64,000 nucleotides of DNA from Candidatus Latescibacterota bacterium. GTDB taxonomy: Bacteria; Latescibacterota; UBA2968; UBA8231. The position numbers and the translations under genes were made by a program. The stretch is taken from contig OY730476.1 of assembly GCA_963422735.1 (NCBI GenBank), positions 2,816,001 to 2,880,000 of the forward strand, in the 5' to 3' direction. Positions 1-64,000 of the stretch are shown in pieces; position 1 is the first letter of the stretch, and each line of letters starts with the position of its first letter. The notes under the pieces are model-generated. The model had not been told where the DNA came from and did not search any database. It saw only the letters and a list, made by a program, of their open reading frames with translations.

Positions 1-621
1 CAGCAGCTCTTTTCCGTGGATCGCCCGCATGACGGGCGTGTTGGGGCGATAGGTCGGTACACTCAGACCCACCGCCTCGCACAGGGCGCGGTACTCGCGC
101 CGGTTGGCCGACTGAATGACCAGAAAGTCGTAGTGCTCCCCGGTCTTCAGCTCCAGATCTCTTTCTGCATCGGTCTTGCTGTGGAGTCCGCCATCCTCGC
201 TCGCCGTTGGGGGTGCATGCTGCTTGATATGCTCTTGGATATCTTCCAAGATCGGATTGCTTTGAATGCTTCGGCCAATGCGTTCAACTATGCGCTGAAG
301 CTTGTCCTTGGAGAAGCGAGCTGTGTCACGGGTAGCGTCCAGCGTGGCCAGCAGCAGGTCGGCCTCCGCCTCGTTCAGGTCAGTCGTCAGCACGGGCACG
401 TCGGCCTCGGGGTCGAGGTTGGCCCGCAGGTGGCCGTCGAGGATGCGCCAGCCGTCGCCGTGCGGATAGACCAAGATCGCTTGGGCCCAGCCTATCTGCT
501 CTATTAGTTGGCGCACCTGCTCGACCTGTCGGCCGGGATGGAGGCGTATGTTGTCCGGGTGGGGTGCCAAGCTCTTGGCCGGCACGGTCGTCAGGCCCGT
601 GATTCGATTCTTGAGGTCCAC
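1..621 (-). CDS. ParB/Srx-like N-terminal domain protein (runs off window edge; absent from ORF track)
   Basis: Manual translation from GTG at 621 is open to position 1: MDLKNRITGLTTVPAKSLAPHPDNIRLHPGRQVEQVRQLIEQIGWAQAILVYPHGDGWRILDGHLRA...; PHPxNxRxH, IxxxGW and ILDGHxR are ParB-like motifs. Confidence 0.75.
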   Translation of the reverse strand, partial: MDLKNRITGLTTVPAKSLAPHPDNIRLHPGRQVEQVRQLIEQIGWAQAILVYPHGDGWRILDGHLRANLDPEADVPVLTTDLNEAEADLLLATLDATRDTARFSKDKLQRIVERIGRSIQSNPILEDIQEHIKQHAPPTASEDGGLHSKTDAERDLELKTGEHYDFLVIQSANRREYRALCEAVGLSVPTYRPNTPVMRAIHGKELL

Positions 622-1334
622 TCTTGTCCCCAGGGCGTTGACGAGGAGGACCGCTTGAGCATCTGCACCGTGCTAGCCATCCCGATGTTGTATAGGGCGT
701 CCAGTATGCCGAGTCCAGGGAGCCACTCCCGCTGCTGCTGGTCGTAAGGCCATGAGGTGAACCGGGAGCACCTCAGGTCTAGGCCCGCTTGCTGAAACAC
801 GAATGGGTTGAGGTAGTCTTTGGCTCCCGACCCGCTCAGGTAGGTCGATCCGCCTACGGCCTGTACGGCATCCACCAGTCGCTCATTGGGGCTGTCGCGG
901 AGCGGTTCGCCTAAGTTCGAGGAACGCACGATCTCCAATTTCAGGCCCATGCCCTCAGCCATGTGGATAATCAGCCCCGTGTTCAGGTCGGCCAGCCGGG
1001 ATCTCTTGAGGAGGCCGTAGGCCAACGGGCGGTAGAAGGGTGCTTTGCCATAGCAGACTTGCAGGGTGCGCCGGTGCTTGTTGTCCCATCCATCCCGCAC
1101 GATCTCCACATCGCGGATCGCTTGGAGCCTGCGTCCGCGGGTGCGTACCGGCACGGTCAGCCATTGCGGTTCGCCATGCGTCCCCCGGATACGCACGCGG
1201 TTGGTGTAGCTGTTCTTGCTGTACTGTATGTCGTCCAAAAGCACCAACACATCCGACTGAAAGACTTTTTGCCAGAAGCCGATCCACGGCAGGTACGTTG
1301 GCTCGTGACAGCAAACCACTTTTTGCAGGCTCAT
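591..1334 (-). CDS. WbqC family protein
   Basis: HEPTYLPWIGFWQK...LDDIQY...NRVRI...WLTVPV, YGKAPF, YLSGSGAKDY and LGILDALYNIG match the WbqC pattern. Confidence 0.85.
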   Translation of the reverse strand: MSLQKVVCCHEPTYLPWIGFWQKVFQSDVLVLLDDIQYSKNSYTNRVRIRGTHGEPQWLTVPVRTRGRRLQAIRDVEIVRDGWDNKHRRTLQVCYGKAPFYRPLAYGLLKRSRLADLNTGLIIHMAEGMGLKLEIVRSSNLGEPLRDSPNERLVDAVQAVGGSTYLSGSGAKDYLNPFVFQQAGLDLRCSRFTSWPYDQQQREWLPGLGILDALYNIGMASTVQMLKRSSSSTPWGQEWTSRIESRA

Positions 1335-1417
1335 GGGTACGAATTCGCCTAGTCTCTTAACTCCCTATAACGGGCATTGATACCTCCTTAATCGTTTGAT
1401 CTACTTACATTTAGAGC

Positions 1418-2719
1418 CTATTGACCGCGCAGGTATTCGTCTGGTTTGGCCGCATTGGGCGGCCAGTACCCGTCCCGTGATTGACGCCATTGCGCGCCGC
1501 ACAGGCCGCTGATCACGCTCCACTCGGACGGACTGGGGTCCGGGTCAGGGTGGAAGAGAAAGCGCTGGGCACCGGCGGCCTCCGAGGCTTTGAGAATACC
1601 GGCCAAGTCGCGGGCTGGCATGGCGTCGCCGGCGTGCGGAGAGCGGCCGGTGGACACCCAGAAGATGGTTTTATCCACGTCTTTGATGGCCTCTAGTGCG
1701 CGCCGCGTTTCGCTGTACACGACTTCGGCGAAGAACTCATCGGAAAAACCCATCTCCATGTCCAGCAGCGACTCGACATTGGGCAGGCGCAGGCCGAACA
1801 GCGATTCGACCAGCAGGAAGCAGTCGGCCTCAGTCAGGGAAGGGTTCCACTCGGCGAACTTTTGCACCCAGCGAGCAATAGTGCCGTACAGGCCGTCGAA
1901 GCCGCGATGCCAGTAGTAGTGCTTGGGAAAGATATAGTCAAAGTACGGCGGCATCTGCTGGTAATCTTGGCCGGTCAGAGAAGAGAAAGTGGTGATGCGC
2001 GGAATGCCGCCCAGTTCGACGTAGCGGTTCACGCCGTCCAAGTCGGCGCGGGCCCGCTCCCAAGAACGCCGCGATCTTTCCCGCCGGGCCCGCAGCCAGT
2101 AGAGGGCGTCTTCGTTGATATCAAAGAGATTCAGGCCGGCCAAAGTGCCGCCCGGGGCCCAATAGCGCACGAGGTCCGGGGTGAGGTTGTGGAAACGCTG
2201 ACGCATATGGGCAATGCCGCGCTCCAGCCGGTCGATGGCAAAGCCCAAGTTGGCGAACTCGAGGCGCTCGCCGTCGCGCAAATCAAAGAGTTCGCCGCCG
2301 TGGTGCCAAGCCAGTTCGTAGTGGTTTTCGCCGGGCCCGTCGATGATCACCCCATCGACCTGTGGATAGCAATTTATCAAGCTCTGCACGTGGGCGGTGG
2401 TGCCGCTGTCGAATACCATGATATGCCAGCCGCGCCCGGCGGCGTCCTCCAGCATAGCGCTTAGTCCCCGCTCCTTTTCCAGATTGCGGCGTCCTTCCTC
2501 GGGCATTTTCAGCCCCAAGTCGGCGTAGGCTTTGGGATCTTGGGGAAACGCGGGGATTTGGCCGCCGTCGTCCTCTGTAAAAAACATGCGCCCTACCACA
2601 ATGCCGCGCACTCCGCCATCTTCCCAAGCGTCGAAGATATGCTTGTAGTTGGCCATGTAGCGTTCGAGCGGATTGAAAACGAAAATCCAGCATTTCATCG
2701 TCCAATCTCCTAAGTTCAC
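1418..2719 (-). CDS. Hypothetical protein, possibly TIM-barrel/glycoside hydrolase-like (start may be MKCWIF ~2698)
   Basis: 433-aa ORF with host-like codon use; VDGVIIDGPGE and DYIFPKHY segments. Confidence 0.6.
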   Translation of the reverse strand: MNLGDWTMKCWIFVFNPLERYMANYKHIFDAWEDGGVRGIVVGRMFFTEDDGGQIPAFPQDPKAYADLGLKMPEEGRRNLEKERGLSAMLEDAAGRGWHIMVFDSGTTAHVQSLINCYPQVDGVIIDGPGENHYELAWHHGGELFDLRDGERLEFANLGFAIDRLERGIAHMRQRFHNLTPDLVRYWAPGGTLAGLNLFDINEDALYWLRARRERSRRSWERARADLDGVNRYVELGGIPRITTFSSLTGQDYQQMPPYFDYIFPKHYYWHRGFDGLYGTIARWVQKFAEWNPSLTEADCFLLVESLFGLRLPNVESLLDMEMGFSDEFFAEVVYSETRRALEAIKDVDKTIFWVSTGRSPHAGDAMPARDLAGILKASEAAGAQRFLFHPDPDPSPSEWSVISGLCGAQWRQSRDGYWPPNAAKPDEYLRGQ

Positions 2720-2739
2720 GGGTTTGCAACTTGACTTCC

Positions 2740-3552
2740 CTATCTCGGTTTGTAAAGCCGAGACCCCTTATCTTCCCCCTGGTATTTCGGCGGCGTAATC
2801 ACCGCCTGCTGCGCCTTTGTCAACTCGGCGTAGAAATCCGGCGGGGTATAATCCCCCATCAGCGATTCGGCCTGGACACCGTGGTTATAGCGCAAGATCA
2901 CTGAGCGCCGCTGGTGTTTGGCCGTCCACGGCAGGGCCCCGTGCATCAGCGTCTCGACAAAAAGTATCGCATCGCCAGCTTTGGCCGGGATCTGCACGAT
3001 GCGATCTTGGTGCGCCTCGTAAAGCCGAATCTCGTCCGGGCAGGGATAGTTGGCCTTATGGCTGCCGGGCAGACAGGCAAAACCCCCATCCTCCGGCCCT
3101 ACATCCGCCAACTGCACGGCGATATTGGTCATCCCGCAAAACATCCGGCCATTGCGGTAGAGGAAACCCCGCGAGCGGTCGAGCGGCTCGCCTCCCTCGT
3201 GGAACCAGAAGCCTTCGGCCCCTTCATCCATCGCGATGATCCCCAAGCCCTCTAGGCGAAAACCCGGTCCTAGCAATTCTTCCAGATAAGGCTTGAACCT
3301 CGCATGGGCGATCATCGCCCGGAACGGATCGCAATGCGGTTTGTCCCACGTCAGCATCCCGCCCAAATCGCCGCGTCCCTGTGTGCCCTTGAGCGTCTCC
3401 GACTCGTGGGCCAAGTCATTGGCACGAATGCCGATTTGATGGGCGTGGTGGTCAATCGCCGCATTGGCCACCGCCACTTCCTCCGGCGAAAGTGCACCCT
3501 CGATCACCAGATAGCCGTGTACTTCAAAGAGATACTTTTCCGCTTCGTCCAT
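2740..3552 (-). CDS. Phytanoyl-CoA dioxygenase (PhyH) family Fe/2OG protein
   Basis: FEVHGYLVIEGAL, GGFACLPGSHK, KAGDAILF..LMHG, RRSVILRY. Confidence 0.85.
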   Translation of the reverse strand: MDEAEKYLFEVHGYLVIEGALSPEEVAVANAAIDHHAHQIGIRANDLAHESETLKGTQGRGDLGGMLTWDKPHCDPFRAMIAHARFKPYLEELLGPGFRLEGLGIIAMDEGAEGFWFHEGGEPLDRSRGFLYRNGRMFCGMTNIAVQLADVGPEDGGFACLPGSHKANYPCPDEIRLYEAHQDRIVQIPAKAGDAILFVETLMHGALPWTAKHQRRSVILRYNHGVQAESLMGDYTPPDFYAELTKAQQAVITPPKYQGEDKGSRLYKPR

Positions 3553-3643
3553 AGTCTTCCTGCTTCTCTTTACACCTTATGGAATGTTGACACACACAAG
3601 GTCCATCCGTCAGCCCATACGGCGCAAATACTACGCCGCCCAG

Positions 3644-4699
3644 TCAAGCGGGCAGCACCTCGCGCAAGACCCGCAGGTAATTCCCGCCGCAGATCTTGCT
3701 CGTATCCTCCTCGGTGAATCCCGCATCCAGCAAGCCCTCTACCACCCAAGGCAACACCGCACTGTTGAAGTGGGTGCCGATCCCTACGCCATCCACCCCC
3801 ATCACATCAACGGCGTAGCGCACCTGCACCAAGGTCTCCTCCAACTGTTCTGGCGCGACCGCCCGATAGGGCGCGTCCCCCGGCGGCCGGGTGATCGGCG
3901 GCGGGATCCCCAACATGCCTCCGCGCTCGGCCAACGCCCGCATAACCTCGTCGGGTGCCGCCCTGAGATCGCCGACCAATGCCCGCGGATTCGAGTGCGA
4001 GTCGGCCACCGGCTTTGTCGATACTTCGATGATATCGAGGGCGCAGGGGTCATTGCTATGGGCTAGGTCAATAAGGATTCCGGTCGCGTTCATCTCCGCA
4101 ATCATCCGCACCCCCAACTCGGTCATCCGCCCGCCCGAACGGGTCTCATTGGAGGCGTCCCAACCCAACTCGCGGGTCGCTTGGCCCAGGGTGATCATCC
4201 GCAGCCCGAGGCGGGCGAACATCCGCAGGATGCCAGGGCTGTCGCCAAACCAGTCGCTGCGATTGGCCCCCATCAATACCGCGACCTTGCCCGCCGCCTG
4301 CGCAGCATCCAAGTCCCGGGCGGTCCGCACTAGCATCACCTGCTCGGGATGGGCTTCGACGTTTAGCAAAAAACGGTCGAGCACCCCCAGCACCAATTGG
4401 GTCGGATTCTTGATCGCCAGACTCAGGAACATATCCTCGCCGCCGCGGCCCGGACGCCATTCCGACTCTTGGCGCCACAGTGGTTTGTAGTTGTCGTCGT
4501 AGTAGGCCGCTCCCCCCTTGCACATCACCACCCCCACCCCCCATTCGGCAAACTTGGGAAAGTCCCCGCGGCAACTGCTCGCGTCTTTTTTGCCCAGATC
4601 AATATCGTCGATCGCGAAACGGGGATGGGTCAGGTTTAACCCCAGCGCATCGCATACTGGATGCGGCCAAATGCGTCCGGAGGGCAATCTCATTGTCAT
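3644..4699 (-). CDS. Membrane dipeptidase (M19)-like amidohydrolase, divergent
   Basis: GLRMITL, GxMTELGVRMIAEMN..GILIDLAH, PVADSHSNPRAL, GGNYLRVL; start set at ATG 4699, just after the upstream stop. Confidence 0.75.
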   Translation of the reverse strand: MTMRLPSGRIWPHPVCDALGLNLTHPRFAIDDIDLGKKDASSCRGDFPKFAEWGVGVVMCKGGAAYYDDNYKPLWRQESEWRPGRGGEDMFLSLAIKNPTQLVLGVLDRFLLNVEAHPEQVMLVRTARDLDAAQAAGKVAVLMGANRSDWFGDSPGILRMFARLGLRMITLGQATRELGWDASNETRSGGRMTELGVRMIAEMNATGILIDLAHSNDPCALDIIEVSTKPVADSHSNPRALVGDLRAAPDEVMRALAERGGMLGIPPPITRPPGDAPYRAVAPEQLEETLVQVRYAVDVMGVDGVGIGTHFNSAVLPWVVEGLLDAGFTEEDTSKICGGNYLRVLREVLPA

Positions 4700-4700
4700 C

Positions 4701-5477
4701 TTATTCACCGAGAGCTTGGTCAAAATCCCGGCGGCAAGCGGCCAAAATCTGCGCCAAGGCAAAATCGCCGCCATAAGCCAGCATCTGCGCCCCTTGTGCG
4801 CGGTATTTGGCCAGCAACTCGGGCGTACCGGCGGGTATCCCCCAGGCTTTGCCGTGTTTTTTCGCCGCCCCCGCGACTTTGGCGACGGCCTGATCGAGAT
4901 CGACATCCCCCTCGGCCAAACCGAGCCGCAGCCCCAAGTCCGCCGGGCCGACGAAGAGCCCATCCACCCCCTCGACCACCGCGATCTCGTCGACATTGGC
5001 CAGTGCTTGCGGGGTTTCGATCTGCAAGACGACGAAGGTCTCGCGATTGGCGTCGTCGATATAGGTACTGCCCTCATGCCATACGTCGAGACCGAAATCG
5101 CCGTCCAAACCCGCCCCGTCCAAACCGCGATTGCCCAAGGGTGGGTACTTCACCGCCGCGACGATTTGGCGCGCCAAGGCCGCAGTGGAAACCAGCGGCA
5201 TCATCAGACCGGTCGCCCCGTCCTCGAGATAGCGGTAGAGACGGGTGCGCTCAAGCGTCGGGGCCCGCAACATGCAATCGATATCGCAGGCGCGACATAA
5301 GGCCAAGAGGCCCTGGACCTCGCGCTGATCCATCGCCCGGTGCTCCAAATCGAGCCAGATGCCGTCATAGCCGTTGTGGGCGGCATAGCGCACGAAGAAC
5401 GGCAGATAATGCCCTAGGGCACAAATGCGGGCACACCGCCCTGTGCGTACTTTGTCCAAGACTTTGCTCTTTCTCAT
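4701..5477 (-). CDS. HpcH/HpaI aldolase family protein
   Basis: WLDLEH, KYPPLGNRG, QIETPQAL, GVDGLFVGPADL. Confidence 0.9.
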   Translation of the reverse strand: MRKSKVLDKVRTGRCARICALGHYLPFFVRYAAHNGYDGIWLDLEHRAMDQREVQGLLALCRACDIDCMLRAPTLERTRLYRYLEDGATGLMMPLVSTAALARQIVAAVKYPPLGNRGLDGAGLDGDFGLDVWHEGSTYIDDANRETFVVLQIETPQALANVDEIAVVEGVDGLFVGPADLGLRLGLAEGDVDLDQAVAKVAGAAKKHGKAWGIPAGTPELLAKYRAQGAQMLAYGGDFALAQILAACRRDFDQALGE

Positions 5478-5547
5478 ATTCCCCGCTTTGTCCATTGTCG
5501 ATCTACTCCTCCTTGCATCGTATGGAATGTTAATTGTCCGCTGGCCC

Positions 5548-5911
5548 TTACTCACGACGCTCCCAAATCTCCACGGAGCCATCCTCGTCGTCGACCAGCG
5601 TCAGACGGTTTCCTCTCAGGGTATATTCCTCAGAGATAGTCCGAACTTCACCCCCGATCGGGTCAAAAACCGTTACGAGTCTGTCGCCGACGATCTCCCA
5701 TGATCCCGAGACGCGATCTCAATTCCTTCCACTTCAATCGACAGCCTGAAGGTGCCGTCTGCACGTAAGACCCAGACCAGTTCGCCGTCTTCCGAATCCG
5801 TCGCTGAGACTAGAACCCAAGTGCCGACGAGATCGTCCCCGGGTGCTGTGGGGGAGTCGCCGCATGCCAAGAAGAGGCCGGAGGAAGTATAGCTACAGTC
5901 AGATATTTCAT
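5548..5911 (-). pseudogene. Frameshifted lipoprotein (lipocalin-like)
   Basis: Three joined frames: MKYLTVAIL / SGLFLA-CGDSPTAPGDDLVGTWVLVS...IEIA / SGSWEIVGDRLVT...YTLRGNRLTL...WERRE*; GGAG RBS upstream. Confidence 0.6.
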
Positions 5912-5949
5912 CGGAATGTTGGTTCTCCCTTCAGTTAAGGCAATCTATA

Positions 5950-7182
5950 CTATCGCAAATACGCCTGCTCCACCTTCGCAAACGCCTCGGCAATATCCGC
6001 CACTTCCCGCGCGGAAAAATTCTCGTGGATCGACATGATGAAGTGGCTCTCAACCGAGGCGACGGCGTTGGGACAGGCAAACTGTGCATTGCGGTCTCCC
6101 CCATACGCCGGCAATCCCCACGGGTAGTCGCTGTTAGGAAAGACCTGCCGCTCCCTAAACCAGATCATCTCGGAGGTGATATAGCGATACGAGGCTGTCA
6201 CCGGAATGCCCTCGGCAGCCACGGCCCGGGCAAAGCCGTCTTTATCGACCCGGAGCTTGGCTGCCTCTACGTGGAAGCGCATAAACCAGTACACCCCCTC
6301 CGACTCAGCCACCTGCCATCCCAATCGCACCGCCTCGCGCTCGGCAATAGCCTCGGCAATCTGCGCCGCTACCCGACGCCGCTTGGCGATCATCGCATCG
6401 AGCTTTCTTAGCTGCACCCGCCCAATGGCGGCCGACAGGTCGTTGCCGTTGAGGTTGAGCCCGGCGCGCAGGTTGGAGGTTGCATCTGTATTAAAAGGCT
6501 TGCCCCGGTCGGCAAAGCGCTTGGCCTCCCAGCAGAGTTCTTCGTCGCGGGTAAAAACCACTCCGCCCTGCGGGCCTGTCGCGTGGTGCTTGCCGCTCAT
6601 GGTCGAAAAGGCCGCCACCGTGCCCAACGATCCCGCTAGCTGTCCCTTGTAGCGCGTCCCGTGGGCCTGGGCGCAATCCTCGATGACCGGGATGCCGCGC
6701 TCCTCGGCTAGTGCCAAAATTGGCGTCATATCCGCTGGTTCGCCGGCAATATGGGCCACGACAATGGCGCGGGTGTGGGGCGTTAGCACCGCCTCAATCT
6801 GCTCCGCACCCGCGTTGAACGATCCCGGCGCGGCATCGGCGACCACCGGCACTTGGCACAACAGAGCCGCGGGCATCGCTCCACCCGGATCCGTAATCGG
6901 CGGGATCACTACCTCGCCAGCCGCTTCTAGCTTTAGGGCCCCCAATGCCGCGTAGAGCGCTGTGGTACCCGAATTGACCAAATCGGCGTAGCCGCCCCCT
7001 ATAAAGGCGGCAAACTCCCGCTCATAGGCCAATTCCTCTGGGCCGCTGTAGCCGATTGCATCGCCGCTCTCCATTGCCGCGGAGAACAGCCGCAGCGCGG
7101 CTTGGCGCTCCTCAGCCCCAAAGAGGTGCCGCTGGGGAAATGGCGTCTCGCGGACCTTGGCCCCCCCGTCTATTGCCAACAT
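5950..7182 (-). CDS. DegT/DnrJ/EryC1/StrS PLP-dependent aminotransferase
   Basis: LAIDGG start, NSGTTAL, IEDCAQAHG, FSTMSGKH..GPQGG. Confidence 0.9.
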   Translation of the reverse strand: MLAIDGGAKVRETPFPQRHLFGAEERQAALRLFSAAMESGDAIGYSGPEELAYEREFAAFIGGGYADLVNSGTTALYAALGALKLEAAGEVVIPPITDPGGAMPAALLCQVPVVADAAPGSFNAGAEQIEAVLTPHTRAIVVAHIAGEPADMTPILALAEERGIPVIEDCAQAHGTRYKGQLAGSLGTVAAFSTMSGKHHATGPQGGVVFTRDEELCWEAKRFADRGKPFNTDATSNLRAGLNLNGNDLSAAIGRVQLRKLDAMIAKRRRVAAQIAEAIAEREAVRLGWQVAESEGVYWFMRFHVEAAKLRVDKDGFARAVAAEGIPVTASYRYITSEMIWFRERQVFPNSDYPWGLPAYGGDRNAQFACPNAVASVESHFIMSIHENFSAREVADIAEAFAKVEQAYLR

Positions 7183-7244
7183 AGCGTTTGCTTTCCTTCC
7201 TCGACGGTGTGCCACTGGCGCTAGCCAGAGCCACCAGTAATTTA

Positions 7245-7332
7245 GAAGCGGTCTGGAAATTCCGGGTGCGCCCCGAGCGCCTGTCTTGCCTAAAGGCCGG
7301 GTGAAGCAGGCGCGACAGGCCGCGAGGGGTTT
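7245..7332. repeat. Truncated copy of the MITE at 16695-16825
   Basis: GAAGCGGTCTGGAAATTCCGGGTGCGCC...GCGCCTGTCTTGCCTAAAGGCCGGGTGAAGCAGGCGCGACAGGCCGCGAGGGGTTT is near-identical to 16695-16790; right TIR missing. Confidence 0.8.
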
Positions 7333-7364
7333 AAGCAAGATCGCACCTCTCGCCGCCTATCTAT

Positions 7365-7390
7365 AATAGTACACCTCAATAGTACACCTC
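7365..7390. repeat. Perfect 13-bp tandem duplication AATAGTACACCTC x2
   Basis: Seen directly; overlaps TATAAT at 7362-7367 upstream of the MFS gene. Confidence 0.85.
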
Positions 7391-7397
7391 TACTGAT

Positions 7398-8669
7398 TTG
7401 CACAAAAGACACGACCCCTACTCCAGCCTGCGCGTCCCGCTCTTCCGACGTTATCTCATCGCCTCCGCGCTGGTGCGGATGGGTACGGCCGCCCAGGGCT
7501 TGGCCATCGGTTGGGAGGTGTACGACCGCACCGGCCAAGCACTCTCCCTCGGCATGGTCGGCCTCGTCCAAGCCATCCCCATGCTGCTGTTGACCCTGCC
7601 CGCCGGGTATCTAGCCGACGTCTTTGATCGCCGCAAGCTGATGATGCTCAGCTTGGCTGGCGCGACGCTCGCTTCGCTGGGCTTGGCCGTCTTTAGCTGG
7701 TACCAGATGCCGATCCACTCGATGTACTTGTTGCTCTTTTTGGATTCGTCCTTCCTCCGCCTAGGCTGGCCCGCACAACGGGCCATTGCGCCCCTGTTGG
7801 TCCCGGACGCGCTCTTTGAAAACGCCGCCAAGTGGTCAACCAGCCTGCAGCAGATCACCGGCATCGCCGGGCCGGCCATCGGCGGTTTTGTCATCGCCTT
7901 CAATCTCCAAGCCGCCTACCTCCTCAGTGCCGTCTCCTCTGCGGCCTTCATCCTCTTCCTCAGCACCATGGTCTTGCCTCCCGCCCCGCGCATCCAAGGG
8001 GGCAATATGTTCGCCCAGATCGCCGTTGGGTTGCGCTTCGTCCGCGAGCAGCCGCTCCTACTCGGCGCAATCTCGCTCGATCTCTTCGCCGTACTCCTAG
8101 GCGGCGCAGTGTACCTCTTGCCCATCTTCGCCCGCGAGATCATCGACCTCGGCCCCGTCGGCCTCGCACCCGAAGCCGCGCTCGGCTGGCTGCGTGCAGC
8201 CCCCGCCATCGGCGCCAGCATCACCGCCTTGGCCATCGCCCATTTGCCACCGACTCGCCGCACCGGCAAGACCTTGCTCTGGTGCGTGGCCGGCTTTGGC
8301 GCGGCGACCATTCTCTTTGGCCTCTCGCAAAACTTCTGGTTCTCGCTGCTGATGCTGGCGTTGATCGGTGCCTTTGACAACGTCAGCATGGTCATCCGCC
8401 GCGTCATCTCGCAGATGGGCACTCCCAACCAGATGCGGGGCCGGGTCCAAGCCGTCTCCGCCATCTTCGTCGGTGCTTCCAACGAGATCGGCGGCTTTGA
8501 ATCCGGGCTGGTGGCCCAGCTCTTCAACCCAGTCTTCTCCGTCGTCAGCGGTGGCATTGGCACGTTGCTCGTCGTCGCCGCTTGGACCGGCCTTTTTCCC
8601 TCGCTGAGAAACTTGGGCAGCCTCGCGTCGCTGACAGCCCCGCGCTCGACACCCAACCAGCGGGAATGA
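7398..8669 (+). CDS. MFS transporter (EntS/DHA3-like)
   Basis: Multiple hydrophobic helices; motif A-like GYLADVFDRRK; PNQMRGRV. Confidence 0.9.
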   Translation: MHKRHDPYSSLRVPLFRRYLIASALVRMGTAAQGLAIGWEVYDRTGQALSLGMVGLVQAIPMLLLTLPAGYLADVFDRRKLMMLSLAGATLASLGLAVFSWYQMPIHSMYLLLFLDSSFLRLGWPAQRAIAPLLVPDALFENAAKWSTSLQQITGIAGPAIGGFVIAFNLQAAYLLSAVSSAAFILFLSTMVLPPAPRIQGGNMFAQIAVGLRFVREQPLLLGAISLDLFAVLLGGAVYLLPIFAREIIDLGPVGLAPEAALGWLRAAPAIGASITALAIAHLPPTRRTGKTLLWCVAGFGAATILFGLSQNFWFSLLMLALIGAFDNVSMVIRRVISQMGTPNQMRGRVQAVSAIFVGASNEIGGFESGLVAQLFNPVFSVVSGGIGTLLVVAAWTGLFPSLRNLGSLASLTAPRSTPNQRE

Positions 8670-8903
8670 GAGACCGATGCTCTGCGCCACTCTGAGTTAC
8701 GTATTCGCCGGAGCACCGAGGCCCTCAGTTCCCGTCTGAACGCTTCGAGACCCAGCAGACCTTGGGAGGGACACCGACTAGCCCGCGACCTAGTATCTGG
8801 TATCACCGCATCTCCCACCCGGCCCAAATGACTTGCGCCTCGTAGCCCAAGCAAATAGTATAGACCGCGACCCCGCAGACGCCGCAAAACACAGGGAAGG
8901 GAC

Positions 8904-9638
8904 ATGAAGAAAAAACTTTTCATCACCGGCGCCGCCGGCAAGGTCGGGTCCGGCCTGCGCCGTCACCTCAAAGACCGCTACGACTTTCGCCTGCTCTTCC
9001 ACCGCAATATCCCCCCGGTCGAACCAAACGACGAGATCGTGGTCTCCGATCTCGCCAACTTCGAGAACATGGTCGAGGCATGCGAAGGTATAGACACTAT
9101 CGTCCACCTCGGCATCGCCATCGTCCAGCGGGGTTATCCGCGTACGCGCTACAACCAGATGATCATGGAGACCAATATCCAAGGCACCTACAACATCTTT
9201 GAGGCCGCCCGCATCAACAAGGTCCCGGTCGTCGTCTTTGCCAGCACCAATCACGTAACGGGCTTCTACGAGAAAGAAGGCATCTACACCACCCCCGATA
9301 TGCCGATCCGCCCCGACAGCATGTACGGCGTCAGTAAGGCCTTCGGCGAAGCACTCGGCCGCTTTTACTACGACGAGTACGGCATCTCCACCTACTGCCT
9401 CCGCATCGCCAACTATCCCGACACCGAGGAAGTCAACAGCACCTATCCTCCCGGCGAAAACCGCTGGCTCAGTGCCCGCGATGTCTCCGAGCTAACCGCC
9501 TGCTGCATCGAGGCCCCCCGGCCCCAATTCGGCATCTTCTACGGAGTTTCACAGGGCGCGGACAAAAAGTGGGACCTCGCCAACGCCAAAGAACTCGTCG
9601 GCTGGGAGCCCCAAGACCGCGGTGCGCCCTCGCCGTGA
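8904..9638 (+). CDS. NAD-dependent epimerase/dehydrogenase (uronate dehydrogenase-like SDR)
   Basis: ITGAAGKVG, FASTNHVTGFY, PDSMYGVSK, WLSARD. Confidence 0.85.
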   Translation: MKKKLFITGAAGKVGSGLRRHLKDRYDFRLLFHRNIPPVEPNDEIVVSDLANFENMVEACEGIDTIVHLGIAIVQRGYPRTRYNQMIMETNIQGTYNIFEAARINKVPVVVFASTNHVTGFYEKEGIYTTPDMPIRPDSMYGVSKAFGEALGRFYYDEYGISTYCLRIANYPDTEEVNSTYPPGENRWLSARDVSELTACCIEAPRPQFGIFYGVSQGADKKWDLANAKELVGWEPQDRGAPSP

Positions 9639-10285
9639 CCAACGTGGCCCACTTGGGCGGCGGCTACGCAGAGTCCGCACCCGACCCCGGCCCTACCATA
9701 GCAGCTCTCCTGCAAGCCGCTCGCCCCGGCAGCCCGTCTTCCCGCCTCGTGGTCTTGGGCGGGCCGCCCGGGGTCGGCAAAACCGCCATCGCCCAAGCCC
9801 TCCTCGCGCTCTGCCCAAACACCTTTCTCCTCGACAAAGACCAAACGGCCGCTGGTTTTATCCTCGAAGCGGGCGCACTGCGGGGCGACGCGCCCTCCAC
9901 GGCCTACGGCACTCAGCACTACTGGCAAAAGCTCCGTCCCCTCGAATATGCCAGCACCCTCTCCGCAGCTTGCGCTAACCTCGTCGGCACCCGCCAACTT
10001 CTTCTCGTCGGCGGCTTTGGCCCCGAGCTAGGCGCGGATGCCCTCTGGGAGGGTCTAGCTGCAAACATAGCCCCAGCCGCCCTCCGCGTCCTCCACCTCG
10101 ATCCACCGCCCCTAGACATTTGGCGCGCCCGCATGGCCAGCCGCGGCTCCCGCACCGACGCTCCCTATTTTGCCAATCTCGCGCGAGCCCTCGGCAGTCT
10201 TCCCGTCTGGGCCGGTGCCGTCCGCATCCCGACAGACGGCCCCCTGCACGCGGTCGTCCAACGCGCCCTCAACGCCCTCAGCTAA
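9635..10285 (+). CDS. P-loop kinase / AAA_33-like protein
   Basis: GGPPGVGKT Walker A, LLDKD; GTG overlaps the upstream TGA. Confidence 0.7.
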   Translation: MTNVAHLGGGYAESAPDPGPTIAALLQAARPGSPSSRLVVLGGPPGVGKTAIAQALLALCPNTFLLDKDQTAAGFILEAGALRGDAPSTAYGTQHYWQKLRPLEYASTLSAACANLVGTRQLLLVGGFGPELGADALWEGLAANIAPAALRVLHLDPPPLDIWRARMASRGSRTDAPYFANLARALGSLPVWAGAVRIPTDGPLHAVVQRALNALS

Positions 10286-10311
10286 AGGCACGAGGGTTGT
10301 GTGCATCAAGG

Positions 10312-10341
10312 TTGACTTTTCTCGGTTTTTCCCTTTATCTT
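10312..10341 (+). promoter_or_regulatory. Putative sigma70 promoter of the CNT transporter
   Basis: TTGACT-18 nt-TATCTT, ~10 nt before the ATG. Confidence 0.35.
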
Positions 10342-10351
10342 TTGGGATGTT

Positions 10352-11608
10352 ATGTTAATCGTCCACAGTGCCTTAGGCTACTGCGTTCTCCTTGTTATAG
10401 CCTATCTCAGCGGCCGCCGCACCCGCTCCATTCCCTGGAAAACCATCGGTATGGCCACGGTGCTCCAGCTCCTGCTGGCCGCCATCCTGCTGCAACCAGC
10501 CATCCGCTCGCTGGTGTTTGGTCTCGCCAGCGACTTGACGACCCTACTCAAAAGAACCGCACTCACCGCCAATGAGTCGCTGCTGTTTAGCGGCATGAGC
10601 GCAGAGTCGTTCGTCCGCGAGCACGGGCCAGTAGTCGCCCTCGAAATCGCGGCAATTCTCATCTTTGTGGCCTCGCTTTCGCGTGTGCTCTACCACTACC
10701 GGCTCCTCCCTTGGGTCATCGCCCGGCTCAGCCGGTTCATGCAGAAGTCAATGGGCGTCAGCTCCGCCGAGAGCGTCGGAATGACCGCCAATCTCTTTCT
10801 CGGCATGACCGAAGCCCCGCTCCTGATCCGCCCCTACGTGGCCCGCCTCACCGAAAGCGAGCTGCTGTGCCTGATGATCGGCGGCATGGCCACCATCGCC
10901 GGCACCGTGATGACCATCTACGCGACCATGCTCGGAGCGATCCACCCGGATATTGCCGGGCACCTCTTCGTCGCTTCGCTGATCAGCGCACCGGCTGCCA
11001 TCGCCGTATCCAAGCTCATGATCCCAGAAACGGCACGGGCGGAAACGGCACAAGAGAAGGCGGAACTGCCCCCTAGGGACACCCTCAATGGCCTCGACGC
11101 GGCCGCCCGCGGCGCGGCCGAGGGCATGCACTTGGTGCTCAACGTCCTCGCCATGCTCATCGCCTTTCTCGGACTAGTCGCCTTGGTCAACTATGGCCTG
11201 AGCTATCTCGACGCCCTGTTCAACGGCACGCCAAGTAGCTGGAGCTTGCAAACCATAGCCGGCGTCCTCTTCCACCCCCTGACGTGGTTGATGGGTATCC
11301 CTTGGGAGGAAGCGCGGCTCGTCGGCGAGCTCATGGGCCTGAAAACCATTCTCAACGAATTCGTCGCGTACCTAGCACTCGCCCAGCAGATGGAAGGCAA
11401 CGCCGCCTTGAGCACGCGCTCGTTCATCATCGCCACGTACGCCCTATGCGGCTTTGCCAATTTTGGCTCCGTAGCTATTATGATCGGCGGCATCGGCGGC
11501 ATCGCGCCCGAGCGGCGCGGCGACTTGGCGCGCTTGGGGCTGCGCTCGCTGGTGGGCGGTACGCTCGCGACCATGGCGACCGGCTGCGTGATTGGGCTAT
11601 ACCTGTGA
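10352..11608 (+). CDS. nupC: Concentrative nucleoside transporter (NupC/CNT family)
   Basis: FLGMTEAPLLIRPY, MATIAG, KTILNEFVAY, YALCGFANFGS. Confidence 0.9.
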   Translation: MLIVHSALGYCVLLVIAYLSGRRTRSIPWKTIGMATVLQLLLAAILLQPAIRSLVFGLASDLTTLLKRTALTANESLLFSGMSAESFVREHGPVVALEIAAILIFVASLSRVLYHYRLLPWVIARLSRFMQKSMGVSSAESVGMTANLFLGMTEAPLLIRPYVARLTESELLCLMIGGMATIAGTVMTIYATMLGAIHPDIAGHLFVASLISAPAAIAVSKLMIPETARAETAQEKAELPPRDTLNGLDAAARGAAEGMHLVLNVLAMLIAFLGLVALVNYGLSYLDALFNGTPSSWSLQTIAGVLFHPLTWLMGIPWEEARLVGELMGLKTILNEFVAYLALAQQMEGNAALSTRSFIIATYALCGFANFGSVAIMIGGIGGIAPERRGDLARLGLRSLVGGTLATMATGCVIGLYL

Positions 11609-11660
11609 AACGCAGTGACACTTCGGGCGTCATACACTAGCTAGCTAAAGCGGGAAGCAG

Positions 11661-11909
11661 ATGAAGAGAAAAAAGACGACCTATCGCGCCCGGTTTGACG
11701 GACACCGGCGGCTCGCTGCCGCGGTCATCATCCAAGCCGTCAAAGACGTGCAGACCGCGGATTGCAATCAAGAGCGGCAGACGGCTATCGACTTCCTCAC
11801 CGGGGACATGTGGCCCTTTTCCGATGTGCTCGACCTGCCTTTAGACGGTCGCGCCCTCTGCGAGTACCTACGCACTATGGAGATCGCTTCCACCGAACCC
11901 CTTGGCTGA
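11661..11909 (+). CDS. Small hypothetical protein
   Basis: 82-aa ORF with purine-rich RBS region; RRLAAAVIIQAVKD helix. Confidence 0.55.
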   Translation: MKRKKTTYRARFDGHRRLAAAVIIQAVKDVQTADCNQERQTAIDFLTGDMWPFSDVLDLPLDGRALCEYLRTMEIASTEPLG

Positions 11910-11963
11910 CCTTCGGCAGAAGCGGTATTTCCCGTGGCGCATCTAACCCGGAGACGACCCCTC

Positions 11964-12776
11964 ATGGAACTTTCGCCCGCGCAGATTCGCTTCTTCGAGA
12001 CTTTCGGCTACCTCTACTTCCCGCGGCTTTTTGCCCCCGACGAGATCGCCTGGATCACCGAGGAGTTTGAGATCTCCATCCAAGCCTACGGCAACGGTGC
12101 TCAACACGACGGCACCAAGCGCACCATGTTCGGCGGCCCCATCGAGCACCGCGAGCGGCTTTGCACCCTCATAGACGACGAGCGCATCGTCGGGATCTGC
12201 AACGGCGTCCTCGGCGCGAACTTCAACTACGCCAGCGGCGACGGCAACTACTACAGCGGCGATACCGGCTGGCACCCCGATGGCAATTGGGGCCAGCTTT
12301 TCTCGGTCAAAATCGCCTTCTACTTAGACGACCTGACCCGCGACACGGGCTGCCTGTGCATACTGCCCGGCAGCCACCACCCCAACCACTTCGTCCGCGC
12401 CGAGGGCCTTGACCTCAACAAGTCTATGGAGCTGTTCGGCGTCGAGCCGCGCGATGTCCCCGGCAACCTCGCGCTCGAGACAACCCCCGGCGACCTCGTC
12501 ATCTTCAACCACGACCTCTATCACGCCTCCTTCGGCGGCGACCAGCGGCGGCGCATGTTTACCATGAACCTCACCCGTCCCTGCACCAACTATGCAGACC
12601 AAGCCACCCTCAAAGACTATCTCCGCCAGCACTCTCCCGGCGGCTACCAAGTCGTCACCGGCGGCGGCATGTTCTATCCCACCATGCTCGATACCGCCAG
12701 CCCAGAGCGCATGGTTCATCTGCGCCAATGCGCCGAAGTCCACGACGAGATCTTCCCAGAATTAGCGCGGCATTGA
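11964..12776 (+). CDS. PhyH family dioxygenase
   Basis: FFETFGYL, WHPD, LPGSH, PGDLVIFNHDLYHAS, RRMF. Confidence 0.85.
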   Translation: MELSPAQIRFFETFGYLYFPRLFAPDEIAWITEEFEISIQAYGNGAQHDGTKRTMFGGPIEHRERLCTLIDDERIVGICNGVLGANFNYASGDGNYYSGDTGWHPDGNWGQLFSVKIAFYLDDLTRDTGCLCILPGSHHPNHFVRAEGLDLNKSMELFGVEPRDVPGNLALETTPGDLVIFNHDLYHASFGGDQRRRMFTMNLTRPCTNYADQATLKDYLRQHSPGGYQVVTGGGMFYPTMLDTASPERMVHLRQCAEVHDEIFPELARH

Positions 12777-12807
12777 CGGCCAGCCCACTCGTGTAGATAT
12801 TTTCTAC

Positions 12808-12883
<76 letters not shown>

Positions 12884-12892
12884 TCTTTGCCG

Positions 12893-12925
12893 AGGGGGTG
12901 CGGATGCCGTTTCCGCATCCCCTTT
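12893..12925 (+). terminator. Putative intrinsic terminator after tRNA
   Basis: AGGGGGTGCGGA / TCCGCATCCCCT stem followed by short T run. Confidence 0.55.
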
Positions 12926-12964
12926 GGTTGCGGATTCGCGCCTTCCCATCGCCCTGCCTCATCC

Positions 12965-12993
12965 TTGACATTTCGCAGTTCAAAGCATAAAAT
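12965..12993 (+). promoter_or_regulatory. Sigma70-type promoter for TPR-efp-acc operon
   Basis: TTGACA-17 nt-TAAAAT. Confidence 0.7.
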
Positions 12994-13037
12994 AGCCTCT
13001 CGTTTCAGCCGCCTTAGCACCTCCCATTCCCATCGCC

Positions 13038-13853
13038 ATGGCCGACTCCATAGCCAAACTGGAAAAAGCATTCCGACGCGATCCGGATTCCCCGCGCTTT
13101 GCTCGCCTCGCCGATCTCTATCTCAAGCGCGGGCGCATCGAGCGAGCCCTCGAGCTTTGCCAAAAGGGCTGTGCGAATTTTCCCGATTACGCCACTGGCT
13201 TTATCGTCCTCAGCAAGTGCTATGAGAAACGGGGGGCCTTGGAAGAAGCGCGCGAGGCCATGGGGCAAGCCCTGCGACTCGACCCGGAAAACCCCGGCGG
13301 GTACAAGCGCCTCGCCCACCTCTTTGAGCAACTCGGCGTCGCGCCGCTGGCCTTGAAAAGCCTACGCCAAGCCGCATACCTCGATCCTTTCGATGCCTCT
13401 CTAGCAGAGCGAATCGACCGCTTCAGCAGCCGAACCCGCCAAGACGCGCCCGCGCCCGAAGCCGAAGAGTTTGTCGCCAGCACGCTCCCGGAAGCCCTCG
13501 AAGCCGAAACTCCTCAGCCCCAAGCCCTGCCGCCTCGGTCGCCAGAAGACCACGAGGACCTGTACGGCGACACCAACGACAGCGAATTGCTCCGCCTCTT
13601 GCAGGAGATCGAAGAAGAGAAAGCCGCCGAACCGGTGCCCGCACCTGAGGAGCCGCCCACCCCGGCCAACAGCGAGCCGAGCGCACCGAAACGCAAGCGC
13701 ATCGCCACCATGACGCTGGCCGAGATCTACACCACTCAGGGCTTGACCCAGAAGGCGATAGAAACGTATCGCGAGCTCCTCGAACAGGAGCCGACCAACA
13801 TCATCATCCGCAGCAAGCTAACTTCGCTACAAAAAGACAGCAACGCACACTAA
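13038..13853 (+). CDS. Tetratricopeptide repeat protein
   Basis: FARLADLY...ALRLDPEN; C-terminal TMTLAEIYTTQG TPR. Confidence 0.8.
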   Translation: MADSIAKLEKAFRRDPDSPRFARLADLYLKRGRIERALELCQKGCANFPDYATGFIVLSKCYEKRGALEEAREAMGQALRLDPENPGGYKRLAHLFEQLGVAPLALKSLRQAAYLDPFDASLAERIDRFSSRTRQDAPAPEAEEFVASTLPEALEAETPQPQALPPRSPEDHEDLYGDTNDSELLRLLQEIEEEKAAEPVPAPEEPPTPANSEPSAPKRKRIATMTLAEIYTTQGLTQKAIETYRELLEQEPTNIIIRSKLTSLQKDSNAH

Positions 13854-13863
13854 CGGGAGCGAT

Positions 13864-14421
13864 ATGGCAGACACCACGGATTTTAGAAACGGTTTTACTA
13901 TGTCTCTCGACGGTGCGATCTTCTCCATCGTCGAGTTTCAGCACGTCAAACCGGGCAAGGGCAGTGCCTTCGTGCGCACCAAGCTCAAAAATACCAAGAC
14001 AGGTGCCGTGCTCGACCGCACCTTCCGCTCGGGCGACAAGGTCGAAGCAGTCCGGCTCGAAAGGCACCAGATGCAATATCTATATTCCGACCAAGGACTG
14101 TACTACTTCATGGACTTGGACACCTACGATCATATCCCGGTGTCCGCAGAGATCGTCGGCGCGGCAAGTAACCTCCTCAAAGAAGGCGAGAACGCTTTCC
14201 TCCTCATAGCAGGCGAGGAGGTCGTCGCCGTTGACCTACCCAACTTCGTCTCCCTTGCCGTCTCCCACACCGAACCGGGCGTCAAGGGCGACACCGCCAC
14301 CGGCGCGGTCAAGCCAGCCACCTTAGAGACCGGCTACGTGGTACAAGTGCCACTCTTTATCAATAGAGGCGATCGGCTCAAGGTCGATACCCGCACTGGC
14401 GAATACGTAGAGCGCGTTTGA
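13864..14421 (+). CDS. efp: Elongation factor P
   Basis: HVKPGKGSAFVRTK, PGVKGDT, KVDTRTGEYVER. Confidence 0.97.
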   Translation: MADTTDFRNGFTMSLDGAIFSIVEFQHVKPGKGSAFVRTKLKNTKTGAVLDRTFRSGDKVEAVRLERHQMQYLYSDQGLYYFMDLDTYDHIPVSAEIVGAASNLLKEGENAFLLIAGEEVVAVDLPNFVSLAVSHTEPGVKGDTATGAVKPATLETGYVVQVPLFINRGDRLKVDTRTGEYVERV

Positions 14422-14439
14422 GAAAGGACGACACCTCCT

Positions 14440-14892
14440 GTGAACGAAGGCAAGCTGCGCAAACTGCTAGAGCTTTTCCACGATAGCGACATAGAAGAGT
14501 TAGAGATCCAACACAGCTTCTGGCACGGTACGCGCATCCGCCTGGCCCGCAACCGTGCGCCCTCACCAGTGGCACCCGCCGCGCTAGCGCCCATCGCGCC
14601 CACGCCCACTGAACCCACTGAGCCAGCGCCTACCGAAAAAACCGACGACGGTCTGCACGAGGTGCTCTCGCCCATGGTCGGCACGTTTTACCGGGCTGCC
14701 TCGCCCGAGGCCGACCTCTTTGTGCGCGAGGGGCAGCGCGTCGAAAGCGGCCAGACCCTCTGCATCATCGAAGCCATGAAGATCATGAACGAGATTCCAG
14801 CGGATATCCAAGGCGAAGTAGTCGAGATCCTCGTCGGCGACGCCCAGCCCGTTGAGTACAATCAAGCCCTGTTCAAAATTCGCCCCAGCTAA
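14440..14892 (+). CDS. accB: Biotin carboxyl carrier protein
   Basis: [17 protein letters not shown]. Confidence 0.95.
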
Positions 14893-14899
14893 GACGGCT

Positions 14900-16246
14900 G
14901 TGTTCGAGAAAGTCCTCATCGCCGATCGCGGCGAAATCGCGTTGCGCGTCATCCGCGCCTGCCAAGAGATGGGCATCGCGACGGTAGCCGTCCACTCCCT
15001 TGCCGACACCCACTCCCTGCACGTGTCCTTTGCCGACGAGGACGTCTGCATCGGGCCGGCTGCCGGCAAGGACAGCTACCGCAACATTGTCAATATCATC
15101 AGCGCCGCCGAACTGACTAACGCCGACGCGATCCACCCCGGCTATGGCCCCTTGGCCGAAAACGCCGATTTCTCCGAGATCTGCGCCGATTGCGGGATCC
15201 AGTTTATCGGCCCGCCGACCGCGTCCATCCGCAAGATGGGTGACAAGGCCGTCGCCCGCCACACTATGCAGGAGGCCGGCGTGCCCATAGTGCCGGGCAG
15301 CGAGGGCGCACTTCAATCGCTGGACGACACCCGTCAATGGGCGGAAAAGATCGGCTTCCCGCTGCGTCTCAAGGCCGCTGCTGGCGGCGGCGGGCGCGGT
15401 ATGCGGGTCGTCCGCAGCATGGATGAATTAGAAGAAGCCTATCAGATGGCGCGCCGCGAAGCACGCACTGCCTTTACCAGCGACGCAGTGTACATGGAAC
15501 GCTCCATCGAAGAGTCGCGCCACATCGAAATCCAAGTTCTCGGCGACCAGCACGGGCACCTCGTCCATCTCGGCGAGCGCGAATGTTCCATCCAGCGTCG
15601 GCACCAGAAGCTCTTGGAAGAAAGCCCCTCGCCAGTAGTCGACGCCGACTTGCGCCAACGGCTCGGCGAGTCCGCCCTCGCCGCCGCAGCGGCCGTCGGC
15701 TACTACAGCGCGGGCACCATTGAGTTCCTCGTCGGTTCAGACCACAACTTCTACTTCATGGAGATGAATACCCGCATCCAAGTCGAACACCCGGTCACCG
15801 AGATGGTCACCGGCATCGACTTAGTCGGGGAACAGATCCGCATCGCGGCTGGCGAATCCCTGAGCTTTGGCCAAGAGGACATCCAGCTCAAAGGGCATGC
15901 CATTGAATGCCGGATCAACGCCGAGGATCCCGCGCGAAACTTCATCCCCTCTTCGGGCATCATCGAGGCCCTCCACCTGCCGGGCGGACCCGGCGTCCGC
16001 ATCGACAGCCACATCTATCAAGGCTACGAGATTCCTCCGTACTACGACTCCCTGCTGGCCAAGGTCATCGCCTACGGCCCCGACCGCCAAGGTGCCATAG
16101 CGCGGATGCGTCGAGTCTTAAGCGAATGCACCATAGAAGGCGTAGCCACCACTCTGCCCTTTCACCAAACCCTACTCACCGAACCCGACTTTATCGCCGG
16201 GCAGTTCGACACCAACTACGTAGCCAACGCGGAGCGGCCGTCTTAA
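14900..16246 (+). CDS. accC: Biotin carboxylase
   Basis: [42 protein letters not shown]. Confidence 0.95.
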
Positions 16247-16265
16247 ACAAGCACGAGAGGCGTTT

Positions 16266-16658
16266 ATGAGCCAGACCCAGATCCCCGAACACTTGCTCTA
16301 CTCGGAAAGCCACGAATGGCTTCTACTAGAAAGCGGCATCGCCACCATCGGCGTTACGGATTTTGCACAAACCGAGTTGGGAGACATAGTATTCGCCGAG
16401 TTGCCCGAGGTGGGCGAACACCTCGAAAGGGGCGAAACCTTCGGCACGCTCGAGGCGGTTAAGACCGTCGCCGACCTCATCGCCCCGACTTCCGGCGAGA
16501 TGCTAGAAGTCAACGACAGTCTCGCAGAAGGGGCCGAACAGATCAACGAAGACCCTTATGGCGGCGGTTGGCTGCTCAAGATCCGCATCGACGACTCTGC
16601 GGACTTGGAGTACTTACTCAGTGCCCAAGATTACGCCGACCTGCTCGCCAACCACTAA
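16266..16658 (+). CDS. gcvH: Glycine cleavage system H protein
   Basis: HEW, GVTDFAQTELGD, EAVKTV lipoyl-Lys, NEDPYGGGW. Confidence 0.95.
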   Translation: MSQTQIPEHLLYSESHEWLLLESGIATIGVTDFAQTELGDIVFAELPEVGEHLERGETFGTLEAVKTVADLIAPTSGEMLEVNDSLAEGAEQINEDPYGGGWLLKIRIDDSADLEYLLSAQDYADLLANH

Positions 16659-16694
16659 CCTTGCACTTGTTCATCACAAGTACGCTTTTTATAA

Positions 16695-16825
16695 GAAGCC
16701 GTCTGAAAATTCCGGGTGCGCCGCGCACTTCGCCGCGCCTGTCCTGCCTAAAGGCAGGGTGAAGCAGGCGCGACAGGCCACGAGGGGTTTGTCGCGCCTA
16801 AAGGAGCGGTGAGGCAGACAGCTTC
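16695..16825. mobile_element. MITE-like element (131 bp)
   Basis: TIRs GAAGCCGTCTG / CAGACAGCTTC (1 mismatch), TAA on both sides, second partial copy at 7245. Confidence 0.75.
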
Positions 16826-16934
16826 TAAGGAATGCAAATTGTGTCGTGGGAGGGTGAAGCTATATAAAATCCAATCCGAGGGTTGGAACATGCTAGAAAC
16901 GGCTTAAAAGCTTAAATTCAACTAGCTCTACACC

Positions 16935-17450
16935 GTGGATGGACCCTTGCTGGAAAGAACCGTACTAGTCCTCAATCAAAACTACGAGCCCCTGAGCGTC
17001 TGCAGCGTACGCCGGGCCTTGCTGCTGATCTTGCGCGGCAAGGCCGAAGCCGTCGAAAAGATGGGCGAGGTAATCCACTCGATCTCCCAAGACTATCCGG
17101 TGCCCAGCGTCGTCCGCCTCGGGCGCTACATCCGCGCCCCGCGCCGACGGGTCGTGCTTTCCAAGCGCAATATCCTCAAGCGCGATAACCATCAGTGCCA
17201 GTACTGCGGCAGCAAAGACGGCAAGCTGACGGTCGATCACATCGTGCCGCGCACCAAAGGAGGTCAAGGGACTTGGGAAAACCTCGTCTGCGCCTGCTCC
17301 CTGTGCAACAACAAGAAGGGCGAACACCGGCCCGAGCAAGTCGGCCTCGTGCTGCGCACTAACCCCAAGCGCCCCAACAACGTGAGCTTCATCCGCAACT
17401 TCGTCGGCATCGACGATCAGCGCTGGAAACCATATCTTTTTATTGACTAA
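16935..17450 (+). CDS. HNH endonuclease (McrA-like)
   Basis: LVLNQNYEPL, RDNHQCQYCG, TVDHIVPR..GG...WENLVCAC..CNNKKG. Confidence 0.9.
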   Translation: MDGPLLERTVLVLNQNYEPLSVCSVRRALLLILRGKAEAVEKMGEVIHSISQDYPVPSVVRLGRYIRAPRRRVVLSKRNILKRDNHQCQYCGSKDGKLTVDHIVPRTKGGQGTWENLVCACSLCNNKKGEHRPEQVGLVLRTNPKRPNNVSFIRNFVGIDDQRWKPYLFID

Positions 17451-17463
17451 GGCAGGCGCTCTC

Positions 17464-18246
17464 ATGGAACGCGACGCGATCGAACAAGAAGAATCGGCTC
17501 TCTACGAAGTCAAGCTCGACGTCTTTGAAGGTCCGATGGACCTGTTGCTCTATCTGATACGCAAAGACGAGTTGGACATCTACGACATTCCCATCGCCCA
17601 CATCACCACCCAGTACTTGGGCTTTTTGCAACACATTCACCAGCTCGACATCGAGCAGGCCAGCGACTTCATCCTCATGGCGGCCACCCTGCTGCGGATC
17701 AAGTCGCAGATGATGCTGCCCCGCGAGGAACTCGGTCTCGACGACGACGGCGAAGAAGACCCAAAGGCAGAGTTGGTCCGCCGCCTGCTAGAGTACCAGC
17801 AGTTTAAGGACATCGCCGACTGGTTGGGCGTGCGCAAAGACGAGCGGCGCGACGTGTACCTGCGCCGCCAAGGGCCTGGCGACAGCGTTAAAGAGTCGGC
17901 CCAGTTACGGCCCGTATCGCTCTTCGACCTATTGGTCGTGTACAAGCACGTGCTCGACACTGTGCCCAAAAACCTAGTACACCAAATCGTCGAAGAAGAG
18001 GTCTCGGTCGCCGAGTGCATAGACTATCTGTTGGCGGTGCTCGTGCGCTGCTCGCGCATCAGCTTCATGGACTTGCTCCAAGGCCGCGACCGCCAAGCCC
18101 TAATCGCCACCTTTGTCGGGGTCCTAGAACTGCTCAAATCGCAGCGCGTCCGCGTGCAACAGGCGCGGCCTTTCGACGAGATCTGGATCGAACAATCACC
18201 ACTCCAACCGACCGCAGCGGAGGCTATTCAGACCCGTGACCCATGA
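17464..18246 (+). CDS. scpA: Segregation/condensation protein A
   Basis: FEGPMDLLLYLI, MAATLLRIKS, LVRRLLEY, TFVGVLEL. Confidence 0.93.
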   Translation: MERDAIEQEESALYEVKLDVFEGPMDLLLYLIRKDELDIYDIPIAHITTQYLGFLQHIHQLDIEQASDFILMAATLLRIKSQMMLPREELGLDDDGEEDPKAELVRRLLEYQQFKDIADWLGVRKDERRDVYLRRQGPGDSVKESAQLRPVSLFDLLVVYKHVLDTVPKNLVHQIVEEEVSVAECIDYLLAVLVRCSRISFMDLLQGRDRQALIATFVGVLELLKSQRVRVQQARPFDEIWIEQSPLQPTAAEAIQTRDP

Positions 18247-18892
18247 ACCCACAGCGGCCTCGCGTGACGTCGATCCTGCGAAGGCTCGGGCGATCATTGA
18301 GGCCCTTCTGCTGACGGCGACCGAGCCGGTGACCCCGGGCCGCCTCGTCCACCTGCTCGCCGGGTACAACGGCCGCGATATCCGCGAGGCCATCGACGCG
18401 CTCAACGCCCAGTACGAAGCGGCCGGGCACGGGATCGAAGTCGTCGAACTAGCGGGCGGCTATCAGCTCGCCTCGCGCCAAGAATGCGGACCTTGGCTGC
18501 GCAAGTATCACAAGACCTCGCGCCAAGTGCGCCTCTCGTCGGCGGGCCTCGAAGTCCTCGCCATCGTCGCCTTCAAGCAGCCAGTAACCCGCGTCGAGAT
18601 CGACAACATTCGCGGCGTTAGCTCGGCCAGCGTGTTGCAAACGCTGATGGAACTCAACATGGTCCGCCTCGCCGGCCGCTCCGAGGGCATTGGCAAGCCC
18701 ATGCTCTTTGGCACGACCCGAGAATTTTTGGTCCATTTTGGTCTGAGGGGCTTGGGCGAGTTGCCCAAGCCCAAGGAATTAGAAGAGCTACTCGCCGAAG
18801 GCCAGCAGCCGACCGCAGCCCGCCAGCTCGCCTCCGAGCTGGACGAGTTGCAAAAGCAGGCGGAGGAAGGGGACGAAGGTGAACGTTCCTGA
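18236..18892 (+). CDS. scpB: Segregation/condensation protein B
   Basis: LEVLAIVAFKQPVTRVEIDNIRGV, FGTTREFLVHFGL. Confidence 0.93.
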   Translation: MTHEPTAASRDVDPAKARAIIEALLLTATEPVTPGRLVHLLAGYNGRDIREAIDALNAQYEAAGHGIEVVELAGGYQLASRQECGPWLRKYHKTSRQVRLSSAGLEVLAIVAFKQPVTRVEIDNIRGVSSASVLQTLMELNMVRLAGRSEGIGKPMLFGTTREFLVHFGLRGLGELPKPKELEELLAEGQQPTAARQLASELDELQKQAEEGDEGERS

Positions 18893-19628
18893 GCCGCAAA
18901 TGCGCCTCAATCGCTTCTTGGCCCGCTGCGGCGTGGCCTCGCGCCGCCACAGCGATGCACTGATACAAAGCGGCGCGGTGCGCGTCAACGGCGAGGTCGT
19001 CGCCGAGCCAGGCCGAGTAATCGCCGTGAGTGCCGACCGAGTCGAGTGCCGCGGCCGGATCCTCGCCCTGCCCGGCCAGTATGAATATGTGCTTTTGCAC
19101 AAACCGGTCGGATATCTAGTCACCCGCAGCGACCCACGCGACCGGCCCACGGTCTTTGACCTCTTGCCCGACCTCCACCCAGGCACCGTGCCCGTGGGTC
19201 GTCTCGACCTCGATACAACCGGGCTTTTGCTGCTGACCGACGACGGTGCCCTCGGCCATCGGCTGCTGCACCCGCGCTTTCTCGTCGCCAAACGCTACGA
19301 GGCCATCGTCAGCGGCGACCCGCACGAGGACCAGCTCGGCCGGCTGCGCGAAGGCATCGCACTCGGCGACGGACCCACAGCACCGGCTCAGGTACAAGTC
19401 GAGGATCGCTGGAGTAGCGGTTGGACCAAGCAGGCGCGGCTGACCCTTTGCATTCACGAGGGGCGCAAGCGCCAAGTCCGCCGCATGCTCCGCGCCGTCG
19501 GCTACCCGGTTCGGCAATTGACGCGGGTCGAATTTGCCGGGCTGACTCTCGGCCCGCTCGCCGCCGGCCAGCACCGCCGCCTCAGCCCCGGAGAGGCCCG
19601 TCGCCTCAAAGCCGAGGTCGGCTTGTGA
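18879..19628 (+). CDS. rluB: rRNA pseudouridine synthase (RluB/RsuA family)
   Basis: S4 domain GVASRR; VGRLDLDTTGLLLLTDDG; EGRKRQVRRM. Confidence 0.88.
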   Translation: MNVPEPQMRLNRFLARCGVASRRHSDALIQSGAVRVNGEVVAEPGRVIAVSADRVECRGRILALPGQYEYVLLHKPVGYLVTRSDPRDRPTVFDLLPDLHPGTVPVGRLDLDTTGLLLLTDDGALGHRLLHPRFLVAKRYEAIVSGDPHEDQLGRLREGIALGDGPTAPAQVQVEDRWSSGWTKQARLTLCIHEGRKRQVRRMLRAVGYPVRQLTRVEFAGLTLGPLAAGQHRRLSPGEARRLKAEVGL

Positions 19629-20296
19629 AGCGACGCGGGCTAGTCATCGCCATTGATGGCACCATCGGTACCGGCAAAACAACCACGGCGCGGAGAGTGG
19701 CCCAGCGGCTGGGCTATCGCCACCTCGACACCGGGGCCATGTACCGAGCCGTAACCTTAGCAGCAATCCGTCGTGGGGTGAAACCTGCGGCCGCGGCCGC
19801 GCTGGAGGACCTATTGGCGACCTCGACCATAGATTTGGACTCTGGCCGGGGGCACGTCCTGCTCGACGGACAGGACATAAGCGAAGCCATTCGCCGGCCC
19901 GAGGTCACCCGCCGAGTGGGTGCGTACGCAGACCTGCCTTTGGTGCGCCACTGCTTGGTCGCCCAACAGCAGCGGTTGGGCCAGTGGGGCGGCGTAGTTG
20001 CCGAAGGACGCGACATAGCCGCGGTAGTCTTTCCCGACGCCGAGCTAAAAATCGCCTTGGTGGCCGACCTCGATGAGCGTACCCGGCGGCGGCATCGGGA
20101 ATTGACCGCCAAAGGAGTATGCATCACATTGGAGCAAGTCCGGTCCGATATCCAAACTCGAGATCGGGAGGACGCCGTGCGCGACTACGGAGGTATGAGC
20201 GCAACGGCCGAGATCGTCGAGATCGACACGACGCGCATGACTTTGGAAGACCAAGTCGATTGCGTCGTCGCATTGGCCCGCCAACGCGGAGTCTAA
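19625..20296 (+). CDS. cmk: Cytidylate kinase
   Basis: IAIDG..GTGKTT, LDTGAMYRA, EGRDI..VVFPDA; sits upstream of rpsA. Confidence 0.92.
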   Translation: MKRRGLVIAIDGTIGTGKTTTARRVAQRLGYRHLDTGAMYRAVTLAAIRRGVKPAAAAALEDLLATSTIDLDSGRGHVLLDGQDISEAIRRPEVTRRVGAYADLPLVRHCLVAQQQRLGQWGGVVAEGRDIAAVVFPDAELKIALVADLDERTRRRHRELTAKGVCITLEQVRSDIQTRDREDAVRDYGGMSATAEIVEIDTTRMTLEDQVDCVVALARQRGV

Positions 20297-20388
20297 GTAA
20301 TATCTAACGCTGGCGCGGAAAGGCCGCGCCGGTATCACACCACGCGAAGTGTGTGCTTCGTTTTAACCTTTTTGAGGCTCTGTGCAAC

Positions 20389-22191
20389 ATGACTGAGGAA
20401 ACCACAGTAACAGAAGAGCAACAAGAAGCTCCTGTGTACGGCAACGTCAGCGTCGAGGAGCTGGAAAAGCCCGAGTACGACCAAGCCCAATTCGACGAAT
20501 TCATGGCCCTCTACGAGGAGAGCATCTCCGGCATCAAAGAGGGCCAGATCGTCAAAGGCACGGTCGTCTCAATCGGCCCCAGTGAGGTGATGGTAGATAT
20601 CGGCTTCAAGTCCGAAGGTGCGGTGTCGGTCAAGGAGTTTTCCGACCCCGAGTCCATTGAAAAAGGCCAAAAAATCGAGGTCTTCTTGGAGAACGTAGAA
20701 GACCAAGAGGGCCAAGTCGTGCTCTCCAAGCAGAAGGCCGACTTCATGCGGGTCTGGGATTTGATCAAGGATGCCCACGACACGGGCAACACCGTCGAAG
20801 GCCGGCTGATGCGGCGCATCAAGGGCGGCATCGTCGTCAATCTCTTCGGCGTCGAGGCCTTTCTGCCCGGCTCGCAGATCGACATCCGCCAAGTCAAGAA
20901 CTTCGACCAGTTCATCGGCCACCAGTTCCCCTTCAAGATCATCAAGCTCAACAAAGCGCGGCGCAACATCGTCGTCTCGCGCCGCGCCGTGTTAGAGGAA
21001 GAGCGCGCGAGGATGCGCGAGGATCTCGTCAAGGTGTTGGAGGAAGGCCAGACCCGCGAGGGCGTCGTCAAGAACATCACCGACTTCGGCGCCTTCATCG
21101 ACTTGGGCGGTGTCGATGGCCTCCTTCACATCACCGACATGTCTTGGGGGCGCGTCAACCACCCCTCGGAGTTGGTCTCCATCGGAGACCGCATCAAGGT
21201 GAAGGTGCTCAGCTACGATCGCAAGCGCGAGCGCATCTCCTTGGGACTGAAGCAGCTAACCCCCCATCCGTGGGAGAACATTGAGAAGAAGTACCCGATT
21301 GAGAGCCAAGTTCGCGGCAAGGTGGTCTCCATCACCGACTACGGCGCCTTCGTCGAGCTGGAGGAGGGCATCGAGGGCCTAGTCCACATCTCCGAGATGT
21401 CTTGGACCCAGCACGTGCGCCATCCTTCCAAGCTGGTCAACATCGGCGACATCGTCGAGGTGAAGGTGCTCAAGATCGACAGCGAAAACCAGAAGATCTC
21501 ACTCGGCATGAAGCAAACCGAGGACGATCCGTGGGATACCCTCGACGCCAAGTATCCCCCCGGCACCAAGATCGAAGGCACAGTGTGCAGCCTGACCAAC
21601 TTCGGGGCCTTCGTCGAAATCGAGGAAAACATCGACGGGCTAGTCCACATTTCGGATATGTCTTGGACCAAGCGCATTCGCCAAGCCAGCGAAATGTTCA
21701 AAAAGGGCGACGTGATTCCCGTGGTCGTCTCCGAAATCGACATCAAGCGCCGCCGCATCTCGCTCAGCCACAAGGATGCCTTTGAAAACCCCTGGCCTCG
21801 CTTCGCCGAGCAGTTCGCGGTGGGTGTCGAGAGCCGGGGCACGATCTCGCGGATCCTCGAGCGCGGCGTCGTCGTCTTGCTCGTCGATGAAGTCGATGGG
21901 TTCGTGCCGCTGTCGCATTTGGCCATCGACGGGTTGCAGAGCCCGCGCCAGAGCTTTGCCGAAGGGCGGGAGCTTCCACTAGAGGTCATCGAGTTCGACA
22001 AGAACCAGAAAAAGATCGTGCTCAGCGTACGCGAGTACTTCAAGGACAAAGACCAAGCCGAGTACGAAGCCTACTTAGCCGAGCATCCCGTTCAAGAGGT
22101 CGCTGTCGAGGTCGCCGCCGAGGTCGCCGCCGACAAGGACGACGAAATGGAGAGCTGGGGAGACGCCCACGACGAGCAAGACGCGTCGTAA
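20389..22191 (+). CDS. rpsA: 30S ribosomal protein S1
   Basis: Repeated S1 domains (FGAFIDLGGVDGLLHITDMSW; YGAFVELEEGIEGLVHISEMSW). Confidence 0.97.
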   Translation: MTEETTVTEEQQEAPVYGNVSVEELEKPEYDQAQFDEFMALYEESISGIKEGQIVKGTVVSIGPSEVMVDIGFKSEGAVSVKEFSDPESIEKGQKIEVFLENVEDQEGQVVLSKQKADFMRVWDLIKDAHDTGNTVEGRLMRRIKGGIVVNLFGVEAFLPGSQIDIRQVKNFDQFIGHQFPFKIIKLNKARRNIVVSRRAVLEEERARMREDLVKVLEEGQTREGVVKNITDFGAFIDLGGVDGLLHITDMSWGRVNHPSELVSIGDRIKVKVLSYDRKRERISLGLKQLTPHPWENIEKKYPIESQVRGKVVSITDYGAFVELEEGIEGLVHISEMSWTQHVRHPSKLVNIGDIVEVKVLKIDSENQKISLGMKQTEDDPWDTLDAKYPPGTKIEGTVCSLTNFGAFVEIEENIDGLVHISDMSWTKRIRQASEMFKKGDVIPVVVSEIDIKRRRISLSHKDAFENPWPRFAEQFAVGVESRGTISRILERGVVVLLVDEVDGFVPLSHLAIDGLQSPRQSFAEGRELPLEVIEFDKNQKKIVLSVREYFKDKDQAEYEAYLAEHPVQEVAVEVAAEVAADKDDEMESWGDAHDEQDAS

Positions 22192-22211
22192 GCCCCGCAG
22201 CAACAACCAAG

Positions 22212-22252
22212 CGCGGTGGGACGAAAGATCGTTCCGCCGCGTTTTTATTTTT
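22212..22252 (+). terminator. Intrinsic terminator after rpsA
   Basis: CGCGGTGGGACGA / TCGTTCCGCCGCG stem followed by TTTTTATTTTT. Confidence 0.8.
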
Positions 22253-22283
22253 GCCAACCCCAACCCACGAACCCGCCCACACC

Positions 22284-24905
22284 ATGCCATCGAGAACCAA
22301 ACTCACTCCGGCGATGGAGCAGTATATGCACTTTAAGCGTCAGCACCCCGACGCGATTCTCTTCTTCCGCATGGGCGACTTCTACGAGATGTTCTGCGAC
22401 GACGCCAAAGAGGCTGCCCGCTTGCTGGGCCTCACCCTGACCTCGCGCCCGGCCGGCAAATCCGGCGACCTGCCCCTTGCCGGCGTACCCCATCACGCCA
22501 TGGAAGGCTATCTGGCCAAACTCATCCAGCTCGGGCGCAAGGTCGCCATCTGCGAGCAGGTCGAAGATCCCAAAAAGGCCAAGGGCGTGGTCAAGCGCGA
22601 CGTAGTCGAGGTCGTCTCCCCGGGTACGGCACTCTCCGACACCATGCTCGACCAACAGCGCAACAACTTTCTCGTCGGCCTCTGCGCTCACTCCGACCAC
22701 GTCGGCCTCGCCAGCGTCGATTTGTCAACCGGGGACTTCGCGCTCGACGAGATCCCCAGCGGCGACCTCGCCGATGAGTTGGAGAGCCTAGGACCGGCCG
22801 AGCTGCTCATCGCCGAAGGTGCCGACGAACAGTGGGTCGCCACCCTGCAAGACGCCCTGCCGCACGTGGCGCTCAGCCGCCTCGCGGACTGGCACTTCGC
22901 CGCCGATACTGCGTACGAAACCCTCACCAGCCAGCTCCGAGTCCAGACGTTGAAAGGCTTTGGTTGCGAGGACATGGAGGCTGCCATCCGCGCCGGCGGG
23001 GCGACAGTGGCCTATTTGCGCGACAACCAACGCGGTGCGGTCGAGCATATCAACCGCCTCCAGCGCAAGCACCGCGAGCACTTTGCCCTCATTGACGCCA
23101 CGGCCCAGCGCAACCTAGAACTCCTCGCCAATCGCCAAGACGGGAGCCGCGCCAACACCTTACTCGAAATCCTCGACCGCACCCGCACTCCCATGGGTGC
23201 GCGTCTGTTGCGCCAATGGGTGGCCCAGCCACTCAAGGCCCCGCCCTTAATCATCGCCCGCTTAGAAGCCGTTGACGATCTCCTACACCAACGAGAAATC
23301 CGCCGTACCCTCGGCCAATGCCTAGAACAAGTCGGCGACCTAGAGCGGCTGATCGCGCGGATCTGCTGTCTGCGGGCCAACGCACGCGACATGGTGGCCC
23401 TCGCCCGCTCGCTCAACGTCGCGCCTGCCATTGGCACCGCGCTATCCTCGGCACAGAGCGCACTTCTGCAAGAATTATGCTCCAAGGGGCTACCCGACGT
23501 CAGAGCGTTGGTCTCCGAAATCCTCGGTGCCCTAGTCGACGCGCCCCCAGCGACTCTGACCGACGGCGGCCTAATCCGCGACAGCTACCACCCGGATGTT
23601 GATGATCTGCGGCAGATCGCCCGCGGCGGCAAGGACTACATCGCTCGCTTGCAGGCCACCGAGCGCGAGCGCACCGGCATTGCCTCGCTCAAGATCGGCT
23701 ACAACCAAGTCTTTGGTTACTACATTGAAATCAGCAAGGCCAACCTCGACAAAACCCCCGCCGAGTACCATCGCAAACAGACCTTGACCAACGCCGAGCG
23801 CTTCATCACGCCCGAGCTAAAGGAGTACGAGGAAAAGGTTCTGGGGGCCGAGGACCGCCTCAAAGAGCTGGAGAACGAATTGTTCTTAGCTCTGCGCGCC
23901 CGCGCCGCCGGCTGGACACCCCAAGTCCAACAGATCGCCCGCGCCATCGCACGCATCGACGTGCTGTATTCCCTCGCCGAAGTCGCCGAGAGTGAATCGT
24001 ACACCCGACCCCAAGTTGATGACGGCCAGCTAATCGAAATCCGCGACGGCCGCCATCCGGTCGTCGCGCGCCAGATCCGCACGGGCAGCTTCGTGCCCAA
24101 CGATGTGCGCCTCGACGCCAACGGGGCGCAGATCATGCTCATCACCGGCCCGAATATGGCCGGCAAGAGCACCATCATCCGCCAAGTGGGTCTCATCGCG
24201 CTGATGGCGCAGATGGGCAGCTTCGTCCCCGTGCGCCAAGCCACCATCGGCGTCGTCGATCGCATCTTCACCCGCGTGGGCGCGTCCGACAACCTCGCCG
24301 GTGGCGAGAGCACCTTCATGGTAGAGATGCACGAGGCAGCCAATATCCTCAACAACGCCACCAGCCGCAGCTTGCTCCTCATAGACGAGCTTGGCCGCGG
24401 CACTAGCACCTTCGACGGCCTGAGCATTGCCTGGGCCATTGTCGAATACTTGCACCAGCACCGCGAGGTCCACCCGCGCACCCTCTTTGCCACGCACTAC
24501 CACGAGATGACCGAACTCGAAAGCCACCTAGAGCGGGTCGTCAACTTCAACGTTCAGGTGCGCGAAGAGGGCGACCGCGTAGTGTTCCTCCACCGCCTAG
24601 CCCCGGGGTCTGCCGACCAAAGCTATGGTATCAACGTCGCGCAGATGGCCGGGATGCCGACCCAAGTTGTCGTGCGCGCCCAAGAGATTCTCGCCCGCCT
24701 CGAAAAGGACCAGATCGACACCACGGACATCCACCGCCCGGACGCGCCCTCGCCGGTTCCTCGACCTCAGCTCGATCTCTTCCCCGCGCCTGCGGACGCG
24801 CCGTGGGTGGCGGAGTTGCGGAGCATGGACCTCAGCCAGATTACGCCGCTTCAGGCGTTGCTCAAGCTGAACGAATGGAAAGAGAAGATGGAGCGTGGAG
24901 AGTGA
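22284..24905 (+). CDS. mutS: DNA mismatch repair protein MutS
   Basis: FRMGDFYEMF, ITGPNMAGKST, GESTFMVEM, DELGRGTST, FATHYHE. Confidence 0.97.
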   Translation: MPSRTKLTPAMEQYMHFKRQHPDAILFFRMGDFYEMFCDDAKEAARLLGLTLTSRPAGKSGDLPLAGVPHHAMEGYLAKLIQLGRKVAICEQVEDPKKAKGVVKRDVVEVVSPGTALSDTMLDQQRNNFLVGLCAHSDHVGLASVDLSTGDFALDEIPSGDLADELESLGPAELLIAEGADEQWVATLQDALPHVALSRLADWHFAADTAYETLTSQLRVQTLKGFGCEDMEAAIRAGGATVAYLRDNQRGAVEHINRLQRKHREHFALIDATAQRNLELLANRQDGSRANTLLEILDRTRTPMGARLLRQWVAQPLKAPPLIIARLEAVDDLLHQREIRRTLGQCLEQVGDLERLIARICCLRANARDMVALARSLNVAPAIGTALSSAQSALLQELCSKGLPDVRALVSEILGALVDAPPATLTDGGLIRDSYHPDVDDLRQIARGGKDYIARLQATERERTGIASLKIGYNQVFGYYIEISKANLDKTPAEYHRKQTLTNAERFITPELKEYEEKVLGAEDRLKELENELFLALRARAAGWTPQVQQIARAIARIDVLYSLAEVAESESYTRPQVDDGQLIEIRDGRHPVVARQIRTGSFVPNDVRLDANGAQIMLITGPNMAGKSTIIRQVGLIALMAQMGSFVPVRQATIGVVDRIFTRVGASDNLAGGESTFMVEMHEAANILNNATSRSLLLIDELGRGTSTFDGLSIAWAIVEYLHQHREVHPRTLFATHYHEMTELESHLERVVNFNVQVREEGDRVVFLHRLAPGSADQSYGINVAQMAGMPTQVVVRAQEILARLEKDQIDTTDIHRPDAPSPVPRPQLDLFPAPADAPWVAELRSMDLSQITPLQALLKLNEWKEKMERGE

Positions 24906-24985
24906 TGAAGACGGCTGCCTTGGCCCAGCTAGCTGGAAGAGAGAACGCGATGATCTGGTTTGTCAAGAAGTGATTCTCACGCAGA

Positions 24986-25265
24986 GTGAACCCGCCATCA
25001 AAAGCTAAAAGCGCACCGGCGGACGAGACGGCGACAGACAATGCTAGCCCAACGCCCAGTGAGCAATCGACACCCAGCGAACCGACTGCCAAGCCGGCGG
25101 TACCTGCCCCAGACGAGATCGAAATTCAGCACCGCTTCAACGAACGCCAACGGGAGCTTCTGGATTACCGGGCGAAGTCCATTAACTGGTGGATCACCGC
25201 CACAGCTATATTCCTTATGTCTCTTGGCGTTATCGGAACCATCATTGGTTACATAGGCTTCAGCA
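24986..25265 (+). pseudogene. N-terminal fragment of a membrane-anchored protein
   Basis: Low-complexity N-terminus, coiled RFNERQRELLD and one TM helix (WWITATAIFLMSLGVIGTIIGYIGF); the rest of the ORF does not look protein-like. Confidence 0.35.
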
Positions 25266-25801
25266 GCACTTCATGCATGATCCATTCTGAACGCTGTCCT
25301 CGCGCTTCCCTACACCTTCGTGATGCCCGACACGTACGGCTGCGGCTTTCCGGGAGCGACAAGAAAATGCTCGCGACAGCGGGCTGGAGGTACGCGAACT
25401 GCCGGGGGCAGCCGCAACCCGAGCAGCGGCGCATTTCAACCAGCACAAACGCCTTACGCTCAATGACTGCTTCGCGCTCGCGCTCGCGCAAGACATCTGC
25501 TCACCGGCGACGATCTCCGAACGAAACGGAATCGAGTATGGGTAACAGATGAGTCGCATCCCCGCGCAAACTGTACGACGCGCTGCGGCTTGCACAATGC
25601 CCTCTGGTGTTTCTGCCAGACGACGAAATTCTGCGCCGCATTAGGCGTATAGCGAGGCTTCTTTAGGAAAATTTTTCAATTGGACGCATACTAAACGTAC
25701 AATCAGCCGCCTCGATATTTACAATTAGCCGATAGCCGATCTCAGAGATCTGATTGTACCCACGCTTTGCCAACGCAGATCGACCTGCTTCCAGTGCCTT
25801 C

Positions 25802-26545
25802 ATGTCCGATAAACAGACACCCGACGACCTGATTTGGGGTCGCCACCCCGTGCTCGAAGCCCTGCGCGCCGAGCACCCCTTGCGCCGCCTGCTCGTCGCC
25901 AAGGGCGCACACGGCCCCGTCATCGACGAAATTTTCGCCCGTGCGCGGCAGGCCCACATTCCCTATGATCTGCGCGACAAGGCACAGCTCGACCGCCTCG
26001 CCGGCCCCCGCCACCAAAGCGTCGTCGCTTACGCGGCGGCCGCGCCGTACGCAGACTTTGACCACGTGCTTGCCCACCTGCCGACCTCGGCCCTGCTCCT
26101 CTTTCTCGACCAAGTACAGGATCCCCACAACCTCGGCGCCATCATCCGCAGCGCCCATGCGCTCGGTGCTCAGGGCGTAGTCGTACCAGCCCGCGAAGCT
26201 GCCGGCCTCTCTCCAGCCGCGCTCAAGGCCGCAGCCGGTGCGGCCCAGCACCTGTCCGTCTGCCGAGTTGACAACCTGCAAAAGGCCCTACAAAAAGCCG
26301 CGGCCTGTGGGCTTTTCATCGCCGGACTCGACGCCCGAGGCGAACAGCCCTTGACGGCCGCGGACTTTGCCCAATCCTGCGCCCTAGTCATTGGCAGCGA
26401 GGGCAAGGGGCTGCGGCGCATGGTGCAGAAGCGCTGCGACGCACTCTTGCACATCCCCATGCAGCGCGAAGCCATCGGCTCGCTCAACGCCTCTGTGGCC
26501 GCCGGCATCGCCCTGTACGAAGTACTGCGCCAGCGCCAGTCATGA
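25802..26545 (+). CDS. rlmB: 23S rRNA 2'-O-methyltransferase (RlmB/TrmH family)
   Basis: WGRHPVLEAL, QDPHNLGAIIRSA, GSEGKG, SLNASVAAG. Confidence 0.9.
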   Translation: MSDKQTPDDLIWGRHPVLEALRAEHPLRRLLVAKGAHGPVIDEIFARARQAHIPYDLRDKAQLDRLAGPRHQSVVAYAAAAPYADFDHVLAHLPTSALLLFLDQVQDPHNLGAIIRSAHALGAQGVVVPAREAAGLSPAALKAAAGAAQHLSVCRVDNLQKALQKAAACGLFIAGLDARGEQPLTAADFAQSCALVIGSEGKGLRRMVQKRCDALLHIPMQREAIGSLNASVAAGIALYEVLRQRQS

Positions 26546-28947
26546 TCGGCCTGCTGGTCCTCTGCCTAGCTCTCGCCCATCCGCGAGGCAGCGAGGCGTC
26601 CGAGATCCAACTGCAACAGGCCCGCTCCCTGCTGACCCAAGCCAAAGGCCAAGGTTTTGCATACCAAGCCACCTATATGCACTACTACGAGATCGGCGAC
26701 TCGCTCCTGTTGCAGGGACAGGCCCGCGTCTCGCACAAGGGCGCTCAGCTAGAGGCCGCCGAAATCGTCTTCCGCCGCGCCCTTGACCAAGTCGAAGCGC
26801 GGGCGACCCTCGATTCGAGTGGGCGTGTCGTCGGCCGCCCGGTACTACGCAAAGGCGACCAAACCCTGCGCGGCGAGCGCATCCTCTACGACCTATCCAC
26901 CGAGCAAGGAACCATCCTCAAAGGCAAGATCCACCGCGATAAGGGATTTTACGCCGGACGCTTGATACAGACCCTCAGCGGCACCGAGTTCCGAGTACAC
27001 CAAGGCTCGTACACCACATGCGACGCCGACCCCCCGCACTTTGACTTCTACAGCCCGCGGATCAAGGTCTTAGCCGGCGACATGGCCGTGGCGCGCCCTG
27101 TGTATTTCCGCATCAAAGAGCGGCGGCTGTTGTGGATTCCCTTCTACGTATTCTCGCTGCGTGAAGACCGCCAGACCGGGCTTTTGACGCCGAGTTTTGG
27201 GCAACGCGCCCTTAGATTTGGGGCGCTTCAAAGCGAGTGGGAACTGCGCAACTTGGGCTACTATCTCGCGCCCAACGACTATTGGGACCTATCCCTAGCA
27301 GCCGACCTGCGGCAGCGCTCGGGCTGGCTAGGGCGCGCCCGCCTCAACTACGCCGCACGCTACCGATTTAGAGGGCACGTCAGCACCCAGTTCGAAAACC
27401 GCCAAGAGGGCCGCACGGCCGCGCACAACTGGCGGCTGGAACTCAGGCACAGCCAAGAGCTAGGCCGCGACGCGAGCTTGCGGGCCAACGGCACCTTCCA
27501 GAGCAACAACAGCTTTGCCCAAGACAATAGCGCGAGTCTCCAAGACCGCCTCAACCGCACCCTGCGCTCCAACCTCAGCTACTCTCGGCGGTGGCGCGGC
27601 TCGGGCAACAGCTTCGGCCTGAAAGCAAGCCAAACCAAAAATCTCGACACCGAGACGTTCTCCACCATTCTGCCCGAACTCAGTCTGCGCAAAAGCCGCA
27701 AGCCGATTTGGGGCCGAGCGGGCCAAAGCCGTCAAAGCCGCCAAAACCTCCCCTGGTACAGTCGCATGTACTACGACGGCAACGCCAGCCTGCGCAACAC
27801 TCGGCGCGGTACTCGCACGGACACGACCAGCCAAACCAGCGCTCAAGTAAGCTGGCGCGTCAGCGCGCAGTACCGTCCCTTCTCTTGGTTCAATTTTAGC
27901 CCGGCACTCAACCAAGACTGGCGCGACCAAGATCTGCGCGAGAGCGCAACCCGCAGTCGGCGCAGCGACCGCTTCTCGACCCGCGCGGCCCTGAGCCAGA
28001 CCTTCTACGGGCTTTTCAACCCGTCCATCGGCCCGCTTCAAGCCCTGCGCCACGTGCTCAAACCCAGCATCTCGTTCAACTATCAAGCCTCCCGCGCCGA
28101 CACCGGCGGCGTCTTGGGCTTTGGCGGCGACGGCAGCCGGCTCCAACACCGGCGGACATTGAACTTGCGCCTCGACAACACCTTCTGGGCCAAAATCCTG
28201 CGCGAAGAAGAAGAGCAGAAAGTGCGACTAGTCCAGCTCAATTTCTCTACGGCCTATAAATTTGAGCAAAAGGAAAAGCGGCTAGACGACCTGCAAACGA
28301 CCCTAAGCGTCGAGGCAGGTCGCTACCTGAATTCGCGACTGACTTTGCGCCACAGGTTCTACGACGAGCAGAATCAACTGCATCTATTGGCACCGCGCCG
28401 CAGGCAGCTTGAAGTGCGGACCTCAGCTAGCTGGTCGCGGCGGTCGGGGAAGGCGCGCTCGGACGCCGCCTCCAGCCGCTACGGACAGGGTGATTTTGAC
28501 GCCTCCAGTCGCTACGGACAAAGCAGCTTCGGCACCGCCAGTCCCTACAGCCGAGAATCCTTCGGCTTTGAAAGCGGCCTCATGCACGACATCGACAACC
28601 GCCGTCGCGGCAGCCGCTTCCAGCTCAGCCACTACTTCTCGCACCGCCGCGCCACGACTACTAGCACCATTCGCTCTTGGGTACGGGCTGCGGCCGGCTT
28701 TAACTTGGGGTCGCGCTGGCATTGCAATTATTCGCTCAACTACAATCTACGTGCCCCGAGGACGCGGCTGTTGGCCATCAAGCGCATCACTTACGAACTG
28801 TTGTCCCTGCAAAAGGAATTCCACGACTGGACCGCAACTTTCAACATGCAACCAAGTACCTTCTACAAAAACCGGGCGTTCTTTTTTAAGGTGCAGTTGA
28901 AAGACATTCCGCAACTCAAACTCGAGCGCGGCCAGCGAAGATTCTAA
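26542..28947 (+). CDS. lptD: LPS assembly protein LptD-like outer membrane protein
   Basis: Signal-like N-terminus, GSYTTCD..PHF, TGLLTPSFG, GYYLAPNDYWD, alternating beta-strand pattern. Confidence 0.75.
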   Translation: MIGLLVLCLALAHPRGSEASEIQLQQARSLLTQAKGQGFAYQATYMHYYEIGDSLLLQGQARVSHKGAQLEAAEIVFRRALDQVEARATLDSSGRVVGRPVLRKGDQTLRGERILYDLSTEQGTILKGKIHRDKGFYAGRLIQTLSGTEFRVHQGSYTTCDADPPHFDFYSPRIKVLAGDMAVARPVYFRIKERRLLWIPFYVFSLREDRQTGLLTPSFGQRALRFGALQSEWELRNLGYYLAPNDYWDLSLAADLRQRSGWLGRARLNYAARYRFRGHVSTQFENRQEGRTAAHNWRLELRHSQELGRDASLRANGTFQSNNSFAQDNSASLQDRLNRTLRSNLSYSRRWRGSGNSFGLKASQTKNLDTETFSTILPELSLRKSRKPIWGRAGQSRQSRQNLPWYSRMYYDGNASLRNTRRGTRTDTTSQTSAQVSWRVSAQYRPFSWFNFSPALNQDWRDQDLRESATRSRRSDRFSTRAALSQTFYGLFNPSIGPLQALRHVLKPSISFNYQASRADTGGVLGFGGDGSRLQHRRTLNLRLDNTFWAKILREEEEQKVRLVQLNFSTAYKFEQKEKRLDDLQTTLSVEAGRYLNSRLTLRHRFYDEQNQLHLLAPRRRQLEVRTSASWSRRSGKARSDAASSRYGQGDFDASSRYGQSSFGTASPYSRESFGFESGLMHDIDNRRRGSRFQLSHYFSHRRATTTSTIRSWVRAAAGFNLGSRWHCNYSLNYNLRAPRTRLLAIKRITYELLSLQKEFHDWTATFNMQPSTFYKNRAFFFKVQLKDIPQLKLERGQRRF

Positions 28948-28959
28948 GAAGCAGTGGTT

Positions 28960-28985
28960 AGCCCCCACATCGCGCCCTGGGGGCT
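28960..28985. terminator. Hairpin between convergent lptD and island operon
   Basis: AGCCCCCA / TGGGGGCT stem; no U tract. Confidence 0.3.
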
Positions 28986-29000
28986 GAGTGAGCCAACGAC

Positions 29001-29286
29001 TCAAGCGGATTGGGTGGGCGGCTCTCGTTCGAGGCGGCCGACATTGACTTCGCGGAAGGCTTCGACGATCTGAACCGGGAGTTGGTGTGGCTCGGCAATG
29101 CAAGCGGCCATCTGCCGCACCCGCTGCATAGACAGCTGCGATGGGAAGCAGTGCGCGATAGGCGGCCGTGCAGCGAGCCTGTCGCCAGCCCAATGGCGTG
29201 AGGGGATAGTCCACAAGGCGATGGGAAAACTCGCCGGTCTGATTGGCGCGGTTTTTGCCGTGGCGCGCCAGCCACACCGCGTTCAT
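29001..29286 (-). pseudogene. Histidine phosphatase (PGAM-like) remnant
   Basis: MNAVWLARHG...DYPLTPLGWRQA..AVYA, then another frame QRVRQMA..I...FREVNVG; truncated; ATGA overlap with upstream gene. Confidence 0.7.
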
Positions 29287-30347
29287 CGGTTCAGAATCTC
29301 CAAGACGTGTTCTAGCAGAGGCTGCTCCTCGGCGGCCAGTGCGTCGAGCATCTCGCTCGCCCGCGTGAGCGTGTCAGGCCGTTGATGCGTTTTCCAGCGC
29401 AACAGCACTAAGCGCAAACTGCGCGTCTTGCGCTCGATGGCACCAAAGCGCAGCCCAAGCTGCGCCGCCGGATCGAGATAGCCCCGCGCTTCCATGTACT
29501 GCAACCGCGCCTGCATACCCGTTTTGTGCTCCCACAGGATGCGCCATGAGATGTCGCGATAGGCGGCCGGGTCTTCCAGTTCGCGCCGGAGGAACACATA
29601 GACGTCCCTGCCCCAAAAGCCACCCTCTCGCGGCGCAGCCAACAGCCGGTAACGCTGCGCCGTGTCGGCGGCGAACAGATAGTCGGCCAACTGTTCGGCC
29701 ACTGCACACGGGTCGAAGGTATACCATTGGTCGGGCAAATACTTGTAGAGAAATACTCGCGGGCGATCTTCCATCGACGAAAGAAACCATGCCGGCAGGG
29801 GCCGGCCGGCTTGCGATACCTGCTGCATGTGGCCTTCGCGGGTGAACGAACACGCCCGTTCCATGACGACAAACGGTACGCGAGAGATCGCGTATCCACC
29901 CTGTTGGTCGAAGCCGGACAGCAGCAAGGTCCGTTCCTCGGTATCGTAGCCGGACACGAGCACTTCGTGGATGAAGTGATGCCGCTGATAGTGCGGTCGG
30001 TTGGGCAGATAGAAGAAATCGACATCGGTCTGGACGTAATAGCCGCGGTCAATACACGAGACGATCCATGAGATAATATCCGCGGTAGCCAGCCCTAGCA
30101 GGTGGCGGTCAACGGTCTGGACGTCGAGAAAGGGACAGGTGGAAAAGTAGAGATGGCGCACCTCATGGCGGGTGCAGAAGGGATGGGTGTAGAACTTCAG
30201 CTCTTCGCCGGGGAAATTGAACAGTTGAATGTGGGTGCTGTATAGCCACGGCAGGTAGGTATCCGCTTGGGCGAGGATGGACAGCGGGTACGCATGGAAT
30301 AGATAGGAACGGATCGGCGGCGGATGCAGGGGCAGGGTGTGCTGCAA
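29283..30347 (-). CDS. BtrH-like (papain/NlpC-P60-fold) protein, candidate ACP-dependent acyltransferase
   Basis: WIVSCIDRGYYVQTDVDFFYLP...HHFIHEVLVSGYD resembles BtrH_N-type domains; likely TTG start at 30347, right after the ACP. Confidence 0.55.
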   Translation of the reverse strand: MQHTLPLHPPPIRSYLFHAYPLSILAQADTYLPWLYSTHIQLFNFPGEELKFYTHPFCTRHEVRHLYFSTCPFLDVQTVDRHLLGLATADIISWIVSCIDRGYYVQTDVDFFYLPNRPHYQRHHFIHEVLVSGYDTEERTLLLSGFDQQGGYAISRVPFVVMERACSFTREGHMQQVSQAGRPLPAWFLSSMEDRPRVFLYKYLPDQWYTFDPCAVAEQLADYLFAADTAQRYRLLAAPREGGFWGRDVYVFLRRELEDPAAYRDISWRILWEHKTGMQARLQYMEARGYLDPAAQLGLRFGAIERKTRSLRLVLLRWKTHQRPDTLTRASEMLDALAAEEQPLLEHVLEILNR

Positions 30348-30351
30348 GGAG

Positions 30352-30609
30352 TCAATCCGCCATCCGCTTGCCGACGACGTATTCAGCCAGCGCATTCACC
30401 GAGCCAAACAGTTCGACGGTCAGTTCGTCGTCTTTGACCGCGATGCCGAAGGCCTCCTCAATGGCGGCGACGATCTCTAAGGTGGCCATCGAATCGAGCT
30501 CCATACCCCCAAACAGGGCCTCGTCGTCGGGGATCTCCGCCGGGTCCACGTCCAATCCAAGGGCAGCGACGATCAGGCCCTTGATCTGCGCTTTTAATTG
30601 CTCGGACAC
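30352..30609 (-). CDS. Acyl carrier protein
   Basis: 85 aa, acidic; LFGGMELDSMATLEIVAAIEEAFGI with phosphopantetheine Ser. Confidence 0.9.
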   Translation of the reverse strand: MSEQLKAQIKGLIVAALGLDVDPAEIPDDEALFGGMELDSMATLEIVAAIEEAFGIAVKDDELTVELFGSVNALAEYVVGKRMAD

Positions 30610-32486
30610 GATGCAGACTCCTCGGCAAAATGGTTGACCACCGTATCCACCATCCGCTGTTGGCCTTCCTCTGACAAAATCGACACCGCCGGCAAGCTAA
30701 AACGATCTTCAAGCCGATTTAGGATACGGGCGATTTCTTCCGCGGTCATCGAATCCGCCTTGACGAAAGTGCGGCCGTAAGCAGCGCGGATGTACTTTTT
30801 TTGGTCGCTCATCGCCAAAAGCAGGGTCGGTGCTTTGGCAAGGGCGCGCAGGCTGTTGATGGTGTCTTGGATATACTCGTCGGCGTCAATGCTGTTGACT
30901 ACGAGGATACACGCATCCGGCTTGGTGCCCAGCAGAAAGGCCGTCGAGGTCAAAGAATGGGTGCGGTGTTCATGCACATCGTAGGGAATAGTGCCCGACT
31001 GCGAGCCGACCACGATGAGATCGGGCTGCTTCTGCTGGCTGAGTTGCCGCAGTTTGTAATCCAGATAGGGGACGTAGTATTGCAACGGCAGCGACACATT
31101 AGGGGCGTATCCCATAGGGAAGGCCCCGTCCATGCCAAACAGTGCCGCATGGTGCTCGGTGCCGATCTGACCGACTCTGTAACCGAGGTGCAAAAGGTGG
31201 CGGCGCAGGATCAGTTGCAAGGTGAACTTGCCCTGTTGGGCACTCGTGCCAAACACGCCCAACACTGGCACATCAACCGGACCATAGGCCGGCTCGGCTT
31301 GGAGGGCTTGCTGCACGTCGTCGGACGCGACCGAGGGATACGTCAGATGTAGCCCCTTCTTCCGGGCAAGATCGTATAGGTCGCCATACTCGTCTTGGGG
31401 CACGGCGAGGAAACTGAAAACATGGCAGTTGTGCTCCAAGGCGGTCTCAATGGATGTACGCAGCACGTCTTGCTTGCCAATCCGCCCTAACTGATCGACA
31501 TAGCCAAGGATGAGCGTATCCGCTTCCTCAAGGACCGAAGCGAGCCGAGGCCGAATGCGTACCCCGATGGCGGGTAGGCCAAGTACCGTGCCCGCATCTT
31601 GGCCTACCAGCCCCTTGCCCACCGGATCGGCAATACCCGCAATCTCAAAGGCGAGCAAATCTCGCGCCCGGACCAGCGCATGCATTTCCTTGTTGAACGG
31701 GTAGAGTGCCGCCTTCTGAATCCAAGTGAAGTCCGAGGATGGAGCGCAAGGAAGAGACACAGTCGTCGGACGCGGGCGCTCACGCTGGATTAGTTCCGGC
31801 GTCCCTTCTAGTGCGTTGGCCTGCAACAAATCGCGCACCTGTTCCAGCGGCGCACCCGGATGCGCTTGGCGAATCATGGCGACCACGCCAGTGACGTGCG
31901 GCGCGGCGAAGCTAGTGCCCGACATCATCAGATACGGCGGATCACTCCAGCAAACCCGTTGGGCATCGCCACGGGCGACGCATTCGATCTCGTGCCCCGG
32001 ACGGTAGTAATACCCATAGCGGCCCCGCACCTTGCCTCCCGCAACGCCGATGACGTCCGGCAAGACCGCCGGATAACTTTCGCGCCCGTCGTTGTGTTCG
32101 GCCGCTACCAGAATGACGCCGGCTTCGCGAGCTTGGCGACAGACATCGGCGAGCCCGTCGCGGAAAGCAACATCCGTCGTGCCCAAGCTGAGGTTGACCA
32201 CATCCATCCGCTGCTCAATCGCCCAGCGGATCGCCGCGAGGAGAAAGGGAGGGTCGGCCGTTAGGGATTCATCGAAGAGGCGAACATCGTACAAAGTTGC
32301 GGTCGGCGCGATCTGGAGAATAATGCCCGCGCAAGCCGTGCCGTGACCCGCACCAACCGCCGCTTGCCGAGGCACCGAATCGAGGCACACCTCGTGAACC
32401 GCGCCGATCTTTTCGTGTGTCGAGTCAATACCCGAGTCGATGATCGCGACGCGGACGGGATGATCAGATTGATTCGTCAAGAGCAT
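30594..32486 (-). CDS. S8 subtilase fused to DUF1611/TIGR04066-like P-loop domain
   Basis: Triad IIDSGID / GHGTACAG / SGTSFAAPHV; no signal peptide; C-half KAALYPFNKE...GLVGQDAG, PVLGVFGTSAQQGKFTLQL, GYRVGQIGTE, PDLIVVGSQSG. Confidence 0.8.
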   Translation of the reverse strand: MLLTNQSDHPVRVAIIDSGIDSTHEKIGAVHEVCLDSVPRQAAVGAGHGTACAGIILQIAPTATLYDVRLFDESLTADPPFLLAAIRWAIEQRMDVVNLSLGTTDVAFRDGLADVCRQAREAGVILVAAEHNDGRESYPAVLPDVIGVAGGKVRGRYGYYYRPGHEIECVARGDAQRVCWSDPPYLMMSGTSFAAPHVTGVVAMIRQAHPGAPLEQVRDLLQANALEGTPELIQRERPRPTTVSLPCAPSSDFTWIQKAALYPFNKEMHALVRARDLLAFEIAGIADPVGKGLVGQDAGTVLGLPAIGVRIRPRLASVLEEADTLILGYVDQLGRIGKQDVLRTSIETALEHNCHVFSFLAVPQDEYGDLYDLARKKGLHLTYPSVASDDVQQALQAEPAYGPVDVPVLGVFGTSAQQGKFTLQLILRRHLLHLGYRVGQIGTEHHAALFGMDGAFPMGYAPNVSLPLQYYVPYLDYKLRQLSQQKQPDLIVVGSQSGTIPYDVHEHRTHSLTSTAFLLGTKPDACILVVNSIDADEYIQDTINSLRALAKAPTLLLAMSDQKKYIRAAYGRTFVKADSMTAEEIARILNRLEDRFSLPAVSILSEEGQQRMVDTVVNHFAEESASCPSN

Positions 32487-32527
32487 CTTTTTGGTATGCG
32501 TGACGCAGGCCACATTCAGGGTTACTA

Positions 32528-33393
32528 CTACTCTCGGTTAAAGTAGAAGGTTAATTCTGGCTTTTGGCGGGCGCGTATGGCAATCGTTGAATCCATGCCA
32601 ATCGCCGTCGCTAAGTCCGCTCTGGCCAACGCCGTTTCACCGCGCCAGCGCGAATGCGGGCTCTATAATACCACGCAACACCGGTTTCGTCGTCGAGGGA
32701 TACCGCCCGATTCAGCGCGTCAATTCCTTCGTCTAGTCGGCCTGTACCGATAAAGAGCATGCTGCGCTTGATCCACGACGCGAGGTGATCCGGGTCGTGC
32801 TGCAACGCGGCCGCAAGGGCCGCTTCAGCAGCCTCATAATCCTTTTCTTGCATGTGGAGCGAACCAATACGTCCCCAGAAATGCGCCAAATGGGCGTCCG
32901 TGGAATCGGCGACCAAGCAGGTTTTGTAAACCTGTACGGCTTCCTCTACATGTCGTAGATCGCGTAGAAGATCGCCCGTTCGCTGGCATAATCCCACGTT
33001 TTTGGGGTCTAAGCGGAACGCCGCAGAATAAAATGCTAGTGCTTGAACTGAATCCTTCATGGCCAGACAGGCATCGCCCTTGCTCTTCCACAGCCAAGGA
33101 TCGTTTTCGTCATATCGCAGAGCCGTATTCAGCGCGTCGAGCGCACGGCGGGGATCCTCCAGCGATAGGTAACCCTTTGCAAGTGCTTTCCAAGTGCGCA
33201 ACGAATCACCTTCTAAAGCAAGCACTTGTTCATAAGCGCGAAGGGCCATCCGGTATTCACGATTCGCCATAAGTCGGTCTCCGTGTTGCAAGTAGGTATC
33301 TCCATCCGATAGATCATACCTTACTATTATGTACAACAGTGAAAGAATAGTTATGGCATTGATCACCACAGTAGAGACGATCCAGTTTTTCAC
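32528..33393 (-). CDS. Membrane-anchored TPR protein (1-nt frameshift near 32645)
   Basis: N-terminal TM, then TPRs; the track ORF stops at 32611 but the adjacent frame continues RGETALARADLATAIGMDS...NRE, ending in TAG TAG TAA. Confidence 0.7.
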
Positions 33394-34133
33394 AACACAG
33401 GATTCAACCTATAAACGCTAGATGAGAAGACCACTTCTGCTACTATATTGGCAACGCCGTGTAGCACAACACAGGATCCAATTGAACGAGATCGTTCATA
33501 GTACATAACAAGCACGAGACCCAGTCCTAAATGGGGTAAGAGTGCTAAAATCTTCCCTTCCATGTTGTAGTGACATAATGCAAACAGTACGACATTTGCC
33601 ACAACAGCCCATACAAAAGGCAAATGCCTTTTGAGATAGGGATACAGAAGACCTCTAAATAGCCATTCCTCTACTAAGGGAATGACGATGACACCCTGTA
33701 ATACTCTTATAATTGATAAATCGATTAGGTGCATCACCGGAGGGATATAACCGGCCGATCTAGATAGATTCGCTGGAACCGTAATCAACACGACTAGGAG
33801 AACAGCCAGCCAGACCCCCGTACCCATACCATATAGAGATAGCTTGATTTGCTTAGGCACGGTTCCTACCATGAGATGATAACAGGTAAGCATCAAAACC
33901 ATAGCGGCCGCATGGGAACCAAAAAGGTAGATCGTGACGACTTTCATATCCCGCAACAGCAAGGATTCCTCAGCCCAGTTATCGACATAAGTGTTCCTGA
34001 GTGCAACAAAAAAGAATAAAGTGGCGAACTGTAGGACGACCAAGATGAGGTTCCATGGACACTCCCATTCTTGCTTTCGCATGGTGTCCCAAGTGTTGAG
34101 CACGGTTCTATAGACTGATCTCATGGTATGCAC
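33390..34133 (-). CDS. CPBP (CAAX/Abi) intramembrane glutamic protease
   Basis: PLVEEWLFRG, FALCH, HGVAN. Confidence 0.85.
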   Translation of the reverse strand: MHTMRSVYRTVLNTWDTMRKQEWECPWNLILVVLQFATLFFFVALRNTYVDNWAEESLLLRDMKVVTIYLFGSHAAAMVLMLTCYHLMVGTVPKQIKLSLYGMGTGVWLAVLLVVLITVPANLSRSAGYIPPVMHLIDLSIIRVLQGVIVIPLVEEWLFRGLLYPYLKRHLPFVWAVVANVVLFALCHYNMEGKILALLPHLGLGLVLVMYYERSRSIGSCVVLHGVANIVAEVVFSSSVYRLNPVL

Positions 34134-34196
34134 AACACACTCTAAGTACTGACAGGATCCCCTATTTATAAGGATCCTTATGATCCTGACAGATGC

Positions 34197-34481
34197 TCAA
34201 TCCTTGCCTTTGCGCCCTGTTTGCGCTTGCAATAAAGGTGCGCCTCCCAAGGCTTCCTGTTCGAGCGAAATGTTCGGATCGATGAACCATTCGACCGGCT
34301 GGCCATACAGATCGGCAAGACGGATCAGCTCTGGCGTGAAGACGGGCCGCTCACCTGATTCAATGCGGCTGATCGTGGATTGGTCGCGACCGAGCTTCGC
34401 ATAGGCGGTCTCTTGGCTGATCTGCCGGCGTTTGCGTACAAAGCGCAATCGCCGACCGATCTCTTCGGGGGTTATGGGCAT
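34197..34481 (-). CDS. XRE-family HTH regulator
   Basis: IGRRLRFVRKRRQISQE...DQSTISRIESGER...LADLYG. Confidence 0.85.
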   Translation of the reverse strand: MPITPEEIGRRLRFVRKRRQISQETAYAKLGRDQSTISRIESGERPVFTPELIRLADLYGQPVEWFIDPNISLEQEALGGAPLLQAQTGRKGKD

Positions 34482-34562
34482 AATAGATGCTCCGGGCATT
34501 GGATGTGGAAGGTATGGCATGGCCAAAATAGCGAAGGCTCGTTTTATGGAAGAAGGCTGAGT

Positions 34563-35474
34563 TCAGGGGCCTAGACCTCCAGCGAGGATGTCAGTTGCGA
34601 GGTAAATGAGGGCGTTTGTGCATCCATGAACGGCGGTGCATACGATCAGAGATCGCGTCCGTTCGTAAATAAGAGCCAAGGCTACACCTACTATAAAGGC
34701 AGGCACTAGTCTTGCCGGATCTAGGTGAACCAAGGCGAAAATCAACGAAGAGATCAATGTAGCCTTGAGCAAGCTAGTCTGCTGACGTAGAGCAGAAAAG
34801 AAAAGCCGGCGAAAAATGAGCTCTTCGACAAAAGGAAGTAAGATGATTAAAGATAGAACGTGTAAAACTATAAGCGTCGCAGGATAATCAAGTACGAAGG
34901 TTCGTTCTATCCTACTAGGGTGCAACAAATATAGATAGCTAATCCATACTGGACTGAGCATTAAAGACCAGAATACATAGAGCCGATCTCTAGGACGATT
35001 TACATACCGCCACTGATAGTAAACGGCGATAGGCTCAATACTGCTGTGTTTCTTGATAGCAATCCTAATCACAACAATAGCACCTATCCCCATTCCCACA
35101 GACCTTGAAGCTCTCATACCAGAATCAAAATCAAATTGGGCTATATTTATTGCAATAATTAGAATACAAAATACAACTATATACAAAGACGCACCCTTAA
35201 AATTGTGAGTGAATATGTAGGGCAGAATTACCAAATAGAACAAGGCTCCCAATAGAGTGCTTATAGTAATCTGATATTCTCGATATAGATCAAATCTATC
35301 TGTTGAGTAGTTCGTATCTACACCCATCTGATGTACGATAGACTCAAACAGTACTGCAGCCATACCAGTTGTGTGTCTGACCAGTAGGCCGGTTAGACAT
35401 CCGATCACGACGATACGGGTTATGGTCATAGAATTACCCAAAGCGGAACAAGTGTTGGTGTTGCCAAACTTCAA
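34563..35474 (-). CDS. CPBP (CAAX/Abi) intramembrane glutamic protease
   Basis: PFVEELIFRR, FALVH, HGCTN; many TM helices; start may be 35429. Confidence 0.85.
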   Translation of the reverse strand: MKFGNTNTCSALGNSMTITRIVVIGCLTGLLVRHTTGMAAVLFESIVHQMGVDTNYSTDRFDLYREYQITISTLLGALFYLVILPYIFTHNFKGASLYIVVFCILIIAINIAQFDFDSGMRASRSVGMGIGAIVVIRIAIKKHSSIEPIAVYYQWRYVNRPRDRLYVFWSLMLSPVWISYLYLLHPSRIERTFVLDYPATLIVLHVLSLIILLPFVEELIFRRLFFSALRQQTSLLKATLISSLIFALVHLDPARLVPAFIVGVALALIYERTRSLIVCTAVHGCTNALIYLATDILAGGLGP

Positions 35475-35492
35475 AAATTCTTCCCAGATGTA

Positions 35493-35522
35493 TAGGGCTG
35501 AGGCCTTGAGGCCTCAGCCCTA
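35493..35522 (-). terminator. Perfect hairpin 3' of the precursor gene (stabiliser or attenuator)
   Basis: TAGGGCTGAGGCCT-TG-AGGCCTCAGCCCTA; no U tract on the coding strand. Confidence 0.65.
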
Positions 35523-35538
35523 ACGTTAGTCCCGACCC

Positions 35539-35949
35539 CTAATAACTTCCAGCCTGAGCGTTGTTGTGGTCGTCTGCATATGGGTCATTACAGGTGCCCC
35601 CATAATACCCACCATTATTACTGCCACTCGGAGGTATAGACCCTGCCGAACTCGAACCGCTGTTCTCCGTAGCCCAATCCCAAACATCTTCTGCGGCATC
35701 CGCTATGGCATTCCCCGCTTCCTCTAACGCGTGGGTAATCTGTTCCTCTGCTTCGGAGGCCCATACGACTAGGGCAACACCAGCACCAACGACTGGATTT
35801 GCAGTGGCTGCGGTAGCCGCAGCACCAATTGCCGCAACCGTACATCCGTGTTTCACGTCGTGCAAGTCGAGTCCGTCCTTTTCGTTGTGACAAGCCTCTA
35901 TGGCTTTAGTATCGTAAACCCTCCGAGGGGGTTTGCAGAGAATCTGCAT
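35539..35949 (-). CDS. Putative bacteriocin/RiPP precursor (136 aa)
   Basis: GGAGG RBS; leader-like N-terminus ending KAIEA-C; Ala/Gly/Val hydrophobic core; Ser/Gly/Asn-rich tail; sits between the ABC exporter and CPBP genes. Confidence 0.7.
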   Translation of the reverse strand: MQILCKPPRRVYDTKAIEACHNEKDGLDLHDVKHGCTVAAIGAAATAATANPVVGAGVALVVWASEAEEQITHALEEAGNAIADAAEDVWDWATENSGSSSAGSIPPSGSNNGGYYGGTCNDPYADDHNNAQAGSY

Positions 35950-36125
35950 GTGTTTCCTCCGTTTTAATGGGTGGTTTTTATTAAACTTGTGAAGATACGG
36001 TGCTATGCATTGTACGACTCACTCCTTTCTCCTATGGGGCTGCATAGCTGTGTACCCCGCTGTGTACGTGTGCATCGGATTATGCCTCGCAAGCATCCTC
36101 CTGATGAACGCCTTGCGAAAACCCT

Positions 36126-37841
36126 TCATATCCGCGCCATTTTGTCAAACAACGCGGCATAAGCTCCGCCGGTGTTCAGCAGCCAATCGTGGGTCCCTTG
36201 TTCGGCTACGCTTCCGCTTTCCAATACGACGATCTGATCGGCCGCTCGAATGGTTGACAGACGATGGGCAACGATGATCGTGGTGCGCCCTTCCTGCACC
36301 GTCTTGAGTGCCTCGTGAATGTGGTATTCCGACTCCGCATCCAAGGCCGAAGTCGGTTCGTCCAAAATCAGAATGGGCGTATCCATCAACAGAACGCGTG
36401 CCAGCGCAATGCGCTGCCTTTGTCCCTCGGAAAACTTGACGCCCTGTTCTCCAACTAGGGTATCGTATCCCTGGGGCAGAGTAGTTATAAAGTCATGGAT
36501 ATAAGCAGCACGGGCAGCGTCCTCTATCGTCCTAAGAGGAATATCCTGATTAAACGCCAAGTTCTCTTTAATGCTGCCCTGAAACAGAGTACTTCCCTGT
36601 AAGGCAAAGCCGATCTGCCGCCGCAGCGACGGCAAGCGAAACGCCCGGATGTCCTGCCCGTCAATGGCGACACTGCCTTCTGTCGGGTCATAAAATCGGG
36701 GGACCAACTTGGCCAACGTCGATTTTCCTGACCCGCTTCTGCCTACTAAGGCTGTCGTCGTACCCGCTTCGATAACCAAATTGATCCGCCGCAAGACCGG
36801 GTGCTGGCCATCGTAGGATAAACTCAGTTCATTGAATTCAACTTGACCCGCCGTAATCGTGAGTGGCGGTGCTTTGGGATCATCTTGGATGGCCGGACGT
36901 ATGTGGTAGATTTCAAAAAAGCGGTTGATATGCACCAGAGTCAGTTCAATACTGCGAATGAGCTCGATTAAATTCTTGATCGGCCCATAGAGAAAACCCA
37001 CGTACGCCGTGAAGGCCATAAAACTACCCAAGGACAAATTCCCCGAAAGAATCTGTGCCCAACCGTACCAGCTATAGGCCAAGGTCCCGCTCGTATTAAT
37101 GAGCCCTCCAACAAACCCCGATCCACCCGAAAATAGAGCCGACCGGACGCGAAGGTTGGCGAGGACAGTGAAGAGGCCCTCCAGTTTCTCGTAAAACCTC
37201 GCTTCCAATCCTAGCGCCTGCACGGTCCGAATACCGTTGAGCGACTCATAGTTCTTCGCCGATAGCTCAGCGGAACGCTCCGCGATTTTCTCGGAGAAAC
37301 GGCGCATATACTTGCGGGTAATAACCACAAGCAATGTATCGAAAGGCAAAACAGCTATACTGATAAGTGCTAACTTCCAGTTGATGTAGAATAGAATCGG
37401 CGGGAAGATCAGTAGCTGAAGGGAGTTCATAATGAAGGTGTTTATGATGCGGATTACGCTGCTAATAGAACTCCTCATATCCCTGAAACGCGAGAGGATT
37501 TCCCCGGTCTCTTTCTGATCGAAAAAACTAAAATCGAGCGACCGTACATGTCGATAGAAAAGAGATTGGAAATCGAAACCAAGACGTACACCCACGCATT
37601 GGCCAAAATAGCTACTAAGGAAACTCACGCCTCCCAATCCTGTGGAAACAGCGGCCCCAAGCAGCAGAGCAAACGCTAGTAAATTCCAATCTTTATGAGG
37701 ATACACATCGTCAATGAGTATTTTTGTGAAATACGGTCCTGGTATCTGCAACAACAAGACCAAGACACCGACTAGTAGAGACTGAGCGATATAGCGCCAG
37801 TACGGTCGCAAAAGCCGTATGATCTGTATAATTTCATTCAT
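36126..37841 (-). CDS. ABC exporter, TMD+NBD, no C39 peptidase domain
   Basis: GRSGSGKST, FSEGQRQR, LILDEPTSALD, VAHRLST. Confidence 0.92.
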   Translation of the reverse strand: MNEIIQIIRLLRPYWRYIAQSLLVGVLVLLLQIPGPYFTKILIDDVYPHKDWNLLAFALLLGAAVSTGLGGVSFLSSYFGQCVGVRLGFDFQSLFYRHVRSLDFSFFDQKETGEILSRFRDMRSSISSVIRIINTFIMNSLQLLIFPPILFYINWKLALISIAVLPFDTLLVVITRKYMRRFSEKIAERSAELSAKNYESLNGIRTVQALGLEARFYEKLEGLFTVLANLRVRSALFSGGSGFVGGLINTSGTLAYSWYGWAQILSGNLSLGSFMAFTAYVGFLYGPIKNLIELIRSIELTLVHINRFFEIYHIRPAIQDDPKAPPLTITAGQVEFNELSLSYDGQHPVLRRINLVIEAGTTTALVGRSGSGKSTLAKLVPRFYDPTEGSVAIDGQDIRAFRLPSLRRQIGFALQGSTLFQGSIKENLAFNQDIPLRTIEDAARAAYIHDFITTLPQGYDTLVGEQGVKFSEGQRQRIALARVLLMDTPILILDEPTSALDAESEYHIHEALKTVQEGRTTIIVAHRLSTIRAADQIVVLESGSVAEQGTHDWLLNTGGAYAALFDKMARI

Positions 37842-38229
37842 CTGTTGCTTTTCGGCCCGACCCCTCCATCTCTGGATCGCGCTGTAAGTTCGCCTACCTT
37901 TTTCTCATCAAAGTAGCTAAAGCTCAAGCCACTCAGATGTTGATATAGGCCATAACCAACTCCGATACCTACACGCATACTGAGATTGTGGTCAAAATAG
38001 CCGCGCAAATGGCTGACCAATCCCGTCATTACTGCTACGCCGGCATTGAAAACGAGGACGAATTCCAGCAGGCTAACACTCTTGGATGGGTAAACATTGT
38101 CGATAAGAATTTTCGTGACGTAGGGTGGTATCAAGGCAATCAGTGCTAAAAGGCCACTCACGGCTACAGATTTCATCATCAACCCTCGATGAGCCCGTAT
38201 CAGTGCCATTCCCCTAAGGTACTCGTCAT
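37838..38229 (-). pseudogene. Internally deleted second ABC exporter half
   Basis: PPYVTKILIDNVYP and LSFSYFDEKKVGELTARSRD parallel PYFTKILIDDVYP and LDFSFFDQKETGEILSRFRD of the next gene; ends after ~130 aa. Confidence 0.7.
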
Positions 38230-39468
38230 CTCCGCTGACTCCTGCCGATGGAAATCGTGTCTCGCCACCGGCTCCACAGACTGCAACAGCTTCTTCCACA
38301 ACAGCTCCACGATCCTTCCCCTCTCTACCACCACCTTAACCTCGGCATTCATCCCATACGCCAGCGCATACACCTGCTTCCCATCCCACACCTGCGGATC
38401 GCGAATCGACACTTTTATTGGATAGACGGTGCCCTCCGCAGCGTTTCCCACCACCGGCACAGCCGATACCGCTTCCACCGTCCCCTCAAACACCTTGTAT
38501 TCCGTATGCGGAAACGCATTCACATACAGACGCGCCGGCTGCCCGATCTCTATCTTGGGCAGGTCGGTTTCCTTAACCATAATCCGCGCTAGCCACCCAT
38601 CGGTCTGAGCTAATTCGAGAATCGCTTCTCCCTCTTGGAGACGATCCCCCACCCGCTGCTCCAACTGACCCGCCAGCACCGTGCCCGCCGCCGGTGCCCG
38701 GATCGTGTGCTTGGCCAGTCGGTTTTCCAACCGCCGGCGTTCCTGCTCTATCTTCTCGCGCTGTTTTTCCAAGGTGTGGAGTTCGGCTGCTCGTCCTTCC
38801 ACGGCCTGAAGCCGCTGCTGGATTCGTTCCAGATCGGCTTCTGCCTGCTGCAACAGGGCGTTGCTCAGCCGCACCGGCAGTAGTTGCTCCAATGGCTGGC
38901 GTACCACACGGACGGGCAACACACCGGCCGAGTAGATGCTTTGTTCGGCCACGACCTGCTCCTGTTGGATGCGCATTCGCTCTACTTGCCGCTGGGCATG
39001 GGCGACCTCGGCGTGCCTAATGTTGCGCTCTTGCTCCATCTGCTGCTGAATGGCTCGCTGCTGGCTCTGGTTTACTTCGAGGTCCTTTTCTGTTTTTTGT
39101 AGTTGGATCCGCCAGTCAGTATCGTCGAGCGTGACCAACGGCTGCCCCTTTTCTACCGGCTGCCCCTGTCGGACGTGTATCTGCTGGATGATCCCCGCGA
39201 TCTCGGCCTTGACCCGATGCCGATGCCGCGGCTCGATGACGCCCTTGCCCTCCACGGTCATATCCATGCTGAAATGCCAGCTCAACATGCCGGCGAGCAC
39301 CAGCAAGCACCCCACCAACATCAGAATCACCAAGAGAAAGGAGCGCACGAAACGGAAGCCTGGTCCGTGGAATTCTTCCCCTATACTCAGGACAGTGCGG
39401 CGGCGATCCTGCAATGAGGGACGGTCGTTTTGCACCAGCACTTGGGATTCAGCGGTTAGAGCCGGCAT
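38200..39468 (-). CDS. HlyD-family membrane fusion protein
   Basis: N-terminal TM, VRQGQPVEKGQPLVTLD, coiled coil, IRAPAAGTV, GMNAEVKV. Confidence 0.9.
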   Translation of the reverse strand: MPALTAESQVLVQNDRPSLQDRRRTVLSIGEEFHGPGFRFVRSFLLVILMLVGCLLVLAGMLSWHFSMDMTVEGKGVIEPRHRHRVKAEIAGIIQQIHVRQGQPVEKGQPLVTLDDTDWRIQLQKTEKDLEVNQSQQRAIQQQMEQERNIRHAEVAHAQRQVERMRIQQEQVVAEQSIYSAGVLPVRVVRQPLEQLLPVRLSNALLQQAEADLERIQQRLQAVEGRAAELHTLEKQREKIEQERRRLENRLAKHTIRAPAAGTVLAGQLEQRVGDRLQEGEAILELAQTDGWLARIMVKETDLPKIEIGQPARLYVNAFPHTEYKVFEGTVEAVSAVPVVGNAAEGTVYPIKVSIRDPQVWDGKQVYALAYGMNAEVKVVVERGRIVELLWKKLLQSVEPVARHDFHRQESAEMTSTLGEWH

Positions 39469-40112
39469 CTTCTAACTCCACGCGCTGAAAACAAGGCCCA
39501 GAGCACGAGCCGCCCAAGGTTCCTTTTGTATGAGGAAGGTTCACACCGTTGGTGCCTGCGAGCAACCGCGCATATCGGCGCACACGCAGAGACTCCCAAG
39601 GCATACGGTGCTGCGGCAATAGAGCCGTATAGACTGCTGCTAACCCGGCACCGAATGGAGCACCGGACGTCAGTAAAGCAATCGTCCGGCCCTTGATGGA
39701 ACTTAAGAGATTGTAGCCTAGTGGCTGAAAAATTGAGGGGGGGAGGGAGGGGGAATGGTGGTAAATTTTTGTTTTTTAACGATCTATGGCATCTATTTAA
39801 GGCGAAACCTTGGCACTGGAAATAGGATGAGGTCATTGCGGCAGGCTTTGCTTGCAGCAACGTCATCTCAAATGTGGGGTGATTTATCATCTTCCAGTTC
39901 GTCCTCCGACGGGCGGAACAACCTGTTCCGCTTCAGGGCTACAAGCACAAGGAAACGCCAAAAGGTTTGTCAAGAGAAAATTTTCGCTGGGTTTTGCGAC
40001 GCCGCGGCTGAAGGCGTCAGCGTCAATGCGGGCTGCGAGCCAGTCGGGAACGCAGTTCTGAGCCATCCCTCCTACCTCCCCAAGTGCCCCAGTGACCCGC
40101 TTCTAGGAGCGG

Positions 40113-40140
40113 TTGACAGTAGTACGGCGGGAGATACATT
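40113..40140 (+). promoter_or_regulatory. Putative sigma70 promoter for dtd operon
   Basis: TTGACA-16 nt-TACATT. Confidence 0.4.
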
Positions 40141-40216
40141 TAATTTTTATGGTCGATTTCCTTGGCAAATTTTTCCAGATGCCGACGGCGTCCCCGCTGA
40201 TCTTGCACTCCCTCCC

Positions 40217-40660
40217 GTGAAAGTCCTCGTCCAGCGCGTCAGCCAAGCTAGCGTCCATGTAGATGGCGAGCTCCACGGCCAAATCGGCCAAGGCTTGCTC
40301 CTACTCGTCGGCTTCGGCCCTAACGACGGCGACCAAGCCCTGCGCTTCTGCGCTGAAAAGTGCGCTCACCTGCGCATCTTTGCCGACGACCAAGGCAAGA
40401 TGAATCGCTCGGTCCTCGACATTGGCGGCGGCGTACTCGCCATTTCGCAGTTTACCCTGTACGGCGACTGCCGCAAGGGCCGCCGCCCGAGCTTCGTCCA
40501 AGCCGCCCCACCCCCGGTTGCCCAGTCCCTCTACGAGCACTTTCTCGACCTCCTCGCCGAACAAGGCTTGTCGCCCCAACGCGGCGTCTTCGGCGCTTAC
40601 ATGCAGGTTGAGATTCACAACGACGGCCCAGTCACCTTGATGGTGGAGTCGCCAGCGTGA
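40217..40660 (+). CDS. dtd: D-aminoacyl-tRNA deacylase
   Basis: VQRVSQASV, SQFTLYG, GRRPSF, NDGPVT. Confidence 0.95.
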   Translation: MKVLVQRVSQASVHVDGELHGQIGQGLLLLVGFGPNDGDQALRFCAEKCAHLRIFADDQGKMNRSVLDIGGGVLAISQFTLYGDCRKGRRPSFVQAAPPPVAQSLYEHFLDLLAEQGLSPQRGVFGAYMQVEIHNDGPVTLMVESPA

Positions 40661-41244
40661 AGCCCCTCATCCTCGGCTCGGCCTCGCCCCGGCGCGCCGC
40701 TTTGTTGCGCCAACTCGCCCTGCCCTTTACAGTCGTCCCCAGTCCAGTGCCAGAGCCTGTGCCCGCAACGTTCATCCCGGCCGACTACGCACTCGAATCG
40801 GCCATGGCCAAAGCCCGCGCTGTGGCCGGTTCAGTCGCCGCGGATGCCATCATCATCGCGGCGGACACCATCGTCTGTAGCAACGGCGCGATATTGGGCA
40901 AGCCCGCCGACGCAGCCGATGCGGCCTCCATGCTCGGTCGCCTCTCGGGCAAAGTCCATCAGGTCTATACCGGGTTGGCCATCCAAAGTGGTGAGCAACT
41001 CCTGAAGGAAGCTGTTTGCACCCAAGTGGAAATGCGGCCCTTGACCGCCGCCGACATCGCTGCTTACGTCGCTAGCGGCGAACCCCTCGACAAAGCCGGT
41101 GGCTATGGCATACAGGGGCTAGGGGCGCGCTTTATTGAACGCATCGCAGGTTGTTACTATAATGTAGTTGGTTTACCCTTAGCTCGTCTTTGCGTCCTTT
41201 TGAGCGCGGTGGGGTGCGACCTAAACGATCAGGCGACGAAATGA
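40657..41244 (+). CDS. maf: Maf-family nucleotide pyrophosphatase
   Basis: LGSASPRR, ADTIV...LGKP, DKAGGYGIQ, NVVGLP. Confidence 0.93.
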   Translation: MKPLILGSASPRRAALLRQLALPFTVVPSPVPEPVPATFIPADYALESAMAKARAVAGSVAADAIIIAADTIVCSNGAILGKPADAADAASMLGRLSGKVHQVYTGLAIQSGEQLLKEAVCTQVEMRPLTAADIAAYVASGEPLDKAGGYGIQGLGARFIERIAGCYYNVVGLPLARLCVLLSAVGCDLNDQATK

Positions 41245-42137
41245 GCGAAAAAAAACAACAAACTATCGCAGAAGAATTGTCTGCCGCACGCCAAGCACAC
41301 GGCCTCGACCTAGAAGAAGTCCAGCGACAGAGCGGCATTAGTTCGGTCACCTTACAGGGTATGGAAGCCGGCCAGTTCAATGTGGTTGAGCCGGTATTCG
41401 TCCGCTTAGCCCTGAAAGCATATGCCGAATTCCTCCACCTCGACCCCGAGCCGCTCCTGACCCGCTTCGACCAACAGCACGGCCGGGCCTTCCAGCCTCG
41501 CCAACGCCCTGCAGTCTTACTATCGCAGCCCAAGCCCAAGCGCCGCTTGCGGACGCCGCTGATCGCCATCGGCTTGGTAATAGCTGTCTGCTGCCTGCTC
41601 GTTGTGGCGTATTACTCCTTTGGCGATAAGATGCCCGCACCACTAACGGCCCCGACCCAATCCGCCGCTCCAACACAAACGGATATCACTCCAACCGAAT
41701 TCCAGCCGATAGCCACCCTCAACGACACCCTTCTCGTCCAATCGTCAACTGAGCTGGAGGCTTCTGACGCACCCTCCACCGCAGACACCTCAGCGACCGC
41801 GGCCGCAACTCAAACCACCGAACTCGCTTCTGTCGTCCTCGAATTAGAAGCCCGCGACTCTACTTGGGTGCAGGTTAGCTGGGATGACGCAGCAGATAAT
41901 TTTGAGGGCCTCGTTCCACCCGGCCAGCGCCACCGCTTTGAGGCCCGCGATCACTTCGTCGTGCTCTCGACTCGTCCCCACGGTCTGCGCTATTGGTTGG
42001 ACGGCCAACTACTCGGCGACGGCCAGCTTGGCGACCCCAACCAAGTGCTGCGCTTCCGTGCCGCGGCCGACGGCATTAAGATCCTAGGAACGAATTTACA
42101 GCCCTTCACAGAAGAGGCCCCTGACGCTCAACCATGA
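41241..42137 (+). CDS. RodZ-like HTH/TM/DUF4115 protein
   Basis: N-terminal HTH (LKAYAEFLHLD), TM helix, C-terminal DSTWVQV. Confidence 0.7.
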   Translation: MSEKKQQTIAEELSAARQAHGLDLEEVQRQSGISSVTLQGMEAGQFNVVEPVFVRLALKAYAEFLHLDPEPLLTRFDQQHGRAFQPRQRPAVLLSQPKPKRRLRTPLIAIGLVIAVCCLLVVAYYSFGDKMPAPLTAPTQSAAPTQTDITPTEFQPIATLNDTLLVQSSTELEASDAPSTADTSATAAATQTTELASVVLELEARDSTWVQVSWDDAADNFEGLVPPGQRHRFEARDHFVVLSTRPHGLRYWLDGQLLGDGQLGDPNQVLRFRAAADGIKILGTNLQPFTEEAPDAQP

Positions 42138-44584
42138 TCCAAGGCTACGTAGAGGTCTCCCTGCCGCCACCCGTAGCGCGCGAGTTGACCTATGGAGTAC
42201 CTGCTGAACTCGCCGCTGAAGTTCAGCCAGGGGCCTTGGTGTTGGTGCCGGTGGTCCAGCGCCGACTCACCGGCATCGTCTTGGGGCCGGCTACAATCGG
42301 CGATCTCTCCCCAAGCAAGATCCGCCCTATCGAACAAATTCTCGACACCTCGCTCCTCAGTCCCGAGATCGTTGCGCTCTGCCGCTGGATGGCTTCCTAC
42401 TACATGGCCCCCCTCGGCAGTGCGCTGATGGCCGCCCTACCTATAGGCGTCAAACTCAGTTCCAACCGCCTCGTGCATTTGCGCGAAGCGCCCACTGGCC
42501 ACCACACGGGCATGGAGGCGCAGATCCTTGGTGAGCTGCAGCGCAGCGGCTCCCTCAAGGTCAGCACCCTCAAGCGTCGCCTCGGTAGCCGGGGCTTGGA
42601 AAAGGGAGTGCGCACCCTGCGCCGCAGCGGGCGCATTGAAATCGCACCCGTGCTCGAAGACCGGCGACCCCGTGCCCTGAGCCAACGCCGCTTTCTTTTG
42701 AGCGATGAAACGGCCGCGCATACAGCCATCACCGACATCGAAAAGCGTGCGCCGCGCCAAGCAGCCTGTCTGCGCTACCTGCTCAACCACCCCACGGCTG
42801 TGCGCAGTGAACTGAGCGCAGCCGGCTTTTCCTCGGCCGTACTCAAGGCCCTCGAAGGCCGTGGCTTGATTGAGTCAACTGCCGAGGAAGTCATCCGCGA
42901 TCCCCTCGCCCACATCGCCAGCAGTGCCCCTCCGGACCTCGTCCCTACGGCCGACCAGCAACAGGCCCTCAACGCCCTGTCGGCCGCGCTTGATGCCCGG
43001 GAATTCTATCCGGCCCTGCTGCACGGCGTCACCGGCGCGGGCAAGACCCTCGTGTACGTCCAACTCGCGGCGCAGGCGTTGGACGCGGGACGCGGTGCGA
43101 TCATCTTGGTTCCAGAAATCGCCCTTGCTTGGCAGATGGTGCGGCGCTTCAAGGAGCACTTCGGCGAAGCAGTCGCCGTCCTCCACAGCCAGCTCTCGGT
43201 CGGAGAGCGCTACGACACTTGGCGTCGCTTGCGCCGGCGCGAGCAGCGCGTGCTCATCGGCGCTCGCTCGGCCATCCTCGCACCAGTAGGTGATTTGGGG
43301 CTGATTGTCGTGGACGAGGAACACGACACCTCGTACAAGCAAGAAGACCTAGACAGCAGCCACCCCCTCACCTACAACGCCCGCGACCTCGCCTTAGTCC
43401 GCGGGCGGCACGGCAACGCCGTCGTCGTCCTCGGCTCGGCTACGCCCAGCCTAGAGTCGCACTGGAATGCCGTCACGGGCAAGTACCACCTCCACACCTT
43501 GCCCCGCCGCATCGACGACCGCCCCTTACCGCACGTGACGGTCGTCGATATGAAAAAGGAGCCTTTCCAAAAGCAGCAGCGCACCATCTTCTCGCACGAC
43601 TTGCGACGCAAGATGCAAGATCGCCTTGACCGCGGCGAGAAAATCATCCTATTGCAAAACCGCCGCGGCTTCGCGCCCTTCATTAGCTGCACCGCCTGTG
43701 GCGAGCCAATCCAGTGCTCCAGTTGCCGAGTCTCGCTGACATATCACCGGCGATCCACTGCCTCCGAGATCCGCTGTCACTACTGCGACTTCGCGGCCCC
43801 ACCGCCGCGGGTCTGCCCATCCTGCGGCAGTCCAGAGCTGCGCTTCGAAGGGGTGGGCACTCAACGGGTAGAAAGCGCCCTCTTGGCCCAATTCCCCGGC
43901 ATCCGCGTCATCCGCATGGACGTGGACACCACCGCTTGGAAAGGCGCGCACGACGTGCTCGTCGAGCGCTTCCGCCGCGGCGAGGCCGACGTGCTGCTCG
44001 GCACCCAAATGGTCGCCAAGGGCCTCGACCTGCCCGAGGTCACGCTAGTCGGCGTAATTTCCGCCGACACCGGCATGCACCTGCCCGACTTTCGCGCGTC
44101 CGAGCGGAGCTTCCAACTCCTGACCCAAGTCGCCGGCCGTTCGGGTCGTGGTCACATAGCCGGCGAGGTCGTCATCCAGACGTTTCTGCCCGAAGACGCA
44201 GCTCTGTGTGCGGCTGCAAACCAAAACTACGCGGACTTTGCTCGCGGCGAGCTAGCCCAACGTCAGCAGGCCGGGTTCCCCCCTTTTGGCCGCCTAGTCG
44301 TCTTCCGCTGGCGTGGCCCCTGCGAGCAAGCCGTTGAAACCGGGGCGCAACAGGGCGTGGCCGCCCTGCGGCAGGGTCTCGACGCAGACGCGCTCGTGCT
44401 CGGGCCGGCACCGGCCCCGCTGGCGCGGCTGCGCGGTCACTACCGCTGGCAAGCCCTCTTCCGCGGCCCTTCGGCACACCACTTGCGCACAACGGCCCTC
44501 AGCGCGCTGCCGGCCATGCGCGAGGTCGCCAAAAACCACGCCCTCCACTTTTCCATTAACATCGACCCCCTAACGATGATGTAG
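42134..44584 (+). CDS. priA: Primosomal protein N'
   Basis: HGVTGAGKT, VDEEHD.SYKQ, NRRGF, Cys pairs, GTQMVAKG, QVAGRSGR. Confidence 0.96.
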   Translation: MIQGYVEVSLPPPVARELTYGVPAELAAEVQPGALVLVPVVQRRLTGIVLGPATIGDLSPSKIRPIEQILDTSLLSPEIVALCRWMASYYMAPLGSALMAALPIGVKLSSNRLVHLREAPTGHHTGMEAQILGELQRSGSLKVSTLKRRLGSRGLEKGVRTLRRSGRIEIAPVLEDRRPRALSQRRFLLSDETAAHTAITDIEKRAPRQAACLRYLLNHPTAVRSELSAAGFSSAVLKALEGRGLIESTAEEVIRDPLAHIASSAPPDLVPTADQQQALNALSAALDAREFYPALLHGVTGAGKTLVYVQLAAQALDAGRGAIILVPEIALAWQMVRRFKEHFGEAVAVLHSQLSVGERYDTWRRLRRREQRVLIGARSAILAPVGDLGLIVVDEEHDTSYKQEDLDSSHPLTYNARDLALVRGRHGNAVVVLGSATPSLESHWNAVTGKYHLHTLPRRIDDRPLPHVTVVDMKKEPFQKQQRTIFSHDLRRKMQDRLDRGEKIILLQNRRGFAPFISCTACGEPIQCSSCRVSLTYHRRSTASEIRCHYCDFAAPPPRVCPSCGSPELRFEGVGTQRVESALLAQFPGIRVIRMDVDTTAWKGAHDVLVERFRRGEADVLLGTQMVAKGLDLPEVTLVGVISADTGMHLPDFRASERSFQLLTQVAGRSGRGHIAGEVVIQTFLPEDAALCAAANQNYADFARGELAQRQQAGFPPFGRLVVFRWRGPCEQAVETGAQQGVAALRQGLDADALVLGPAPAPLARLRGHYRWQALFRGPSAHHLRTTALSALPAMREVAKNHALHFSINIDPLTMM

Positions 44585-44593
44585 GCCGTTTCC

Positions 44594-46801
44594 ATGCTCT
44601 TGATCCGCCTTGCTCCACTGTTGTTCTTGGCTCTGCCCGTCCGCGCCCAGCTATCCGGCACCCAATGGGAAGCCTATACCAGTATGCGCCAAATCAACCG
44701 GGTCCTCGTCCACCAAGACGAGGTCTGGGCCGGCACCAGCGGCGGCGTCCTGCGCTACGACCAGCAGATCCAAGCCTATACGCGCTTCACCCGCCGCGAT
44801 GGCCTACCGGGCAACCTCATCTTGAGCCTATCTGTAGATGACAACGGCCACCTGTGGTTTGGTACGGACTCCGAGGGCTTGAGCCGCTATCGGCCCGAGA
44901 AGAACCACTTCGACCCGCCCTTCCTCGACTTCCTCGACCTGCGCATCAATGCCCTTGAGCCTCATGGGGACATCCTCTACGTCGGCAGCGAGCGCGGCGT
45001 CAGCGCGTTTGTCATCAGCAAAGAGGAGGTCAAGGAAACCTATCGCCGCTTAGGGGAGCTGCCCAAAGACACCGAGGTGACCAGCATTGAAGTGTTTGCC
45101 GGTCGTCTGTGGGCCGGGACCGTCAATGGCCTAATATGGGCGGATTTGCACCAACCCAATCTCCAAGACCCCAGCAGTTGGGAAGCCGAGCCAATAAGGG
45201 GCGAGGTCCGCGACATGCTGGTCTATCAAGACACGCTCTTCGTTTCGGCCACGGACGGCCTCTGGCGAGTACATCCCGCGCTTGACCACCCCGAGCTTGA
45301 TTACTCTACTACTAGCAGCGTTGCCCTCGGCCTCTTCGAGGAGCGCATCGTCAGCGCGACGGCCGACGGCCTCTTATTCCAGCGCGAGGGCACCAACCGT
45401 TGGCAGCCGCTCAACGCGCCGAACATCAGCAGCACCGCCGACCTGTCCGATACCAACGGCCCCCTGTGGGTGGCCAGCGCGAACGGCCTGCGCGTCCTCG
45501 GTACCGACCCGCCGCCGCCGCCCCGCGAGCCTATAGGCAACTTCTTCTTCGACATGACCCAGACCGCCGATAGTCATCTGTGGGTCGCCTCCGTGCCCAA
45601 GGACAATCTGCCCGCTTTCGGCCTGTACGAGTTCGACGGCGAGGGATGGACCACCCACACCATGAGGAGCAATCTATCGTCCGAGATCGTGTCGACCGTA
45701 GAGACCGACGCCGAGGGCCTGCTGTGGGTCGGCAATTGGGGTCGGGGCATTGACGTGCGCGACGCCAATGGCCGGTGGCGGAATCTCAACGCCAATAACT
45801 CGGCCCTCGAAGGCATCGACGGCGATACTTTTGTCGCCATCAGCGACATTGACCGCGATGCCAACGGCTCGATGTGGATCGCCAACGTCCGCAATGGGCT
45901 AGTCGTCATGGATGGATGGCCACCCCAACAGGCCGCACTCAACAACCAGTTGGATTTCGGCATGTCCCCGGGCCGGGACATGACCAAAATCGCCATCGGT
46001 CCCGACGGCCTGAAGTGGATCGGGACGGCACTCGACGGCTTTTTCCTATTAGATGATGGCGGCACCCCTTTTGATATTGGAGACGAGATCGGCCTAGTCT
46101 TCGACACAGCCGCGTATCCAGACCTGACCAGCAACGCCGTCATCGATATCCACATCGATCGCTCGGGGCAGGTGTGGGTCGCCACGAACAACGGCCTCAA
46201 TGCAGTGCGCGGCGAGTATTCGCGCACCAACGCACGTTTTGATGTCACAAGCTGGAAGGTGTACAACACCGGCAATGGGCTGCCGTCCAGTGCGACCACG
46301 TCGCTGGCCGAAGACGACTGGGGGCGCATTTGGGTCGGCACCGAAGGCGGCTTGGCCCGCATCGACACCGAGGGCCGAGTCGAGTTCGCACTCGACACCA
46401 GCGACCGCCTCGTCAACAACCGCGTCAACTCGCTTTACTTCGACCAAGACAACGGCGCGCTGTGGATTGGCACGCTCGGCGGGATGAGCCGCCTGCAACT
46501 CGGCGGCTCGGGGATAGTCGCTGGTCCTCAGGCGTACGCGTATCCCAACCCCTTCCACATCGGCGGGCGCGGCACAGCTCTGACCTTTGCCGACCTGCCG
46601 CTGGGGGCCGGTGTGCGCGTTTTCACCGCGGCGGGCGAACTCGTCCGCCAACTCGACAGCGCGGCCGGTCAAGGAGCGGTCACTTGGAACGGCCAGAGCG
46701 CGGCGGGCTTTCTCGTGGGGTCGGGTATTTACTACTTTGTCGCGCAGGCAGAAACCGGCGACGCAGTGCGCGGCAAATTTGCCGTGATCAACAACCGCTG
46801 A
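44594..46801 (+). CDS. PorZ-like beta-propeller protein with C-terminal FlgD/CTD-like Ig domain
   Basis: Signal peptide; repeated D..G.LW.GT..GL blades; AYPNPF...GELVRQL...WNG...SGIYY. Confidence 0.7.
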   Translation: MLLIRLAPLLFLALPVRAQLSGTQWEAYTSMRQINRVLVHQDEVWAGTSGGVLRYDQQIQAYTRFTRRDGLPGNLILSLSVDDNGHLWFGTDSEGLSRYRPEKNHFDPPFLDFLDLRINALEPHGDILYVGSERGVSAFVISKEEVKETYRRLGELPKDTEVTSIEVFAGRLWAGTVNGLIWADLHQPNLQDPSSWEAEPIRGEVRDMLVYQDTLFVSATDGLWRVHPALDHPELDYSTTSSVALGLFEERIVSATADGLLFQREGTNRWQPLNAPNISSTADLSDTNGPLWVASANGLRVLGTDPPPPPREPIGNFFFDMTQTADSHLWVASVPKDNLPAFGLYEFDGEGWTTHTMRSNLSSEIVSTVETDAEGLLWVGNWGRGIDVRDANGRWRNLNANNSALEGIDGDTFVAISDIDRDANGSMWIANVRNGLVVMDGWPPQQAALNNQLDFGMSPGRDMTKIAIGPDGLKWIGTALDGFFLLDDGGTPFDIGDEIGLVFDTAAYPDLTSNAVIDIHIDRSGQVWVATNNGLNAVRGEYSRTNARFDVTSWKVYNTGNGLPSSATTSLAEDDWGRIWVGTEGGLARIDTEGRVEFALDTSDRLVNNRVNSLYFDQDNGALWIGTLGGMSRLQLGGSGIVAGPQAYAYPNPFHIGGRGTALTFADLPLGAGVRVFTAAGELVRQLDSAAGQGAVTWNGQSAAGFLVGSGIYYFVAQAETGDAVRGKFAVINNR

Positions 46802-46802
46802 C

Positions 46803-47456
46803 ATGCGCGGCCTCTACACCGCGCTCGCCATCGCGCTCCTCGCTGTACATAGCCCGGCCCAGCCCCTATTTACCATTGCGCGGCTGCAATACGGCGGCGG
46901 CGGCGACTGGTATAGCGACCCCTCTTCTCTGCCCAATCTGCTCCGCTTCTTGAGGGCGCACACCCAAATCGACGCGGCCGAATCCGAGGCGCGCGTGCAA
47001 ATCATGGATGAGGAGTTGTTTTCCTATCCGTACATCTACATGACTGGGCACGGCAATGTGGCTTTTTCCGCTGAGGAAGCGGCGCGGCTTCGGCACTACT
47101 TAGAAAGCGGCGGATTTCTCCACGCCGACGACAACTACGGCATGGACGAGAGCTTCCGCCGCGCCATGCGCCAAGTTTTTTCCAATGCCGAGTGGGTGGA
47201 GCTACCGCCTGAGCATCCCCTGTTTCACTGCCACTTTGAGCTGCCGGAGGGCCTACCCAAAGTCCACGAGCACGACGGCAAAAGACCGCAAGCCCTCGCG
47301 CTTTTCACGGGCGAGCGCCTAGCCGTGCTGTACACGTATGAGGCGGACTTAGGCGACGGCTGGGAAGACCCCAGCGTCCACAGCGACCCGGAGAGCAAGC
47401 GGCTCGACGCCCTCAAGATGGGTGCCAATATCGCGGTGTGGGCGCTGAGCCACTAG
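46803..47456 (+). CDS. DUF4159 family protein
   Basis: YGGGGDWY, YMTGHGN, GGFLHADDNYG, DLGDGWED. Confidence 0.85.
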   Translation: MRGLYTALAIALLAVHSPAQPLFTIARLQYGGGGDWYSDPSSLPNLLRFLRAHTQIDAAESEARVQIMDEELFSYPYIYMTGHGNVAFSAEEAARLRHYLESGGFLHADDNYGMDESFRRAMRQVFSNAEWVELPPEHPLFHCHFELPEGLPKVHEHDGKRPQALALFTGERLAVLYTYEADLGDGWEDPSVHSDPESKRLDALKMGANIAVWALSH

Positions 47457-47576
47457 CGCCCCGGTCTGAGCCGAAGCAAGACATAAACAGCGAATGCACG
47501 ACGATCCTTTAGCGTCGCATGTTTGAGTAGCACCATCGCCTCCGCTGTCTTCTCAACATGTCTGATGGTGCCGCCG

Positions 47577-47975
47577 TCAACAGCCTCCGAAATGCAGCAA
47601 GCGATACCCCCATAACGCCAGCACGAGGGCGAGTACGCTTCCGGAGAGACCCTTGCGGAGATACGGAGGCAGCGCGAGCCAAGCGCGGCCGAACCGACGC
47701 GGAAAGCATGCCAGACCAAGGGCCAATGGGACGAGGAAAAACGCAAAGGGATGGTAGTGCCAAGCCCCGGCGAGATTGCCTTGTGCGAAGGCTATGCAGG
47801 CGCGCGTCATGCCGCAGCCGGGGCAGGGTAGCTGGGTGAGGAAACGGAAGAGACACAGGGTCGGCCAAGCCTCGCCGGGCACGGGGCTAGACCGCGCCAG
47901 GAATGCAGCGACGAGCACCAGTCCAACGAGGAAAATTCGCGCGAGGTGGACTGGACTAACTGTCGGCGCTTTCAC
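47577..47975 (-). CDS. DUF2752 family membrane protein
   Basis: CLFRFLTQLPCPGCGMTRA...AWHYHP. Confidence 0.8.
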   Translation of the reverse strand: MKAPTVSPVHLARIFLVGLVLVAAFLARSSPVPGEAWPTLCLFRFLTQLPCPGCGMTRACIAFAQGNLAGAWHYHPFAFFLVPLALGLACFPRRFGRAWLALPPYLRKGLSGSVLALVLALWGYRLLHFGGC

Positions 47976-48339
47976 CGTAGAACTTGTTGATTTCCCACTG
48001 CTGGATGGCAGTAGCGGCCAAGCCGAAGGAAAAAATAGAAACTAGGACGCAGATCAACGCTAGGTCTTTGTTTGTGCGCAGATCATTGCTCTCCTGAATT
48101 TCGTTGATGCCCTTCGCCATCTTGTACTCGTAGTAAATCTCAAATATGCTGCACGTTAAAATAAAGAGTACAAGCCAAAGCCAGAAGTTGTACTCCTCGC
48201 GATCGAGCCACGCATTGAGCGTTTCCATCTGTTTGTATTGCCAATAGAAATAGTAAATCCCACACGTCAGAATGCTGACGATTATTCCCAAGACAATGCT
48301 TCTTACTCCGTCGTATTCTGGATACGGGTGGCTCTGCAT
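47956..48339 (-). CDS. DUF4234 family membrane protein
   Basis: SILTCGIYYFYWQYK and repeated ILTCSIF motif. Confidence 0.75.
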   Translation of the reverse strand: MQSHPYPEYDGVRSIVLGIIVSILTCGIYYFYWQYKQMETLNAWLDREEYNFWLWLVLFILTCSIFEIYYEYKMAKGINEIQESNDLRTNKDLALICVLVSIFSFGLAATAIQQWEINKFYGESADS

Positions 48340-48355
48340 AATTGGCTCTCCAGCT

Positions 48356-48562
48356 ATGGGGCGGGAATATAGCCTCTGCTCACTCGCGATCTTACTATGG
48401 CGCTATCCTCACCTCAATCCCAAGGACTCTATCCATGTGGCAACAGCCTTGATCACTGAAGGCATTGACGTATTGCATACTTTTGACAGGGACCTTTTGC
48501 GGTTGAATGGCCAATTGGGACCGCCTCCTCTGCGAATTTCTACTCCAGATATACCAGATTAG
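48356..48562 (+). pseudogene. C-terminal remnant of a PIN/VapC-like nuclease
   Basis: LNPKDSIHVATAL...LHTFDRDL; N-terminal half missing. Confidence 0.55.
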
Positions 48563-48600
48563 CTTACTATTCCGTTTGCATAACTCACTTTGACCCAACC

Positions 48601-50211
48601 CTAGCCCCCTTCCACAACGCTCATATACGTGTCAATCGGCAAGTCCGTCACCTTCTGTAGCACTCCACTTGGCCAATAGATGTGCAGCGAATCCGCCCGG
48701 CCCGCCGCACCCAAGCCAAAATGCACGCGCCGGTCGCTGCTGCCCAAGAAGCTCTCGCCGCAGAGCACGTCCCGCCGCTGCCTTTGACCGCCGCTCCACA
48801 ATACGACCTTTGCGCCGATGGCCTCGCGGTTTTTTCCCGCGCCCAACAGGCGCACTCCGAACCAGTGGTGATCAGCGGCCGTCTGGTTGTGCAGCAGGGA
48901 GGGCCGGCCGTTGAGGTTGGTGACGAACAGATCTACGCGGCCATCGTCGTCAAAGTCCCCGACCACCGCGCCGCGGCTAACCGCTGGACCTTCGCCCAGC
49001 TCGACGAGGCGGAAATGGCCGGCGTCATTGGCGAACAAGTGATTCGCTTGCGCGTAAGTCGCGCCGCTGCCGGGGCGTTCGATCTGCGGATATACGTGCC
49101 CGTTGGCCACGAATAAGTCTTGGTCGGCGTCGTTGTCGTAATCAAAAAAGACCGCGCCAAACCCCACGTAGGGAAGGCTGATGCGGCCCAAGCCCGCGGC
49201 AAAGCTCACGTCCGCAAAGGTGCCGTCGCCGGTGTTGCGATAGAGCGTGTTGTAGTCGTCCTCAAAGTTGGTGACCAGCAAATCGCCGTCGCCGTCGTTG
49301 TCGTAATCGCCCCAAGCCGCGCCCATGCCGGCCTGCGCCAAACCCGTTTCCCCCAGCGCGGCATTGGCCTGTAGCCCCACTTCGGTAAAGGTGCCGTCTC
49401 CTGCGTTGCGATAGAGGAAATTGGGCGTCGAGTCGTTGGCCACATACAGATCCAAATCCCCGTCGTCGTCGCTGTCGATGAAGAGCACGGCAAACCCATA
49501 GCCCGGGTCGTGCTGGCTGAGGCCGCTGGTCGCCGTCAAATCGGCAAAAGTGACAGCGCCATCGTTGCGGTAAAACACATCTGGCAACGCGGGCAAGCCC
49601 AGGGGGCCGATGAATACGTCCCGGCCCTTCCACTGCGTCCCCAAAGGCTGCACCGCGGCCGAATCAAAATCCGCGTAATTGGCCACGTACAAATCCAAGT
49701 CGCCGTCCAAGTCTGCGTCGCCCATGGCCGCGCCCGTACTCCACACCGGCAGCACCAACCCAGCGCGGATCGTAGCATCGGCGAATTGCTCTAACCCGTC
49801 GTTGCGATAGAGGATGTTTTCTTGCAGGCAGGTGATGTACAGGTCGGCATCGCCGTCGGCATCGTAGTCCGCGCTCAGCGCGCCCATGCCCCAGCCGTGA
49901 CCCGAGGCACCGGCCGCGGCCGCTATATCGACAAAGCCCCGGGCGCGGTCGTTGCGGTATAGGGCATTGCCACCGCCCTCCCCATTGACCCAGTAGATGT
50001 CCAAATCGCCGTCCGAGTCCGCATCGAGGAGCGCGGCCCCACCCCCTTTGGCTTCGACGATATAGCGCTTTTCCGCACCGCCACCGACGTGGGACCGCTT
50101 CAAGCCCCAATCGCCGGCTCTGTCGCTGAAGGGAGGACCGTCAGCAGGTGTGCAGGCCACCAAGCACAGCGGCAAAAAACCACTCCACTTCAGTCGCGTC
50201 ACAACCTTCAA
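48601..50211 (-). CDS. CRTAC1/ASPIC-UnbV family FG-GAP repeat lipoprotein
   Basis: Repeated DxDxDGDxDL motifs, LVAC lipobox, C-terminal VHFGLG...IYWPSG. Confidence 0.85.
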   Translation of the reverse strand: MKVVTRLKWSGFLPLCLVACTPADGPPFSDRAGDWGLKRSHVGGGAEKRYIVEAKGGGAALLDADSDGDLDIYWVNGEGGGNALYRNDRARGFVDIAAAAGASGHGWGMGALSADYDADGDADLYITCLQENILYRNDGLEQFADATIRAGLVLPVWSTGAAMGDADLDGDLDLYVANYADFDSAAVQPLGTQWKGRDVFIGPLGLPALPDVFYRNDGAVTFADLTATSGLSQHDPGYGFAVLFIDSDDDGDLDLYVANDSTPNFLYRNAGDGTFTEVGLQANAALGETGLAQAGMGAAWGDYDNDGDGDLLVTNFEDDYNTLYRNTGDGTFADVSFAAGLGRISLPYVGFGAVFFDYDNDADQDLFVANGHVYPQIERPGSGATYAQANHLFANDAGHFRLVELGEGPAVSRGAVVGDFDDDGRVDLFVTNLNGRPSLLHNQTAADHHWFGVRLLGAGKNREAIGAKVVLWSGGQRQRRDVLCGESFLGSSDRRVHFGLGAAGRADSLHIYWPSGVLQKVTDLPIDTYMSVVEGG

Positions 50212-53200
50212 GACCCGGTAACCGGCGCAACCTCGACGGTTCCATCCCCGCTCAACCGCCCCCAAATCCCCTGTACTCCCAATAGCAGGCGCATTCCCAC
50301 CGGGACGCCCAGCAAAATGATGAAGGTGGCAAAGAGGATGCCAAAGCCCAAGCTGACGGCCATTGGGATTAGGAACTGCGCCTGGAGGCTTTTTTCGAGG
50401 ATCATCGGCAGTAGCCCAAAAAAGGTCGTCAGGGAGGTGAGCAGGATGGGGCGGAAGCGTGCGGTCCCGGCTGAGATTAGGGCTTCCTCGTGCGGCGTGC
50501 CCTCGCGCAGCCTCTGGTTGTAGAAGGTCAGCAGCACCAGCGAATCGTTGACCACCACGCCCGAGAGCGCGACGATCCCAAAGAGGCTCAAAAGTGCCAA
50601 GTCCAAGCCCATGAGCAGATGCCCCCAAACCGCGCCAATGATGCCGAAGGGAATCGCGCTCATAACGACGAGGGGCTGAGTGTACGATCTGAATGGCACG
50701 GCCAGCAACACGTAGATGGCGAAAAGAGCGATGATGAAGTTGAAGAACAGGCTCTGTAGCGAGTCCTGCTGCTCCTTCTGCTCGCCGCCGAAGCGGTAGC
50801 GCAGATCGGGATAGTCCTGGACCAACGCGGGCAGAAAAAACGCTTCGAGATCGCGGTTGATTTCGTCGGCATTGGCGACTTGGTCATCGACGGAGGCACT
50901 CACCCGCACGACGCGCTGGCCATCGGTGCGCTGGATGGAGGCATAGGCGTGGCCGAGGGTGACGGTGGCAACTTCTGCAAAGGGCACCTCGGCACCCGAA
51001 GGCGTGCGGACGCGCATCGAGCGTACATCGCCTAAGTTCCGGCGCTCGTCTTTGGGGTAGCGCACCATCACCCGCACGTCGTCCGAGCCGCGTTGGAAGC
51101 GCAGGGCTTGGTCGCCGTAAAAGCCTTGGCGCACTTGGCGGGCTAGATCGGCGAGCGTGAGGCCGAGGGTGCGGGCTTGGGGCTCGAGCTGGAGTTTCAT
51201 CTCCAGCTTGCCCTCCTCGAAGCTGTCTTGGATATCGCCGACGCCTGAGTACTCGGCGATTTTACCTTTGACGCGATCGACGGCCAACAAAAGTTGGTCG
51301 AAGTTGGCCGAGGCTAGCTCGACCTCAATGGGATTGCCGACGGAGAACAGCGATGAGGAAAAAACGATGGATTCAGGGCCGGGCACCTCGCCGACCAGTT
51401 GGCGCAGCCGCGACTCGATCTCAGCGCTGTCGAGATCGCGCTCCTCGGAAGGTTGCAGCTCGATGGTAACTTCGGCGAGGTGCCCTTGGCCCCGAGCCCC
51501 AGGAACACCCGAAAAGGAGGAACGCCGAGCCGTGGGTTGGTCGCCGATGTAGGTAAAAACATTGCGGTAGATTGAATCCCCGTCCTCGCGCTCGGCGTCG
51601 AGCTGATCGCGCAGGACGATGGCCTTTTCTTCGATGTGTCGCACGACCTTGGCGGTTTGGGTCGCCGTGGTGCCTTGGGGCATGTTGATCGATATCGTCA
51701 CCCAGTCGGATCCGATATCGGGCATGAACACAAACTTGAGATGACCGCCGGCGACCAGCCCGGCGGTGCACAGCATCAGCGCTAAGGCTAGGGCGGCACT
51801 GGAGATCGGATGGGCTAGCGCCAAGCGCAGCGCGGGTTGATAGGCGTTGCGGATAACGTACTTGAGGCCGCGGTCAAAGAGGACGACGAGCCGGGCGTGC
51901 CAATCGAGCGGGCGTATGAAAACCCTGCAAAAGAGGCGGTTGAGTGGCCCGTGCCCCTCAGAGGATAGGTGCGCTGGCAGGATGAACAGGCTCTCGATCA
52001 GCGACAGCAGGAGCACTGAGATGACGATCACGGGGATAACCGACATGAACTTGCCCATCATCCCCTCGACGAAAAACAGCGGCATAAAGGCAGCAATCGA
52101 AGTCATAATCGAAAACATGACCGGCGTGCCCACTTCGAGCGCACCATCAATGGCGGCGCGGCCGAAGGATTTTCCCTTCACGCGGTGGGCAAAAATGTTC
52201 TCACCGACGATGATCGCGTCGTCCACGACGATGCCCAAGGCCACGATAAAGGCGAACAGCGAAAGCATGTTGATTGAGGCGTCGAAAGGCTCCATCAGCA
52301 CGAAGGCCCCCAAAAAACTTATGGGGATGCCCATCATCACCCAGAAGGCCAGGCGCAAGTCGAGGAAGAGGCTCAGACAGATGAAGACCAGCACCAAACC
52401 AAGGCGGGCGTTGCGGACCAGCAAATCTATGCGACCGCGCAGGATGCGCGCATCGTCGCGAGCGTAGCCAATGTGGATCCCCGCCGGCAGGGTCGGGCGT
52501 TTGTCCTCAATGTACTGGCGGACATAATCGGAGATGTCGAGGGCGTTCTGGTCGCCAATGCGAAAGACCTGAACCACGGCCGCCGGCTGGCCGTTGAAGC
52601 GCGAGATGAGATCGGTATCCTCAAAACCATCGACGACCGTGCCCACGTCTTTGAGCTTGAGGGCGGTGCCGTCGGAGCGGGTGAGGACGACGACCTCTTC
52701 GTATTCGCGTCCCGAGCGCATCAGCCCCTGCGTGCGGAGCAATATCGCTCCGTCCTCGCTCTCGACGCTGCCGGCGGGTAGGTCAATACTCGTGCGGCGG
52801 ACGGCATCGGCGACCTGCGCGAAGGTTAAAGCGTAACGGCGCAGTGCCTCTTCGGAGACTTCGATGGCAATCTCATCGACGCGCACGCCCTTGAGCTCGA
52901 CCTGCGAAATGACGCCGCTGCTGCGCAGGTCGTCGCGCACCAACTCGGCGGCAACTTTGAGGGCCTTCTCCTCGACATCGCCATAGAGAACCACGTCGAT
53001 GGCTTGATTGCGGCGAGTCAGTTCCTTGATGACCGGCTCTTCGATCTCGGTGGGGAAGGTGTCGATGCGGTCAATTTCGTTTTTGATGTCGTCGAGGAGT
53101 CTGTCCATATCGGCACCGCGCTCTAGCTCAATACTGACTGAGCCCATGCCCTCAGAGGCTGTGGAGCGCACGCGACGCACCCCCTCTAGGCCGCGGACCC

Positions 53201-53411
53201 GCTCCTCGATGCGCTTGCAGACGGCGTCTTCGACCTCGGCCGGGGTCGCACCCAGATAGGGCACTTGGATTTGCACCTGGTCGAGCGACATCTCGGGGAA
53301 GGTTTCTTTCTTGGTCTGCATCATGGAAAACAGGCCGCTCAACATGATGAAACCCATCAGCAGATTGGCGGCGACGTGGTTTTTCGCCATCCAAGATACG
53401 GGTGCTTTCAC
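50208..53411 (-). CDS. RND efflux permease (AcrB family)
   Basis: NHVAANLLM, GIVVDDAIIVGEN, GVVVNDS, RFRPILLTSLTT. Confidence 0.93.
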   Translation of the reverse strand: MKAPVSWMAKNHVAANLLMGFIMLSGLFSMMQTKKETFPEMSLDQVQIQVPYLGATPAEVEDAVCKRIEERVRGLEGVRRVRSTASEGMGSVSIELERGADMDRLLDDIKNEIDRIDTFPTEIEEPVIKELTRRNQAIDVVLYGDVEEKALKVAAELVRDDLRSSGVISQVELKGVRVDEIAIEVSEEALRRYALTFAQVADAVRRTSIDLPAGSVESEDGAILLRTQGLMRSGREYEEVVVLTRSDGTALKLKDVGTVVDGFEDTDLISRFNGQPAAVVQVFRIGDQNALDISDYVRQYIEDKRPTLPAGIHIGYARDDARILRGRIDLLVRNARLGLVLVFICLSLFLDLRLAFWVMMGIPISFLGAFVLMEPFDASINMLSLFAFIVALGIVVDDAIIVGENIFAHRVKGKSFGRAAIDGALEVGTPVMFSIMTSIAAFMPLFFVEGMMGKFMSVIPVIVISVLLLSLIESLFILPAHLSSEGHGPLNRLFCRVFIRPLDWHARLVVLFDRGLKYVIRNAYQPALRLALAHPISSAALALALMLCTAGLVAGGHLKFVFMPDIGSDWVTISINMPQGTTATQTAKVVRHIEEKAIVLRDQLDAEREDGDSIYRNVFTYIGDQPTARRSSFSGVPGARGQGHLAEVTIELQPSEERDLDSAEIESRLRQLVGEVPGPESIVFSSSLFSVGNPIEVELASANFDQLLLAVDRVKGKIAEYSGVGDIQDSFEEGKLEMKLQLEPQARTLGLTLADLARQVRQGFYGDQALRFQRGSDDVRVMVRYPKDERRNLGDVRSMRVRTPSGAEVPFAEVATVTLGHAYASIQRTDGQRVVRVSASVDDQVANADEINRDLEAFFLPALVQDYPDLRYRFGGEQKEQQDSLQSLFFNFIIALFAIYVLLAVPFRSYTQPLVVMSAIPFGIIGAVWGHLLMGLDLALLSLFGIVALSGVVVNDSLVLLTFYNQRLREGTPHEEALISAGTARFRPILLTSLTTFFGLLPMILEKSLQAQFLIPMAVSLGFGILFATFIILLGVPVGMRLLLGVQGIWGRLSGDGTVEVAPVTGS

Positions 53412-54655
53412 GGTTGACCTCCTAACCCGTCCGCGAAGCGCACCTGCATACCGTCGGTAACGCCGCTGAGCTGAGAGACGATGATCCGCTCTTCGGGGGC
53501 TATGTCGATATAAGCGAGTACTTCATCCTTGAGTGCGCGCACCACTTGCACTTGGCGGATATTGAGGACGCCGTCGCGGCCTACTGTCCACACGCGATCG
53601 CCTTGACGCAAAGCGACGCGGGGCAGGACGCGGACGCCATCGACGGTGCGGCCGGCAATGGCCACATCGACGAACATCCCCACCGTTAGCGGCGGGATGC
53701 CGTCGGCAATGTGGCCGTAGGGCGCTTCGACCTCTACTACTAAGCGGACCATGCGGCTTTGCGGGTCGAGTTCGCTCTCGGTGCGAACTACGCGACCGCC
53801 CCACTGGTACCGGCGGCCAGCAAAGGCCCCGCTGACCACGGTGCTGGCCCCTTCTCGGCTAAAGACAAAGGCGTGGGGATTGCCCTCGGCGTTGAGACCG
53901 GAGACGGACCCGATGTTAGGTGTGCTAGCCGCTGCGATGTCGATGGGTAGCGGCAAGGTGAACCACCCGAGGTCTTCGTCGGGGACGGGGACGACGATCT
54001 CGGCTTTTTCGATGCTGTATATCTGGGCGATGGCTTGGCCGACGTTGAGATGCTGGCCCACATCGACGCGGGCGGTGCGCACCCGGCCGGCAAATGGGGC
54101 GTACACTTGGGTGCGATCGAGGCGCAGCCGCGCTTCGGCGAGCCGCGCTTCGGCCCCTTGGAGGCCGGCCTCAGCGGCGCGTAGCTGAGGTTTGCGCAGC
54201 ACCAAGTCGGTGGGGGCTTGGTCTTCGGCGTGGAGCCGCTCCCACTCCTTTTCGGCGATGGCGGCTTCCTCGCGGGCCAAGTCGAGTTGGTAACGCACCT
54301 GCGCCACTTGGGCGGCAGCCTGTTGGACGGCGAGCTCGTAGTCGCGAGGATCAATCCGAAAGAGCAGCGTGCCCTTGGCGAAGGTCCCGCCGGGTTTGAA
54401 GTTGGCGTCCTTCCACACCACAATACCCGAGACCTGCGGCACTAGGTCAATCTGGGCGTCGGGGCGCACCGTGCCCTGCCCCTCGACTACGACTTGGACC
54501 TGCTGGAGCGGAGCGGCGATGACTTCGACGAGCGGGCCGGCATAGGAGCGGGAGACGCGCTGGGGCGGCTCGCGCATTGAGGCCAGCAGTTGAAAGGCCC
54601 CAAAGCCGAAGGCGAGGATGAGGACGGGCAAGACTATTTTGAAGACGCGCATCAT
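53408..54655 (-). CDS. RND periplasmic adaptor
   Basis: PQVSG, coiled coil, VYAPFAGRV, GMFVDV. Confidence 0.9.
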   Translation of the reverse strand: MMRVFKIVLPVLILAFGFGAFQLLASMREPPQRVSRSYAGPLVEVIAAPLQQVQVVVEGQGTVRPDAQIDLVPQVSGIVVWKDANFKPGGTFAKGTLLFRIDPRDYELAVQQAAAQVAQVRYQLDLAREEAAIAEKEWERLHAEDQAPTDLVLRKPQLRAAEAGLQGAEARLAEARLRLDRTQVYAPFAGRVRTARVDVGQHLNVGQAIAQIYSIEKAEIVVPVPDEDLGWFTLPLPIDIAAASTPNIGSVSGLNAEGNPHAFVFSREGASTVVSGAFAGRRYQWGGRVVRTESELDPQSRMVRLVVEVEAPYGHIADGIPPLTVGMFVDVAIAGRTVDGVRVLPRVALRQGDRVWTVGRDGVLNIRQVQVVRALKDEVLAYIDIAPEERIIVSQLSGVTDGMQVRFADGLGGQP

Positions 54656-56070
54656 TGCTGAATCTCCGCGTACTGAGAGGCTGCGGTAAAGCCTCCGCCA
54701 AGGGCGAGGTGCAAATCAATGCGTGTATCGAGCCGCTGGCGGCGGACGGCGAGCAGGCGGCTTTCAGCATCAAAGGCCCGGCGCTGAGACTCTAGCAGGG
54801 CGATGAGATCGGAAAGCCCTCTGGTGTAGCGATCTTCGGCCAAGGCGCGCGCAGCCACGGCTTCTTCGGCGGCCGTGGCTAGTGCTCGTTCTTGGTCGGC
54901 GAGCAAGCCTTCGGCATTCAGCGCCGCCTCCACCTCGCCGTATGCCCTAAGTGCGCTCTGTGCGTAGGCAAAGAGCGCTTGCTCGGCAGCGGAAGCGGCC
55001 TGATCAGCGCCGGCGCGCAAGCGCCCGCCTTGCAACAGGGGCTGGGCGATATTGCCCACGAGGTTCCAGACCGAAAAATTGCCATCGAGCAAGTCGCTCA
55101 ACGCGCTCGACGAGCGGCCCGTAGAGGCCGTGAGGCTGATGCGGGGCAACAGGGAGCGTCGGGCCTGGGCCAGCCGGCGGTCGGCCGCGGCGAGGCGGCG
55201 CTCAGCGGCCACGAGGTCGGGGCGTCGGCCCACGAGCTGGGCGGGCAGGCCGGCTGGAATCGAGCCACCGACGGCGGGCAGCTCGTCTCCGACCTCAATC
55301 CGGGCGCTGGGGTAGCGGCCCAAGAGCAATTCGAGCTGACGCAGGGCGGCATTCCTTTGCTGGCGACGTTGGGCGAGGGTCGCTTCGGCCGCAGCCAAGC
55401 TCGACCGGCCCAAGCGCACATCGAGCGACGAGCGCAAGCCGCGGCGATAGCGATCCTCTATCTGCTCGGTGGAGAGCCGGTAGTTTTCAACGGTCGCGTG
55501 CGCTAGCTCAACTTGATGATCCGCTTCGACCGCAGCGAAATAGGCTCGCGCCGTCTGCGCTGCCAGCGAGAGGTGCGCCGCACGAAAGTCAGCGGCTGCG
55601 GCTGCGGCGTCGGCGAGCGCGGCTTGGGCACCAGCACGCAGACGACCCCAGAGATCGGCTTCCCAACTCGCAGTCAGATCGACGCCAAAAGACGTGCTCT
55701 TGGAACTCAAGACTTGGTCTGGGTCGCGCCCAGGGATGGGCAGGCCGACGAAATTCTGTTTGCGCCGCGAGCCATTGGCATTGACGCCGAGCTGGGGCCA
55801 AAGCGGTGCACCAGCCCCCCGAGCTTGAGCTTGGGCCTGGGCGAGACGCGCACCGGCGGCCTTGAGGTCGTAGTTGTGCTCCAAGGCCAATGACACGAGA
55901 CTGTCGAGAGGTGCGGCCCCTATATCGCGCCACCAGTGATCGGCGACTGTATCCTCTGAGGCCCCAGCTATCCATTGGTTTGGCTGGGCCAAATCGAGGG
56001 CTGGATGTTCGGTTTTGGGAGCGGAAGTACAGGCGAGCAGAAACAGCACGGGGAGACACAACGGCCTCAT
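54652..56070 (-). CDS. Outer membrane efflux lipoprotein (NodT/TolC family)
   Basis: LLAC lipobox, SWEADLWGRL, RRPDL..AE, LHLALGGG. Confidence 0.9.
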   Translation of the reverse strand: MRPLCLPVLFLLACTSAPKTEHPALDLAQPNQWIAGASEDTVADHWWRDIGAAPLDSLVSLALEHNYDLKAAGARLAQAQAQARGAGAPLWPQLGVNANGSRRKQNFVGLPIPGRDPDQVLSSKSTSFGVDLTASWEADLWGRLRAGAQAALADAAAAAADFRAAHLSLAAQTARAYFAAVEADHQVELAHATVENYRLSTEQIEDRYRRGLRSSLDVRLGRSSLAAAEATLAQRRQQRNAALRQLELLLGRYPSARIEVGDELPAVGGSIPAGLPAQLVGRRPDLVAAERRLAAADRRLAQARRSLLPRISLTASTGRSSSALSDLLDGNFSVWNLVGNIAQPLLQGGRLRAGADQAASAAEQALFAYAQSALRAYGEVEAALNAEGLLADQERALATAAEEAVAARALAEDRYTRGLSDLIALLESQRRAFDAESRLLAVRRQRLDTRIDLHLALGGGFTAASQYAEIQQ

Positions 56071-56933
56071 GGCAATTCTCCAGGGGAAGCAGCAAAGTCC
56101 GCGTACAGAGCTTCTATTTGTGCAGAGCCGGGATCTTGGTCTAGGACGAAGAAGGCGTAGTGCAGTTCCAAGCACTCGCCGGTGGCTAGCTCTAAGTCGC
56201 CTTCCATCAGCAGGCCCGCGCCTAGCAAGTTTGCGCGGGTAAACCAAGTGACTGGGTGGCGCGGGTTGGCCGGGTGATCCATGAGCGCGACAAAGCCGCC
56301 GCTTTTCCCGCGCACCCCGACCCAACGGGCGCGCTGACCCATGATGTCTGCGTGGCCGCGGCGTCCCTCGCTACAATAGTGGGCTGCCTCGGCAAAAGGA
56401 GGCCCCATGCGCAGTTCCAAGCCCGAGTAGCGCGCCGCCCGAGAGGCCCCCATCACCAGCCGGTCGCCGGCTGGCTCAATGCGCGTGGATATCCGCAAAC
56501 AGTAGCCGCCCGCGGTGCTGTGAAAGCCGAAAGAGCGCGACTCCAGTGCCATGCGCTGATCGCGGCCATCGAGCCAAAAAAGCGACTCGGTCACAGAGGC
56601 CGCTTCCAAGGCCGTGAAGCGATCGTGCTGCTGCACGCCGTGGCTGCCGGCGATGTATTCGTATTTCTTTTTTTTTGGCAAATACCAAGGCCCGCCCCAC
56701 AAGTTCGCGTCGTTGACGTGGACCCAGCCAAAGTACAGCCCGGTGTGCCAAGCGTGGTCGGGCGGGCGATACTCGGTCACGAGCTGGCCGGAAAGCGTGT
56801 ACAGGGGTGCGAAGCAGGGCTTGGGGGATTCGCTGCGGGGCAGCTCCTCGGTGGCGCGGTACAGGGCGAGCAGCCGATCGGCCGCGTGGATTTCAACGCC
56901 GAGGGCGTTTTCTCGCAGTGCAAAGGCGCACAT
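56067..56933 (-). CDS. PmoA-like/DUF6807 family protein
   Basis: KPCFAPLYT..G..VT...PPDHAWHTGLY, DHPANPRHP..WF.R. Confidence 0.65.
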   Translation of the reverse strand: MCAFALRENALGVEIHAADRLLALYRATEELPRSESPKPCFAPLYTLSGQLVTEYRPPDHAWHTGLYFGWVHVNDANLWGGPWYLPKKKKYEYIAGSHGVQQHDRFTALEAASVTESLFWLDGRDQRMALESRSFGFHSTAGGYCLRISTRIEPAGDRLVMGASRAARYSGLELRMGPPFAEAAHYCSEGRRGHADIMGQRARWVGVRGKSGGFVALMDHPANPRHPVTWFTRANLLGAGLLMEGDLELATGECLELHYAFFVLDQDPGSAQIEALYADFAASPGELP

Positions 56934-56935
56934 AG

Positions 56936-57871
56936 CTATTTCTCCAATTCTCGTTTGAACCATGCAATCGTCCGGCCCAGCCCTTCGTCCGGCCCCACGC
57001 GGGGCGTCCAGCCGAGTAGGGAACGGGCCTTGGCAATGTCGGGCAGGCGGACCCGGGGGTCGCCCTGCGGCAGATCGCAAAAGGCGACGCGGCTCTTGGC
57101 CCCGGTCATGGCGATGATCTTGCGGGCCAAGTCCAGCATGGTGATTTCACCGGGATTGCCGAGGTTGACCGGGGTCTTCACATCGGACAGCATGAGCTTA
57201 TAGAGACCAGTGATTAAGTCGCTGTAGTGACAGATGCTGCGCGTTTGCTGGCCGTCGCCATAGACAGCCAGATCGCGACCCTTGAGGGCTTGGACGATGA
57301 AGCTGGGCACGGCACGGCCGTCGTCTTGGCGCATGCGCTCGCCATACGTATTGAATATGCGTGCAATGCGCACGTCCGTGCCGTGCAGGCGGTGGTACGC
57401 CATGGTCATGGCTTCGGCAAAGCGCTTGGCCTCATCGTACACGCCGCGGATGCCAATGGGGTTGACGTTGCCGAGGTATTCCTCGGACTGGGGATGCACC
57501 AAGGGGTCGCCATAGACTTCCGAAGTGGAGGCCAGAAGGAACTTGGCCTGCTTGGCCACGGCCAATCCCAAGGTTTTGTGCGTACCCAACGCGCCAACCT
57601 TGAGGATGTTTATGCCCAGCCTCTCGAAGTCGGCTGGGCTAGCCGGGCTGGCGAGGTGTAGAATGAAGTCGAGCGAACCATCTATGTGGATGTAGTTGGT
57701 GACATCGTATTGAATAAACTGGAATCGCGGATGGCTGAGCAGATGGGTGATGTTCTCGGGCCGGCCCGTGAGGAAGTTGTCCATGCAGATGATTTCGCAG
57801 CCTTTTTCCAGCAATAAGTCGCTAAGGTGCGACCCCAAGAAACCTGCGCCGCCGGTGATTAGCACGCGCAT
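56936..57871 (-). CDS. UDP-glucuronate decarboxylase family SDR
   Basis: [40 protein letters not shown]. Confidence 0.92.
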
Positions 57872-58021
57872 TATGTAGGCTCCTTTCTTTGCTGGTGGTC
57901 CGGCAATTTGCCGCTCGCTTTACTCCTAAGACAACCTAAAAATGTATTGCTGTCTTAGGCAATTTCCAACCTCGACTCGGAGACGCAATTCTTCCGAGGT
58001 GTGCCGAGGCTCGGCTCGTGT

Positions 58022-58798
58022 CTAAGAGGCCTCCAGCCCCATGCTTTGGTGCTGGCTTTGCAGAGACTCTTGGTATCTCCGTCGGCCTTCCTCATCCACT
58101 TTGCAACCGACGCCTTCGAATACCATGGCAAAAGCCCGGCGGTGGTGCTTCGACGAGCGATTGGGGTCGGCTCGGTGGATGACTTCGCCGTGGTGGACTA
58201 CCGCGTCGCCGGGCTGCAAATGCACCGCGACTTCGTTGGCTTGGTCTTGGGGGCAGTAGTCGGCAATGCCCTGCGAAAAACCCAAGACCGCGGTTCGGCT
58301 ATGCGGCCGGATGCCCTTGCGGTGCGAGCCGGGGCTGTAGCGCAGGCAGCCGTTTTCTTCGCCAACCGGGTCGAGGGCCAGCCAAATGGAGGCGACGTTG
58401 GGCGGCGTGAGGTTGAAGTAGAAATTGTCCTGATGCGGCGGCGTGGGATGCTCGGTCTGCGGCGGTTTGTTGAACCACTCGGGCTGGCTCGCCCGTGCGG
58501 CTTCGCCGATGAGGGTCTGGGCTAGGGCCTTCCAGCGAGGTTGGTCGCGGTACCCGGAGAAGAAGGCGTCGTAGTCGCCCATGCGCTGTAGCTGTTTCAG
58601 GGTTTCGGGCCGGTCTTTGTCTTGGTAGAAGGCGGCCTGATCGGGTAGGGTCGGCACCACTTCGCGGATATAGCGGGCGACCTGGGCCGTTAGGTCTTCG
58701 AGTTCGTCGGGAGGCAGGAAGTTGCACAAGAGAACGAAGCCGTCGCGGTCATAAGCGGCTTTATAGGAGGTGTAGTCGGGCATGATGGCGCTCCTCAA
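58022..58798 (-). CDS. PhyH family dioxygenase
   Basis: FNKPP, TPPHQD, ENGCL..PGSH, HRADPN. Confidence 0.88.
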   Translation of the reverse strand: MRSAIMPDYTSYKAAYDRDGFVLLCNFLPPDELEDLTAQVARYIREVVPTLPDQAAFYQDKDRPETLKQLQRMGDYDAFFSGYRDQPRWKALAQTLIGEAARASQPEWFNKPPQTEHPTPPHQDNFYFNLTPPNVASIWLALDPVGEENGCLRYSPGSHRKGIRPHSRTAVLGFSQGIADYCPQDQANEVAVHLQPGDAVVHHGEVIHRADPNRSSKHHRRAFAMVFEGVGCKVDEEGRRRYQESLQSQHQSMGLEAS

Positions 58799-58829
58799 TT
58801 TTTCGGTCGCTCTGAGTCATTGTAACTAA

Positions 58830-59063
58830 CTGATGTTACGCAACCTCTGCCTTAAGACTCTTACGCCCGCTTGGTGGATGTGCGACCCTGGTGTTCACGC
58901 CAAGCAGGCATCAAGCTTAACCTCTTCACGAAGTGGAGAGACAATGCCCGTTTGAGGCTAGGGCGCTAGGCTGAATGTCCTGCCTAAAGGCCGGGTGAAG
59001 CGCGGGAATGACGACGGGCGGAGCCGCAAGCCGCAGACGCTACATAAGGCTGCGTAACATCAG
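58830..59063. mobile_element. MITE / non-autonomous IS derivative (234 bp)
   Basis: TIRs CTGATGTTACGCAACCT / AGGCTGCGTAACATCAG (1 mismatch); TAACTAA duplicated on both sides. Confidence 0.85.
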
Positions 59064-59105
59064 TAACTAACTTCATCGCAGAATAACAGTCAATTCGATC
59101 TATCC

Positions 59106-59432
59106 GTGCCTTTGGCCGGTAGCACCGTGCTGACCATGATGCACATCCTGCGCGAGAAGGGCTTTGTGGTCTCGGAGCGAGCAGGCCGGTACGATCTCTA
59201 CCGCCCGGTGGTCACGCGTGAGGATATGGGGCGGCGCTCGCTGAGCGAAATCATCGACTCGTTCTTTTTCAGCTCGGCCGAAGTGCTCGTCAGCCAACTG
59301 CTGGACGGCCAGTCGCTCACCGACGAGGAATTGACGGCGATCCGGGCGGAGTTGGACAACCGTGCATTGAAGAGTTGCCCTATCTGTAAAAACTCAAGGA
59401 GCAATTTCACGAGCAAAATGTTGAATTTTTAA
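59106..59432 (+). pseudogene. N-terminally truncated BlaI/MecI/CopY regulator
   Basis: PLAGSTVLTMM.IL.EKGFV...YRPVVTRE...IIDSFF.SS...LV..LL; first helices missing, in-frame stop at 59064. Confidence 0.65.
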
Positions 59433-59565
59433 CAGTGAATATTGACCAAGATGATTCAGGGCGCAGAGATATGATGGCGAACTTTCGCTACCAGAGTGCA
59501 TCAAGTTTAACATTTGTATTGAGTGATTTGGAAATGCGAGAGGCATTTGGTTCTAACGAGATTCC

Positions 59566-60537
59566 CTACACCTGCCGCCGGCCACCCCGTTCGCAGAGCA
59601 GGTCCAACTCATTGCCGATGTTGTCTCGCCAGAAGTAGAGGTCTGGACGACGGTTCGCGTTGACGTGCTGCTTGATTATCTCGGCGATGACCCAATTCTC
59701 AAAAATCGCCCCGCGTAAATAGTGGGTGGCGAGTTGGGCGACTGACTCCAGTCCCAAAAGCGAGCAAAGCAGGCCCGTGTCGTAGAAATAGAGCTTGGGC
59801 GACTTGATGGGCCGCTTGGAAAAATTCTCGTGATACGGATAGAGGAGGAAGGCGATATAACTCGCTTCCAATACCGCAATCCAAGCGCATACCGTCTTGT
59901 AGTTGATCCCCAAGTCGTTGCCGAGGCCGCTCAAGTCGAGCGATTGTCCGACGCGTCCGGCACAGACCCGAAAAAACACTGGAAGGTGCTCAGATCGCCG
60001 ATATTGCGCAGGCTCCTCACGTCGCGTTCGACATAGGTCTGGATATAGGCCGGATAGTAGAAGGGCGGGGCGACGCCGAGATCGTAGAGGGCGGGATAGC
60101 CGCCTTTGAACAGGCTTTCGTCCAAGCTTAAATGAGTGCTAGCTGCAAGCTCCTGTTGGGAAAAGGGCAGCGTGTGCAGGGCGACGCGCCCGGCCAGCGA
60201 TTGGCTGACTTGCTCTAGCAACAGAAAATTCTGCGAGCCGATGAGGACGAATTGGCCCATGGTGCCGCGCTCGTCCACTAGGACCTGCAAATAGGAAAAT
60301 AATGCCGGAACCTTCTGCGCCTCGTCGATGATCAGCCCCTGATCCTCGTACTTCGCTAGGAAGCACCGCGGATCTTCTTCGGCAGCTAAGCGGTCGTCGA
60401 GCCGTTCGAGATTAATCGGGGAAGACCTCGCGCACGAGCGTAGTCTTGCCCGACTGACGCGGGCCAGAGACCGAGAGGATTGGATAGAGTTGGGCCAACT
60501 TTTTGATCTGGGGGCTGAACTGACGTTGGATATACAT
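59566..60537 (-). pseudogene. AAA_14 + DUF4143 ATPase, frameshifted
   Basis: MYIQRQ...SGPRQSGKTT / IIDEAQKVP..GSQN..SLAGR..GGYP..YVERD / KSPKLYFYDTG..GAIFEN..FWRD, across three frames. Confidence 0.8.
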
Positions 60538-60588
60538 TCTTTACAATATAAAATCTGGAATCCTATTTTATAAAGAAAGTTGGAGTCT

Positions 60589-62079
60589 CTACTCCGATTC
60601 CTCCAGCACCCCGTCGTAAGGACCGGCCAGTGCTTCGCCTTGGGCTTTGATTTCTTCCAAGCGGCGCGACAGACTGCGCACGATATCCGGGTGTTGGTCG
60701 TACAGATTCTGCCGCTCGGCGATGTCGTCTTTGAGGTTGAACAATTCCCCGGGAAAATTGTGGTCGCGGTAGCCCCGCTCCGCCTTGAACCAGTCCGGCT
60801 CGCGGTTGTCGTCGCCGGAGGGGGCGTCGATAAAGACCCATTCGTCTTGGCGCAGGGCAAAGCGACCCGAACAACTGTGATGTACAGCCGAGCGGCGCAC
60901 CGGCGCGTCAATTTCTCCCTGCAACAGGGGCAATATGCTAATGCTGTCCTCGGCCGCTCCCGGAGGTAACCGGGTCCCGGTCAACTGGGCGCAGGTAGCC
61001 ATAAAATCGCCCAACAGAGCGAGCTGGTCGCAAACCGATCCGGCCGGAGTGACGCCGGGCCAGCGAGCGACAAAGGGTACGCGGTGACCACCCTCCCAGG
61101 TGTCGCGCTTGACGCCGCGCAAATGGGCCATGCTGTAGTGGCCGAATTGGCGCACGTGCTCGTAGCAGCCACCAGCCGCGGCCGGGCTGCACTCGGGGCC
61201 GTTGTCACTGGTGAAGATGAGCAGCGCGTCGTCGGTTAGGCCCTGCTCGTCGAGCGCGGCCATGATTTCCCCGACTACCCAATCAACTTCGCAGACAAAA
61301 TCGCCGTACAGACCCGCTTTACTGCGGCCGATGAAGTCTTGGTTGGGAACAATCGGCGTGTGCGGAGAGGTCAGCGGTAAATAGAGGAAGAAGGGATCGG
61401 AGCCAGCTTCGGCGATGTAGGCGCGGGCGCGGCGGACGAATTCGGGGACCATGTCTTCCAATTTCCAGCCCGGTTTCACGGCCCCGGGAAAGCCGAACAT
61501 CCCCTCGGGCTTTTGCTCGGTCGGGGCCGCGGCCAGCCGGTCCTGCTCAAACCAAGTGTAGGGCGGGAAATTGGGCACATCGACGCCAAAGTAGTAATCG
61601 AAGCCGCAGGCTAGGGGACCGCCGCCTATGGGTTGGCTGTAGTCGATATTGCGCTCTAGAGCTTGGCGCTGGTCTCGGTCGAGACGGCCGATGGGAGCGT
61701 CTCCGCAGGCCGGTTTGCCGTCTTTGGTCGTCCATTCCCAGCCGAGGTGCCACTTGCCGATGCAGGCGGTGCGGTAGCCCTGCTGGCGCAACAGCTTGGC
61801 CACAGTGGGGCGGTCGGCTTCTATCAAGGGCGGATCCCAAGGCCACAGGACGCTGCTTTTGAGCGGAGTACGCCAACAATAGCGGCCGGTGAGCAGGGCG
61901 TAGCGGCTGGGCGAGCAGACGCTGGAGGAGGCGTGGGCGTCGGTAAAGCGCATCCCTTGGGCGGCGAAGCGGTCGAGGTGAGGCGTGGGGATTCTGCAGC
62001 CGGGGTTGTTGCATCCCATATCGCCGTATCCCATGTCGTCGGCGAGGATGTAGATGATATTGGGTTTTTGCCGGGGCAT
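60589..62079 (-). CDS. Arylsulfatase (Cys-type formylglycine)
   Basis: PNIIYILADDMGYGD, CSPSR, GKWHLG, SDNG. Confidence 0.93.
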   Translation of the reverse strand: MPRQKPNIIYILADDMGYGDMGCNNPGCRIPTPHLDRFAAQGMRFTDAHASSSVCSPSRYALLTGRYCWRTPLKSSVLWPWDPPLIEADRPTVAKLLRQQGYRTACIGKWHLGWEWTTKDGKPACGDAPIGRLDRDQRQALERNIDYSQPIGGGPLACGFDYYFGVDVPNFPPYTWFEQDRLAAAPTEQKPEGMFGFPGAVKPGWKLEDMVPEFVRRARAYIAEAGSDPFFLYLPLTSPHTPIVPNQDFIGRSKAGLYGDFVCEVDWVVGEIMAALDEQGLTDDALLIFTSDNGPECSPAAAGGCYEHVRQFGHYSMAHLRGVKRDTWEGGHRVPFVARWPGVTPAGSVCDQLALLGDFMATCAQLTGTRLPPGAAEDSISILPLLQGEIDAPVRRSAVHHSCSGRFALRQDEWVFIDAPSGDDNREPDWFKAERGYRDHNFPGELFNLKDDIAERQNLYDQHPDIVRSLSRRLEEIKAQGEALAGPYDGVLEESE

Positions 62080-62108
62080 GGCCGGTCCTTTCTTTTAGAT
62101 GGAAATCG

Positions 62109-62831
62109 TTACTGATAAACTGATAAGCTGAATACCCGATCGACGCCCCGTTCGGTCCCGGAGCACCGGCCCAGCCGTTAGAGAGGCGGTCGTAAGCCAC
62201 GATCAACCCATCGGCTCCCCAAGGCATCAGCGCGGTGTAAGACGTATTCATGGCGGGGTCCTCCCCGGCCTGTGCGTTGCAGAAGGCGTCTGAAAAGCCC
62301 GCATTCGGCTCGACCAGTCGGTTGTGATGCACCCCCAGATTTACCCGCTCCCATTCTTTGCCCTGCCCATCGGCGCAGATGTACCGAGGCCATCCCTTCC
62401 ATGCACATCGGCTGCGACCACATCTGGCCTTCATCCTTGCTAATGCTCTTGTGGAAATCCCAGCCACCGCCGACGCGATAGACGCACAGCAAGTCGCCGT
62501 TGTCCAGCCGCAGGGTGTTGGATTCGTTGGGGCCTTCGGGTGCGCCGGGTGCTGCATCCGGGCCGGCGACAATGCTGCGGTACGTCCACGAAAAGCCACC
62601 GTCGTCGCTGATTACTGCGAACGTGTTATAGCCTTCTTCCCCGTCGAATTTTCCGTACATCGTCGCCAACAGGCACCCATCCTTTAGGCGCAGGATGTTG
62701 CCGTTGTGCTGGAGCCGCAGTGTCCGCCTTAAAAGGGCCGGTGAAGCGTCCTCGTGGCAATCGGCGAGCGGACGCGGAAAATCGGAGACCAGCACGTCCC
62801 GAGGTTCGACCACGAGCGCACCATAGACCAT
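62109..62831 (-). pseudogene. Sialidase/BNR-repeat protein remnant
   Basis: Asp-boxes SDDGGFSW and SKDEGQMW, GPNE; C-terminus (TSYT...AYDRLSNGW / DRVF) in other frames. Confidence 0.6.
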
Positions 62832-62975
62832 CGTCAGGACGTTGCCCGGAGCAACGCAGTTTTGCCGGTCTTCACCAGGTCAGACCCACCGGCCATTTGC
62901 GCGTTTGCTGCAAGCGACCCATCCTCTGCGATAGGCCGACCGAAAAATGACTGCAGAACGCGCCCACCAAGGAGT

Positions 62976-64000
62976 TTAAAACGGCTTCGCAAGGCTTTTT
63001 TTATCGTTTTCCTCAGCGAGTTGACTCAAACGGCGAGCCTGCTCCAGGTGGAAGTGGCTCTTTTCGACCTGTCCCAATTTGGCGTAGGCATCGCCCAGAT
63101 AGCGGTGGATCCGGGGATTTTCAGAATCCAATTCCGCTGACCGAGCATAGGCGTGCAGAGCTTTGGCGACATGCCTTTCTTTCATGTAGGCAACGCCCAA
63201 GTTGAGATAGGCTTCTGCATAGTTGGGGCGCAACGAGGTAGCTTTGGAAAATTGGCTTATAGCTGCCGCGAGGTTCCCGGTGCGTGCTTCCACCAAGCCC
63301 AGACTGAAGGCGGCTTCGGGCAAGTTCGGATCGAGGCGGGTGGCTTGCTCGATGGCTTGGCGGGCCTGGACGTAGTCGCCTTTTTTGAGGTATACCCCCC
63401 CTAGGCGCATGTGGCTTATCGCATCTTCTTCGTCCAGAGCAATGCCTTTTTGGAAGCAGTGGATCGCCTCATCATAGGCAGCTTTCGAGGTGAGCAATAT
63501 GCCCAGACTGATGTGGGCATTTTTATGCTCAGGATTGAGTTCAATTACATTGCGGTACTCGAGCTCGGCCTGTTCGTAGTCGCCCCTCAGGGCGTGGTTG
63601 AGGGCCATATTGTAGCGCGCTGTCGCCGGGCCTATCGGTACATGACCGGTAGTGGGCATCGACAGTTCGGAGTAGAGGCCGCGATCAAACTGGCGCAAAA
63701 ATTCCGATCGTTCTAGATGCCGCCGGCCCTCTTCCCAGTGCCCCAGGCGCAGGTAGATACCGCCCAAGTTGGTATGCACTTGCGGCGAATAGGGGTTGAG
63801 CGAGACGGCCTTTTTCAGCGCTTCTAGGGCTTCCTGATAATGGCCCTGGGCACTGTGTAGCAGACCCAGATGGAAGAGTCCCTCGGCATCCTCCGGATCA
63901 TGCCTGATCGCTTGCCGGAGGTAGGTCAGGGCTTGTTTTGTAGCTCCCTGTTTGCGGTAGAGCAAACCTAGCTTTTTATAGGCTGGAGCTAGGGTGGAAT
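62976..64000 (-). CDS. TPR repeat protein (5' end outside window)
   Basis: Multiple TPR repeats, e.g. LRPNYAEAYLNLG. Confidence 0.85.
   Translation of the reverse strand, partial: STLAPAYKKLGLLYRKQGATKQALTYLRQAIRHDPEDAEGLFHLGLLHSAQGHYQEALEALKKAVSLNPYSPQVHTNLGGIYLRLGHWEEGRRHLERSEFLRQFDRGLYSELSMPTTGHVPIGPATARYNMALNHALRGDYEQAELEYRNVIELNPEHKNAHISLGILLTSKAAYDEAIHCFQKGIALDEEDAISHMRLGGVYLKKGDYVQARQAIEQATRLDPNLPEAAFSLGLVEARTGNLAAAISQFSKATSLRPNYAEAYLNLGVAYMKERHVAKALHAYARSAELDSENPRIHRYLGDAYAKLGQVEKSHFHLEQARRLSQLAEENDKKSLAKPF

Follow-up and report, generated by a model that had tools for sequence, protein, structure and literature searches.

The closest described system is the TIGR04065-TIGR04069 'CLI_3235 / CcpM' peptide maturation system, which was defined bioinformatically (NCBIfam). 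In Paenibacillus, its TIGR04066-type protein, carrier protein and subtilase are encoded by separate genes, and the passages of PMC10731318 that describe them contain no characterisation of TIGR04066 function. The cluster reported here likewise combines these three parts: the DUF1611-like half of a subtilase fusion aligned to the whole TIGR04066 profile (positions 2-360 of 361, E 7e-34), the other half is the subtilase, and a carrier-protein gene lies next to the fusion gene. Fusion relatives in Lachnospiraceae and Melioribacteraceae also adjoin radical SAM/SPASM maturases. Unlike the described system, the cluster has its subtilase fused to the TIGR04066-like domain, scores 117.4 bits against the TIGR04066 cut-off of 200, lacks a radical SAM gene, and adds a protein of CcbD fold without the catalytic Cys, two CPBP proteins and a TPR protein; its acyl carrier protein (ACP) gave no TIGR04069 match in profile searches. 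[quoted passage not shown] This held in that no radical SAM, LanM, YcaO or NRPS domain was matched in the island by profile searches, but the system is a radical SAM-less, fused relative of the TIGR04065-04069 (CcpM) system. We consider it somewhat probable that the cluster directs the synthesis, modification and export of a small ribosomal peptide or protein and confers protection against it, the product being a bacteriocin-like RiPP, and the cluster looks like a hitherto unstudied way to modify a ribosomal peptide.

The cluster lies in the window, the full 64,000-nt stretch of Candidatus Latescibacterota bacterium that was analysed (GCA_963422735.1, contig OY730476.1; coordinates count from its first letter). 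The inserted island spans 28948..40219 (11,272 bp) between the stop of lptD, which ends at 28947, and the start of dtd, where the D-Tyr-tRNA deacylase domain begins at approximately 40220. In all five fusion-free genomes of the same genus that were checked, the corresponding site was empty, with lptD and dtd approximately 116 bp apart. Every gene listed in the initial annotation was recovered at its place between lptD and dtd, co-oriented on the minus strand, and all features below lie on that strand. GC content was 0.40-0.55 within the island versus 0.60-0.68 outside, and the AT-rich centre noticed earlier was evident (0.40 at 35000-35499 versus 0.66 at 42500-42999). Loci related to the island (L001 and so on) include L005 and L022, in which a variant of the cluster occupies this site, and L001-L004, with the same cluster type at other genomic sites. 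The island is thus an accessory, horizontally shuffled 11.3-kb insertion, and its adjacency to lptD is incidental because the site is empty in all five relatives checked and the cluster sits elsewhere in L001-L004. This bears on an envelope or protein-sorting function: the target of the ACP module would then be a surface protein or an envelope lipid, the CPBP proteins would sort proteins in the manner of the MrtJ, MrtS and myxosortase proteases, and it would matter that lptD is the neighbouring gene. Besides this neighbour, the CPBP proteins weakly matched sorting-system proteases (e.g., MrtJ, 48 bits; cut-off 75) and the ACP weakly matched the ornithine-lipid ACP (43.7 bits; cut-off 130). As all these matches are below curated cut-offs, the lptD adjacency is incidental and the candidate precursor sequence carries no C-terminal sorting signal, we regard such a function as very improbable.

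The gene at 30594..32513 encodes a 639-aa fusion of a cytoplasmic subtilase (Peptidase_S8, 97.9 bits) and a DUF1611/DgcN-fold domain (DUF1611_C, 47.2 bits). The subtilase triad motifs are intact (D26, H57, S201), and no signal peptide was visible in the fusion sequence. The best NCBIfam match of the S8 domain was QhpE-like (141 bits, profile positions 1-213 of 219). QhpE, a subtilisin-like protease of quinohemoprotein amine dehydrogenase maturation, is an intracellular leader peptidase. Like the S8 domain of the island it is small and without prodomain or signal peptide, but the match is below the cut-off of 165, no Qhp genes are present, and the island S8 domain is fused to DUF1611. The model of fusion residues 266-639 (pLDDT 87.4) was aligned with known structures using VIA-align 2, giving Z scores of 29.4 to 2g0t, 28.7 to 2obn and 24.8 to 7xrj. 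These proteins share a two-domain fold (Rossmann-like and P-loop, approximately 305 residues) with the island domain, and TM0796 shares its GT....GK.T loop. Identity is 15-19%, however, and the island domain is fused to a protease, is paired with an ACP and belongs to a type with its own invariant motifs (FNKEMH, GTEH, QSG). The C-terminal half is also structurally similar to BioD and CobB, which are ATP-dependent amidoligases (Z approximately 15). DgcN acetylates D-glutamate using acetyl-CoA. The only characterised relative of the DUF1611 domain is an N-acetyltransferase by its PDB title ('N-acetyltransferase DgcN', 7xrj), and DgcN receives a brief mention in PMC12363236. The links to TIGR04066 and DgcN made in the initial annotation were therefore both confirmed, the former by the profile match and the latter by the structural match.

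Immediately after the fusion gene, and overlapping it by 16 nt, lies the gene for a dedicated ACP of 85 aa (30352..30609; PP-binding, 44.3 bits). Its Ser40, in an LDSM motif, is shared by all 21 cluster ACPs that were aligned. Full-length fusion genes were found in 32 further loci, which are kin, so that locus counts are not independent; the ACP gene was the next gene after the fusion gene in 23 of them and lay within 2 kb in 28. The fusion and the ACP are thus a conserved pair, and the fusion was found in 28 of 41 related genomes. Because this core pair recurs in dozens of loci, the gene arrangement is not due to chance, and the genes form one conserved functional cluster as initially claimed. 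A protein of BtrH fold and the ABC/HlyD exporter were also found with the core pair across phyla. No recognisable ACP-loading enzyme (adenylation, AT, FAS/PKS) was found in the island by profile searches. The prefix in 'lipo-RiPP', as the product had been called, is unsupported, since the island has neither FAS/PKS genes nor a recognisable loader. The GNAT-dependent lipo-RiPPs (goadvionins, lipoavitides, lipolanthines, selidamides) provide a parallel in that their leader is removed before N-acylation (as set out in passages of PMC13647313), and in that a GNAT-like gene lies beside the fusion in the sister clusters L016, L018, L026 and L045, the last being a paralogous locus in the same genome. 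The island itself differs from them in having neither GNAT nor FAS/PKS genes, and its candidate transferase is papain-like.

This candidate transferase is encoded at 29283..30395 (354 aa if translation starts at 30347), directly adjacent to the ACP gene. BtrH_N matched it at 27.2 bits, just below the cut-off of 29.7. Foldseek searches with its model (pLDDT 85.8) returned AziU2/U3 (1.7e-9), CtaG (6e-6) and CcbD (5e-5), and VIA-align 2 gave Z scores of 19.1 for CcbD (rmsd 3.5 over 285 aa), 18.2 for AziU3/U2 and 16.3 for CtaG. The top Foldseek match, AziU3/U2, is not a transferase. The protein has the bipartite fold of CtaG, CcbD, BtrH, AsbE and AziU3/U2, with a papain-like N-terminal domain and a helical C-terminal domain. 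According to passages of PMC12865890, CtaG, CcbD, BtrH and AsbE are papain-like ligases defined by a Cys-His-Asp triad that act on carrier-bound substrates in non-ribosomal pathways. The island protein keeps the His and Asp positions and, like these ligases, has a carrier-protein gene next to it, but it has Ser in place of Cys, carries an extra W-E-H-K motif in the helical domain, and stands in a ribosomal-peptide cluster context. Across 178 relatives, the nucleophile column was occupied by G (90), S (43), T (15) or A (14), together 162, and by C in only 8, while H127, D135 and the W-E-H-K motif were nearly invariant. The earlier identification of the protein as BtrH-like was thus upheld for the fold but not for the catalytic Cys of BtrH, CtaG and CcbD. 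The partner beside the core pair was variable in the 32 loci: a CcbD-fold protein of the window type in nine, a canonical BtrH (BtrH_N with DUF4872) in three, a GNAT-like protein in three, PCP-Condensation in two, and an ACP-transglutaminase fusion in L013; these partners together account for 18 of the 32. All of them come from families known as thioester-dependent amine acyltransferases, and a window-type domain also follows the PCP of a large PKS-NRPS protein.

A small ORF at 35539..35949 encodes a 136-aa leader-bearing protein, which is the candidate precursor or bacteriocin. It is preceded by a strong Shine-Dalgarno sequence (GGAGGA at 35955-35960, 5 nt before the ATG), and a perfect hairpin (35493..35522) with two 14-nt arms of 100% complementarity (35493-35506 and 35509-35522) follows directly 3' of its stop codon. 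Because no T-run was seen adjacent to the hairpin when the sequence was read directly, it may act as an attenuator or a stabiliser and is not a clear intrinsic terminator. The protein is long for a RiPP precursor. It contains a Gly/Ala-rich hydrophobic segment, its sequence has no double-glycine leader, and it matched no precursor family, including TIGR04065. Ten database relatives and those in two loci all share the invariant N-terminus MQTLCKPPRRVYDxKAIEACH. Small ORFs with a leader-like motif (M..L.K....Y) were found in 11 loci spanning three phyla. The 136-aa ORF shares the motif with small ORFs of Gemmatimonadota and Melioribacteraceae clusters, so that related clusters do contain precursor-like ORFs whose N-terminal motif is conserved. 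Among the 32 other full-length-fusion loci, only nine had an ORF with this motif, and eight of these nine had served to train the HMM. Of 41 related genomes, four encoded a member of the family of the 136-aa protein (p136), which in every case lay 3-5 kb away from a fusion of the window type (at least 81% identity to that of the window); none was detected in the 13 related genomes without the fusion. Relative to L001, the 136-aa ORF showed the lowest identity in the island (42%), followed by the XRE gene (63%) and the adjoining CPBP gene (72%), versus 80-94% for the exporter and maturase genes.

The exporter is composed of a 422-aa HlyD-family periplasmic adaptor (38200..39468; HlyD_3, 66.6 bits; HlyD_D23, 57.7 bits) and a 571-aa ABC protein with transmembrane and nucleotide-binding domains (36126..37841; ABC_membrane, 143.9 bits; ABC_tran, 111.7 bits). 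The adaptor scored 129.7 bits against TIGR01843 (type_I_hlyD), below the cut-off of 208.65, and is 80-81% identical to those of L001, L003 and L004; the ABC protein is 94% identical to those of L001, L005 and L022. A C39 peptidase domain is absent from the ABC protein; the models for HlyB and bacteriocin ABC exporters matched it only from their own position ~137 onward. Two CPBP (Rce1-like) intramembrane proteases are encoded at 34563..35474 (CPBP1; 72 bits; motifs EELIFR at 217, FALVH at 246 and HGCTN at 283) and 33390..34133 (CPBP2; 66.1 bits; EEWLFR at 155, FALCH at 184 and HGVAN at 225), with all motifs intact. In class II bacteriocin loci, Abi/CPBP proteins have a role in immunity. An XRE-family HTH regulator lies between them (34197..34526; HTH_31, 49.5 bits; HTH_3, 33.8 bits), and a TPR protein (32611..33393; TPR_2, 87.1 bits, plus further TPR models) is membrane-anchored and has a hydrophobic N-terminal segment, its gene overlapping that of CPBP2 by 4 nt. 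In the other full-length-fusion loci, HlyD recurred in 19 of 32, the ABC exporter in 21 and CPBP in nine. Class II bacteriocin loci resemble this arrangement, with a small protein followed by a CPBP gene, an ABC exporter and an adaptor, and in the island the small protein and the adjoining CPBP likewise diverge faster than most other genes. Unlike those loci, the island has neither double-glycine leader nor C39 peptidase domain, and adds the subtilase-DUF1611 fusion, the ACP and the ligase-like gene. The combination of a subtilase, an ABC-like ATPase and an HTH regulator could also be read as an anti-phage defence island, and PADLOC returned generic matches (subtilase, 48 bits; IetS, 21-24 bits; mad3 on the ABC nucleotide-binding domain; HTH control proteins). 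We give hardly any credence to this reading, because the matches cover ubiquitous domains only, no system-specific protein was found among the 11 proteins scanned with PADLOC, and the ACP, DUF1611, CPBP and exporter content fits no scanned PADLOC system.

For the bacteriocin-like RiPP that we favour, the following pathway may be envisaged, in which all chemical steps, the identity of the transferred group and the assignment of loader and unloader to the two enzymes are our inference. The 136-aa protein would be translated at a high level, its conserved 21-residue N-terminus serving as the recognition or leader part, and this leader would be removed by the cytoplasmic subtilase domain of the fusion. 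The DUF1611/DgcN-fold domain would work with the dedicated ACP, most likely loading a small acyl or aminoacyl group, obtained from acyl-CoA or activated by ATP, onto the phosphopantetheine of the ACP, although its role as the ACP loader is a guess. The CcbD/CtaG-fold protein would then move the group from the ACP thioester to an amine of the peptide, either the N-terminus freed by the cleavage or the side chain of a Lys. The product would be secreted by the ABC exporter and HlyD adaptor, the two CPBP proteases would protect the producer or finish maturation, and the XRE protein would regulate the island. This logic has precedent, because known lipo-RiPPs are N-acylated after leader removal. 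Counting against the pathway are the failure of profile searches to find a recognisable ACP loader in the island, the missing Cys nucleophile of the CcbD-fold protein and the non-transferase AziU3/U2 as its top Foldseek match, the length of the 136-aa protein and its lack of a precursor-family match, the small number of loci with a leader-motif ORF, and the deletion variant and gene remnants described next.

In one contig, from run X9, position 28950 was joined to 32952 at a depth of 46.7 (side of 40 letters). Missing from this contig are the ACP, fusion and CcbD-fold genes, the histidine-phosphatase remnant and a part of the TPR gene, whereas the genes for the precursor, the CPBP proteins and the exporter are retained; the contig therefore represents a natural deletion variant without the maturase module. 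Such a separation would be expected if two modules lay side by side, one building a thiotemplated non-ribosomal metabolite in the style of closthioamide, the butirosin side chain or petrobactin (S8-DUF1611, ACP and CcbD-fold genes), and the other exporting the 136-aa protein as an unmodified, class II-like bacteriocin with CPBP immunity. The non-ribosomal, carrier-bound substrates of CtaG, BtrH, AsbE and CcbD agree with this, as do minimal clusters such as L014, which consist of HlyD, fusion and ACP only with no small ORF detected, and a 2,689-aa PKS-NRPS protein (KS-C-A-PCP) that ends in a window-type domain, placed in tandem after its PCP. We nevertheless consider two modules unlikely. The protease-DUF1611 fusion, whose family has at least 957 members, is retained in all of the best 120 relatives, an arrangement that a small-molecule pathway would hardly account for; Cys-rich small ORFs accompany the peptide maturases beside the Lachnospiraceae and Melioribacteraceae relatives; profile searches found no ATP-grasp, CoA-ligase or decarboxylase genes in the island; and the p136 family occurs only beside the window-type fusion (4/4).

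Two gene remnants are present in the island. The first, a 153-aa fragment of a second ABC exporter (37838..38299), has only the N-terminal transmembrane part, matching ABC_membrane profile positions 10-103 of 274, and its residues 29-145 are 88% identical to the N-terminus encoded by a full-length 571-aa ABC gene in L004 (L004:7060-8775). These remnants, the X9 deletion variant, the truncated or split fusions in L009, L027, L035 and L025 (the last split in two frames) and the patchy occurrence of the fusion within the genus (15 of 24 genomes) might indicate a decaying mosaic relic without a product, in which selection is left only on immunity or regulatory parts. This is improbable in our view, since the other eleven island genes are full length with catalytic and attachment motifs intact (except the Cys of the CcbD-fold protein), no frameshifts were found relative to the L001 counterparts (72-94% identity, with lower values for the XRE gene and the 136-aa ORF), the island is present with at least 99% identity in runs X6 and X8, and the remnants lie at recombination joints, none of them inside core genes. 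The second remnant (28747..29286), of a histidine phosphatase (His_Phos_1, 29.8 bits, residues 4-54 only), is at the island edge, where its remaining frame runs antisense into lptD; L002 carries a full-length histidine phosphatase gene (138.5 bits) after the BtrH-like gene.

The region between lptD (26542-28947, plus strand) and the deacylase domain of dtd (from about 40220, plus strand) contains 12 co-oriented ORFs on the minus strand (28948-40219, 11,272 bp), and every item in the gene list of the initial annotation proved correct when checked with Pfam and NCBIfam. The island carries a HlyD-family adaptor gene, the N-terminal part of an ABC transmembrane gene, a full ABC exporter gene without a C39 domain, a 136-aa ORF without a family match (p136, 35539-35949), a CPBP protease gene (CPBP1, 34563-35474), an XRE regulator gene, a second CPBP protease gene (CPBP2, 33390-34133), a TPR protein gene, a gene for a 639-aa subtilase fused to DUF1611 (30594-32513), an 85-aa ACP gene (30352-30609), a gene with a weak BtrH_N match in Pfam (29283-30395), and, at the island edge, a histidine-phosphatase N-terminus whose frame extends antisense into lptD. 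The absence of radical SAM, LanM, YcaO and NRPS genes from the island was confirmed by Pfam and NCBIfam scans. GC content is 0.40-0.55 in the island centre versus 0.60-0.68 outside, in agreement with the AT-rich centre described earlier.

The lptD-dtd gap is about 116 bp in five of five genomes of the genus that were checked and have no fusion gene. As lptD and dtd are direct neighbours in these relatives, the 11,272 bp in the window is an insertion. A variant cluster occupies the same lptD-dtd site in two genomes (loci L005 and L022), and close versions of the island are located elsewhere in the genome at loci L001-L004. The ABC fragment shares 88% identity with the beginning of the intact ABC gene in L004, and the full-length ABC gene shares 94% with its L001 counterpart, indicating that the window island is a recombinant of two cluster types. 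No integrase gene was found in the island by Pfam scan. A weak inverted repeat near both island ends (29015-29035 and 39496-39516; 21 nt, 76% complementary) is likely a chance occurrence. In sequencing run X9, a contig joins position 28950 to 32952 at a depth of about 47, with near-zero cover between these positions and about 45 over the rest of the island (joint called with sides of 40 letters at a 90% likeness threshold). This natural 4-kb deletion variant connects the lptD end straight to the middle of the TPR gene; thus, in a natural strain the precursor candidate, the CPBP genes and the exporter half are kept, and the maturase half and the end of the TPR gene have been lost.

The protease-DUF1611 fusion belongs to a family of at least 957 proteins (E ≤ 0.001 among 8,000 scored candidates), and both PF00082 and PF07755 are present in all 120 of its best relatives. 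The fusion occurs in 28 of 41 related genomes, frequently in multiple copies, and the window's own genome carries a second fusion cluster (L045). The pair of S8-DUF1611 fusion and ACP was found in Latescibacterota, Gemmatimonadota, Ignavibacteriota, Planctomycetota and Lachnospiraceae. At 32 other loci with a full-length fusion, the ACP gene is next to the fusion gene in 23 and within 2 kb of it in 28, and the cluster includes a full ABC exporter in 21, a HlyD adaptor in 19 and a CPBP in nine; these counts overstate independence, as the loci are kin and include the near-duplicates L005/L022, L030-32, L021/L023 and L010/L011. Small ACP genes in GC-rich loci were detected by six-frame HMM searches. 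In-frame TGA codons, considered as selenocysteine codons in four fusion relatives, were the genes' own terminal stop codons.

The Peptidase_S8 domain of the fusion scored 97.9 bits (cut-off 21.8), aligned with subtilisin BPN' at E 1.9e-26, and contains the catalytic triad in canonical motifs: D26 (IIDSG), H57 (GHGT) and S201 (GTSFAAP). Among named families, the domain comes closest to the maturation protease QhpE (141 bits; cut-off 165), and no signal peptide was found in the fusion sequence. In the other half, the DUF1611 C-domain (PF07755) scored 47.2 bits (cut-off 25), and the N-domain (PF17396) scored 17.7 bits, below the gathering score of 22.6. The model of this half (pLDDT 87.4) matched DUF1611 structures in Foldseek at 1e-14 and shares its two-domain fold with TM0796 (Z 29.4, rmsd 2.9, 309 aa), Ava_3511 (Z 28.7) and the N-acetyltransferase DgcN (Z 24.8) in VIA-align 2; the next-best matches of the C-half were the ATP-dependent amidoligases CobB and BioD (Z about 15). 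Alignment of 19 fusions showed 23 invariant positions, among them FNKEMH, a GT....GK.T loop, GTEH and QSG; by this conservation, the DUF1611-like half looks like an active enzyme. The ACP had a PP-binding score of 44.3 bits (cut-off 20.8), and Ser40, the predicted phosphopantetheine-attachment residue, is conserved in all 21 ACPs that were aligned.

The BtrH_N (PF14399) match of the protein encoded next to the ACP reached 27.2 bits against a gathering score of 29.7 and covered only the profile end (positions 78-132 of 134). Its structural model (354-aa form, pLDDT 85.8) has a bipartite fold, with a papain-like N-domain and a helical C-domain, that aligned over model residues 7-352 with CcbD (Z 19.1), AziU3/U2 (Z 18.2) and CtaG (Z 16.3). 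A sequence search of the PDB gave no match at E ≤ 1, and a profile search gave only AziU3 at E of about 1, so that the modelled kinship to CcbD and CtaG is visible by fold alone. CcbD, AziU3/U2 and CtaG are described as carrier-protein-dependent enzymes, and CtaG, BtrH and AsbE as users of a Cys-His-Asp triad, in PMC12865890. When alignment range offsets were used to map positions, C19 of CcbD and C11 of CtaG fell on Ser14 of the window protein (Tyr15 by the CtaG offset); the Cys nucleophile of the triad is therefore absent by this mapping. In 178 relatives, the nucleophile column contains G in 90, S in 43, T in 15, A in 14 and C in eight. H127 and D135, candidate triad residues that lie near the expected places of H128 and D144 of CtaG, are kept in 169 and 150 of the 178 relatives, respectively, and an E-H-K motif is nearly invariant among them.

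This Cys-less clade is large, with 5,822 representatives at E ≤ 0.001 and 1,269 at E ≤ 1e-30. One member, P0186 (2,689 aa), carries two tandem domains of the window type after a PCP, at the C-terminus of a KS-Condensation-Adenylation-PCP megasynthase. Such a position after a PCP speaks for continued action of the clade on carrier-bound thioesters. The tandem domains stand where a chain-release domain would be expected.

The gene beside the fusion-ACP core varies. The partner is a window-type CcbD-fold protein at nine of the 32 loci, including loci in Lachnospiraceae, and a 900-aa PCP-Condensation protein at two. A canonical BtrH_N+DUF4872 protein, encoded after a conserved protein of about 205 aa, was found at three loci and in the own-genome paralogue, and a GNAT-like protein directly upstream likewise at three loci and in the own-genome paralogue. 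L013, a cluster from Latescibacterota, encodes an ACP fused to a transglutaminase-like core domain of papain fold (L013:8264-9616). Each of these partner families is known for thioester-to-amine transfer of acyl groups. This swapping of partners is the strongest argument available that the group on the ACP is to be passed to an amine. The constancy of the core beside a variable partner in turn suggests that the DUF1611 domain does a constant step, most simply the charging of the ACP. Alternatively, the enzyme roles could be reversed, with the DgcN-like domain acting as the N-acyltransferase and using acyl-ACP instead of acetyl-CoA. The same core adjoins rSAM/SPASM peptide maturases and Cys-rich small ORFs in Melioribacteraceae and Lachnospiraceae, which links the whole family to the maturation of ribosomal peptides.

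The conserved protein of roughly 205 aa that is encoded between the genes for the ACP and canonical BtrH (L045:13876-14511, L005:12344-12967 and L025:12254-12868; also in L022 and L007) had no Pfam or NCBIfam match, and 57 positions are invariant across three sequences. The upstream neighbour of the fusion gene in L013 resembles UshA-like (seleno)proteins. The second cluster of the window's own genome (L045, G000:C1:1206500-1226400) is differently built, in the order histidine kinase, LuxR-type response regulator, GNAT-like protein, DUF5128 beta-propeller, ABC transmembrane part, S8-DUF1611 fusion (60% identical to that of the window), ACP, a 211-aa unknown protein, canonical BtrH_N+DUF4872, RND adaptor and AcrB pump. 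Six-bladed beta-propellers of the DUF5128/DUF4934 type are encoded upstream of the fusion at L002:881-2038, L007:2539-3714 and 4750-5940, and L045:9278-10540. These clusters contain no p136-type ORF, and one possibility is that the propeller proteins are the substrate there.

The small ORF p136 has 10 database relatives, in all of which the N-terminus MQTLCKPPRRVYDxKAIEACH is invariant; behind it come a hydrophobic stretch rich in Gly and Ala, an acidic helix (EAEExITH) and Gly/Ser-rich tails of two or three interchangeable types. The sequence GGAGGA is located 5 nt ahead of its ATG, and a perfect hairpin with a 14-bp stem follows the ORF (35493-35522); the hairpin was not called by the terminator scan because no T-run lies behind the stem. 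A looser N-terminal motif (M..L.K....Y, then V-Y-x-Y or IEAC) is found at the start of small ORFs (59-136 aa) at 11 loci in Latescibacterota, Gemmatimonadota and Melioribacteraceae, and a weaker case occurs in L013; because the motif HMM was trained on most of these loci, this number serves as a description and not as a test. Independent and clearer support comes from genome-level linkage: the p136 family was found in four of the 41 related genomes, each time at a distance of 3-5 kb from a fusion that shares at least 81% identity with that of the window, and in none of the 13 without a fusion. Identity between the window and L001 is 42% for the small ORF, 63% for the XRE regulator and 72% for CPBP1, compared with 80-94% for the exporter and maturase genes. 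By analogy, such fast divergence of the small ORF and CPBP1 may recall bacteriocin-immunity pairs. The length of p136 and its lack of a known family count against reading it as a precursor, and none of ten candidate precursors matched TIGR04065 at E ≤ 0.1. Based on its N-terminal motif, Shine-Dalgarno sequence, hairpin and linkage to the protease fusion, p136 is regarded as a candidate RiPP precursor.

The exporter genes scored below the cut-offs of named families, with 129.7 bits for the HlyD adaptor against TIGR01843 (cut-off 208.65) and 372 bits for the ABC protein against TIGR01846 (cut-off 725.55), and no gene for an outer-membrane partner (OEP) was found in the island. The pair is predicted to work like an ABC/MFP exporter; membership in the T1SS proper (HlyB/HlyD/TolC), as the type I system proposed in the initial annotation would require, is not supported by these results. 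The only outer-membrane channel gene of the window is an OEP gene (54652-56325) within an RND efflux operon (50208-56325; OEP, HlyD-type adaptor and AcrB). The two CPBP/Rce1-like proteins scored 72 and 66 bits (cut-off 22.4), and both contain the EExxxR, FxxxH and H motifs.

Among described systems, the closest is the 'CcpM' peptide maturation system in NCBIfam (TIGR04065-04069), itself defined by genome context alone. Its suggested kinship with the window cluster held for TIGR04066, to which the fusion is homologous over the whole domain (residues 267-630 aligned to positions 2-360 of 361, E 7e-34), but the score of 117.4 bits stays under the cut-off of 200, as do the 83-126 bits of four other fusions, and the expected TIGR04065 and TIGR04069 matches were not obtained. 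The ACP had no TIGR04069 match at E ≤ 0.01, and the island contains no TIGR04068 radical SAM. Compared with the CcpM system, the window cluster is rSAM-less, has its protease fused and has gained a papain-fold partner; it is a variant of the TIGR04065-04069-type system, which is itself uncharacterised. A function for TIGR04066 is guessed at in a Paenibacillus paper (PMC10731318). The literature search found no experimental study of the S8-DUF1611 and ACP pair and no link of DUF1611 or BtrH-fold enzymes to RiPPs, though the genome-mining supplement of the CtaG paper may list the clade. The lipo-RiPPs known so far use GNATs, according to PMC13647313.

Taken together, the most likely scheme has six steps. 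Leader-bearing p136 would be made first and trimmed in the cytoplasm by the subtilase domain; the DUF1611 domain would charge the ACP, and the CcbD-fold protein would hand the ACP-bound group to the peptide; the ABC exporter and HlyD adaptor would then carry the product out, while the CPBPs may guard the producer or aid maturation. Nothing in the analysis points to a lipid as the transferred group. Several observations count against this scheme. The island contains two gene remnants, and the X9 variant lacks the fusion, ACP and CcbD-fold genes. The CcbD-fold protein lacks the catalytic Cys, and its top Foldseek match, AziU3/U2, is not a transferase. No ACP loader of a known kind was found in the island by Pfam and NCBIfam scans. 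We offer only tentatively, as a possibility with the balance against it, that the cluster represents a new RiPP class, in which a fused leader peptidase-DgcN-fold enzyme charges an ACP, and a Cys-less CcbD/CtaG-fold protein transfers the ACP-bound group to the trimmed peptide. The cluster would then be one example of a modular system whose transferase (BtrH-fold, GNAT, condensation or transglutaminase-like) is swapped around a constant core. If true, a ribosomal peptide would here be acylated or aminoacylated for the first time by a thiotemplated route that does not use a GNAT. Should the mechanism hold, it would give a function to DUF1611/TIGR04066 and to the large clade of Cys-less CcbD-fold proteins, and would bring carrier-protein chemistry into the maturation of ribosomal peptides by a route other than that of the GNATs. 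It would also provide engineers with a set of peptide acyltransferases that is modular by nature. The finding is of solid interest to natural-product enzymology, and the island, compact at twelve genes and clearly bounded, could be tested directly as an expression construct.

A role in anti-phage defence was considered and set aside, PADLOC having given generic domain matches alone. Terminator and promoter scans were at shuffle level (13 versus 11.0 and 8 versus 8.0, respectively). Rfam found no RNA family in the island; its only match was a distant tRNA-Lys(CTT) at 12808-12883. Three separate genes for PhyH-family dioxygenases are present in the 64-kb window (2740-3552, 11934-12776 and 58022-58798), and a PhyH domain also ends a 535-aa protein encoded after the ACP in L011.

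Follow-up and report, generated by a model that had tools for sequence, protein, structure and literature searches.

In the genome of a Candidatus Latescibacterota bacterium, we found a gene that joins a minimal S8 subtilase to a TIGR04066/DUF1611-fold domain and whose stop codon falls inside the open reading frame of an acyl carrier protein (ACP). The best reading of this fusion, to which we give a probability of roughly 40%, is a bifunctional cytoplasmic maturation enzyme that would cut off the leader and acylate the peptide in a bacteriocin-like or RiPP-like system. The window analyzed here is a stretch of 64,000 nucleotides (contig OY730476.1, positions 2,816,001 to 2,880,000), and the coordinates below are positions within it.

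Domain organization of the fusion protein

The fusion gene, its parts and the adjoining ACP gene were located as follows.

30594..32486 (-), S8 + linker + TIGR04066/DUF1611-like fusion gene, 630 aa from ATG 32486
31779..32456 (-), S8 subtilase domain, residues ~11-236 (Pfam PF00082, NCBIfam QhpE model, triad)
31716..31778 (-), interdomain linker, residues 237-257, Pro-rich
30597..31715 (-), TIGR04066/DUF1611-fold domain, residues 258-630 (profiles, model, Foldseek)
31221..31250 (-), P-loop GTSAQQGKFT, residues 413-422 (sequence, conservation in 150 representatives)
30352..30609 (-), acyl carrier protein, 85 aa (Pfam PP-binding, PF00550)

An alternative GTG start at 32513 adds 9 aa and gives an open reading frame of 639 aa (30594..32513, (-)); the alignment of close homologues begins at residue 1 of the ATG (32486) form. 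More than 1000 proteins were found with the same pair of Pfam domains, so the fusion is not a product of chance. The fusion family comprised 2133 cluster representatives, and the two halves were fused in 127 of the 150 best of these. A second fusion gene is located in the same genome, 1.6 Mb away and outside the window, and no paralogue was found within the window itself.

The subtilase half matched Pfam Peptidase_S8 (PF00082) over residues 20-234 (E 8.7e-28, 97.9 bits versus a cut-off of 21.8). The catalytic triad, formed by Asp17 (32436-32438), His48 (32343-32345) and Ser192 (31911-31913, all on (-)), the last within GTSFA, was invariant in 30 of 30 aligned sequences, and the oxyanion Asn98 was nearly so. 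Conservation was similarly high in the best 150 of the 2133 representatives when only aligned sequences were counted (D 123/124, H 128/128, S 134/135, N 105/129). Only 17 residues separate Asp17 from the ATG start, or 26 from the GTG, too few to accommodate a signal peptide or propeptide; a reading as a secreted protease was ruled out because both are absent. Sequence and alignment thus agree with the original prediction of a minimal S8 domain with an intact Asp/His/Ser triad and neither signal nor propeptide, and with its Pro-rich linker after the protease, although the Pro content of residues 237-257 (RPRPTTVSLPCAPSSDFTWIQ) is moderate. The top-scoring NCBIfam model was QhpE (NF049966; E 3.1e-41, model positions 1-213 of 219), with a score of 141.1 bits that is under the equivalog cut-off of 165. 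Judged from these profiles, the S8 half is QhpE-like rather than QhpE.

The C-terminal half consists of a Rossmann-like subdomain carrying a YPFNKEMH motif, followed by a P-loop subdomain. TIGR04066 aligned with it end to end (residues 267-630 versus model positions 2-360 of 361, E 7e-34), at 117.4 bits under a curated cut-off of 200; the fused relatives scanned gave 58.9-125.7 bits. Pfam DUF1611_C (PF07755) was matched over residues 413-619 (E 2.2e-12, 47.2 bits versus a cut-off of 25). The match to DUF1611_N (PF17396) was weak in the window protein (E 0.0046, 17.7 bits versus a cut-off of 22.6) and exceeded the cut-off in the paralogue (24.0) and in a further protein, P0042 (39.3). No DgcN-specific model was matched in the NCBIfam profile scan. 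A profile of the C-terminal half matched the DUF1611 structures 2G0T (E 9.8e-11) and 7XRJ (E 0.0012). In Foldseek searches with its predicted structure (pLDDT 88.5), the seven best matches were chains of 2G0T, 2OBN and 7XRJ (TM 0.60-0.75, E 1e-12 to 1e-14), with 7XRJ, titled 'N-acetyltransferase DgcN', at E 1.7e-12 and TM 0.60/0.67. ATP-dependent Mur-type ligases and cyclic 2,3-diphosphoglycerate synthetase ranked lower among the matches (E 1e-5 to 1e-6, TM 0.2-0.3). The structure model confirmed the DUF1611 fold, and the resemblance to TIGR04066 and to DUF1611/DgcN that had been proposed from the sequence was recovered on both counts, the comparison with DgcN included. A dinucleotide-binding Rossmann role, as in the JGI name 'NAD-dependent epimerase/dehydratase family', was set aside, the position of the glycine-rich loop being taken by YPFNKEMH.

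Polar residues of the C-terminal half were conserved almost without exception in the best 150 of the 2133 representatives: Thr414 and Glu444 in 150/150, Lys420 in 146/150, and Gln496 and Asp534 in 144 and 145 of the 148 aligned. The conserved P-loop site includes Lys420, Thr422, Glu444 and Asp534. This near-universal conservation of Thr414, Lys420, Glu444, Gln496 and Asp534 points to a catalytic site rather than a relic. The P-loop had been called degenerate in the original prediction, a description that does not hold, for GTSAQQGKFT is the conserved form of the family and its pattern GT....GK.T is shared with DUF1611. The TGQTG and EGQG motifs of 2G0T (TM0796) were aligned with GTEHH and GxQSG in the fusion family, and this replacement indicates that the active site differs from that of TM0796, the sole canonical DUF1611 sequence compared; the alignment to 7XRJ (DgcN) did not span these motifs.

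The acyl carrier protein and its BtrH/CtaG-like neighbour

The ACP gene is tightly linked to the fusion. The fusion stop codon (30594-30596) falls inside the ACP open reading frame, which starts with GTG at 30609 and has a Shine-Dalgarno sequence, GAGGAG, 8 nt upstream; the overlap anticipated between the two genes is 16 nt. The ACP matched PP-binding at E 2.2e-11 (44.3 bits versus a cut-off of 20.8) and had no TIGR04069 match at E <= 0.01 in NCBIfam. Its phosphopantetheine attachment residue, Ser40 in LDSMA (30490-30492), was invariant in 21/21 sequences, which suggests from sequence that a thioester intermediate is involved in the fusion system. A PPTase gene is present elsewhere in the genome. 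Among 29 loci with a full-length fusion, an ACP-profile match was observed at <=3 kb from the fusion in 26, and in 21 it came immediately after the fusion gene (-162 to +109 nt); of the three loci that lacked one, one was at a contig end and two were true gaps within 3 kb. A complex prediction for the full-length fusion and the ACP scored 0.02 and 0.08 against a mark of 0.32, which counts neither way.

On the other side of the ACP gene lies a gene for a possible carrier-dependent enzyme.

29283..30395 (-), divergent BtrH/CtaG-like protein, 370 aa (Pfam, hhalign, model)

The predicted structure of this protein, of moderate confidence (pLDDT 71), has a papain-like N-domain and a helical C-domain, and Foldseek matched it to AziU3/U2, CtaG and CcbD (E 1e-7 to 7e-4; CtaG E 2e-5). 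Its Pfam BtrH_N match (E 5.2e-6) was under the cut-off, and hhalign to canonical BtrH_N/DUF4872 neighbours gave a probability of 91%; the paralogous locus encodes such a canonical protein. In an alignment of eight sequences His143 was invariant, no Cys was invariant and Ser occupied the expected position in 7/8, so that the Cys-His-Asp triad of the BtrH/CtaG class is incomplete. The neighbour therefore resembles the BtrH/CtaG/AsbE class in its bipartite build, its conserved His and its location beside a carrier-protein gene, but differs from it in lacking an invariant nucleophile Cys and in a BtrH_N match under the cut-off. Known members of this class serve small-molecule pathways, not ribosomal peptides. 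Pathways of the BtrH/CtaG/CcbD type also include activating enzymes that are separate from the ligase. In the excerpts of PMC12865890 considered here, the carrier protein of such systems works with a papain-like ligase. A literature search for a link between BtrH and RiPPs returned nothing relevant.

Candidate precursor, exporter and other operon genes

Upstream of the fusion, the same strand carries a candidate precursor gene and genes for export and accessory proteins.

32611..33393 (-), TPR protein, hydrophobic N-terminus, directly upstream of the fusion (Pfam)
33390..34133 (-), second CPBP (Rce1-like) intramembrane protease (Pfam)
34197..34526 (-), HTH (XRE-type) regulator (Pfam)
34563..35474 (-), CPBP (Rce1-like) intramembrane protease (Pfam)
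35539..35949 (-), candidate precursor, 136 aa (alignment, leader motif)
36126..37841 (-), ABC exporter, TMD + NBD, 571 aa, without C39 peptidase domain (Pfam, NCBIfam)
37838..38299 (-), N-terminal TMD piece left over from a second ABC exporter (Pfam, homology)
38200..39468 (-), HlyD-family membrane fusion protein (Pfam, NCBIfam)

The candidate precursor has a near-invariant N-terminus of 21 residues, a Gly/Ala-rich hydrophobic stretch, an acidic helix and a variable tail. In an alignment of 12 sequences, 14 of the first 21 positions were invariant, against a mean column identity of 41% overall, and similar leaders were found at Gemmatimonadota and Ignavibacteriota loci. A conserved leader, a variable core and maturation and export genes nearby together make up a RiPP-like pattern. 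A second copy was sought in the genome, and the precursor proved to be single-copy. Its 136 aa are long for a RiPP. A Pfam match of the precursor to RTBV_P12 (E 6.7e-4, under the cut-off) was judged to be due to chance, as were regex matches to the leader motif in other loci (L012, L014, L036-L038, L040 and L042), which lay inside large enzymes or on other strands.

The alignment of the ABC exporter begins at about position 140-155 of peptidase-bearing ABC models. The exporter remnant matches the 571-aa ABC protein of locus L010 over its residues 4-120 with 88% identity. The CPBP protein encoded at 34563..35474 is a possible immunity or processing protein, and the TPR gene is syntenic in three other loci (L007, L009 and L012).

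Variation among loci and comparison with known systems

Across 15 loci scanned, the enzymes encoded beside the ACP were variable and included BtrH/CtaG-like proteins, an ACP-transglutaminase-core fusion and a PCP-condensation protein, all of kinds that transfer acyl groups from thioesters to amines. Ignavibacteriota and Lachnospiraceae relatives bear radical SAM maturases instead, and five of the 15 loci (L030, L031, L036, L040 and L041) encoded radical SAM/SPASM RiPP maturases alongside the fusion; none of the 26 window ORFs scanned had a Radical_SAM match. Neither fatty-acid or polyketide genes nor an adenylating enzyme or ATP-grasp protein were found in the window, the paralogous locus or the 73 neighbour proteins of the 15 loci. 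In several of the 15 Pfam-scanned loci (for example L016, L030/L031, L032, L036 and L040) no separate transferase was found near the fusion and the ACP.

The closest described arrangement is a Firmicutes 'peptide maturation system', which in the excerpts of PMC4573289 and PMC10731318 comprises the radical SAM protein CcpM (TIGR04068), TIGR04066, the ACP-related TIGR04069, a subtilase and an ABC transporter, with subtilase and TIGR04066 encoded by separate adjoining genes. As far as those excerpts describe it, this cassette shares with the window a domain of the TIGR04066 type, a small carrier protein, a protease of family S8 and an ABC exporter. The window differs in that protease and TIGR04066 domain are on one polypeptide, that the ORFs scanned include no radical SAM protein and the ACP has no TIGR04069 match, and that it further encodes a BtrH/CtaG-like protein, CPBP proteases, a TPR protein and HlyD. 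Fusion in 127 of the 150 best representatives, with the same parts encoded by separate neighbours in the Firmicutes, suggests that both halves act on one substrate.

Other systems resemble single parts of the module. DgcN uses acetyl-CoA and free D-glutamate. The DUF1611 proteins 7XRJ (DgcN), 2G0T and 2OBN have the same fold of Rossmann-like and P-loop subdomains and the GT....GK.T pattern, whereas their identity to the C-terminal half is 14-17%, YPFNKEMH is an extra motif specific to the fusion family, and the C-terminal half is fused to a protease and partnered by an ACP rather than a racemase. The DgcN-DgcA pathway is named in PMC10845958.

QhpE, from quinohemoprotein amine dehydrogenase maturation, is likewise a minimal cytoplasmic S8 protein without signal or propeptide, but it is a single-domain protein, and no Qhp genes were located near the fusion. 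It is a cytoplasmic leader peptidase that acts ahead of ABC export. Goadvionins, lipolanthines and selidamides are N-acylated RiPPs made by GNAT enzymes with acyl-ACP, so that there, too, a ribosomal peptide is acylated from a carrier-protein thioester around or after leader removal. Those systems rely on a GNAT enzyme and dedicated fatty-acid or polyketide genes, whereas the window has a P-loop DUF1611-fold domain fused to a peptidase and no chain-building genes.

Proposed function and alternative explanations

The analysis shows which domains are present and how the C-terminal half folds, that catalytic-type residues and the pairing with an ACP are conserved, and in which gene context the fusion lies. 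On this basis we infer that the peptide is cut, what kind of cargo it receives and on which atom, and which protein makes the transfer. The subtilase half would remove the conserved N-terminal leader of the 136-aa precursor (35539-35949), and the TIGR04066 half, together with the translationally coupled holo-ACP, would then transfer an acyl group carried by the ACP to the peptide, with the amine freed by cleavage as the most likely acceptor. If DgcN is taken as a guide, acetyl-CoA would be replaced here by the thioester on the phosphopantetheine of the ACP. The BtrH/CtaG-like neighbour may add to the cargo of the ACP or relay it, export would proceed through the C39-less ABC exporter and HlyD, and the CPBP proteins may have an immunity or processing role. 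The near-universal ACP neighbour with its invariant Ser, the QhpE-like S8 domain, the leader-bearing precursor and the C39-less exporter argue for this scheme, and the missing TM0796 motifs argue against it as stated, as does the BtrH/CtaG-like enzyme, which could carry out the transfer instead. The TIGR04066 score under the curated cut-off, the lack of a DgcN-specific NCBIfam match, the missing Cys of the BtrH-like protein, the length of the precursor and the three of 29 loci without an ACP match also weigh against it.

With no source of the ACP cargo evident in the loci, the C-terminal half may be a loader: it would charge the ACP, from a free acid and a nucleotide or from acyl-CoA, the S8 domain would only cut the leader, and transfer would fall to other proteins such as the BtrH/CtaG-like ligase, a GNAT-like protein, a transglutaminase-like domain or a condensation domain. 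In BtrH/CtaG/CcbD-type systems a separate activating enzyme stands beside carrier and ligase, and no other activating enzyme was found in the window, the paralogous locus or the 73 neighbour proteins of the 15 loci. The conserved P-loop with Lys420, Thr422, Glu444 and Asp534 and the weaker Foldseek matches to Mur-type ligases and cyclic 2,3-diphosphoglycerate synthetase fit such a role as well. We nevertheless consider it rather unlikely, as it gives no reason for the peptidase fusion in 127 of the 150 best representatives, a separate transferase is missing from the surroundings of fusion and ACP in several of the 15 scanned loci, and 7XRJ, an experimentally labelled structure of the fold, is titled an acyltransferase, not a ligase.

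Two further explanations deprive the C-terminal half of acyl transfer altogether. It could have no chemistry of its own and act in regulation or docking, depending on a nucleotide or binding the leader, so as to hold the precursor or the ACP in place for the protease, with the ACP serving other enzymes of the cluster; the NCBIfam label 'hypoth_equivalog' for TIGR04066 and the widely differing accessory enzymes would allow this. It appears improbable given that the catalytic-type polar residues are nearly unbroken across 150 divergent representatives, that the attachment Ser of the ACP is also conserved, and that the ACP gene is coupled tightly to the fusion and not to the variable enzymes. Even more doubtful, to the point of being very improbable, is a route in which the ACP thiol captures the Ser192 acyl-enzyme and the C-terminal half docks the ACP, after which the BtrH-like, transglutaminase-like or condensation enzymes would amidate, cyclise or ligate the peptidyl-S-ACP so formed. 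Subtilase-type acyl-enzymes can resolve with nucleophiles other than water, as in the PatG macrocyclase, and the variable neighbours all take carrier-bound thioesters. In such a route, however, the N-terminal leader and not the core would sit on the acyl-enzyme, the conserved P-loop would be left without a role, and we know of no precedent for it.

Implications

Targeted full-text searches returned no experimental work on the fusion family, and only two papers in which TIGR04066 and TIGR04069, which NCBIfam names 'TIGR04066 family peptide maturation system protein' and 'acyl carrier-related protein', were mentioned, purely as annotations. Searches for DUF1611 gave unrelated papers and those for DgcN mostly unrelated acronyms. 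Carrier-protein chemistry on ribosomal peptides is, to our knowledge, rare, and the three-protein core with its candidate precursor therefore gives a directly testable system.

Returning to the reading as a cut-and-acylate enzyme, the module is widespread and is predicted to trim and chemically decorate a secreted bacteriocin-like peptide. As a tentative extension, which we hold to be doubtful, the fusion and the ACP could bring thiotemplated chemistry to ribosomal peptides in a manner not recognised before. A leader peptidase would be coupled physically to a P-loop, DUF1611-fold enzyme that works with phosphopantetheine-bound cargo, variable ligases (BtrH/CtaG-like, transglutaminase-like, condensation domain) would extend that cargo, and the products would be hybrids of ribosomal and non-ribosomal kind. 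If this were true, such products would occur across Latescibacterota, Gemmatimonadota, Ignavibacteriota, Planctomycetota and Lachnospiraceae. Should the C-terminal half turn out to load the ACP or to be a transferase that depends on acyl-ACP, the wider DUF1611 fold would gain a second function, and genome miners searching poorly studied phyla for modified bacteriocins would have a new marker.

Organisation of the operon

The fusion of an S8 subtilase with a TIGR04066/DUF1611-like domain is located in an operon whose genes are all on the minus strand, and BLAST comparison showed the same gene order in the closest relative, L007.

Genes of the operon, in window coordinates
38200-39468, minus strand: HlyD, first in the operon
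37838-38299, minus strand: ABC remnant, a 153-aa ORF covering just the N-terminal portion of an ABC exporter and overlapping the HlyD gene end
36126-37841, minus strand: intact ABC exporter, beginning at the membrane domain
35539-35949, minus strand: 136-aa ORF after the exporter, candidate precursor
Between the 136-aa ORF and the fusion, minus strand: CPBP protease, HTH regulator, second CPBP protease and membrane-anchored TPR protein
30594-32513, minus strand: fusion, a single open frame of 639 aa counted from GTG
Start GTG at 30609, minus strand: 85-aa acyl carrier protein (ACP), with GAGGAG 5' of the start
29283-30395, minus strand: 370-aa BtrH/CtaG-like protein, the last of the three closing genes (fusion, ACP, 370-aa protein)

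Since the intact exporter begins at its membrane domain, it carries no C39 peptidase and is unable to remove a leader itself. The ABC remnant shares 88% identity with residues 4-120 of the L010 ABC protein (571 aa) and looks like a relic of recombination between two cluster types. The G+C content is 0.48-0.52 at 32000-38000, which includes the precursor, CPBP and ABC genes, versus about 0.60-0.64 in the flanks, which fits an acquired or fast-evolving cassette. Beside the operon, a histidine-phosphatase gene (28747-29286, minus strand) is broken, with matches in two different frames to parts of the 217-aa L009 homologue (residues 1-49 and 48-98) and the remainder missing, reflecting either decay or an assembly indel.

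The 136-aa protein has nine relatives in the database. An alignment of 12 sequences shows invariance at 14 of the first 21 positions and variation elsewhere (mean column identity 41%). A related N-terminus, M-x-L-x-K-x-P-...-Y-D/E, was found on Cys-rich 132-aa ORFs beside radical SAM genes in Ignavibacteriota loci and on a 135-aa ORF in one Gemmatimonadota locus. From this pattern and the position, we infer that these proteins are precursors with a leader. Cys5, Cys20, His21, His30, His34 and His73 (residues 1-34 and 69-73) are invariant in the family, and could form a metal site or be modification sites rather than parts of a plain leader.

The 370-aa protein matches BtrH_N just below the Pfam threshold, and profile comparison relates it to canonical BtrH_N/DUF4872 proteins of paralogous loci with a probability of 91%. 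Its model, moderately confident (pLDDT 71), matches AziU3/U2, CtaG and CcbD. The papain-like ligases CtaG, BtrH and AsbE use a Cys-His-Asp triad to form amide bonds with acyl groups drawn from carrier proteins (PMC12865890); the window's protein keeps His143 but has no invariant Cys.

Domain structure of the fusion

Starting from the ATG at 32486, where the alignment of close homologues begins, the fusion has 630 aa. Peptidase_S8 covers residues 20-234 (Pfam, E 8.7e-28), and no substitution of Asp17, His48 or Ser192 occurs among 30 aligned sequences of 29-88% identity, so the intact triad of the original prediction stands. Because Asp17 is so near the start, no signal peptide or propeptide fits, also as predicted. 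The nearest named relative of this half is QhpE, a cytoplasmic leader peptidase, whose NCBIfam model it matches at E 3.1e-41 (141 bits, below the cut-off of 165). The linker, which begins RPRPTTVSLPCAPSS, and the P-loop GTSAQQGKFT were both found at their predicted positions.

The C-terminal half matches TIGR04066 over almost the whole model (residues 267-630 against positions 2-360 of 361, E 7e-34), with a score of 117 bits that is below the NCBIfam cut-off of 200. The Pfam DUF1611 P-loop domain was detected on residues 413-619 (E 2.2e-12), and the DUF1611 N-domain weakly, below threshold. A profile built from 25 aligned C-halves (the window and fetched loci) picked out two PDB sequences, 2G0T (E 9.8e-11), a DUF1611 structure, and 7XRJ (E 0.0012), titled 'N-acetyltransferase DgcN'. 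An AlphaFold2 model based on this alignment was confident, with mean pLDDT 88.5 and pTM 0.87. Its best seven Foldseek matches in the PDB were chains of 2G0T, 2OBN and 7XRJ, aligned over the whole domain (E 1e-11 to 1e-14, TM 0.60 to 0.75). The next matches were partial (TM 0.2-0.4), to proteins of P-loop or Rossmann type (IcmF, DapB, Mur ligases, cyclic 2,3-diphosphoglycerate synthetase). As both profile and model point to DUF1611 structures, the predicted likeness to TIGR04066 and DUF1611/DgcN was right.

The P-loop had been called degenerate; GT....GK.T is instead the DUF1611 form and almost invariant, with Thr414 in 150 and Lys420 in 146 of the 150 best of 2133 representatives. Glu444 of the GTEHH motif is present in all of these 150. 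Compared with TM0796, the sole canonical DUF1611 sequence used here, TGQTG is replaced by GTEHH and EGQG by GxQSG, and YPFNKEMH, where the Rossmann-like subdomain begins, is a motif particular to the fusion family. What had been observed on 30594..32486 was confirmed in every detail; the fusion has so far been annotated merely as an S8 peptidase, its component parts being already catalogued.

Distribution and conserved partner

More than 1000 proteins matched the fusion at E <= 0.001 in a word-indexed search; among the matches listed, both Pfam domains occurred in 120/120, and the few named ones were 'S8 family serine peptidase' or 'NAD-dependent epimerase/dehydratase family protein'. The C-half profile, run exhaustively with HMMER against 1.84 billion representatives, matched 2133 at E <= 0.001 (773 at E <= 1e-30). 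Among the best 150 of these 2133, the S8 domain spans at least 150 residues in 127, is partial in 6 and is absent in 17, namely ten stand-alone proteins of 347-418 aa, six shorter pieces of 230-334 aa and one tandem protein. The last, P0161 (728 aa), has two TIGR04066/DUF1611-like domains and no protease domain. Named carriers include MAGs of Latescibacterota (81-88% identical to the window's fusion, which makes this phylum the probable home of the window's genome), Gemmatimonadota, Melioribacteraceae and Rosettibacter (Ignavibacteriota), Planctomycetota, Spirochaetales and Lachnospiraceae. Four relatives have a damaged fusion gene, either truncated or interrupted by a frameshift (L025:9857-11946, L034:9794-11925, L012:10004-11272 and L027:1192-2388), which may reflect decay or assembly error.

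A second copy, 60% identical and 1.6 Mb away in the same genome, lies at G000:C1:1218208-1220076 (L006:10074-12098). On its 3' side come an ACP, a conserved family-less 211-aa protein, a BtrH_N/DUF4872 protein of the canonical form, HlyD and an AcrB-type pump; its 5' neighbours encode a GNAT-like protein, a six-bladed propeller of the DUF5128 family and an ABC protein that has lost its ATPase domain.

The stop codon of the window's fusion lies inside the 85-aa ACP ORF, the overlap originally noted. An HMM of the ACPs found one within 3 kb in 26 of 29 fetched loci with full-length fusion, directly downstream in 21 (-162 to +109 nt), and none within that distance in L029, whose contig ends 263 nt past the fusion gene, L032 and L042. 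The phosphopantetheine Ser is invariant in 21/21 aligned ACPs, and one ACPS-type PPTase is encoded elsewhere in the window's genome. One Latescibacterota MAG has a fusion of the ACP with a transglutaminase-core domain (L021:8264-9616); in another, an 897-aa protein with PCP and NRPS condensation domain follows the ACP (L014:12302-14995).

Apart from the ACP, the neighbours vary between loci. A BtrH-like protein was found by BLAST in 11 of 31 loci with complete fusion, two frameshift-split loci included, and ABC and HlyD exporters near most loci. A Pfam scan of 15 diverse loci (73 of 180 ORFs of at least 80 aa, mostly same-strand genes adjoining the fusion) revealed radical SAM/SPASM maturases in five (L030, L031, L036, L040 and L041), matching PapB, SCIFF, Clo7bot, CcpM and QhpD-type NCBIfam models below cut-off, as well as a PhyH dioxygenase (L018) and GNAT-like proteins. 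In the Ignavibacteriota loci L030 and L031, a streptomycin-adenylyltransferase-family nucleotidyltransferase directly follows the ACP (L030:8780-9628, L031:12184-13032), and the radical SAM gene is separated from the fusion by a family-less 521/522-aa protein.

Proposed function

That most of the family is fused points to a shared substrate for the two halves, the peptide. The S8 half would cut the candidate precursor, and the C-half would transfer an acyl group from the ACP to the peptide, probably to the amine exposed by the cut. Coenzyme A carries phosphopantetheine, the same group as the ACP arm. We consider this the most economical reading, at a probability of roughly 40%, because of the QhpE-like S8 half, the exporter incapable of leader removal, the N-acetyltransferase title of 7XRJ and the phosphopantetheine-bearing partner. 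The coupling of leader cutting to N-acylation in the original prediction is partly supported.

The main rival, that the C-half loads the ACP, has perhaps a one-in-four standing in our view. To our knowledge, the known BtrH/CtaG-type systems all depend on an activating enzyme, and no adenylating enzyme, ATP-grasp, ketosynthase or acyl-ACP synthetase was detected in the scanned ORFs of the window, the paralogous locus and the 15 loci, leaving the C-half, with its conserved P-loop and acidic residues, as a candidate. Loading explains the fusion less well than cutting and acylation, however, and fails at loci without a separate transferase. A docking or regulatory role of the C-half without catalysis is unlikely, and capture of the protease's acyl-enzyme by the ACP thiol is less likely still.

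A full-text search of main texts outside subscription journals returned two annotation-level papers only (PMC4573289, PMC10731318), which describe, from genome mining, a cassette in Firmicutes that combines a radical SAM protein with TIGR04066, an ACP-related protein, a subtilase and an ABC transporter. In contrast to that cassette, the window's system has the subtilase and TIGR04066 parts fused and a BtrH/CtaG-like protein added, and no radical SAM gene was found among the 26 window ORFs scanned. The system is a variant of a known, uncharacterised kind, and the interpretation that the fusion cuts and acylates its peptide is clearly testable.

Follow-up and report, generated by a model that had tools for sequence, protein, structure and literature searches.

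The open reading frame described here very probably encodes a precursor, i.e. a small protein with a short N-terminal leader that also occurs on unrelated small proteins encoded next to homologous S8-DUF1611 genes. We consider it probable that this precursor is the substrate of a protease/acyl-carrier maturation and export system, and that the product is secreted and membrane-active. The gene belongs to an 11-gene cluster in the window, a stretch of 64,000 nucleotides from a Candidatus Latescibacterota bacterium, and the cluster encodes a HlyD protein, an ABC exporter, the precursor, two CPBP proteins, an HTH regulator, a TPR protein, an S8-DUF1611 fusion, an acyl carrier protein (ACP) and a BtrH-like protein. 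The window thus holds the fused protease-DUF1611 form of the TIGR04066/ACP system, a form that is very common in this uncultured phylum. To our knowledge, this "peptide maturation system" has been recognized for more than a decade from comparative genomics, and its chemistry has never been assigned.

The probable precursor and its gene cluster

The frame is a real gene rather than a chance one, because it has homologues in the protein databases and its synteny is conserved in three other Latescibacterota genomes. The gene order HlyD-ABC-PRE-CPBP-...-S8DUF-ACP-BtrH (PRE, precursor) is repeated in these genomes (loci L002, L003/L042 and L004/L038); the precursor gene always lies between the ABC/HlyD exporter and the CPBP genes, and CPBP genes are present in all four PRE loci.

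Table 1. Features of the cluster, with positions in the window
Feature	Positions	Strand	Remarks
HlyD-family periplasmic adaptor	38200..39468	minus	HlyD_3 E 3.9e-18; TIGR01843 E 1.3e-37, below cut-off
Second ABC exporter gene remnant	37868..38227	minus	First ~120 residues; 40% identity to residues 2-121 of intact ABC exporter
ABC exporter	36126..37841	minus	571 aa; TMD + NBD; without N-terminal C39 peptidase domain
Precursor ORF	35539..35949	minus	136 aa; ATG start; family alignment of 19 members
Precursor leader	35890-35949	minus	Residues 1-20
Precursor acidic/His segment			Residues 21-35
Precursor hydrophobic hairpin	35758-35844	minus	Residues 36-64
Precursor acidic helix			Residues 65-96 (74-92 in segment reading)
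Precursor Gly/Ser/Asn tail			Residues 97-136
Stem-loop	35494..35521	minus	12-13 bp stem, 4-nt loop; directly 3′ of precursor stop codon
CPBP (Rce1-like) intramembrane protease 1	34563..35474	minus	PF02517 E 4.9e-20; EExxxR, FxxxH and HxxxN motifs
XRE-type HTH regulator	34197..34526	minus	HTH_31 E 5.3e-13
CPBP intramembrane protease 2	33390..34133	minus	PF02517 E 3.5e-18
Membrane-anchored TPR protein	32611..33393	minus	Start overlaps CPBP 2 stop
S8-DUF1611 fusion	30594..32513	minus	S8, residues ~18-235; DUF1611/TIGR04066-like P-loop, ~258-639
Acyl carrier protein	30352..30609	minus	Phosphopantetheine-site Ser in LDSM motif
BtrH-like protein (BtrH_N/DUF4872 family)	29283..30395	minus	BtrH_N E 5.2e-6, below cut-off
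Histidine phosphatase gene remnant	29004..29286	minus	Frameshifted and truncated; intact in related cluster L040

All of the elements that a first-pass annotation had listed for this ORF are present, from the GGAGG ribosome-binding site (35956..35960, minus strand, 6 nt 5′ of the ATG) to the hydrophobic stretch, the acidic helix, the tail and the four Cys (positions 5, 20, 36 and 120). Residues 1-19 (MQILCKPPRRVYDTKAIEA) are basic and polar and are followed by Cys20; the leader has a GRAVY of -0.25 and a pI of 8.8. The 116-residue core is strongly acidic (pI 4.1; 17 D+E vs 2 K+R), with a GRAVY of 1.60 over residues 36-64 and a G+S+N content of 52% in the tail. A structure model of low confidence (mean pLDDT 58) predicts helices at residues 29-49, 52-64 and 67-96 and disorder in the leader and tail. 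The model and the segment properties agree with the earlier description of the core as long, helical and partly hydrophobic rather than a short Cys-rich peptide.

The stem-loop after the stop codon (MFE -30.6 kcal/mol, z -3.45, with 1 of 200 shuffles equally good) is possibly an attenuator or RNA-stability element; it was not called by a simple terminator scan. The promoter scan gave a single weak site, on the wrong strand and no better than in shuffles, and no promoter is assigned. In sequencing run X11, whose RNA label is a guess, there are short contigs at 34921-35122, 35485-35733 and 35899-36080, two of which take in the two ends of the precursor; contigs cannot show expression.

A leader shared by unrelated small proteins

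A search of 5.8 billion clustered proteins yielded nine homologues of the precursor, with an invariant N-terminus, and 11 representative clusters among 1.84 billion proteins match it at E ≤ 0.001. Across the 19 family members, M1, L4, K6, R9, A19, H30, H34 and H73 are invariant. Position 20 is Cys in 16 members and Tyr or Phe in three; Cys36 and Cys120 vary among relatives, so that Cys20 alone is largely conserved, and a near-identical strain (sequencing run X7) carries both C36G and C120Y. The family occurs in only 4 of 168 genomes of the phylum, as against 90 of 168 for the fused S8-DUF1611 enzyme. No Pfam or NCBIfam precursor family is matched by the ORF, its homologues or the other leader-bearing ORFs described below. 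Matches to Pfam RTBV_P12 (E 6.7e-4, below cut-off) and to NCBIfam XdhC, TIGR04500 and others are regarded as noise. In a protein atlas look-up the top scores, 0.79, went to unrelated clusters and offered no lead, and a scan of metagenome contigs with the family alignment gave 110 pattern matches, none encoding a relative.

The first-pass annotation had taken the ORF for a precursor-like substrate with a short leader, tied to the S8-DUF1611 gene, and had suggested comparing small ORFs beside homologous genes. This comparison bears the idea out. Small ORFs adjoining homologous S8-DUF1611 genes have in common the leader M-x-x-L-x-K-(P/K/R)...(I/V/L)-(E/Q)-A-(Y/C), followed by cores that are unrelated to one another. 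The leader is firmly present in 17 of 40 loci, or in 22 if weak matches picked by eye are counted, and the remaining 18 have no recognisable precursor; because the loci, with flanks of 9 kb, were selected via the S8-DUF1611 gene, the tie of the leader to the enzyme is not independent of a tie to the ABC pump. The 40 loci and the window together have 12,221 frames no longer than 200 aa, and 17 of these match the strict pattern, compared with none in reversed frames and an average of 0.35 in 20 shuffles. An HMM made with these 17 leaders recovered five more ORFs at E ≤ 0.018 (best reversed control, E 1.4). When it was run on the whole 4.95-Mb genome (96,353 frames), the precursor ORF alone scored below E 0.5; the bare pattern matched three times genome-wide vs six times in reversed frames, which is no better than chance.

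The cores change even where the enzymes are close: enzymes 84% identical to that of the window (L039, L040 and L041) adjoin unrelated cores bearing the same leader. Leader-bearing copies occur in tandem in L058 (three) and in L051 and L055 (two each), and the relatives in L069 and L071 repeat a ...VQ(A/L)YGE motif at the C-terminus. In all, the set combines a conserved leader, hypervariable cores and an adjoining conserved enzyme, the features by which leader-dependent RiPP-like precursors are recognised in general. Unrelated small ORFs share one leader, and the ORF of the window is therefore read as a leader-guided substrate. The shared leader makes substrates of the fused system findable, and those collected range from Cys-rich peptides to helical proteins of 130 residues. 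Elsewhere in the genome of the window, a second S8-DUF1611 cluster has no recognisable precursor within 16 kb, and another leader-bearing ORF, neighboured by a kinase-like gene and a split ABC gene, has no S8-DUF1611 gene in its vicinity.

The closest described parallel is the CLI_3235 system of Firmicutes (TIGR04065-TIGR04066-TIGR04069-TIGR04068). Both systems place a short leader on a small precursor, the leaders being compared here by description, and, as far as the sources consulted in part describe it, the Firmicutes cluster likewise combines a TIGR04066-type protein, a small carrier protein, a subtilisin-like protease and an ABC exporter. The kinship with CLI_3235 leaders raised by the annotation did not carry over to the TIGR04065 model (criterion, ≥ 26 bits against 34 positions), which matched neither the ORF (E ≤ 1), nor its nine homologues, nor 21 other leader-bearing ORFs, nor the six-frame translation of the genome (E ≤ 10). 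The precursor also falls outside the CLI_3235 class, defined by a short Cys-rich core and the radical SAM maturase TIGR04068: it has 136 residues, is acidic and not Cys-rich, and the window cluster lacks a radical SAM enzyme. Moreover, protease and TIGR04066-like domain form one fused protein in the window, and a HlyD protein is present, unlike in the Firmicutes system, because the host is a diderm. In the part of PMC10731318 that we consulted, SacP23 of Paenibacillus polymyxa is given a predicted leader of 19 aa and a product with an Edman-blocked N-terminus, and its system comprises TIGR04066, TIGR04069 and an S8 protease.

The fused enzyme and possible maturation pathways

The S8 domain of the fused enzyme carries the triad D26, H57 and S201, and the DUF1611 domain (PF07755; model pLDDT 87) a Walker A motif at G422-K429. 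The two domains are fused in 41 of 41 aligned homologues, with the triad kept in all 41 and the Walker A Lys in 40; the ACP Ser is kept in 33 of 33. BLASTP detects an ACP gene in 33 of the 40 loci and clustering in 36, and this gene mostly adjoins the enzyme gene directly. The DUF1611 domain aligns to positions 2-360 of the 361 of TIGR04066 (E 1.4e-34; 119.7 bits vs a cut-off of 200), and by this similarity the fused enzyme is a full-length distant homologue and not an equivalog. Nineteen carrier-protein models match the ACP at E ≤ 1, TIGR04069 not being among them.

The acyl-transfer partners differ among clusters (BtrH_N+DUF4872, GNAT, or NRPS condensation+PCP), a BtrH-type acyltransferase being present in about half. 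The BtrH_N and DUF4872 cut-offs are passed by the counterpart of the window protein in the same position of the syntenic PRE locus L042, and by BtrH-like proteins of other S8-DUF1611 loci. At least one radical SAM gene occurs among the S8-DUF1611 loci. The Pfam scan covered 99 of 133 unannotated ORFs, the other 34 being mostly near-duplicates from L045/L047, ORFs of L064/L065 and ORFs far from the enzyme.

By analogy with other leader-cleaving S8 proteases, it is likely that the S8 domain removes the leader. The best NCBIfam match of the domain is QhpE (E 3.1e-41, below cut-off, 141 vs 165), and it matches the PatA/PatG family weakly (E 3.7e-9; cut-off 421 bits). QhpE is described in PMC7876137 as a cytoplasmic leader peptidase acting before export by an ABC pump; the QhpE/QhpC/QhpF set, in which a subtilisin-like protease strips the leader of a small protein ahead of a peptidase-less ABC exporter, therefore offers a parallel. 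The window cluster encodes no homologues of QhpD, QhpG, QhpA or QhpB, however, and its substrate is unrelated. As for cyanobactins, PMC10885120 gives G(L/V)E(A/P)S as the sequence behind which PatA cuts, and AYDG as the one recognised by PatG. These S8 proteases are thus steered by short recognition sequences, and G(L/V)E(A/P)S resembles the (I/V/L)(E/Q)A(Y/C) of the leaders; the similarity is weak, and the window cluster has neither a heterocyclase nor a multi-core precursor.

We suggest that a cytoplasmic S8 domain would cut the leader at the IEA-C-H junction. Cleavage after Cys20 is favoured by analogy with PatA and would place Ile at P4, Glu at P3, Ala at P2 and Cys, Tyr or Phe at P1. Modelling of the complete enzyme together with residues 1-40 of the precursor gave a median score of 0.31 vs a mark of 0.32, all controls scoring 0.00, and it carries no weight here in either direction. 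The annotation had instead proposed a cut after Ala19, with Cys20 then acylated on its thiol and/or amine in imitation of a bacterial lipoprotein. Ala19 is indeed invariant and Cys20 frequent in the family, the cluster encodes an ACP and acyl-transfer enzymes, and both CPBP proteins weakly match LnsB, which serves the N-acylation of lipoproteins (E 0.12 and 0.0092, both far short of the cut-off). The LnsB matches, however, reflect generic CPBP similarity, and the leader has neither the h-region of a signal peptide nor a proper lipobox before IEAC. Furthermore, of the 27 leaders collected across loci, 23 have Tyr at position 20 and 4, the window ORF among them, have Cys, and so, together with the Tyr or Phe of the three family members, a thiol is not a general requirement; the aromatic residues speak against an acylation of the thiol as in lipoproteins and would suit position P1 of a protease site such as that of PatA. 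The lipoprotein proposal is thereby weakened, and we regard it as quite improbable.

After cleavage following Cys20, the DUF1611 domain and the holo-ACP, with a BtrH-type acyltransferase where there is one, may attach a carrier-bound acyl or aminoacyl group, for which the newly freed N-terminus of the peptide would be the most plausible target. Such N-terminal capping is our favoured guess, a tentative one, since DgcN, an N-acetyltransferase, is the closest relative with a solved structure: the model of residues 258-639 matches PDB entries 2g0t, 2obn and 7xrj, the last being DgcN (Foldseek E 8e-14 to 6e-12, TM 0.57-0.75). These DUF1611 proteins share the predicted fold at 14-17% identity, whereas the domain encoded in the window is joined to a protease and has an ACP as its partner in place of a free CoA thioester. 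A more specific and still more tentative scheme is "cleave and cap", in which the subtilisin cut is followed by transfer of the ACP-borne group onto the new alpha-amine by the DgcN-like DUF1611 domain. Acyl transfer is also what BtrI and BtrH perform in butirosin biosynthesis, where a stand-alone carrier protein is likewise paired with a BtrH_N/DUF4872 protein; here the acceptor would be a peptide, not an aminoglycoside, and a BtrJ-type ATP-grasp loader is lacking.

It is conceivable instead that the leader is simply removed to give an unmodified bacteriocin or microcin of class II type, while DUF1611, ACP and BtrH act on some other target. Consistent with this, Pfam and NCBIfam reveal no radical SAM, cyclodehydratase or lanthionine enzyme in the cluster (Radical_SAM domain in 0 of 11 proteins), and the core resembles Gly/Ala-rich pore formers. 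Yet the unbroken fusion of protease and DUF1611, with the ACP gene mostly adjoining, suggests a single pathway with a single substrate, and we consider an unmodified product unlikely.

Very improbable, in our estimate, is a head-to-tail circular bacteriocin, formed either by the S8 domain as a PatG-like transamidase or by activation of the carboxylate onto the ACP by DUF1611. The weak PatA/PatG match and the C-terminal repeats of L069 and L071 would suit a ring, and so would the Edman block of SacP23 given in PMC10731318. According to PMC10885120, PatG cleaves ahead of AYDG and closes the ring, and the leaders collected here have AY at their end, with acidic residues next to it. The window protein has no such C-terminal motif, however, and its tail is variable and predicted to be disordered. 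The core of 116 residues is also far longer than that of any circular bacteriocin known to us.

Proposed export and nature of the product

Once cleaved and perhaps capped, the product would be an acidic protein of three helices, in which a hydrophobic Ala/Gly hairpin and three invariant His precede a flexible Gly/Ser tail, and it would leave the cell through the peptidase-less ABC/HlyD pump. The ABC protein begins at its membrane domain, and its matches to TIGR01193 and TIGR03796, models that include the peptidase, start at model positions 143-154, and the leader has no GG/GA motif of the double-glycine kind. Outside the cell the product may be a membrane-active, microcin-like bacteriocin; we rate a bacteriocin role as evenly balanced. 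Self-protection would come from the two CPBP proteins, of which CPBP 1 is a candidate immunity or processing protein, and perhaps from the TPR protein too.

Class IIb microcins such as MccE492 are acidic, rich in Gly/Ala hydrophobic sequence and in a Gly/Ser tail, and are exported from diderms by ABC/HlyD-type pumps. The window protein has the same acidic Gly/Ala-rich character, tail and type of pump, but differs in its lack of a double-glycine leader, in a pump without C39 and in the absence of siderophore-attachment genes. The E492-group model NF051486 is not matched by the window protein; one of 10 homologues matches it weakly (E 0.035), which would also fit an unmodified microcin.

Rather unlikely, but to be weighed against a toxin, is an exported metal-binding or cofactor-bearing subunit, or a signal, handled as QhpC is by QhpE and QhpF. 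The sole invariant core residues are His30 and His34, spaced as HxxxH, and His73; with the acidic core, these would equally suit a metal-binding, non-toxic protein. Among named proteins, besides, QhpE is the one nearest to the S8 domain; the QhpE/QhpF logic is that of PMC7876137. Against this, the enzyme family serves hypervariable and often tandem cores, such as antagonistic peptides typically have, every PRE locus has CPBP genes along with the precursor, and no partner subunits are encoded nearby. The precursor gene differs from that of the near-identical strain at seven codons, six of them non-synonymous, vs two differences in 875 bases of the ABC gene, a comparison that is a single pair and anecdotal.

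A literature search found no paper in which DUF1611 and RiPP occur together, the mentions of DUF1611 that were found being unrelated, and the consulted part of a paper on sponge Latescibacterota gives antiSMASH classes only. If "cleave and cap" is true, it would mark out a large class, so far undescribed, of ribosomal peptides and small proteins with a capped N-terminus, with one leader and hundreds of unrelated cores, expanded in Latescibacterota and related to the unsolved TIGR04066/TIGR04069 system of Firmicutes. The ACP-dependent step, if solved, would provide a new maturation reaction for ribosomal natural products and open the way to many candidate antimicrobial proteins of this phylum. 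Among proteins clustered at 90% identity, at least 711 clusters match the fused enzyme itself; they are publicly annotated only as "S8 family serine peptidase" or "epimerase/dehydratase family protein". Up to seven of the listed matches fall in one Latescibacterota genome, some of them fragments. In-frame "stops" are reported for some enzyme homologues; in L065, the one case compared with a separate ORF call, the match seems to overrun the real stop by a few bases.

The precursor gene and its surroundings

The 136-codon ORF was confirmed as the first-pass annotation had described it: the ATG start lies six bases downstream of GGAGG, Cys20 directly follows residues 1-19, residues 36-64 form a hydrophobic stretch rich in Ala, Gly and Val (GRAVY 1.60) that is succeeded by an acidic helix, and Gly, Ser and Asn together make up 52% of the tail. 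A stem-loop (stem of 12-13 bp, -30.6 kcal/mol, z -3.45) is located immediately 3′ of the stop codon. The gene is real. The family to which it belongs is rare, because a search of 5.8 billion clustered proteins returned just nine homologues, and the family profile found 11 clusters at E ≤ 0.001 among 1.84 billion representatives. One of the 11 is a 5774-aa protein (P0134) in which 19 stretches match only the part of the profile that covers the acidic helix and Gly-rich tail (positions 64-126), a similarity that probably reflects repeats or low complexity. All three relatives that were located in genome contigs come from 'Candidatus Latescibacterota' MAGs, and just 4 of 168 genomes from the phylum, all of the same genus, have the family. 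Across 19 members, M1, L4, K6, R9, A19, H30, H34 and H73 are invariant, while Cys5 is substituted in four.

The genes of the cluster are all on one strand, and their order is repeated in three other genomes carrying the precursor family. The ABC remnant overlaps the 3′ end of the HlyD gene; L038 and L042, both syntenic, lack the remnant. The histidine phosphatase remnant is cut off by a convergent 801-aa gene; an intact copy adjoins the BtrH-like gene in another locus (L040, 3030-3683).

Genes and remnants of the precursor cluster, in gene order
Feature	Window position (strand)	Remarks
HlyD adaptor		Cluster member
ABC gene remnant, 120 residues	37868-38227 (-)	Residues 2-121 only; 40% identity to intact ABC neighbour
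Intact ABC exporter		Without C39 peptidase domain
Precursor	35539-35949 (-)	Next after intact ABC exporter
First CPBP protease		After precursor
XRE-type regulator		Between the two CPBP genes
Second CPBP protease		Stop overlaps start of TPR gene
Membrane-anchored TPR protein		Start overlaps second CPBP stop
Fusion of subtilisin-like S8 protease and DUF1611 domain, 639 aa	30594-32513 (-)	
Acyl carrier protein (ACP)		After S8-DUF1611 gene
BtrH-like protein		After ACP gene
Histidine phosphatase remnant	29004-29286 (-)	Frameshift near 29150; ends after about residue 98 of 217

A leader shared by dissimilar cores

Small ORFs beside homologous S8-DUF1611 genes were compared in about 16 kb around each of 40 enzyme homologues, which were picked to span 27-87% identity and are not a random sample. 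The comparison revealed a common leader on otherwise unrelated cores. A strict leader pattern matched 17 of 12,221 short frames from the 40 loci and the window, all 17 being small ORFs within clusters; reversed frames gave no match and shuffles a mean of 0.35 (n = 20). An HMM built from the 17 added five ORFs at E ≤ 0.018, the best reversed control having E 1.4. By pattern and HMM, leader-bearing ORFs occur in 17 of the 40 loci, or in 22 with five more loci whose hits were accepted by eye and are not set apart from the control by their scores. The leader consensus reads M-x-x-L-x-K-(P/K/R), 7-12 residues, (I/V/L)-(E/Q/L)-(A/G)-Y, then mostly acidic residues; the Tyr of the others is Cys in the window's precursor family. 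In the whole 4.95-Mb genome (96,353 frames), the window's precursor was the sole match of the first leader HMM below E 0.5; the bare pattern is not above chance at that scale (3 matches vs 6 in reversed frames).

The cores behind the leader are mutually unrelated. Among them are Cys-rich peptides and hydrophobic Gly/Ala-rich peptides with a final Cys, as well as Gly/Ser-rich proteins and helical acidic proteins such as the window's. In L039, L040 and L041 the enzymes are 84% identical to the window's, yet the cores are very different. One leader on unrelated cores beside such similar enzymes is the signature of leader-guided maturation. The earlier proposal that the ORF is a precursor is well supported.

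Several loci have further features. Precursor genes with a common leader and diverged cores are present as three tandem copies in L058 (2397-3397 (+)) and as two copies, 1.5-4.3 kb apart, in each of L051 (11272-13152 (-)) and L055 (9763-14549 (-)). Cys-rich precursors (L051, L053, L055, L056, L075) occur together with DUF5128/DUF4934 six-bladed beta-propeller genes, and hydrophobic Cys-ending ones (L043, L044, L047) with Yip1-domain membrane proteins, a redoxin and a glycosyltransferase. Elsewhere in the window's own genome, a leader-bearing ORF (MKKLTKRN...VFGYH...; G000:C1:4887192-4887779, equal to L078 8190-8744 (-)) adjoins a split ABC gene and a kinase-like gene, has no S8-DUF1611 gene nearby and resembles the L061 precursor. 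This suggests either that a cluster has decayed here or that the substrate is processed in trans.

The fused enzyme and the CLI_3235 system

For the S8 part of the enzyme the nearest relative is QhpE (E 3.1e-41, below cut-off), and the closest solved structure is subtilisin BPN'. Over their whole length, the C-terminal 384 residues can be aligned with TIGR04066, a partner protein of the CLI_3235 system (E 1.4e-34; 119.7 bits vs a cut-off of 200). All 41 aligned homologues conserve the S8 triad, and 40 of them the Walker A lysine. At E ≤ 1e-20, 90 of the 168 phylum genomes carry the fused enzyme; a single genome has as many as seven listed matches, of which some are fragments. The window's genome has two copies, the second (59% identical) in another S8-DUF1611 and ACP cluster (G000:C1:1218202-1220076; L049) with GNAT, DUF5128 beta-propeller, BtrH-type and HlyD genes; no leader-bearing ORF was recognised within the 16 kb fetched.

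The first-pass annotation had likened the leader to those of the CLI_3235 family, but membership was not borne out: none of 31 precursors scanned matches TIGR04065, nor does anything in a six-frame search of the window's genome. Pfam has no family for any of 25 precursors scanned. The window's cluster contains no radical SAM gene, and just one such enzyme occurs among 99 neighbouring proteins scanned in other loci, at L063. In the Paenibacillus polymyxa CLI_3235 system, as outlined in PMC10731318, the S8, TIGR04066 and TIGR04069 genes are separate and accompanied by a radical SAM enzyme, whereas here S8 and DUF1611 are fused and the radical SAM enzyme is missing. The lack of both a TIGR04065 match and a radical SAM gene in the cluster points to a distant, fused relative of the Firmicute system rather than a member; it is an uncharacterised, widespread variant of the maturation system. 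The L063 precursor (6085-6243 (+), 52 aa, Cys-rich) gives two weak matches, each below its cut-off: one to the Clo7bot family of Cys-rich peptides (E 0.0059), the other to the FlmA family of RiPPs (E 0.021).

BLASTP finds an ACP gene in 33 of the 40 enzyme loci and clustering in 36; all 33 aligned sequences keep the phosphopantetheine serine. The model of the DUF1611 domain is confident (pLDDT 87) and resembles 2g0t and 2obn, both DUF1611 structures, as well as 7xrj, deposited as 'N-acetyltransferase DgcN'; the reaction of DgcN is acyl transfer from a pantetheine thioester to an amine. Other partners include BtrH_N+DUF4872 proteins (about 20 of the 40 loci), GNATs and NRPS condensation domains with PCP; they differ between clusters, but the transfer of carrier-bound acyl groups to amines is an activity that recurs among them. 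SacP23, the P. polymyxa product, is described as having a mass of 3404 Da against 4455 Da predicted and as blocked to Edman degradation (PMC10731318). Because the protease is fused to the DUF1611 domain, the ACP is constant and the SacP23 N-terminus is blocked, the most economical hypothesis is that the DUF1611 domain with ACP would cap the newly freed N-terminus of the precursor. We offer this tentatively, as a possible but rather unlikely outcome; alternatively, the P-loop of the domain might activate a carboxylate, or the product might be cyclised.

Proposed leader cleavage and the nature of the product

It had been proposed that cleavage exposes Cys20 for acylation, mimicking a lipoprotein. 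This mechanism is not supported by the family, in which Tyr or Phe replaces Cys20 in 3 of 19 members; a thiol at this position is therefore not essential. At the leader end, Tyr, Phe or Cys (-1) is preceded by Ala (-2), Glu or Gln (-3) and a hydrophobic residue (-4), a series that would suit a subtilisin-type P4-P1 site. The account of PatA in PMC10885120 places cleavage after G(L/V)E(A/P)S, a recognition sequence that parallels this arrangement. The P4-P1 fit and the PatA parallel favour a cut after residue 20, leaving an N-terminal His21, which we consider somewhat probable; a cut after the invariant Ala19 is a lesser but serious contender. QhpE, described in PMC7876137 as a cytoplasmic S8 leader peptidase acting ahead of export by a peptidase-less ABC pump, is a precedent for the same sequence of events as proposed for the window's cluster. 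In the 127-136-aa relatives at L069 (7772-8182 (+)) and L071 (13219-13602 (+)), which share the leader, an acidic stretch, a Gly/Ala hairpin and acidic helices, the leader-end motif recurs at the C-terminus (...DDP(L/M)VQ(A/L)YGE), making a second protease site possible.

The AlphaFold model of the precursor is weak overall (mean pLDDT 58), with helices at 29-49, 52-64 and 67-96 (pLDDT 65-84) and a disordered leader and tail. The core is acidic (pI 4.1), and apart from three His residues, two of them in HxxxH spacing, none of its positions is invariant. Given these His residues and the acidic core, a metal-binding or otherwise non-toxic product is also possible.

CPBP (Abi) proteins function in bacteriocin immunity. 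A near-identical strain (sequencing run X7) differs from window 35128-37000 at 16 positions, eight of them in the 411-base precursor gene, where seven codons are changed, one silently and six non-synonymously (I3A, V11I, L27F, C36G, D88G, C120Y); Cys36 and Cys120 are thus replaced, and Cys5 and Cys20 kept. The ABC gene has two differences in 875 bases, a comparison that rests on one strain pair. A secreted, microcin-type antagonistic protein is the reading we prefer, because export genes, two intact CPBP proteases, hypervariable sister cores and the non-synonymous excess all point in this direction.
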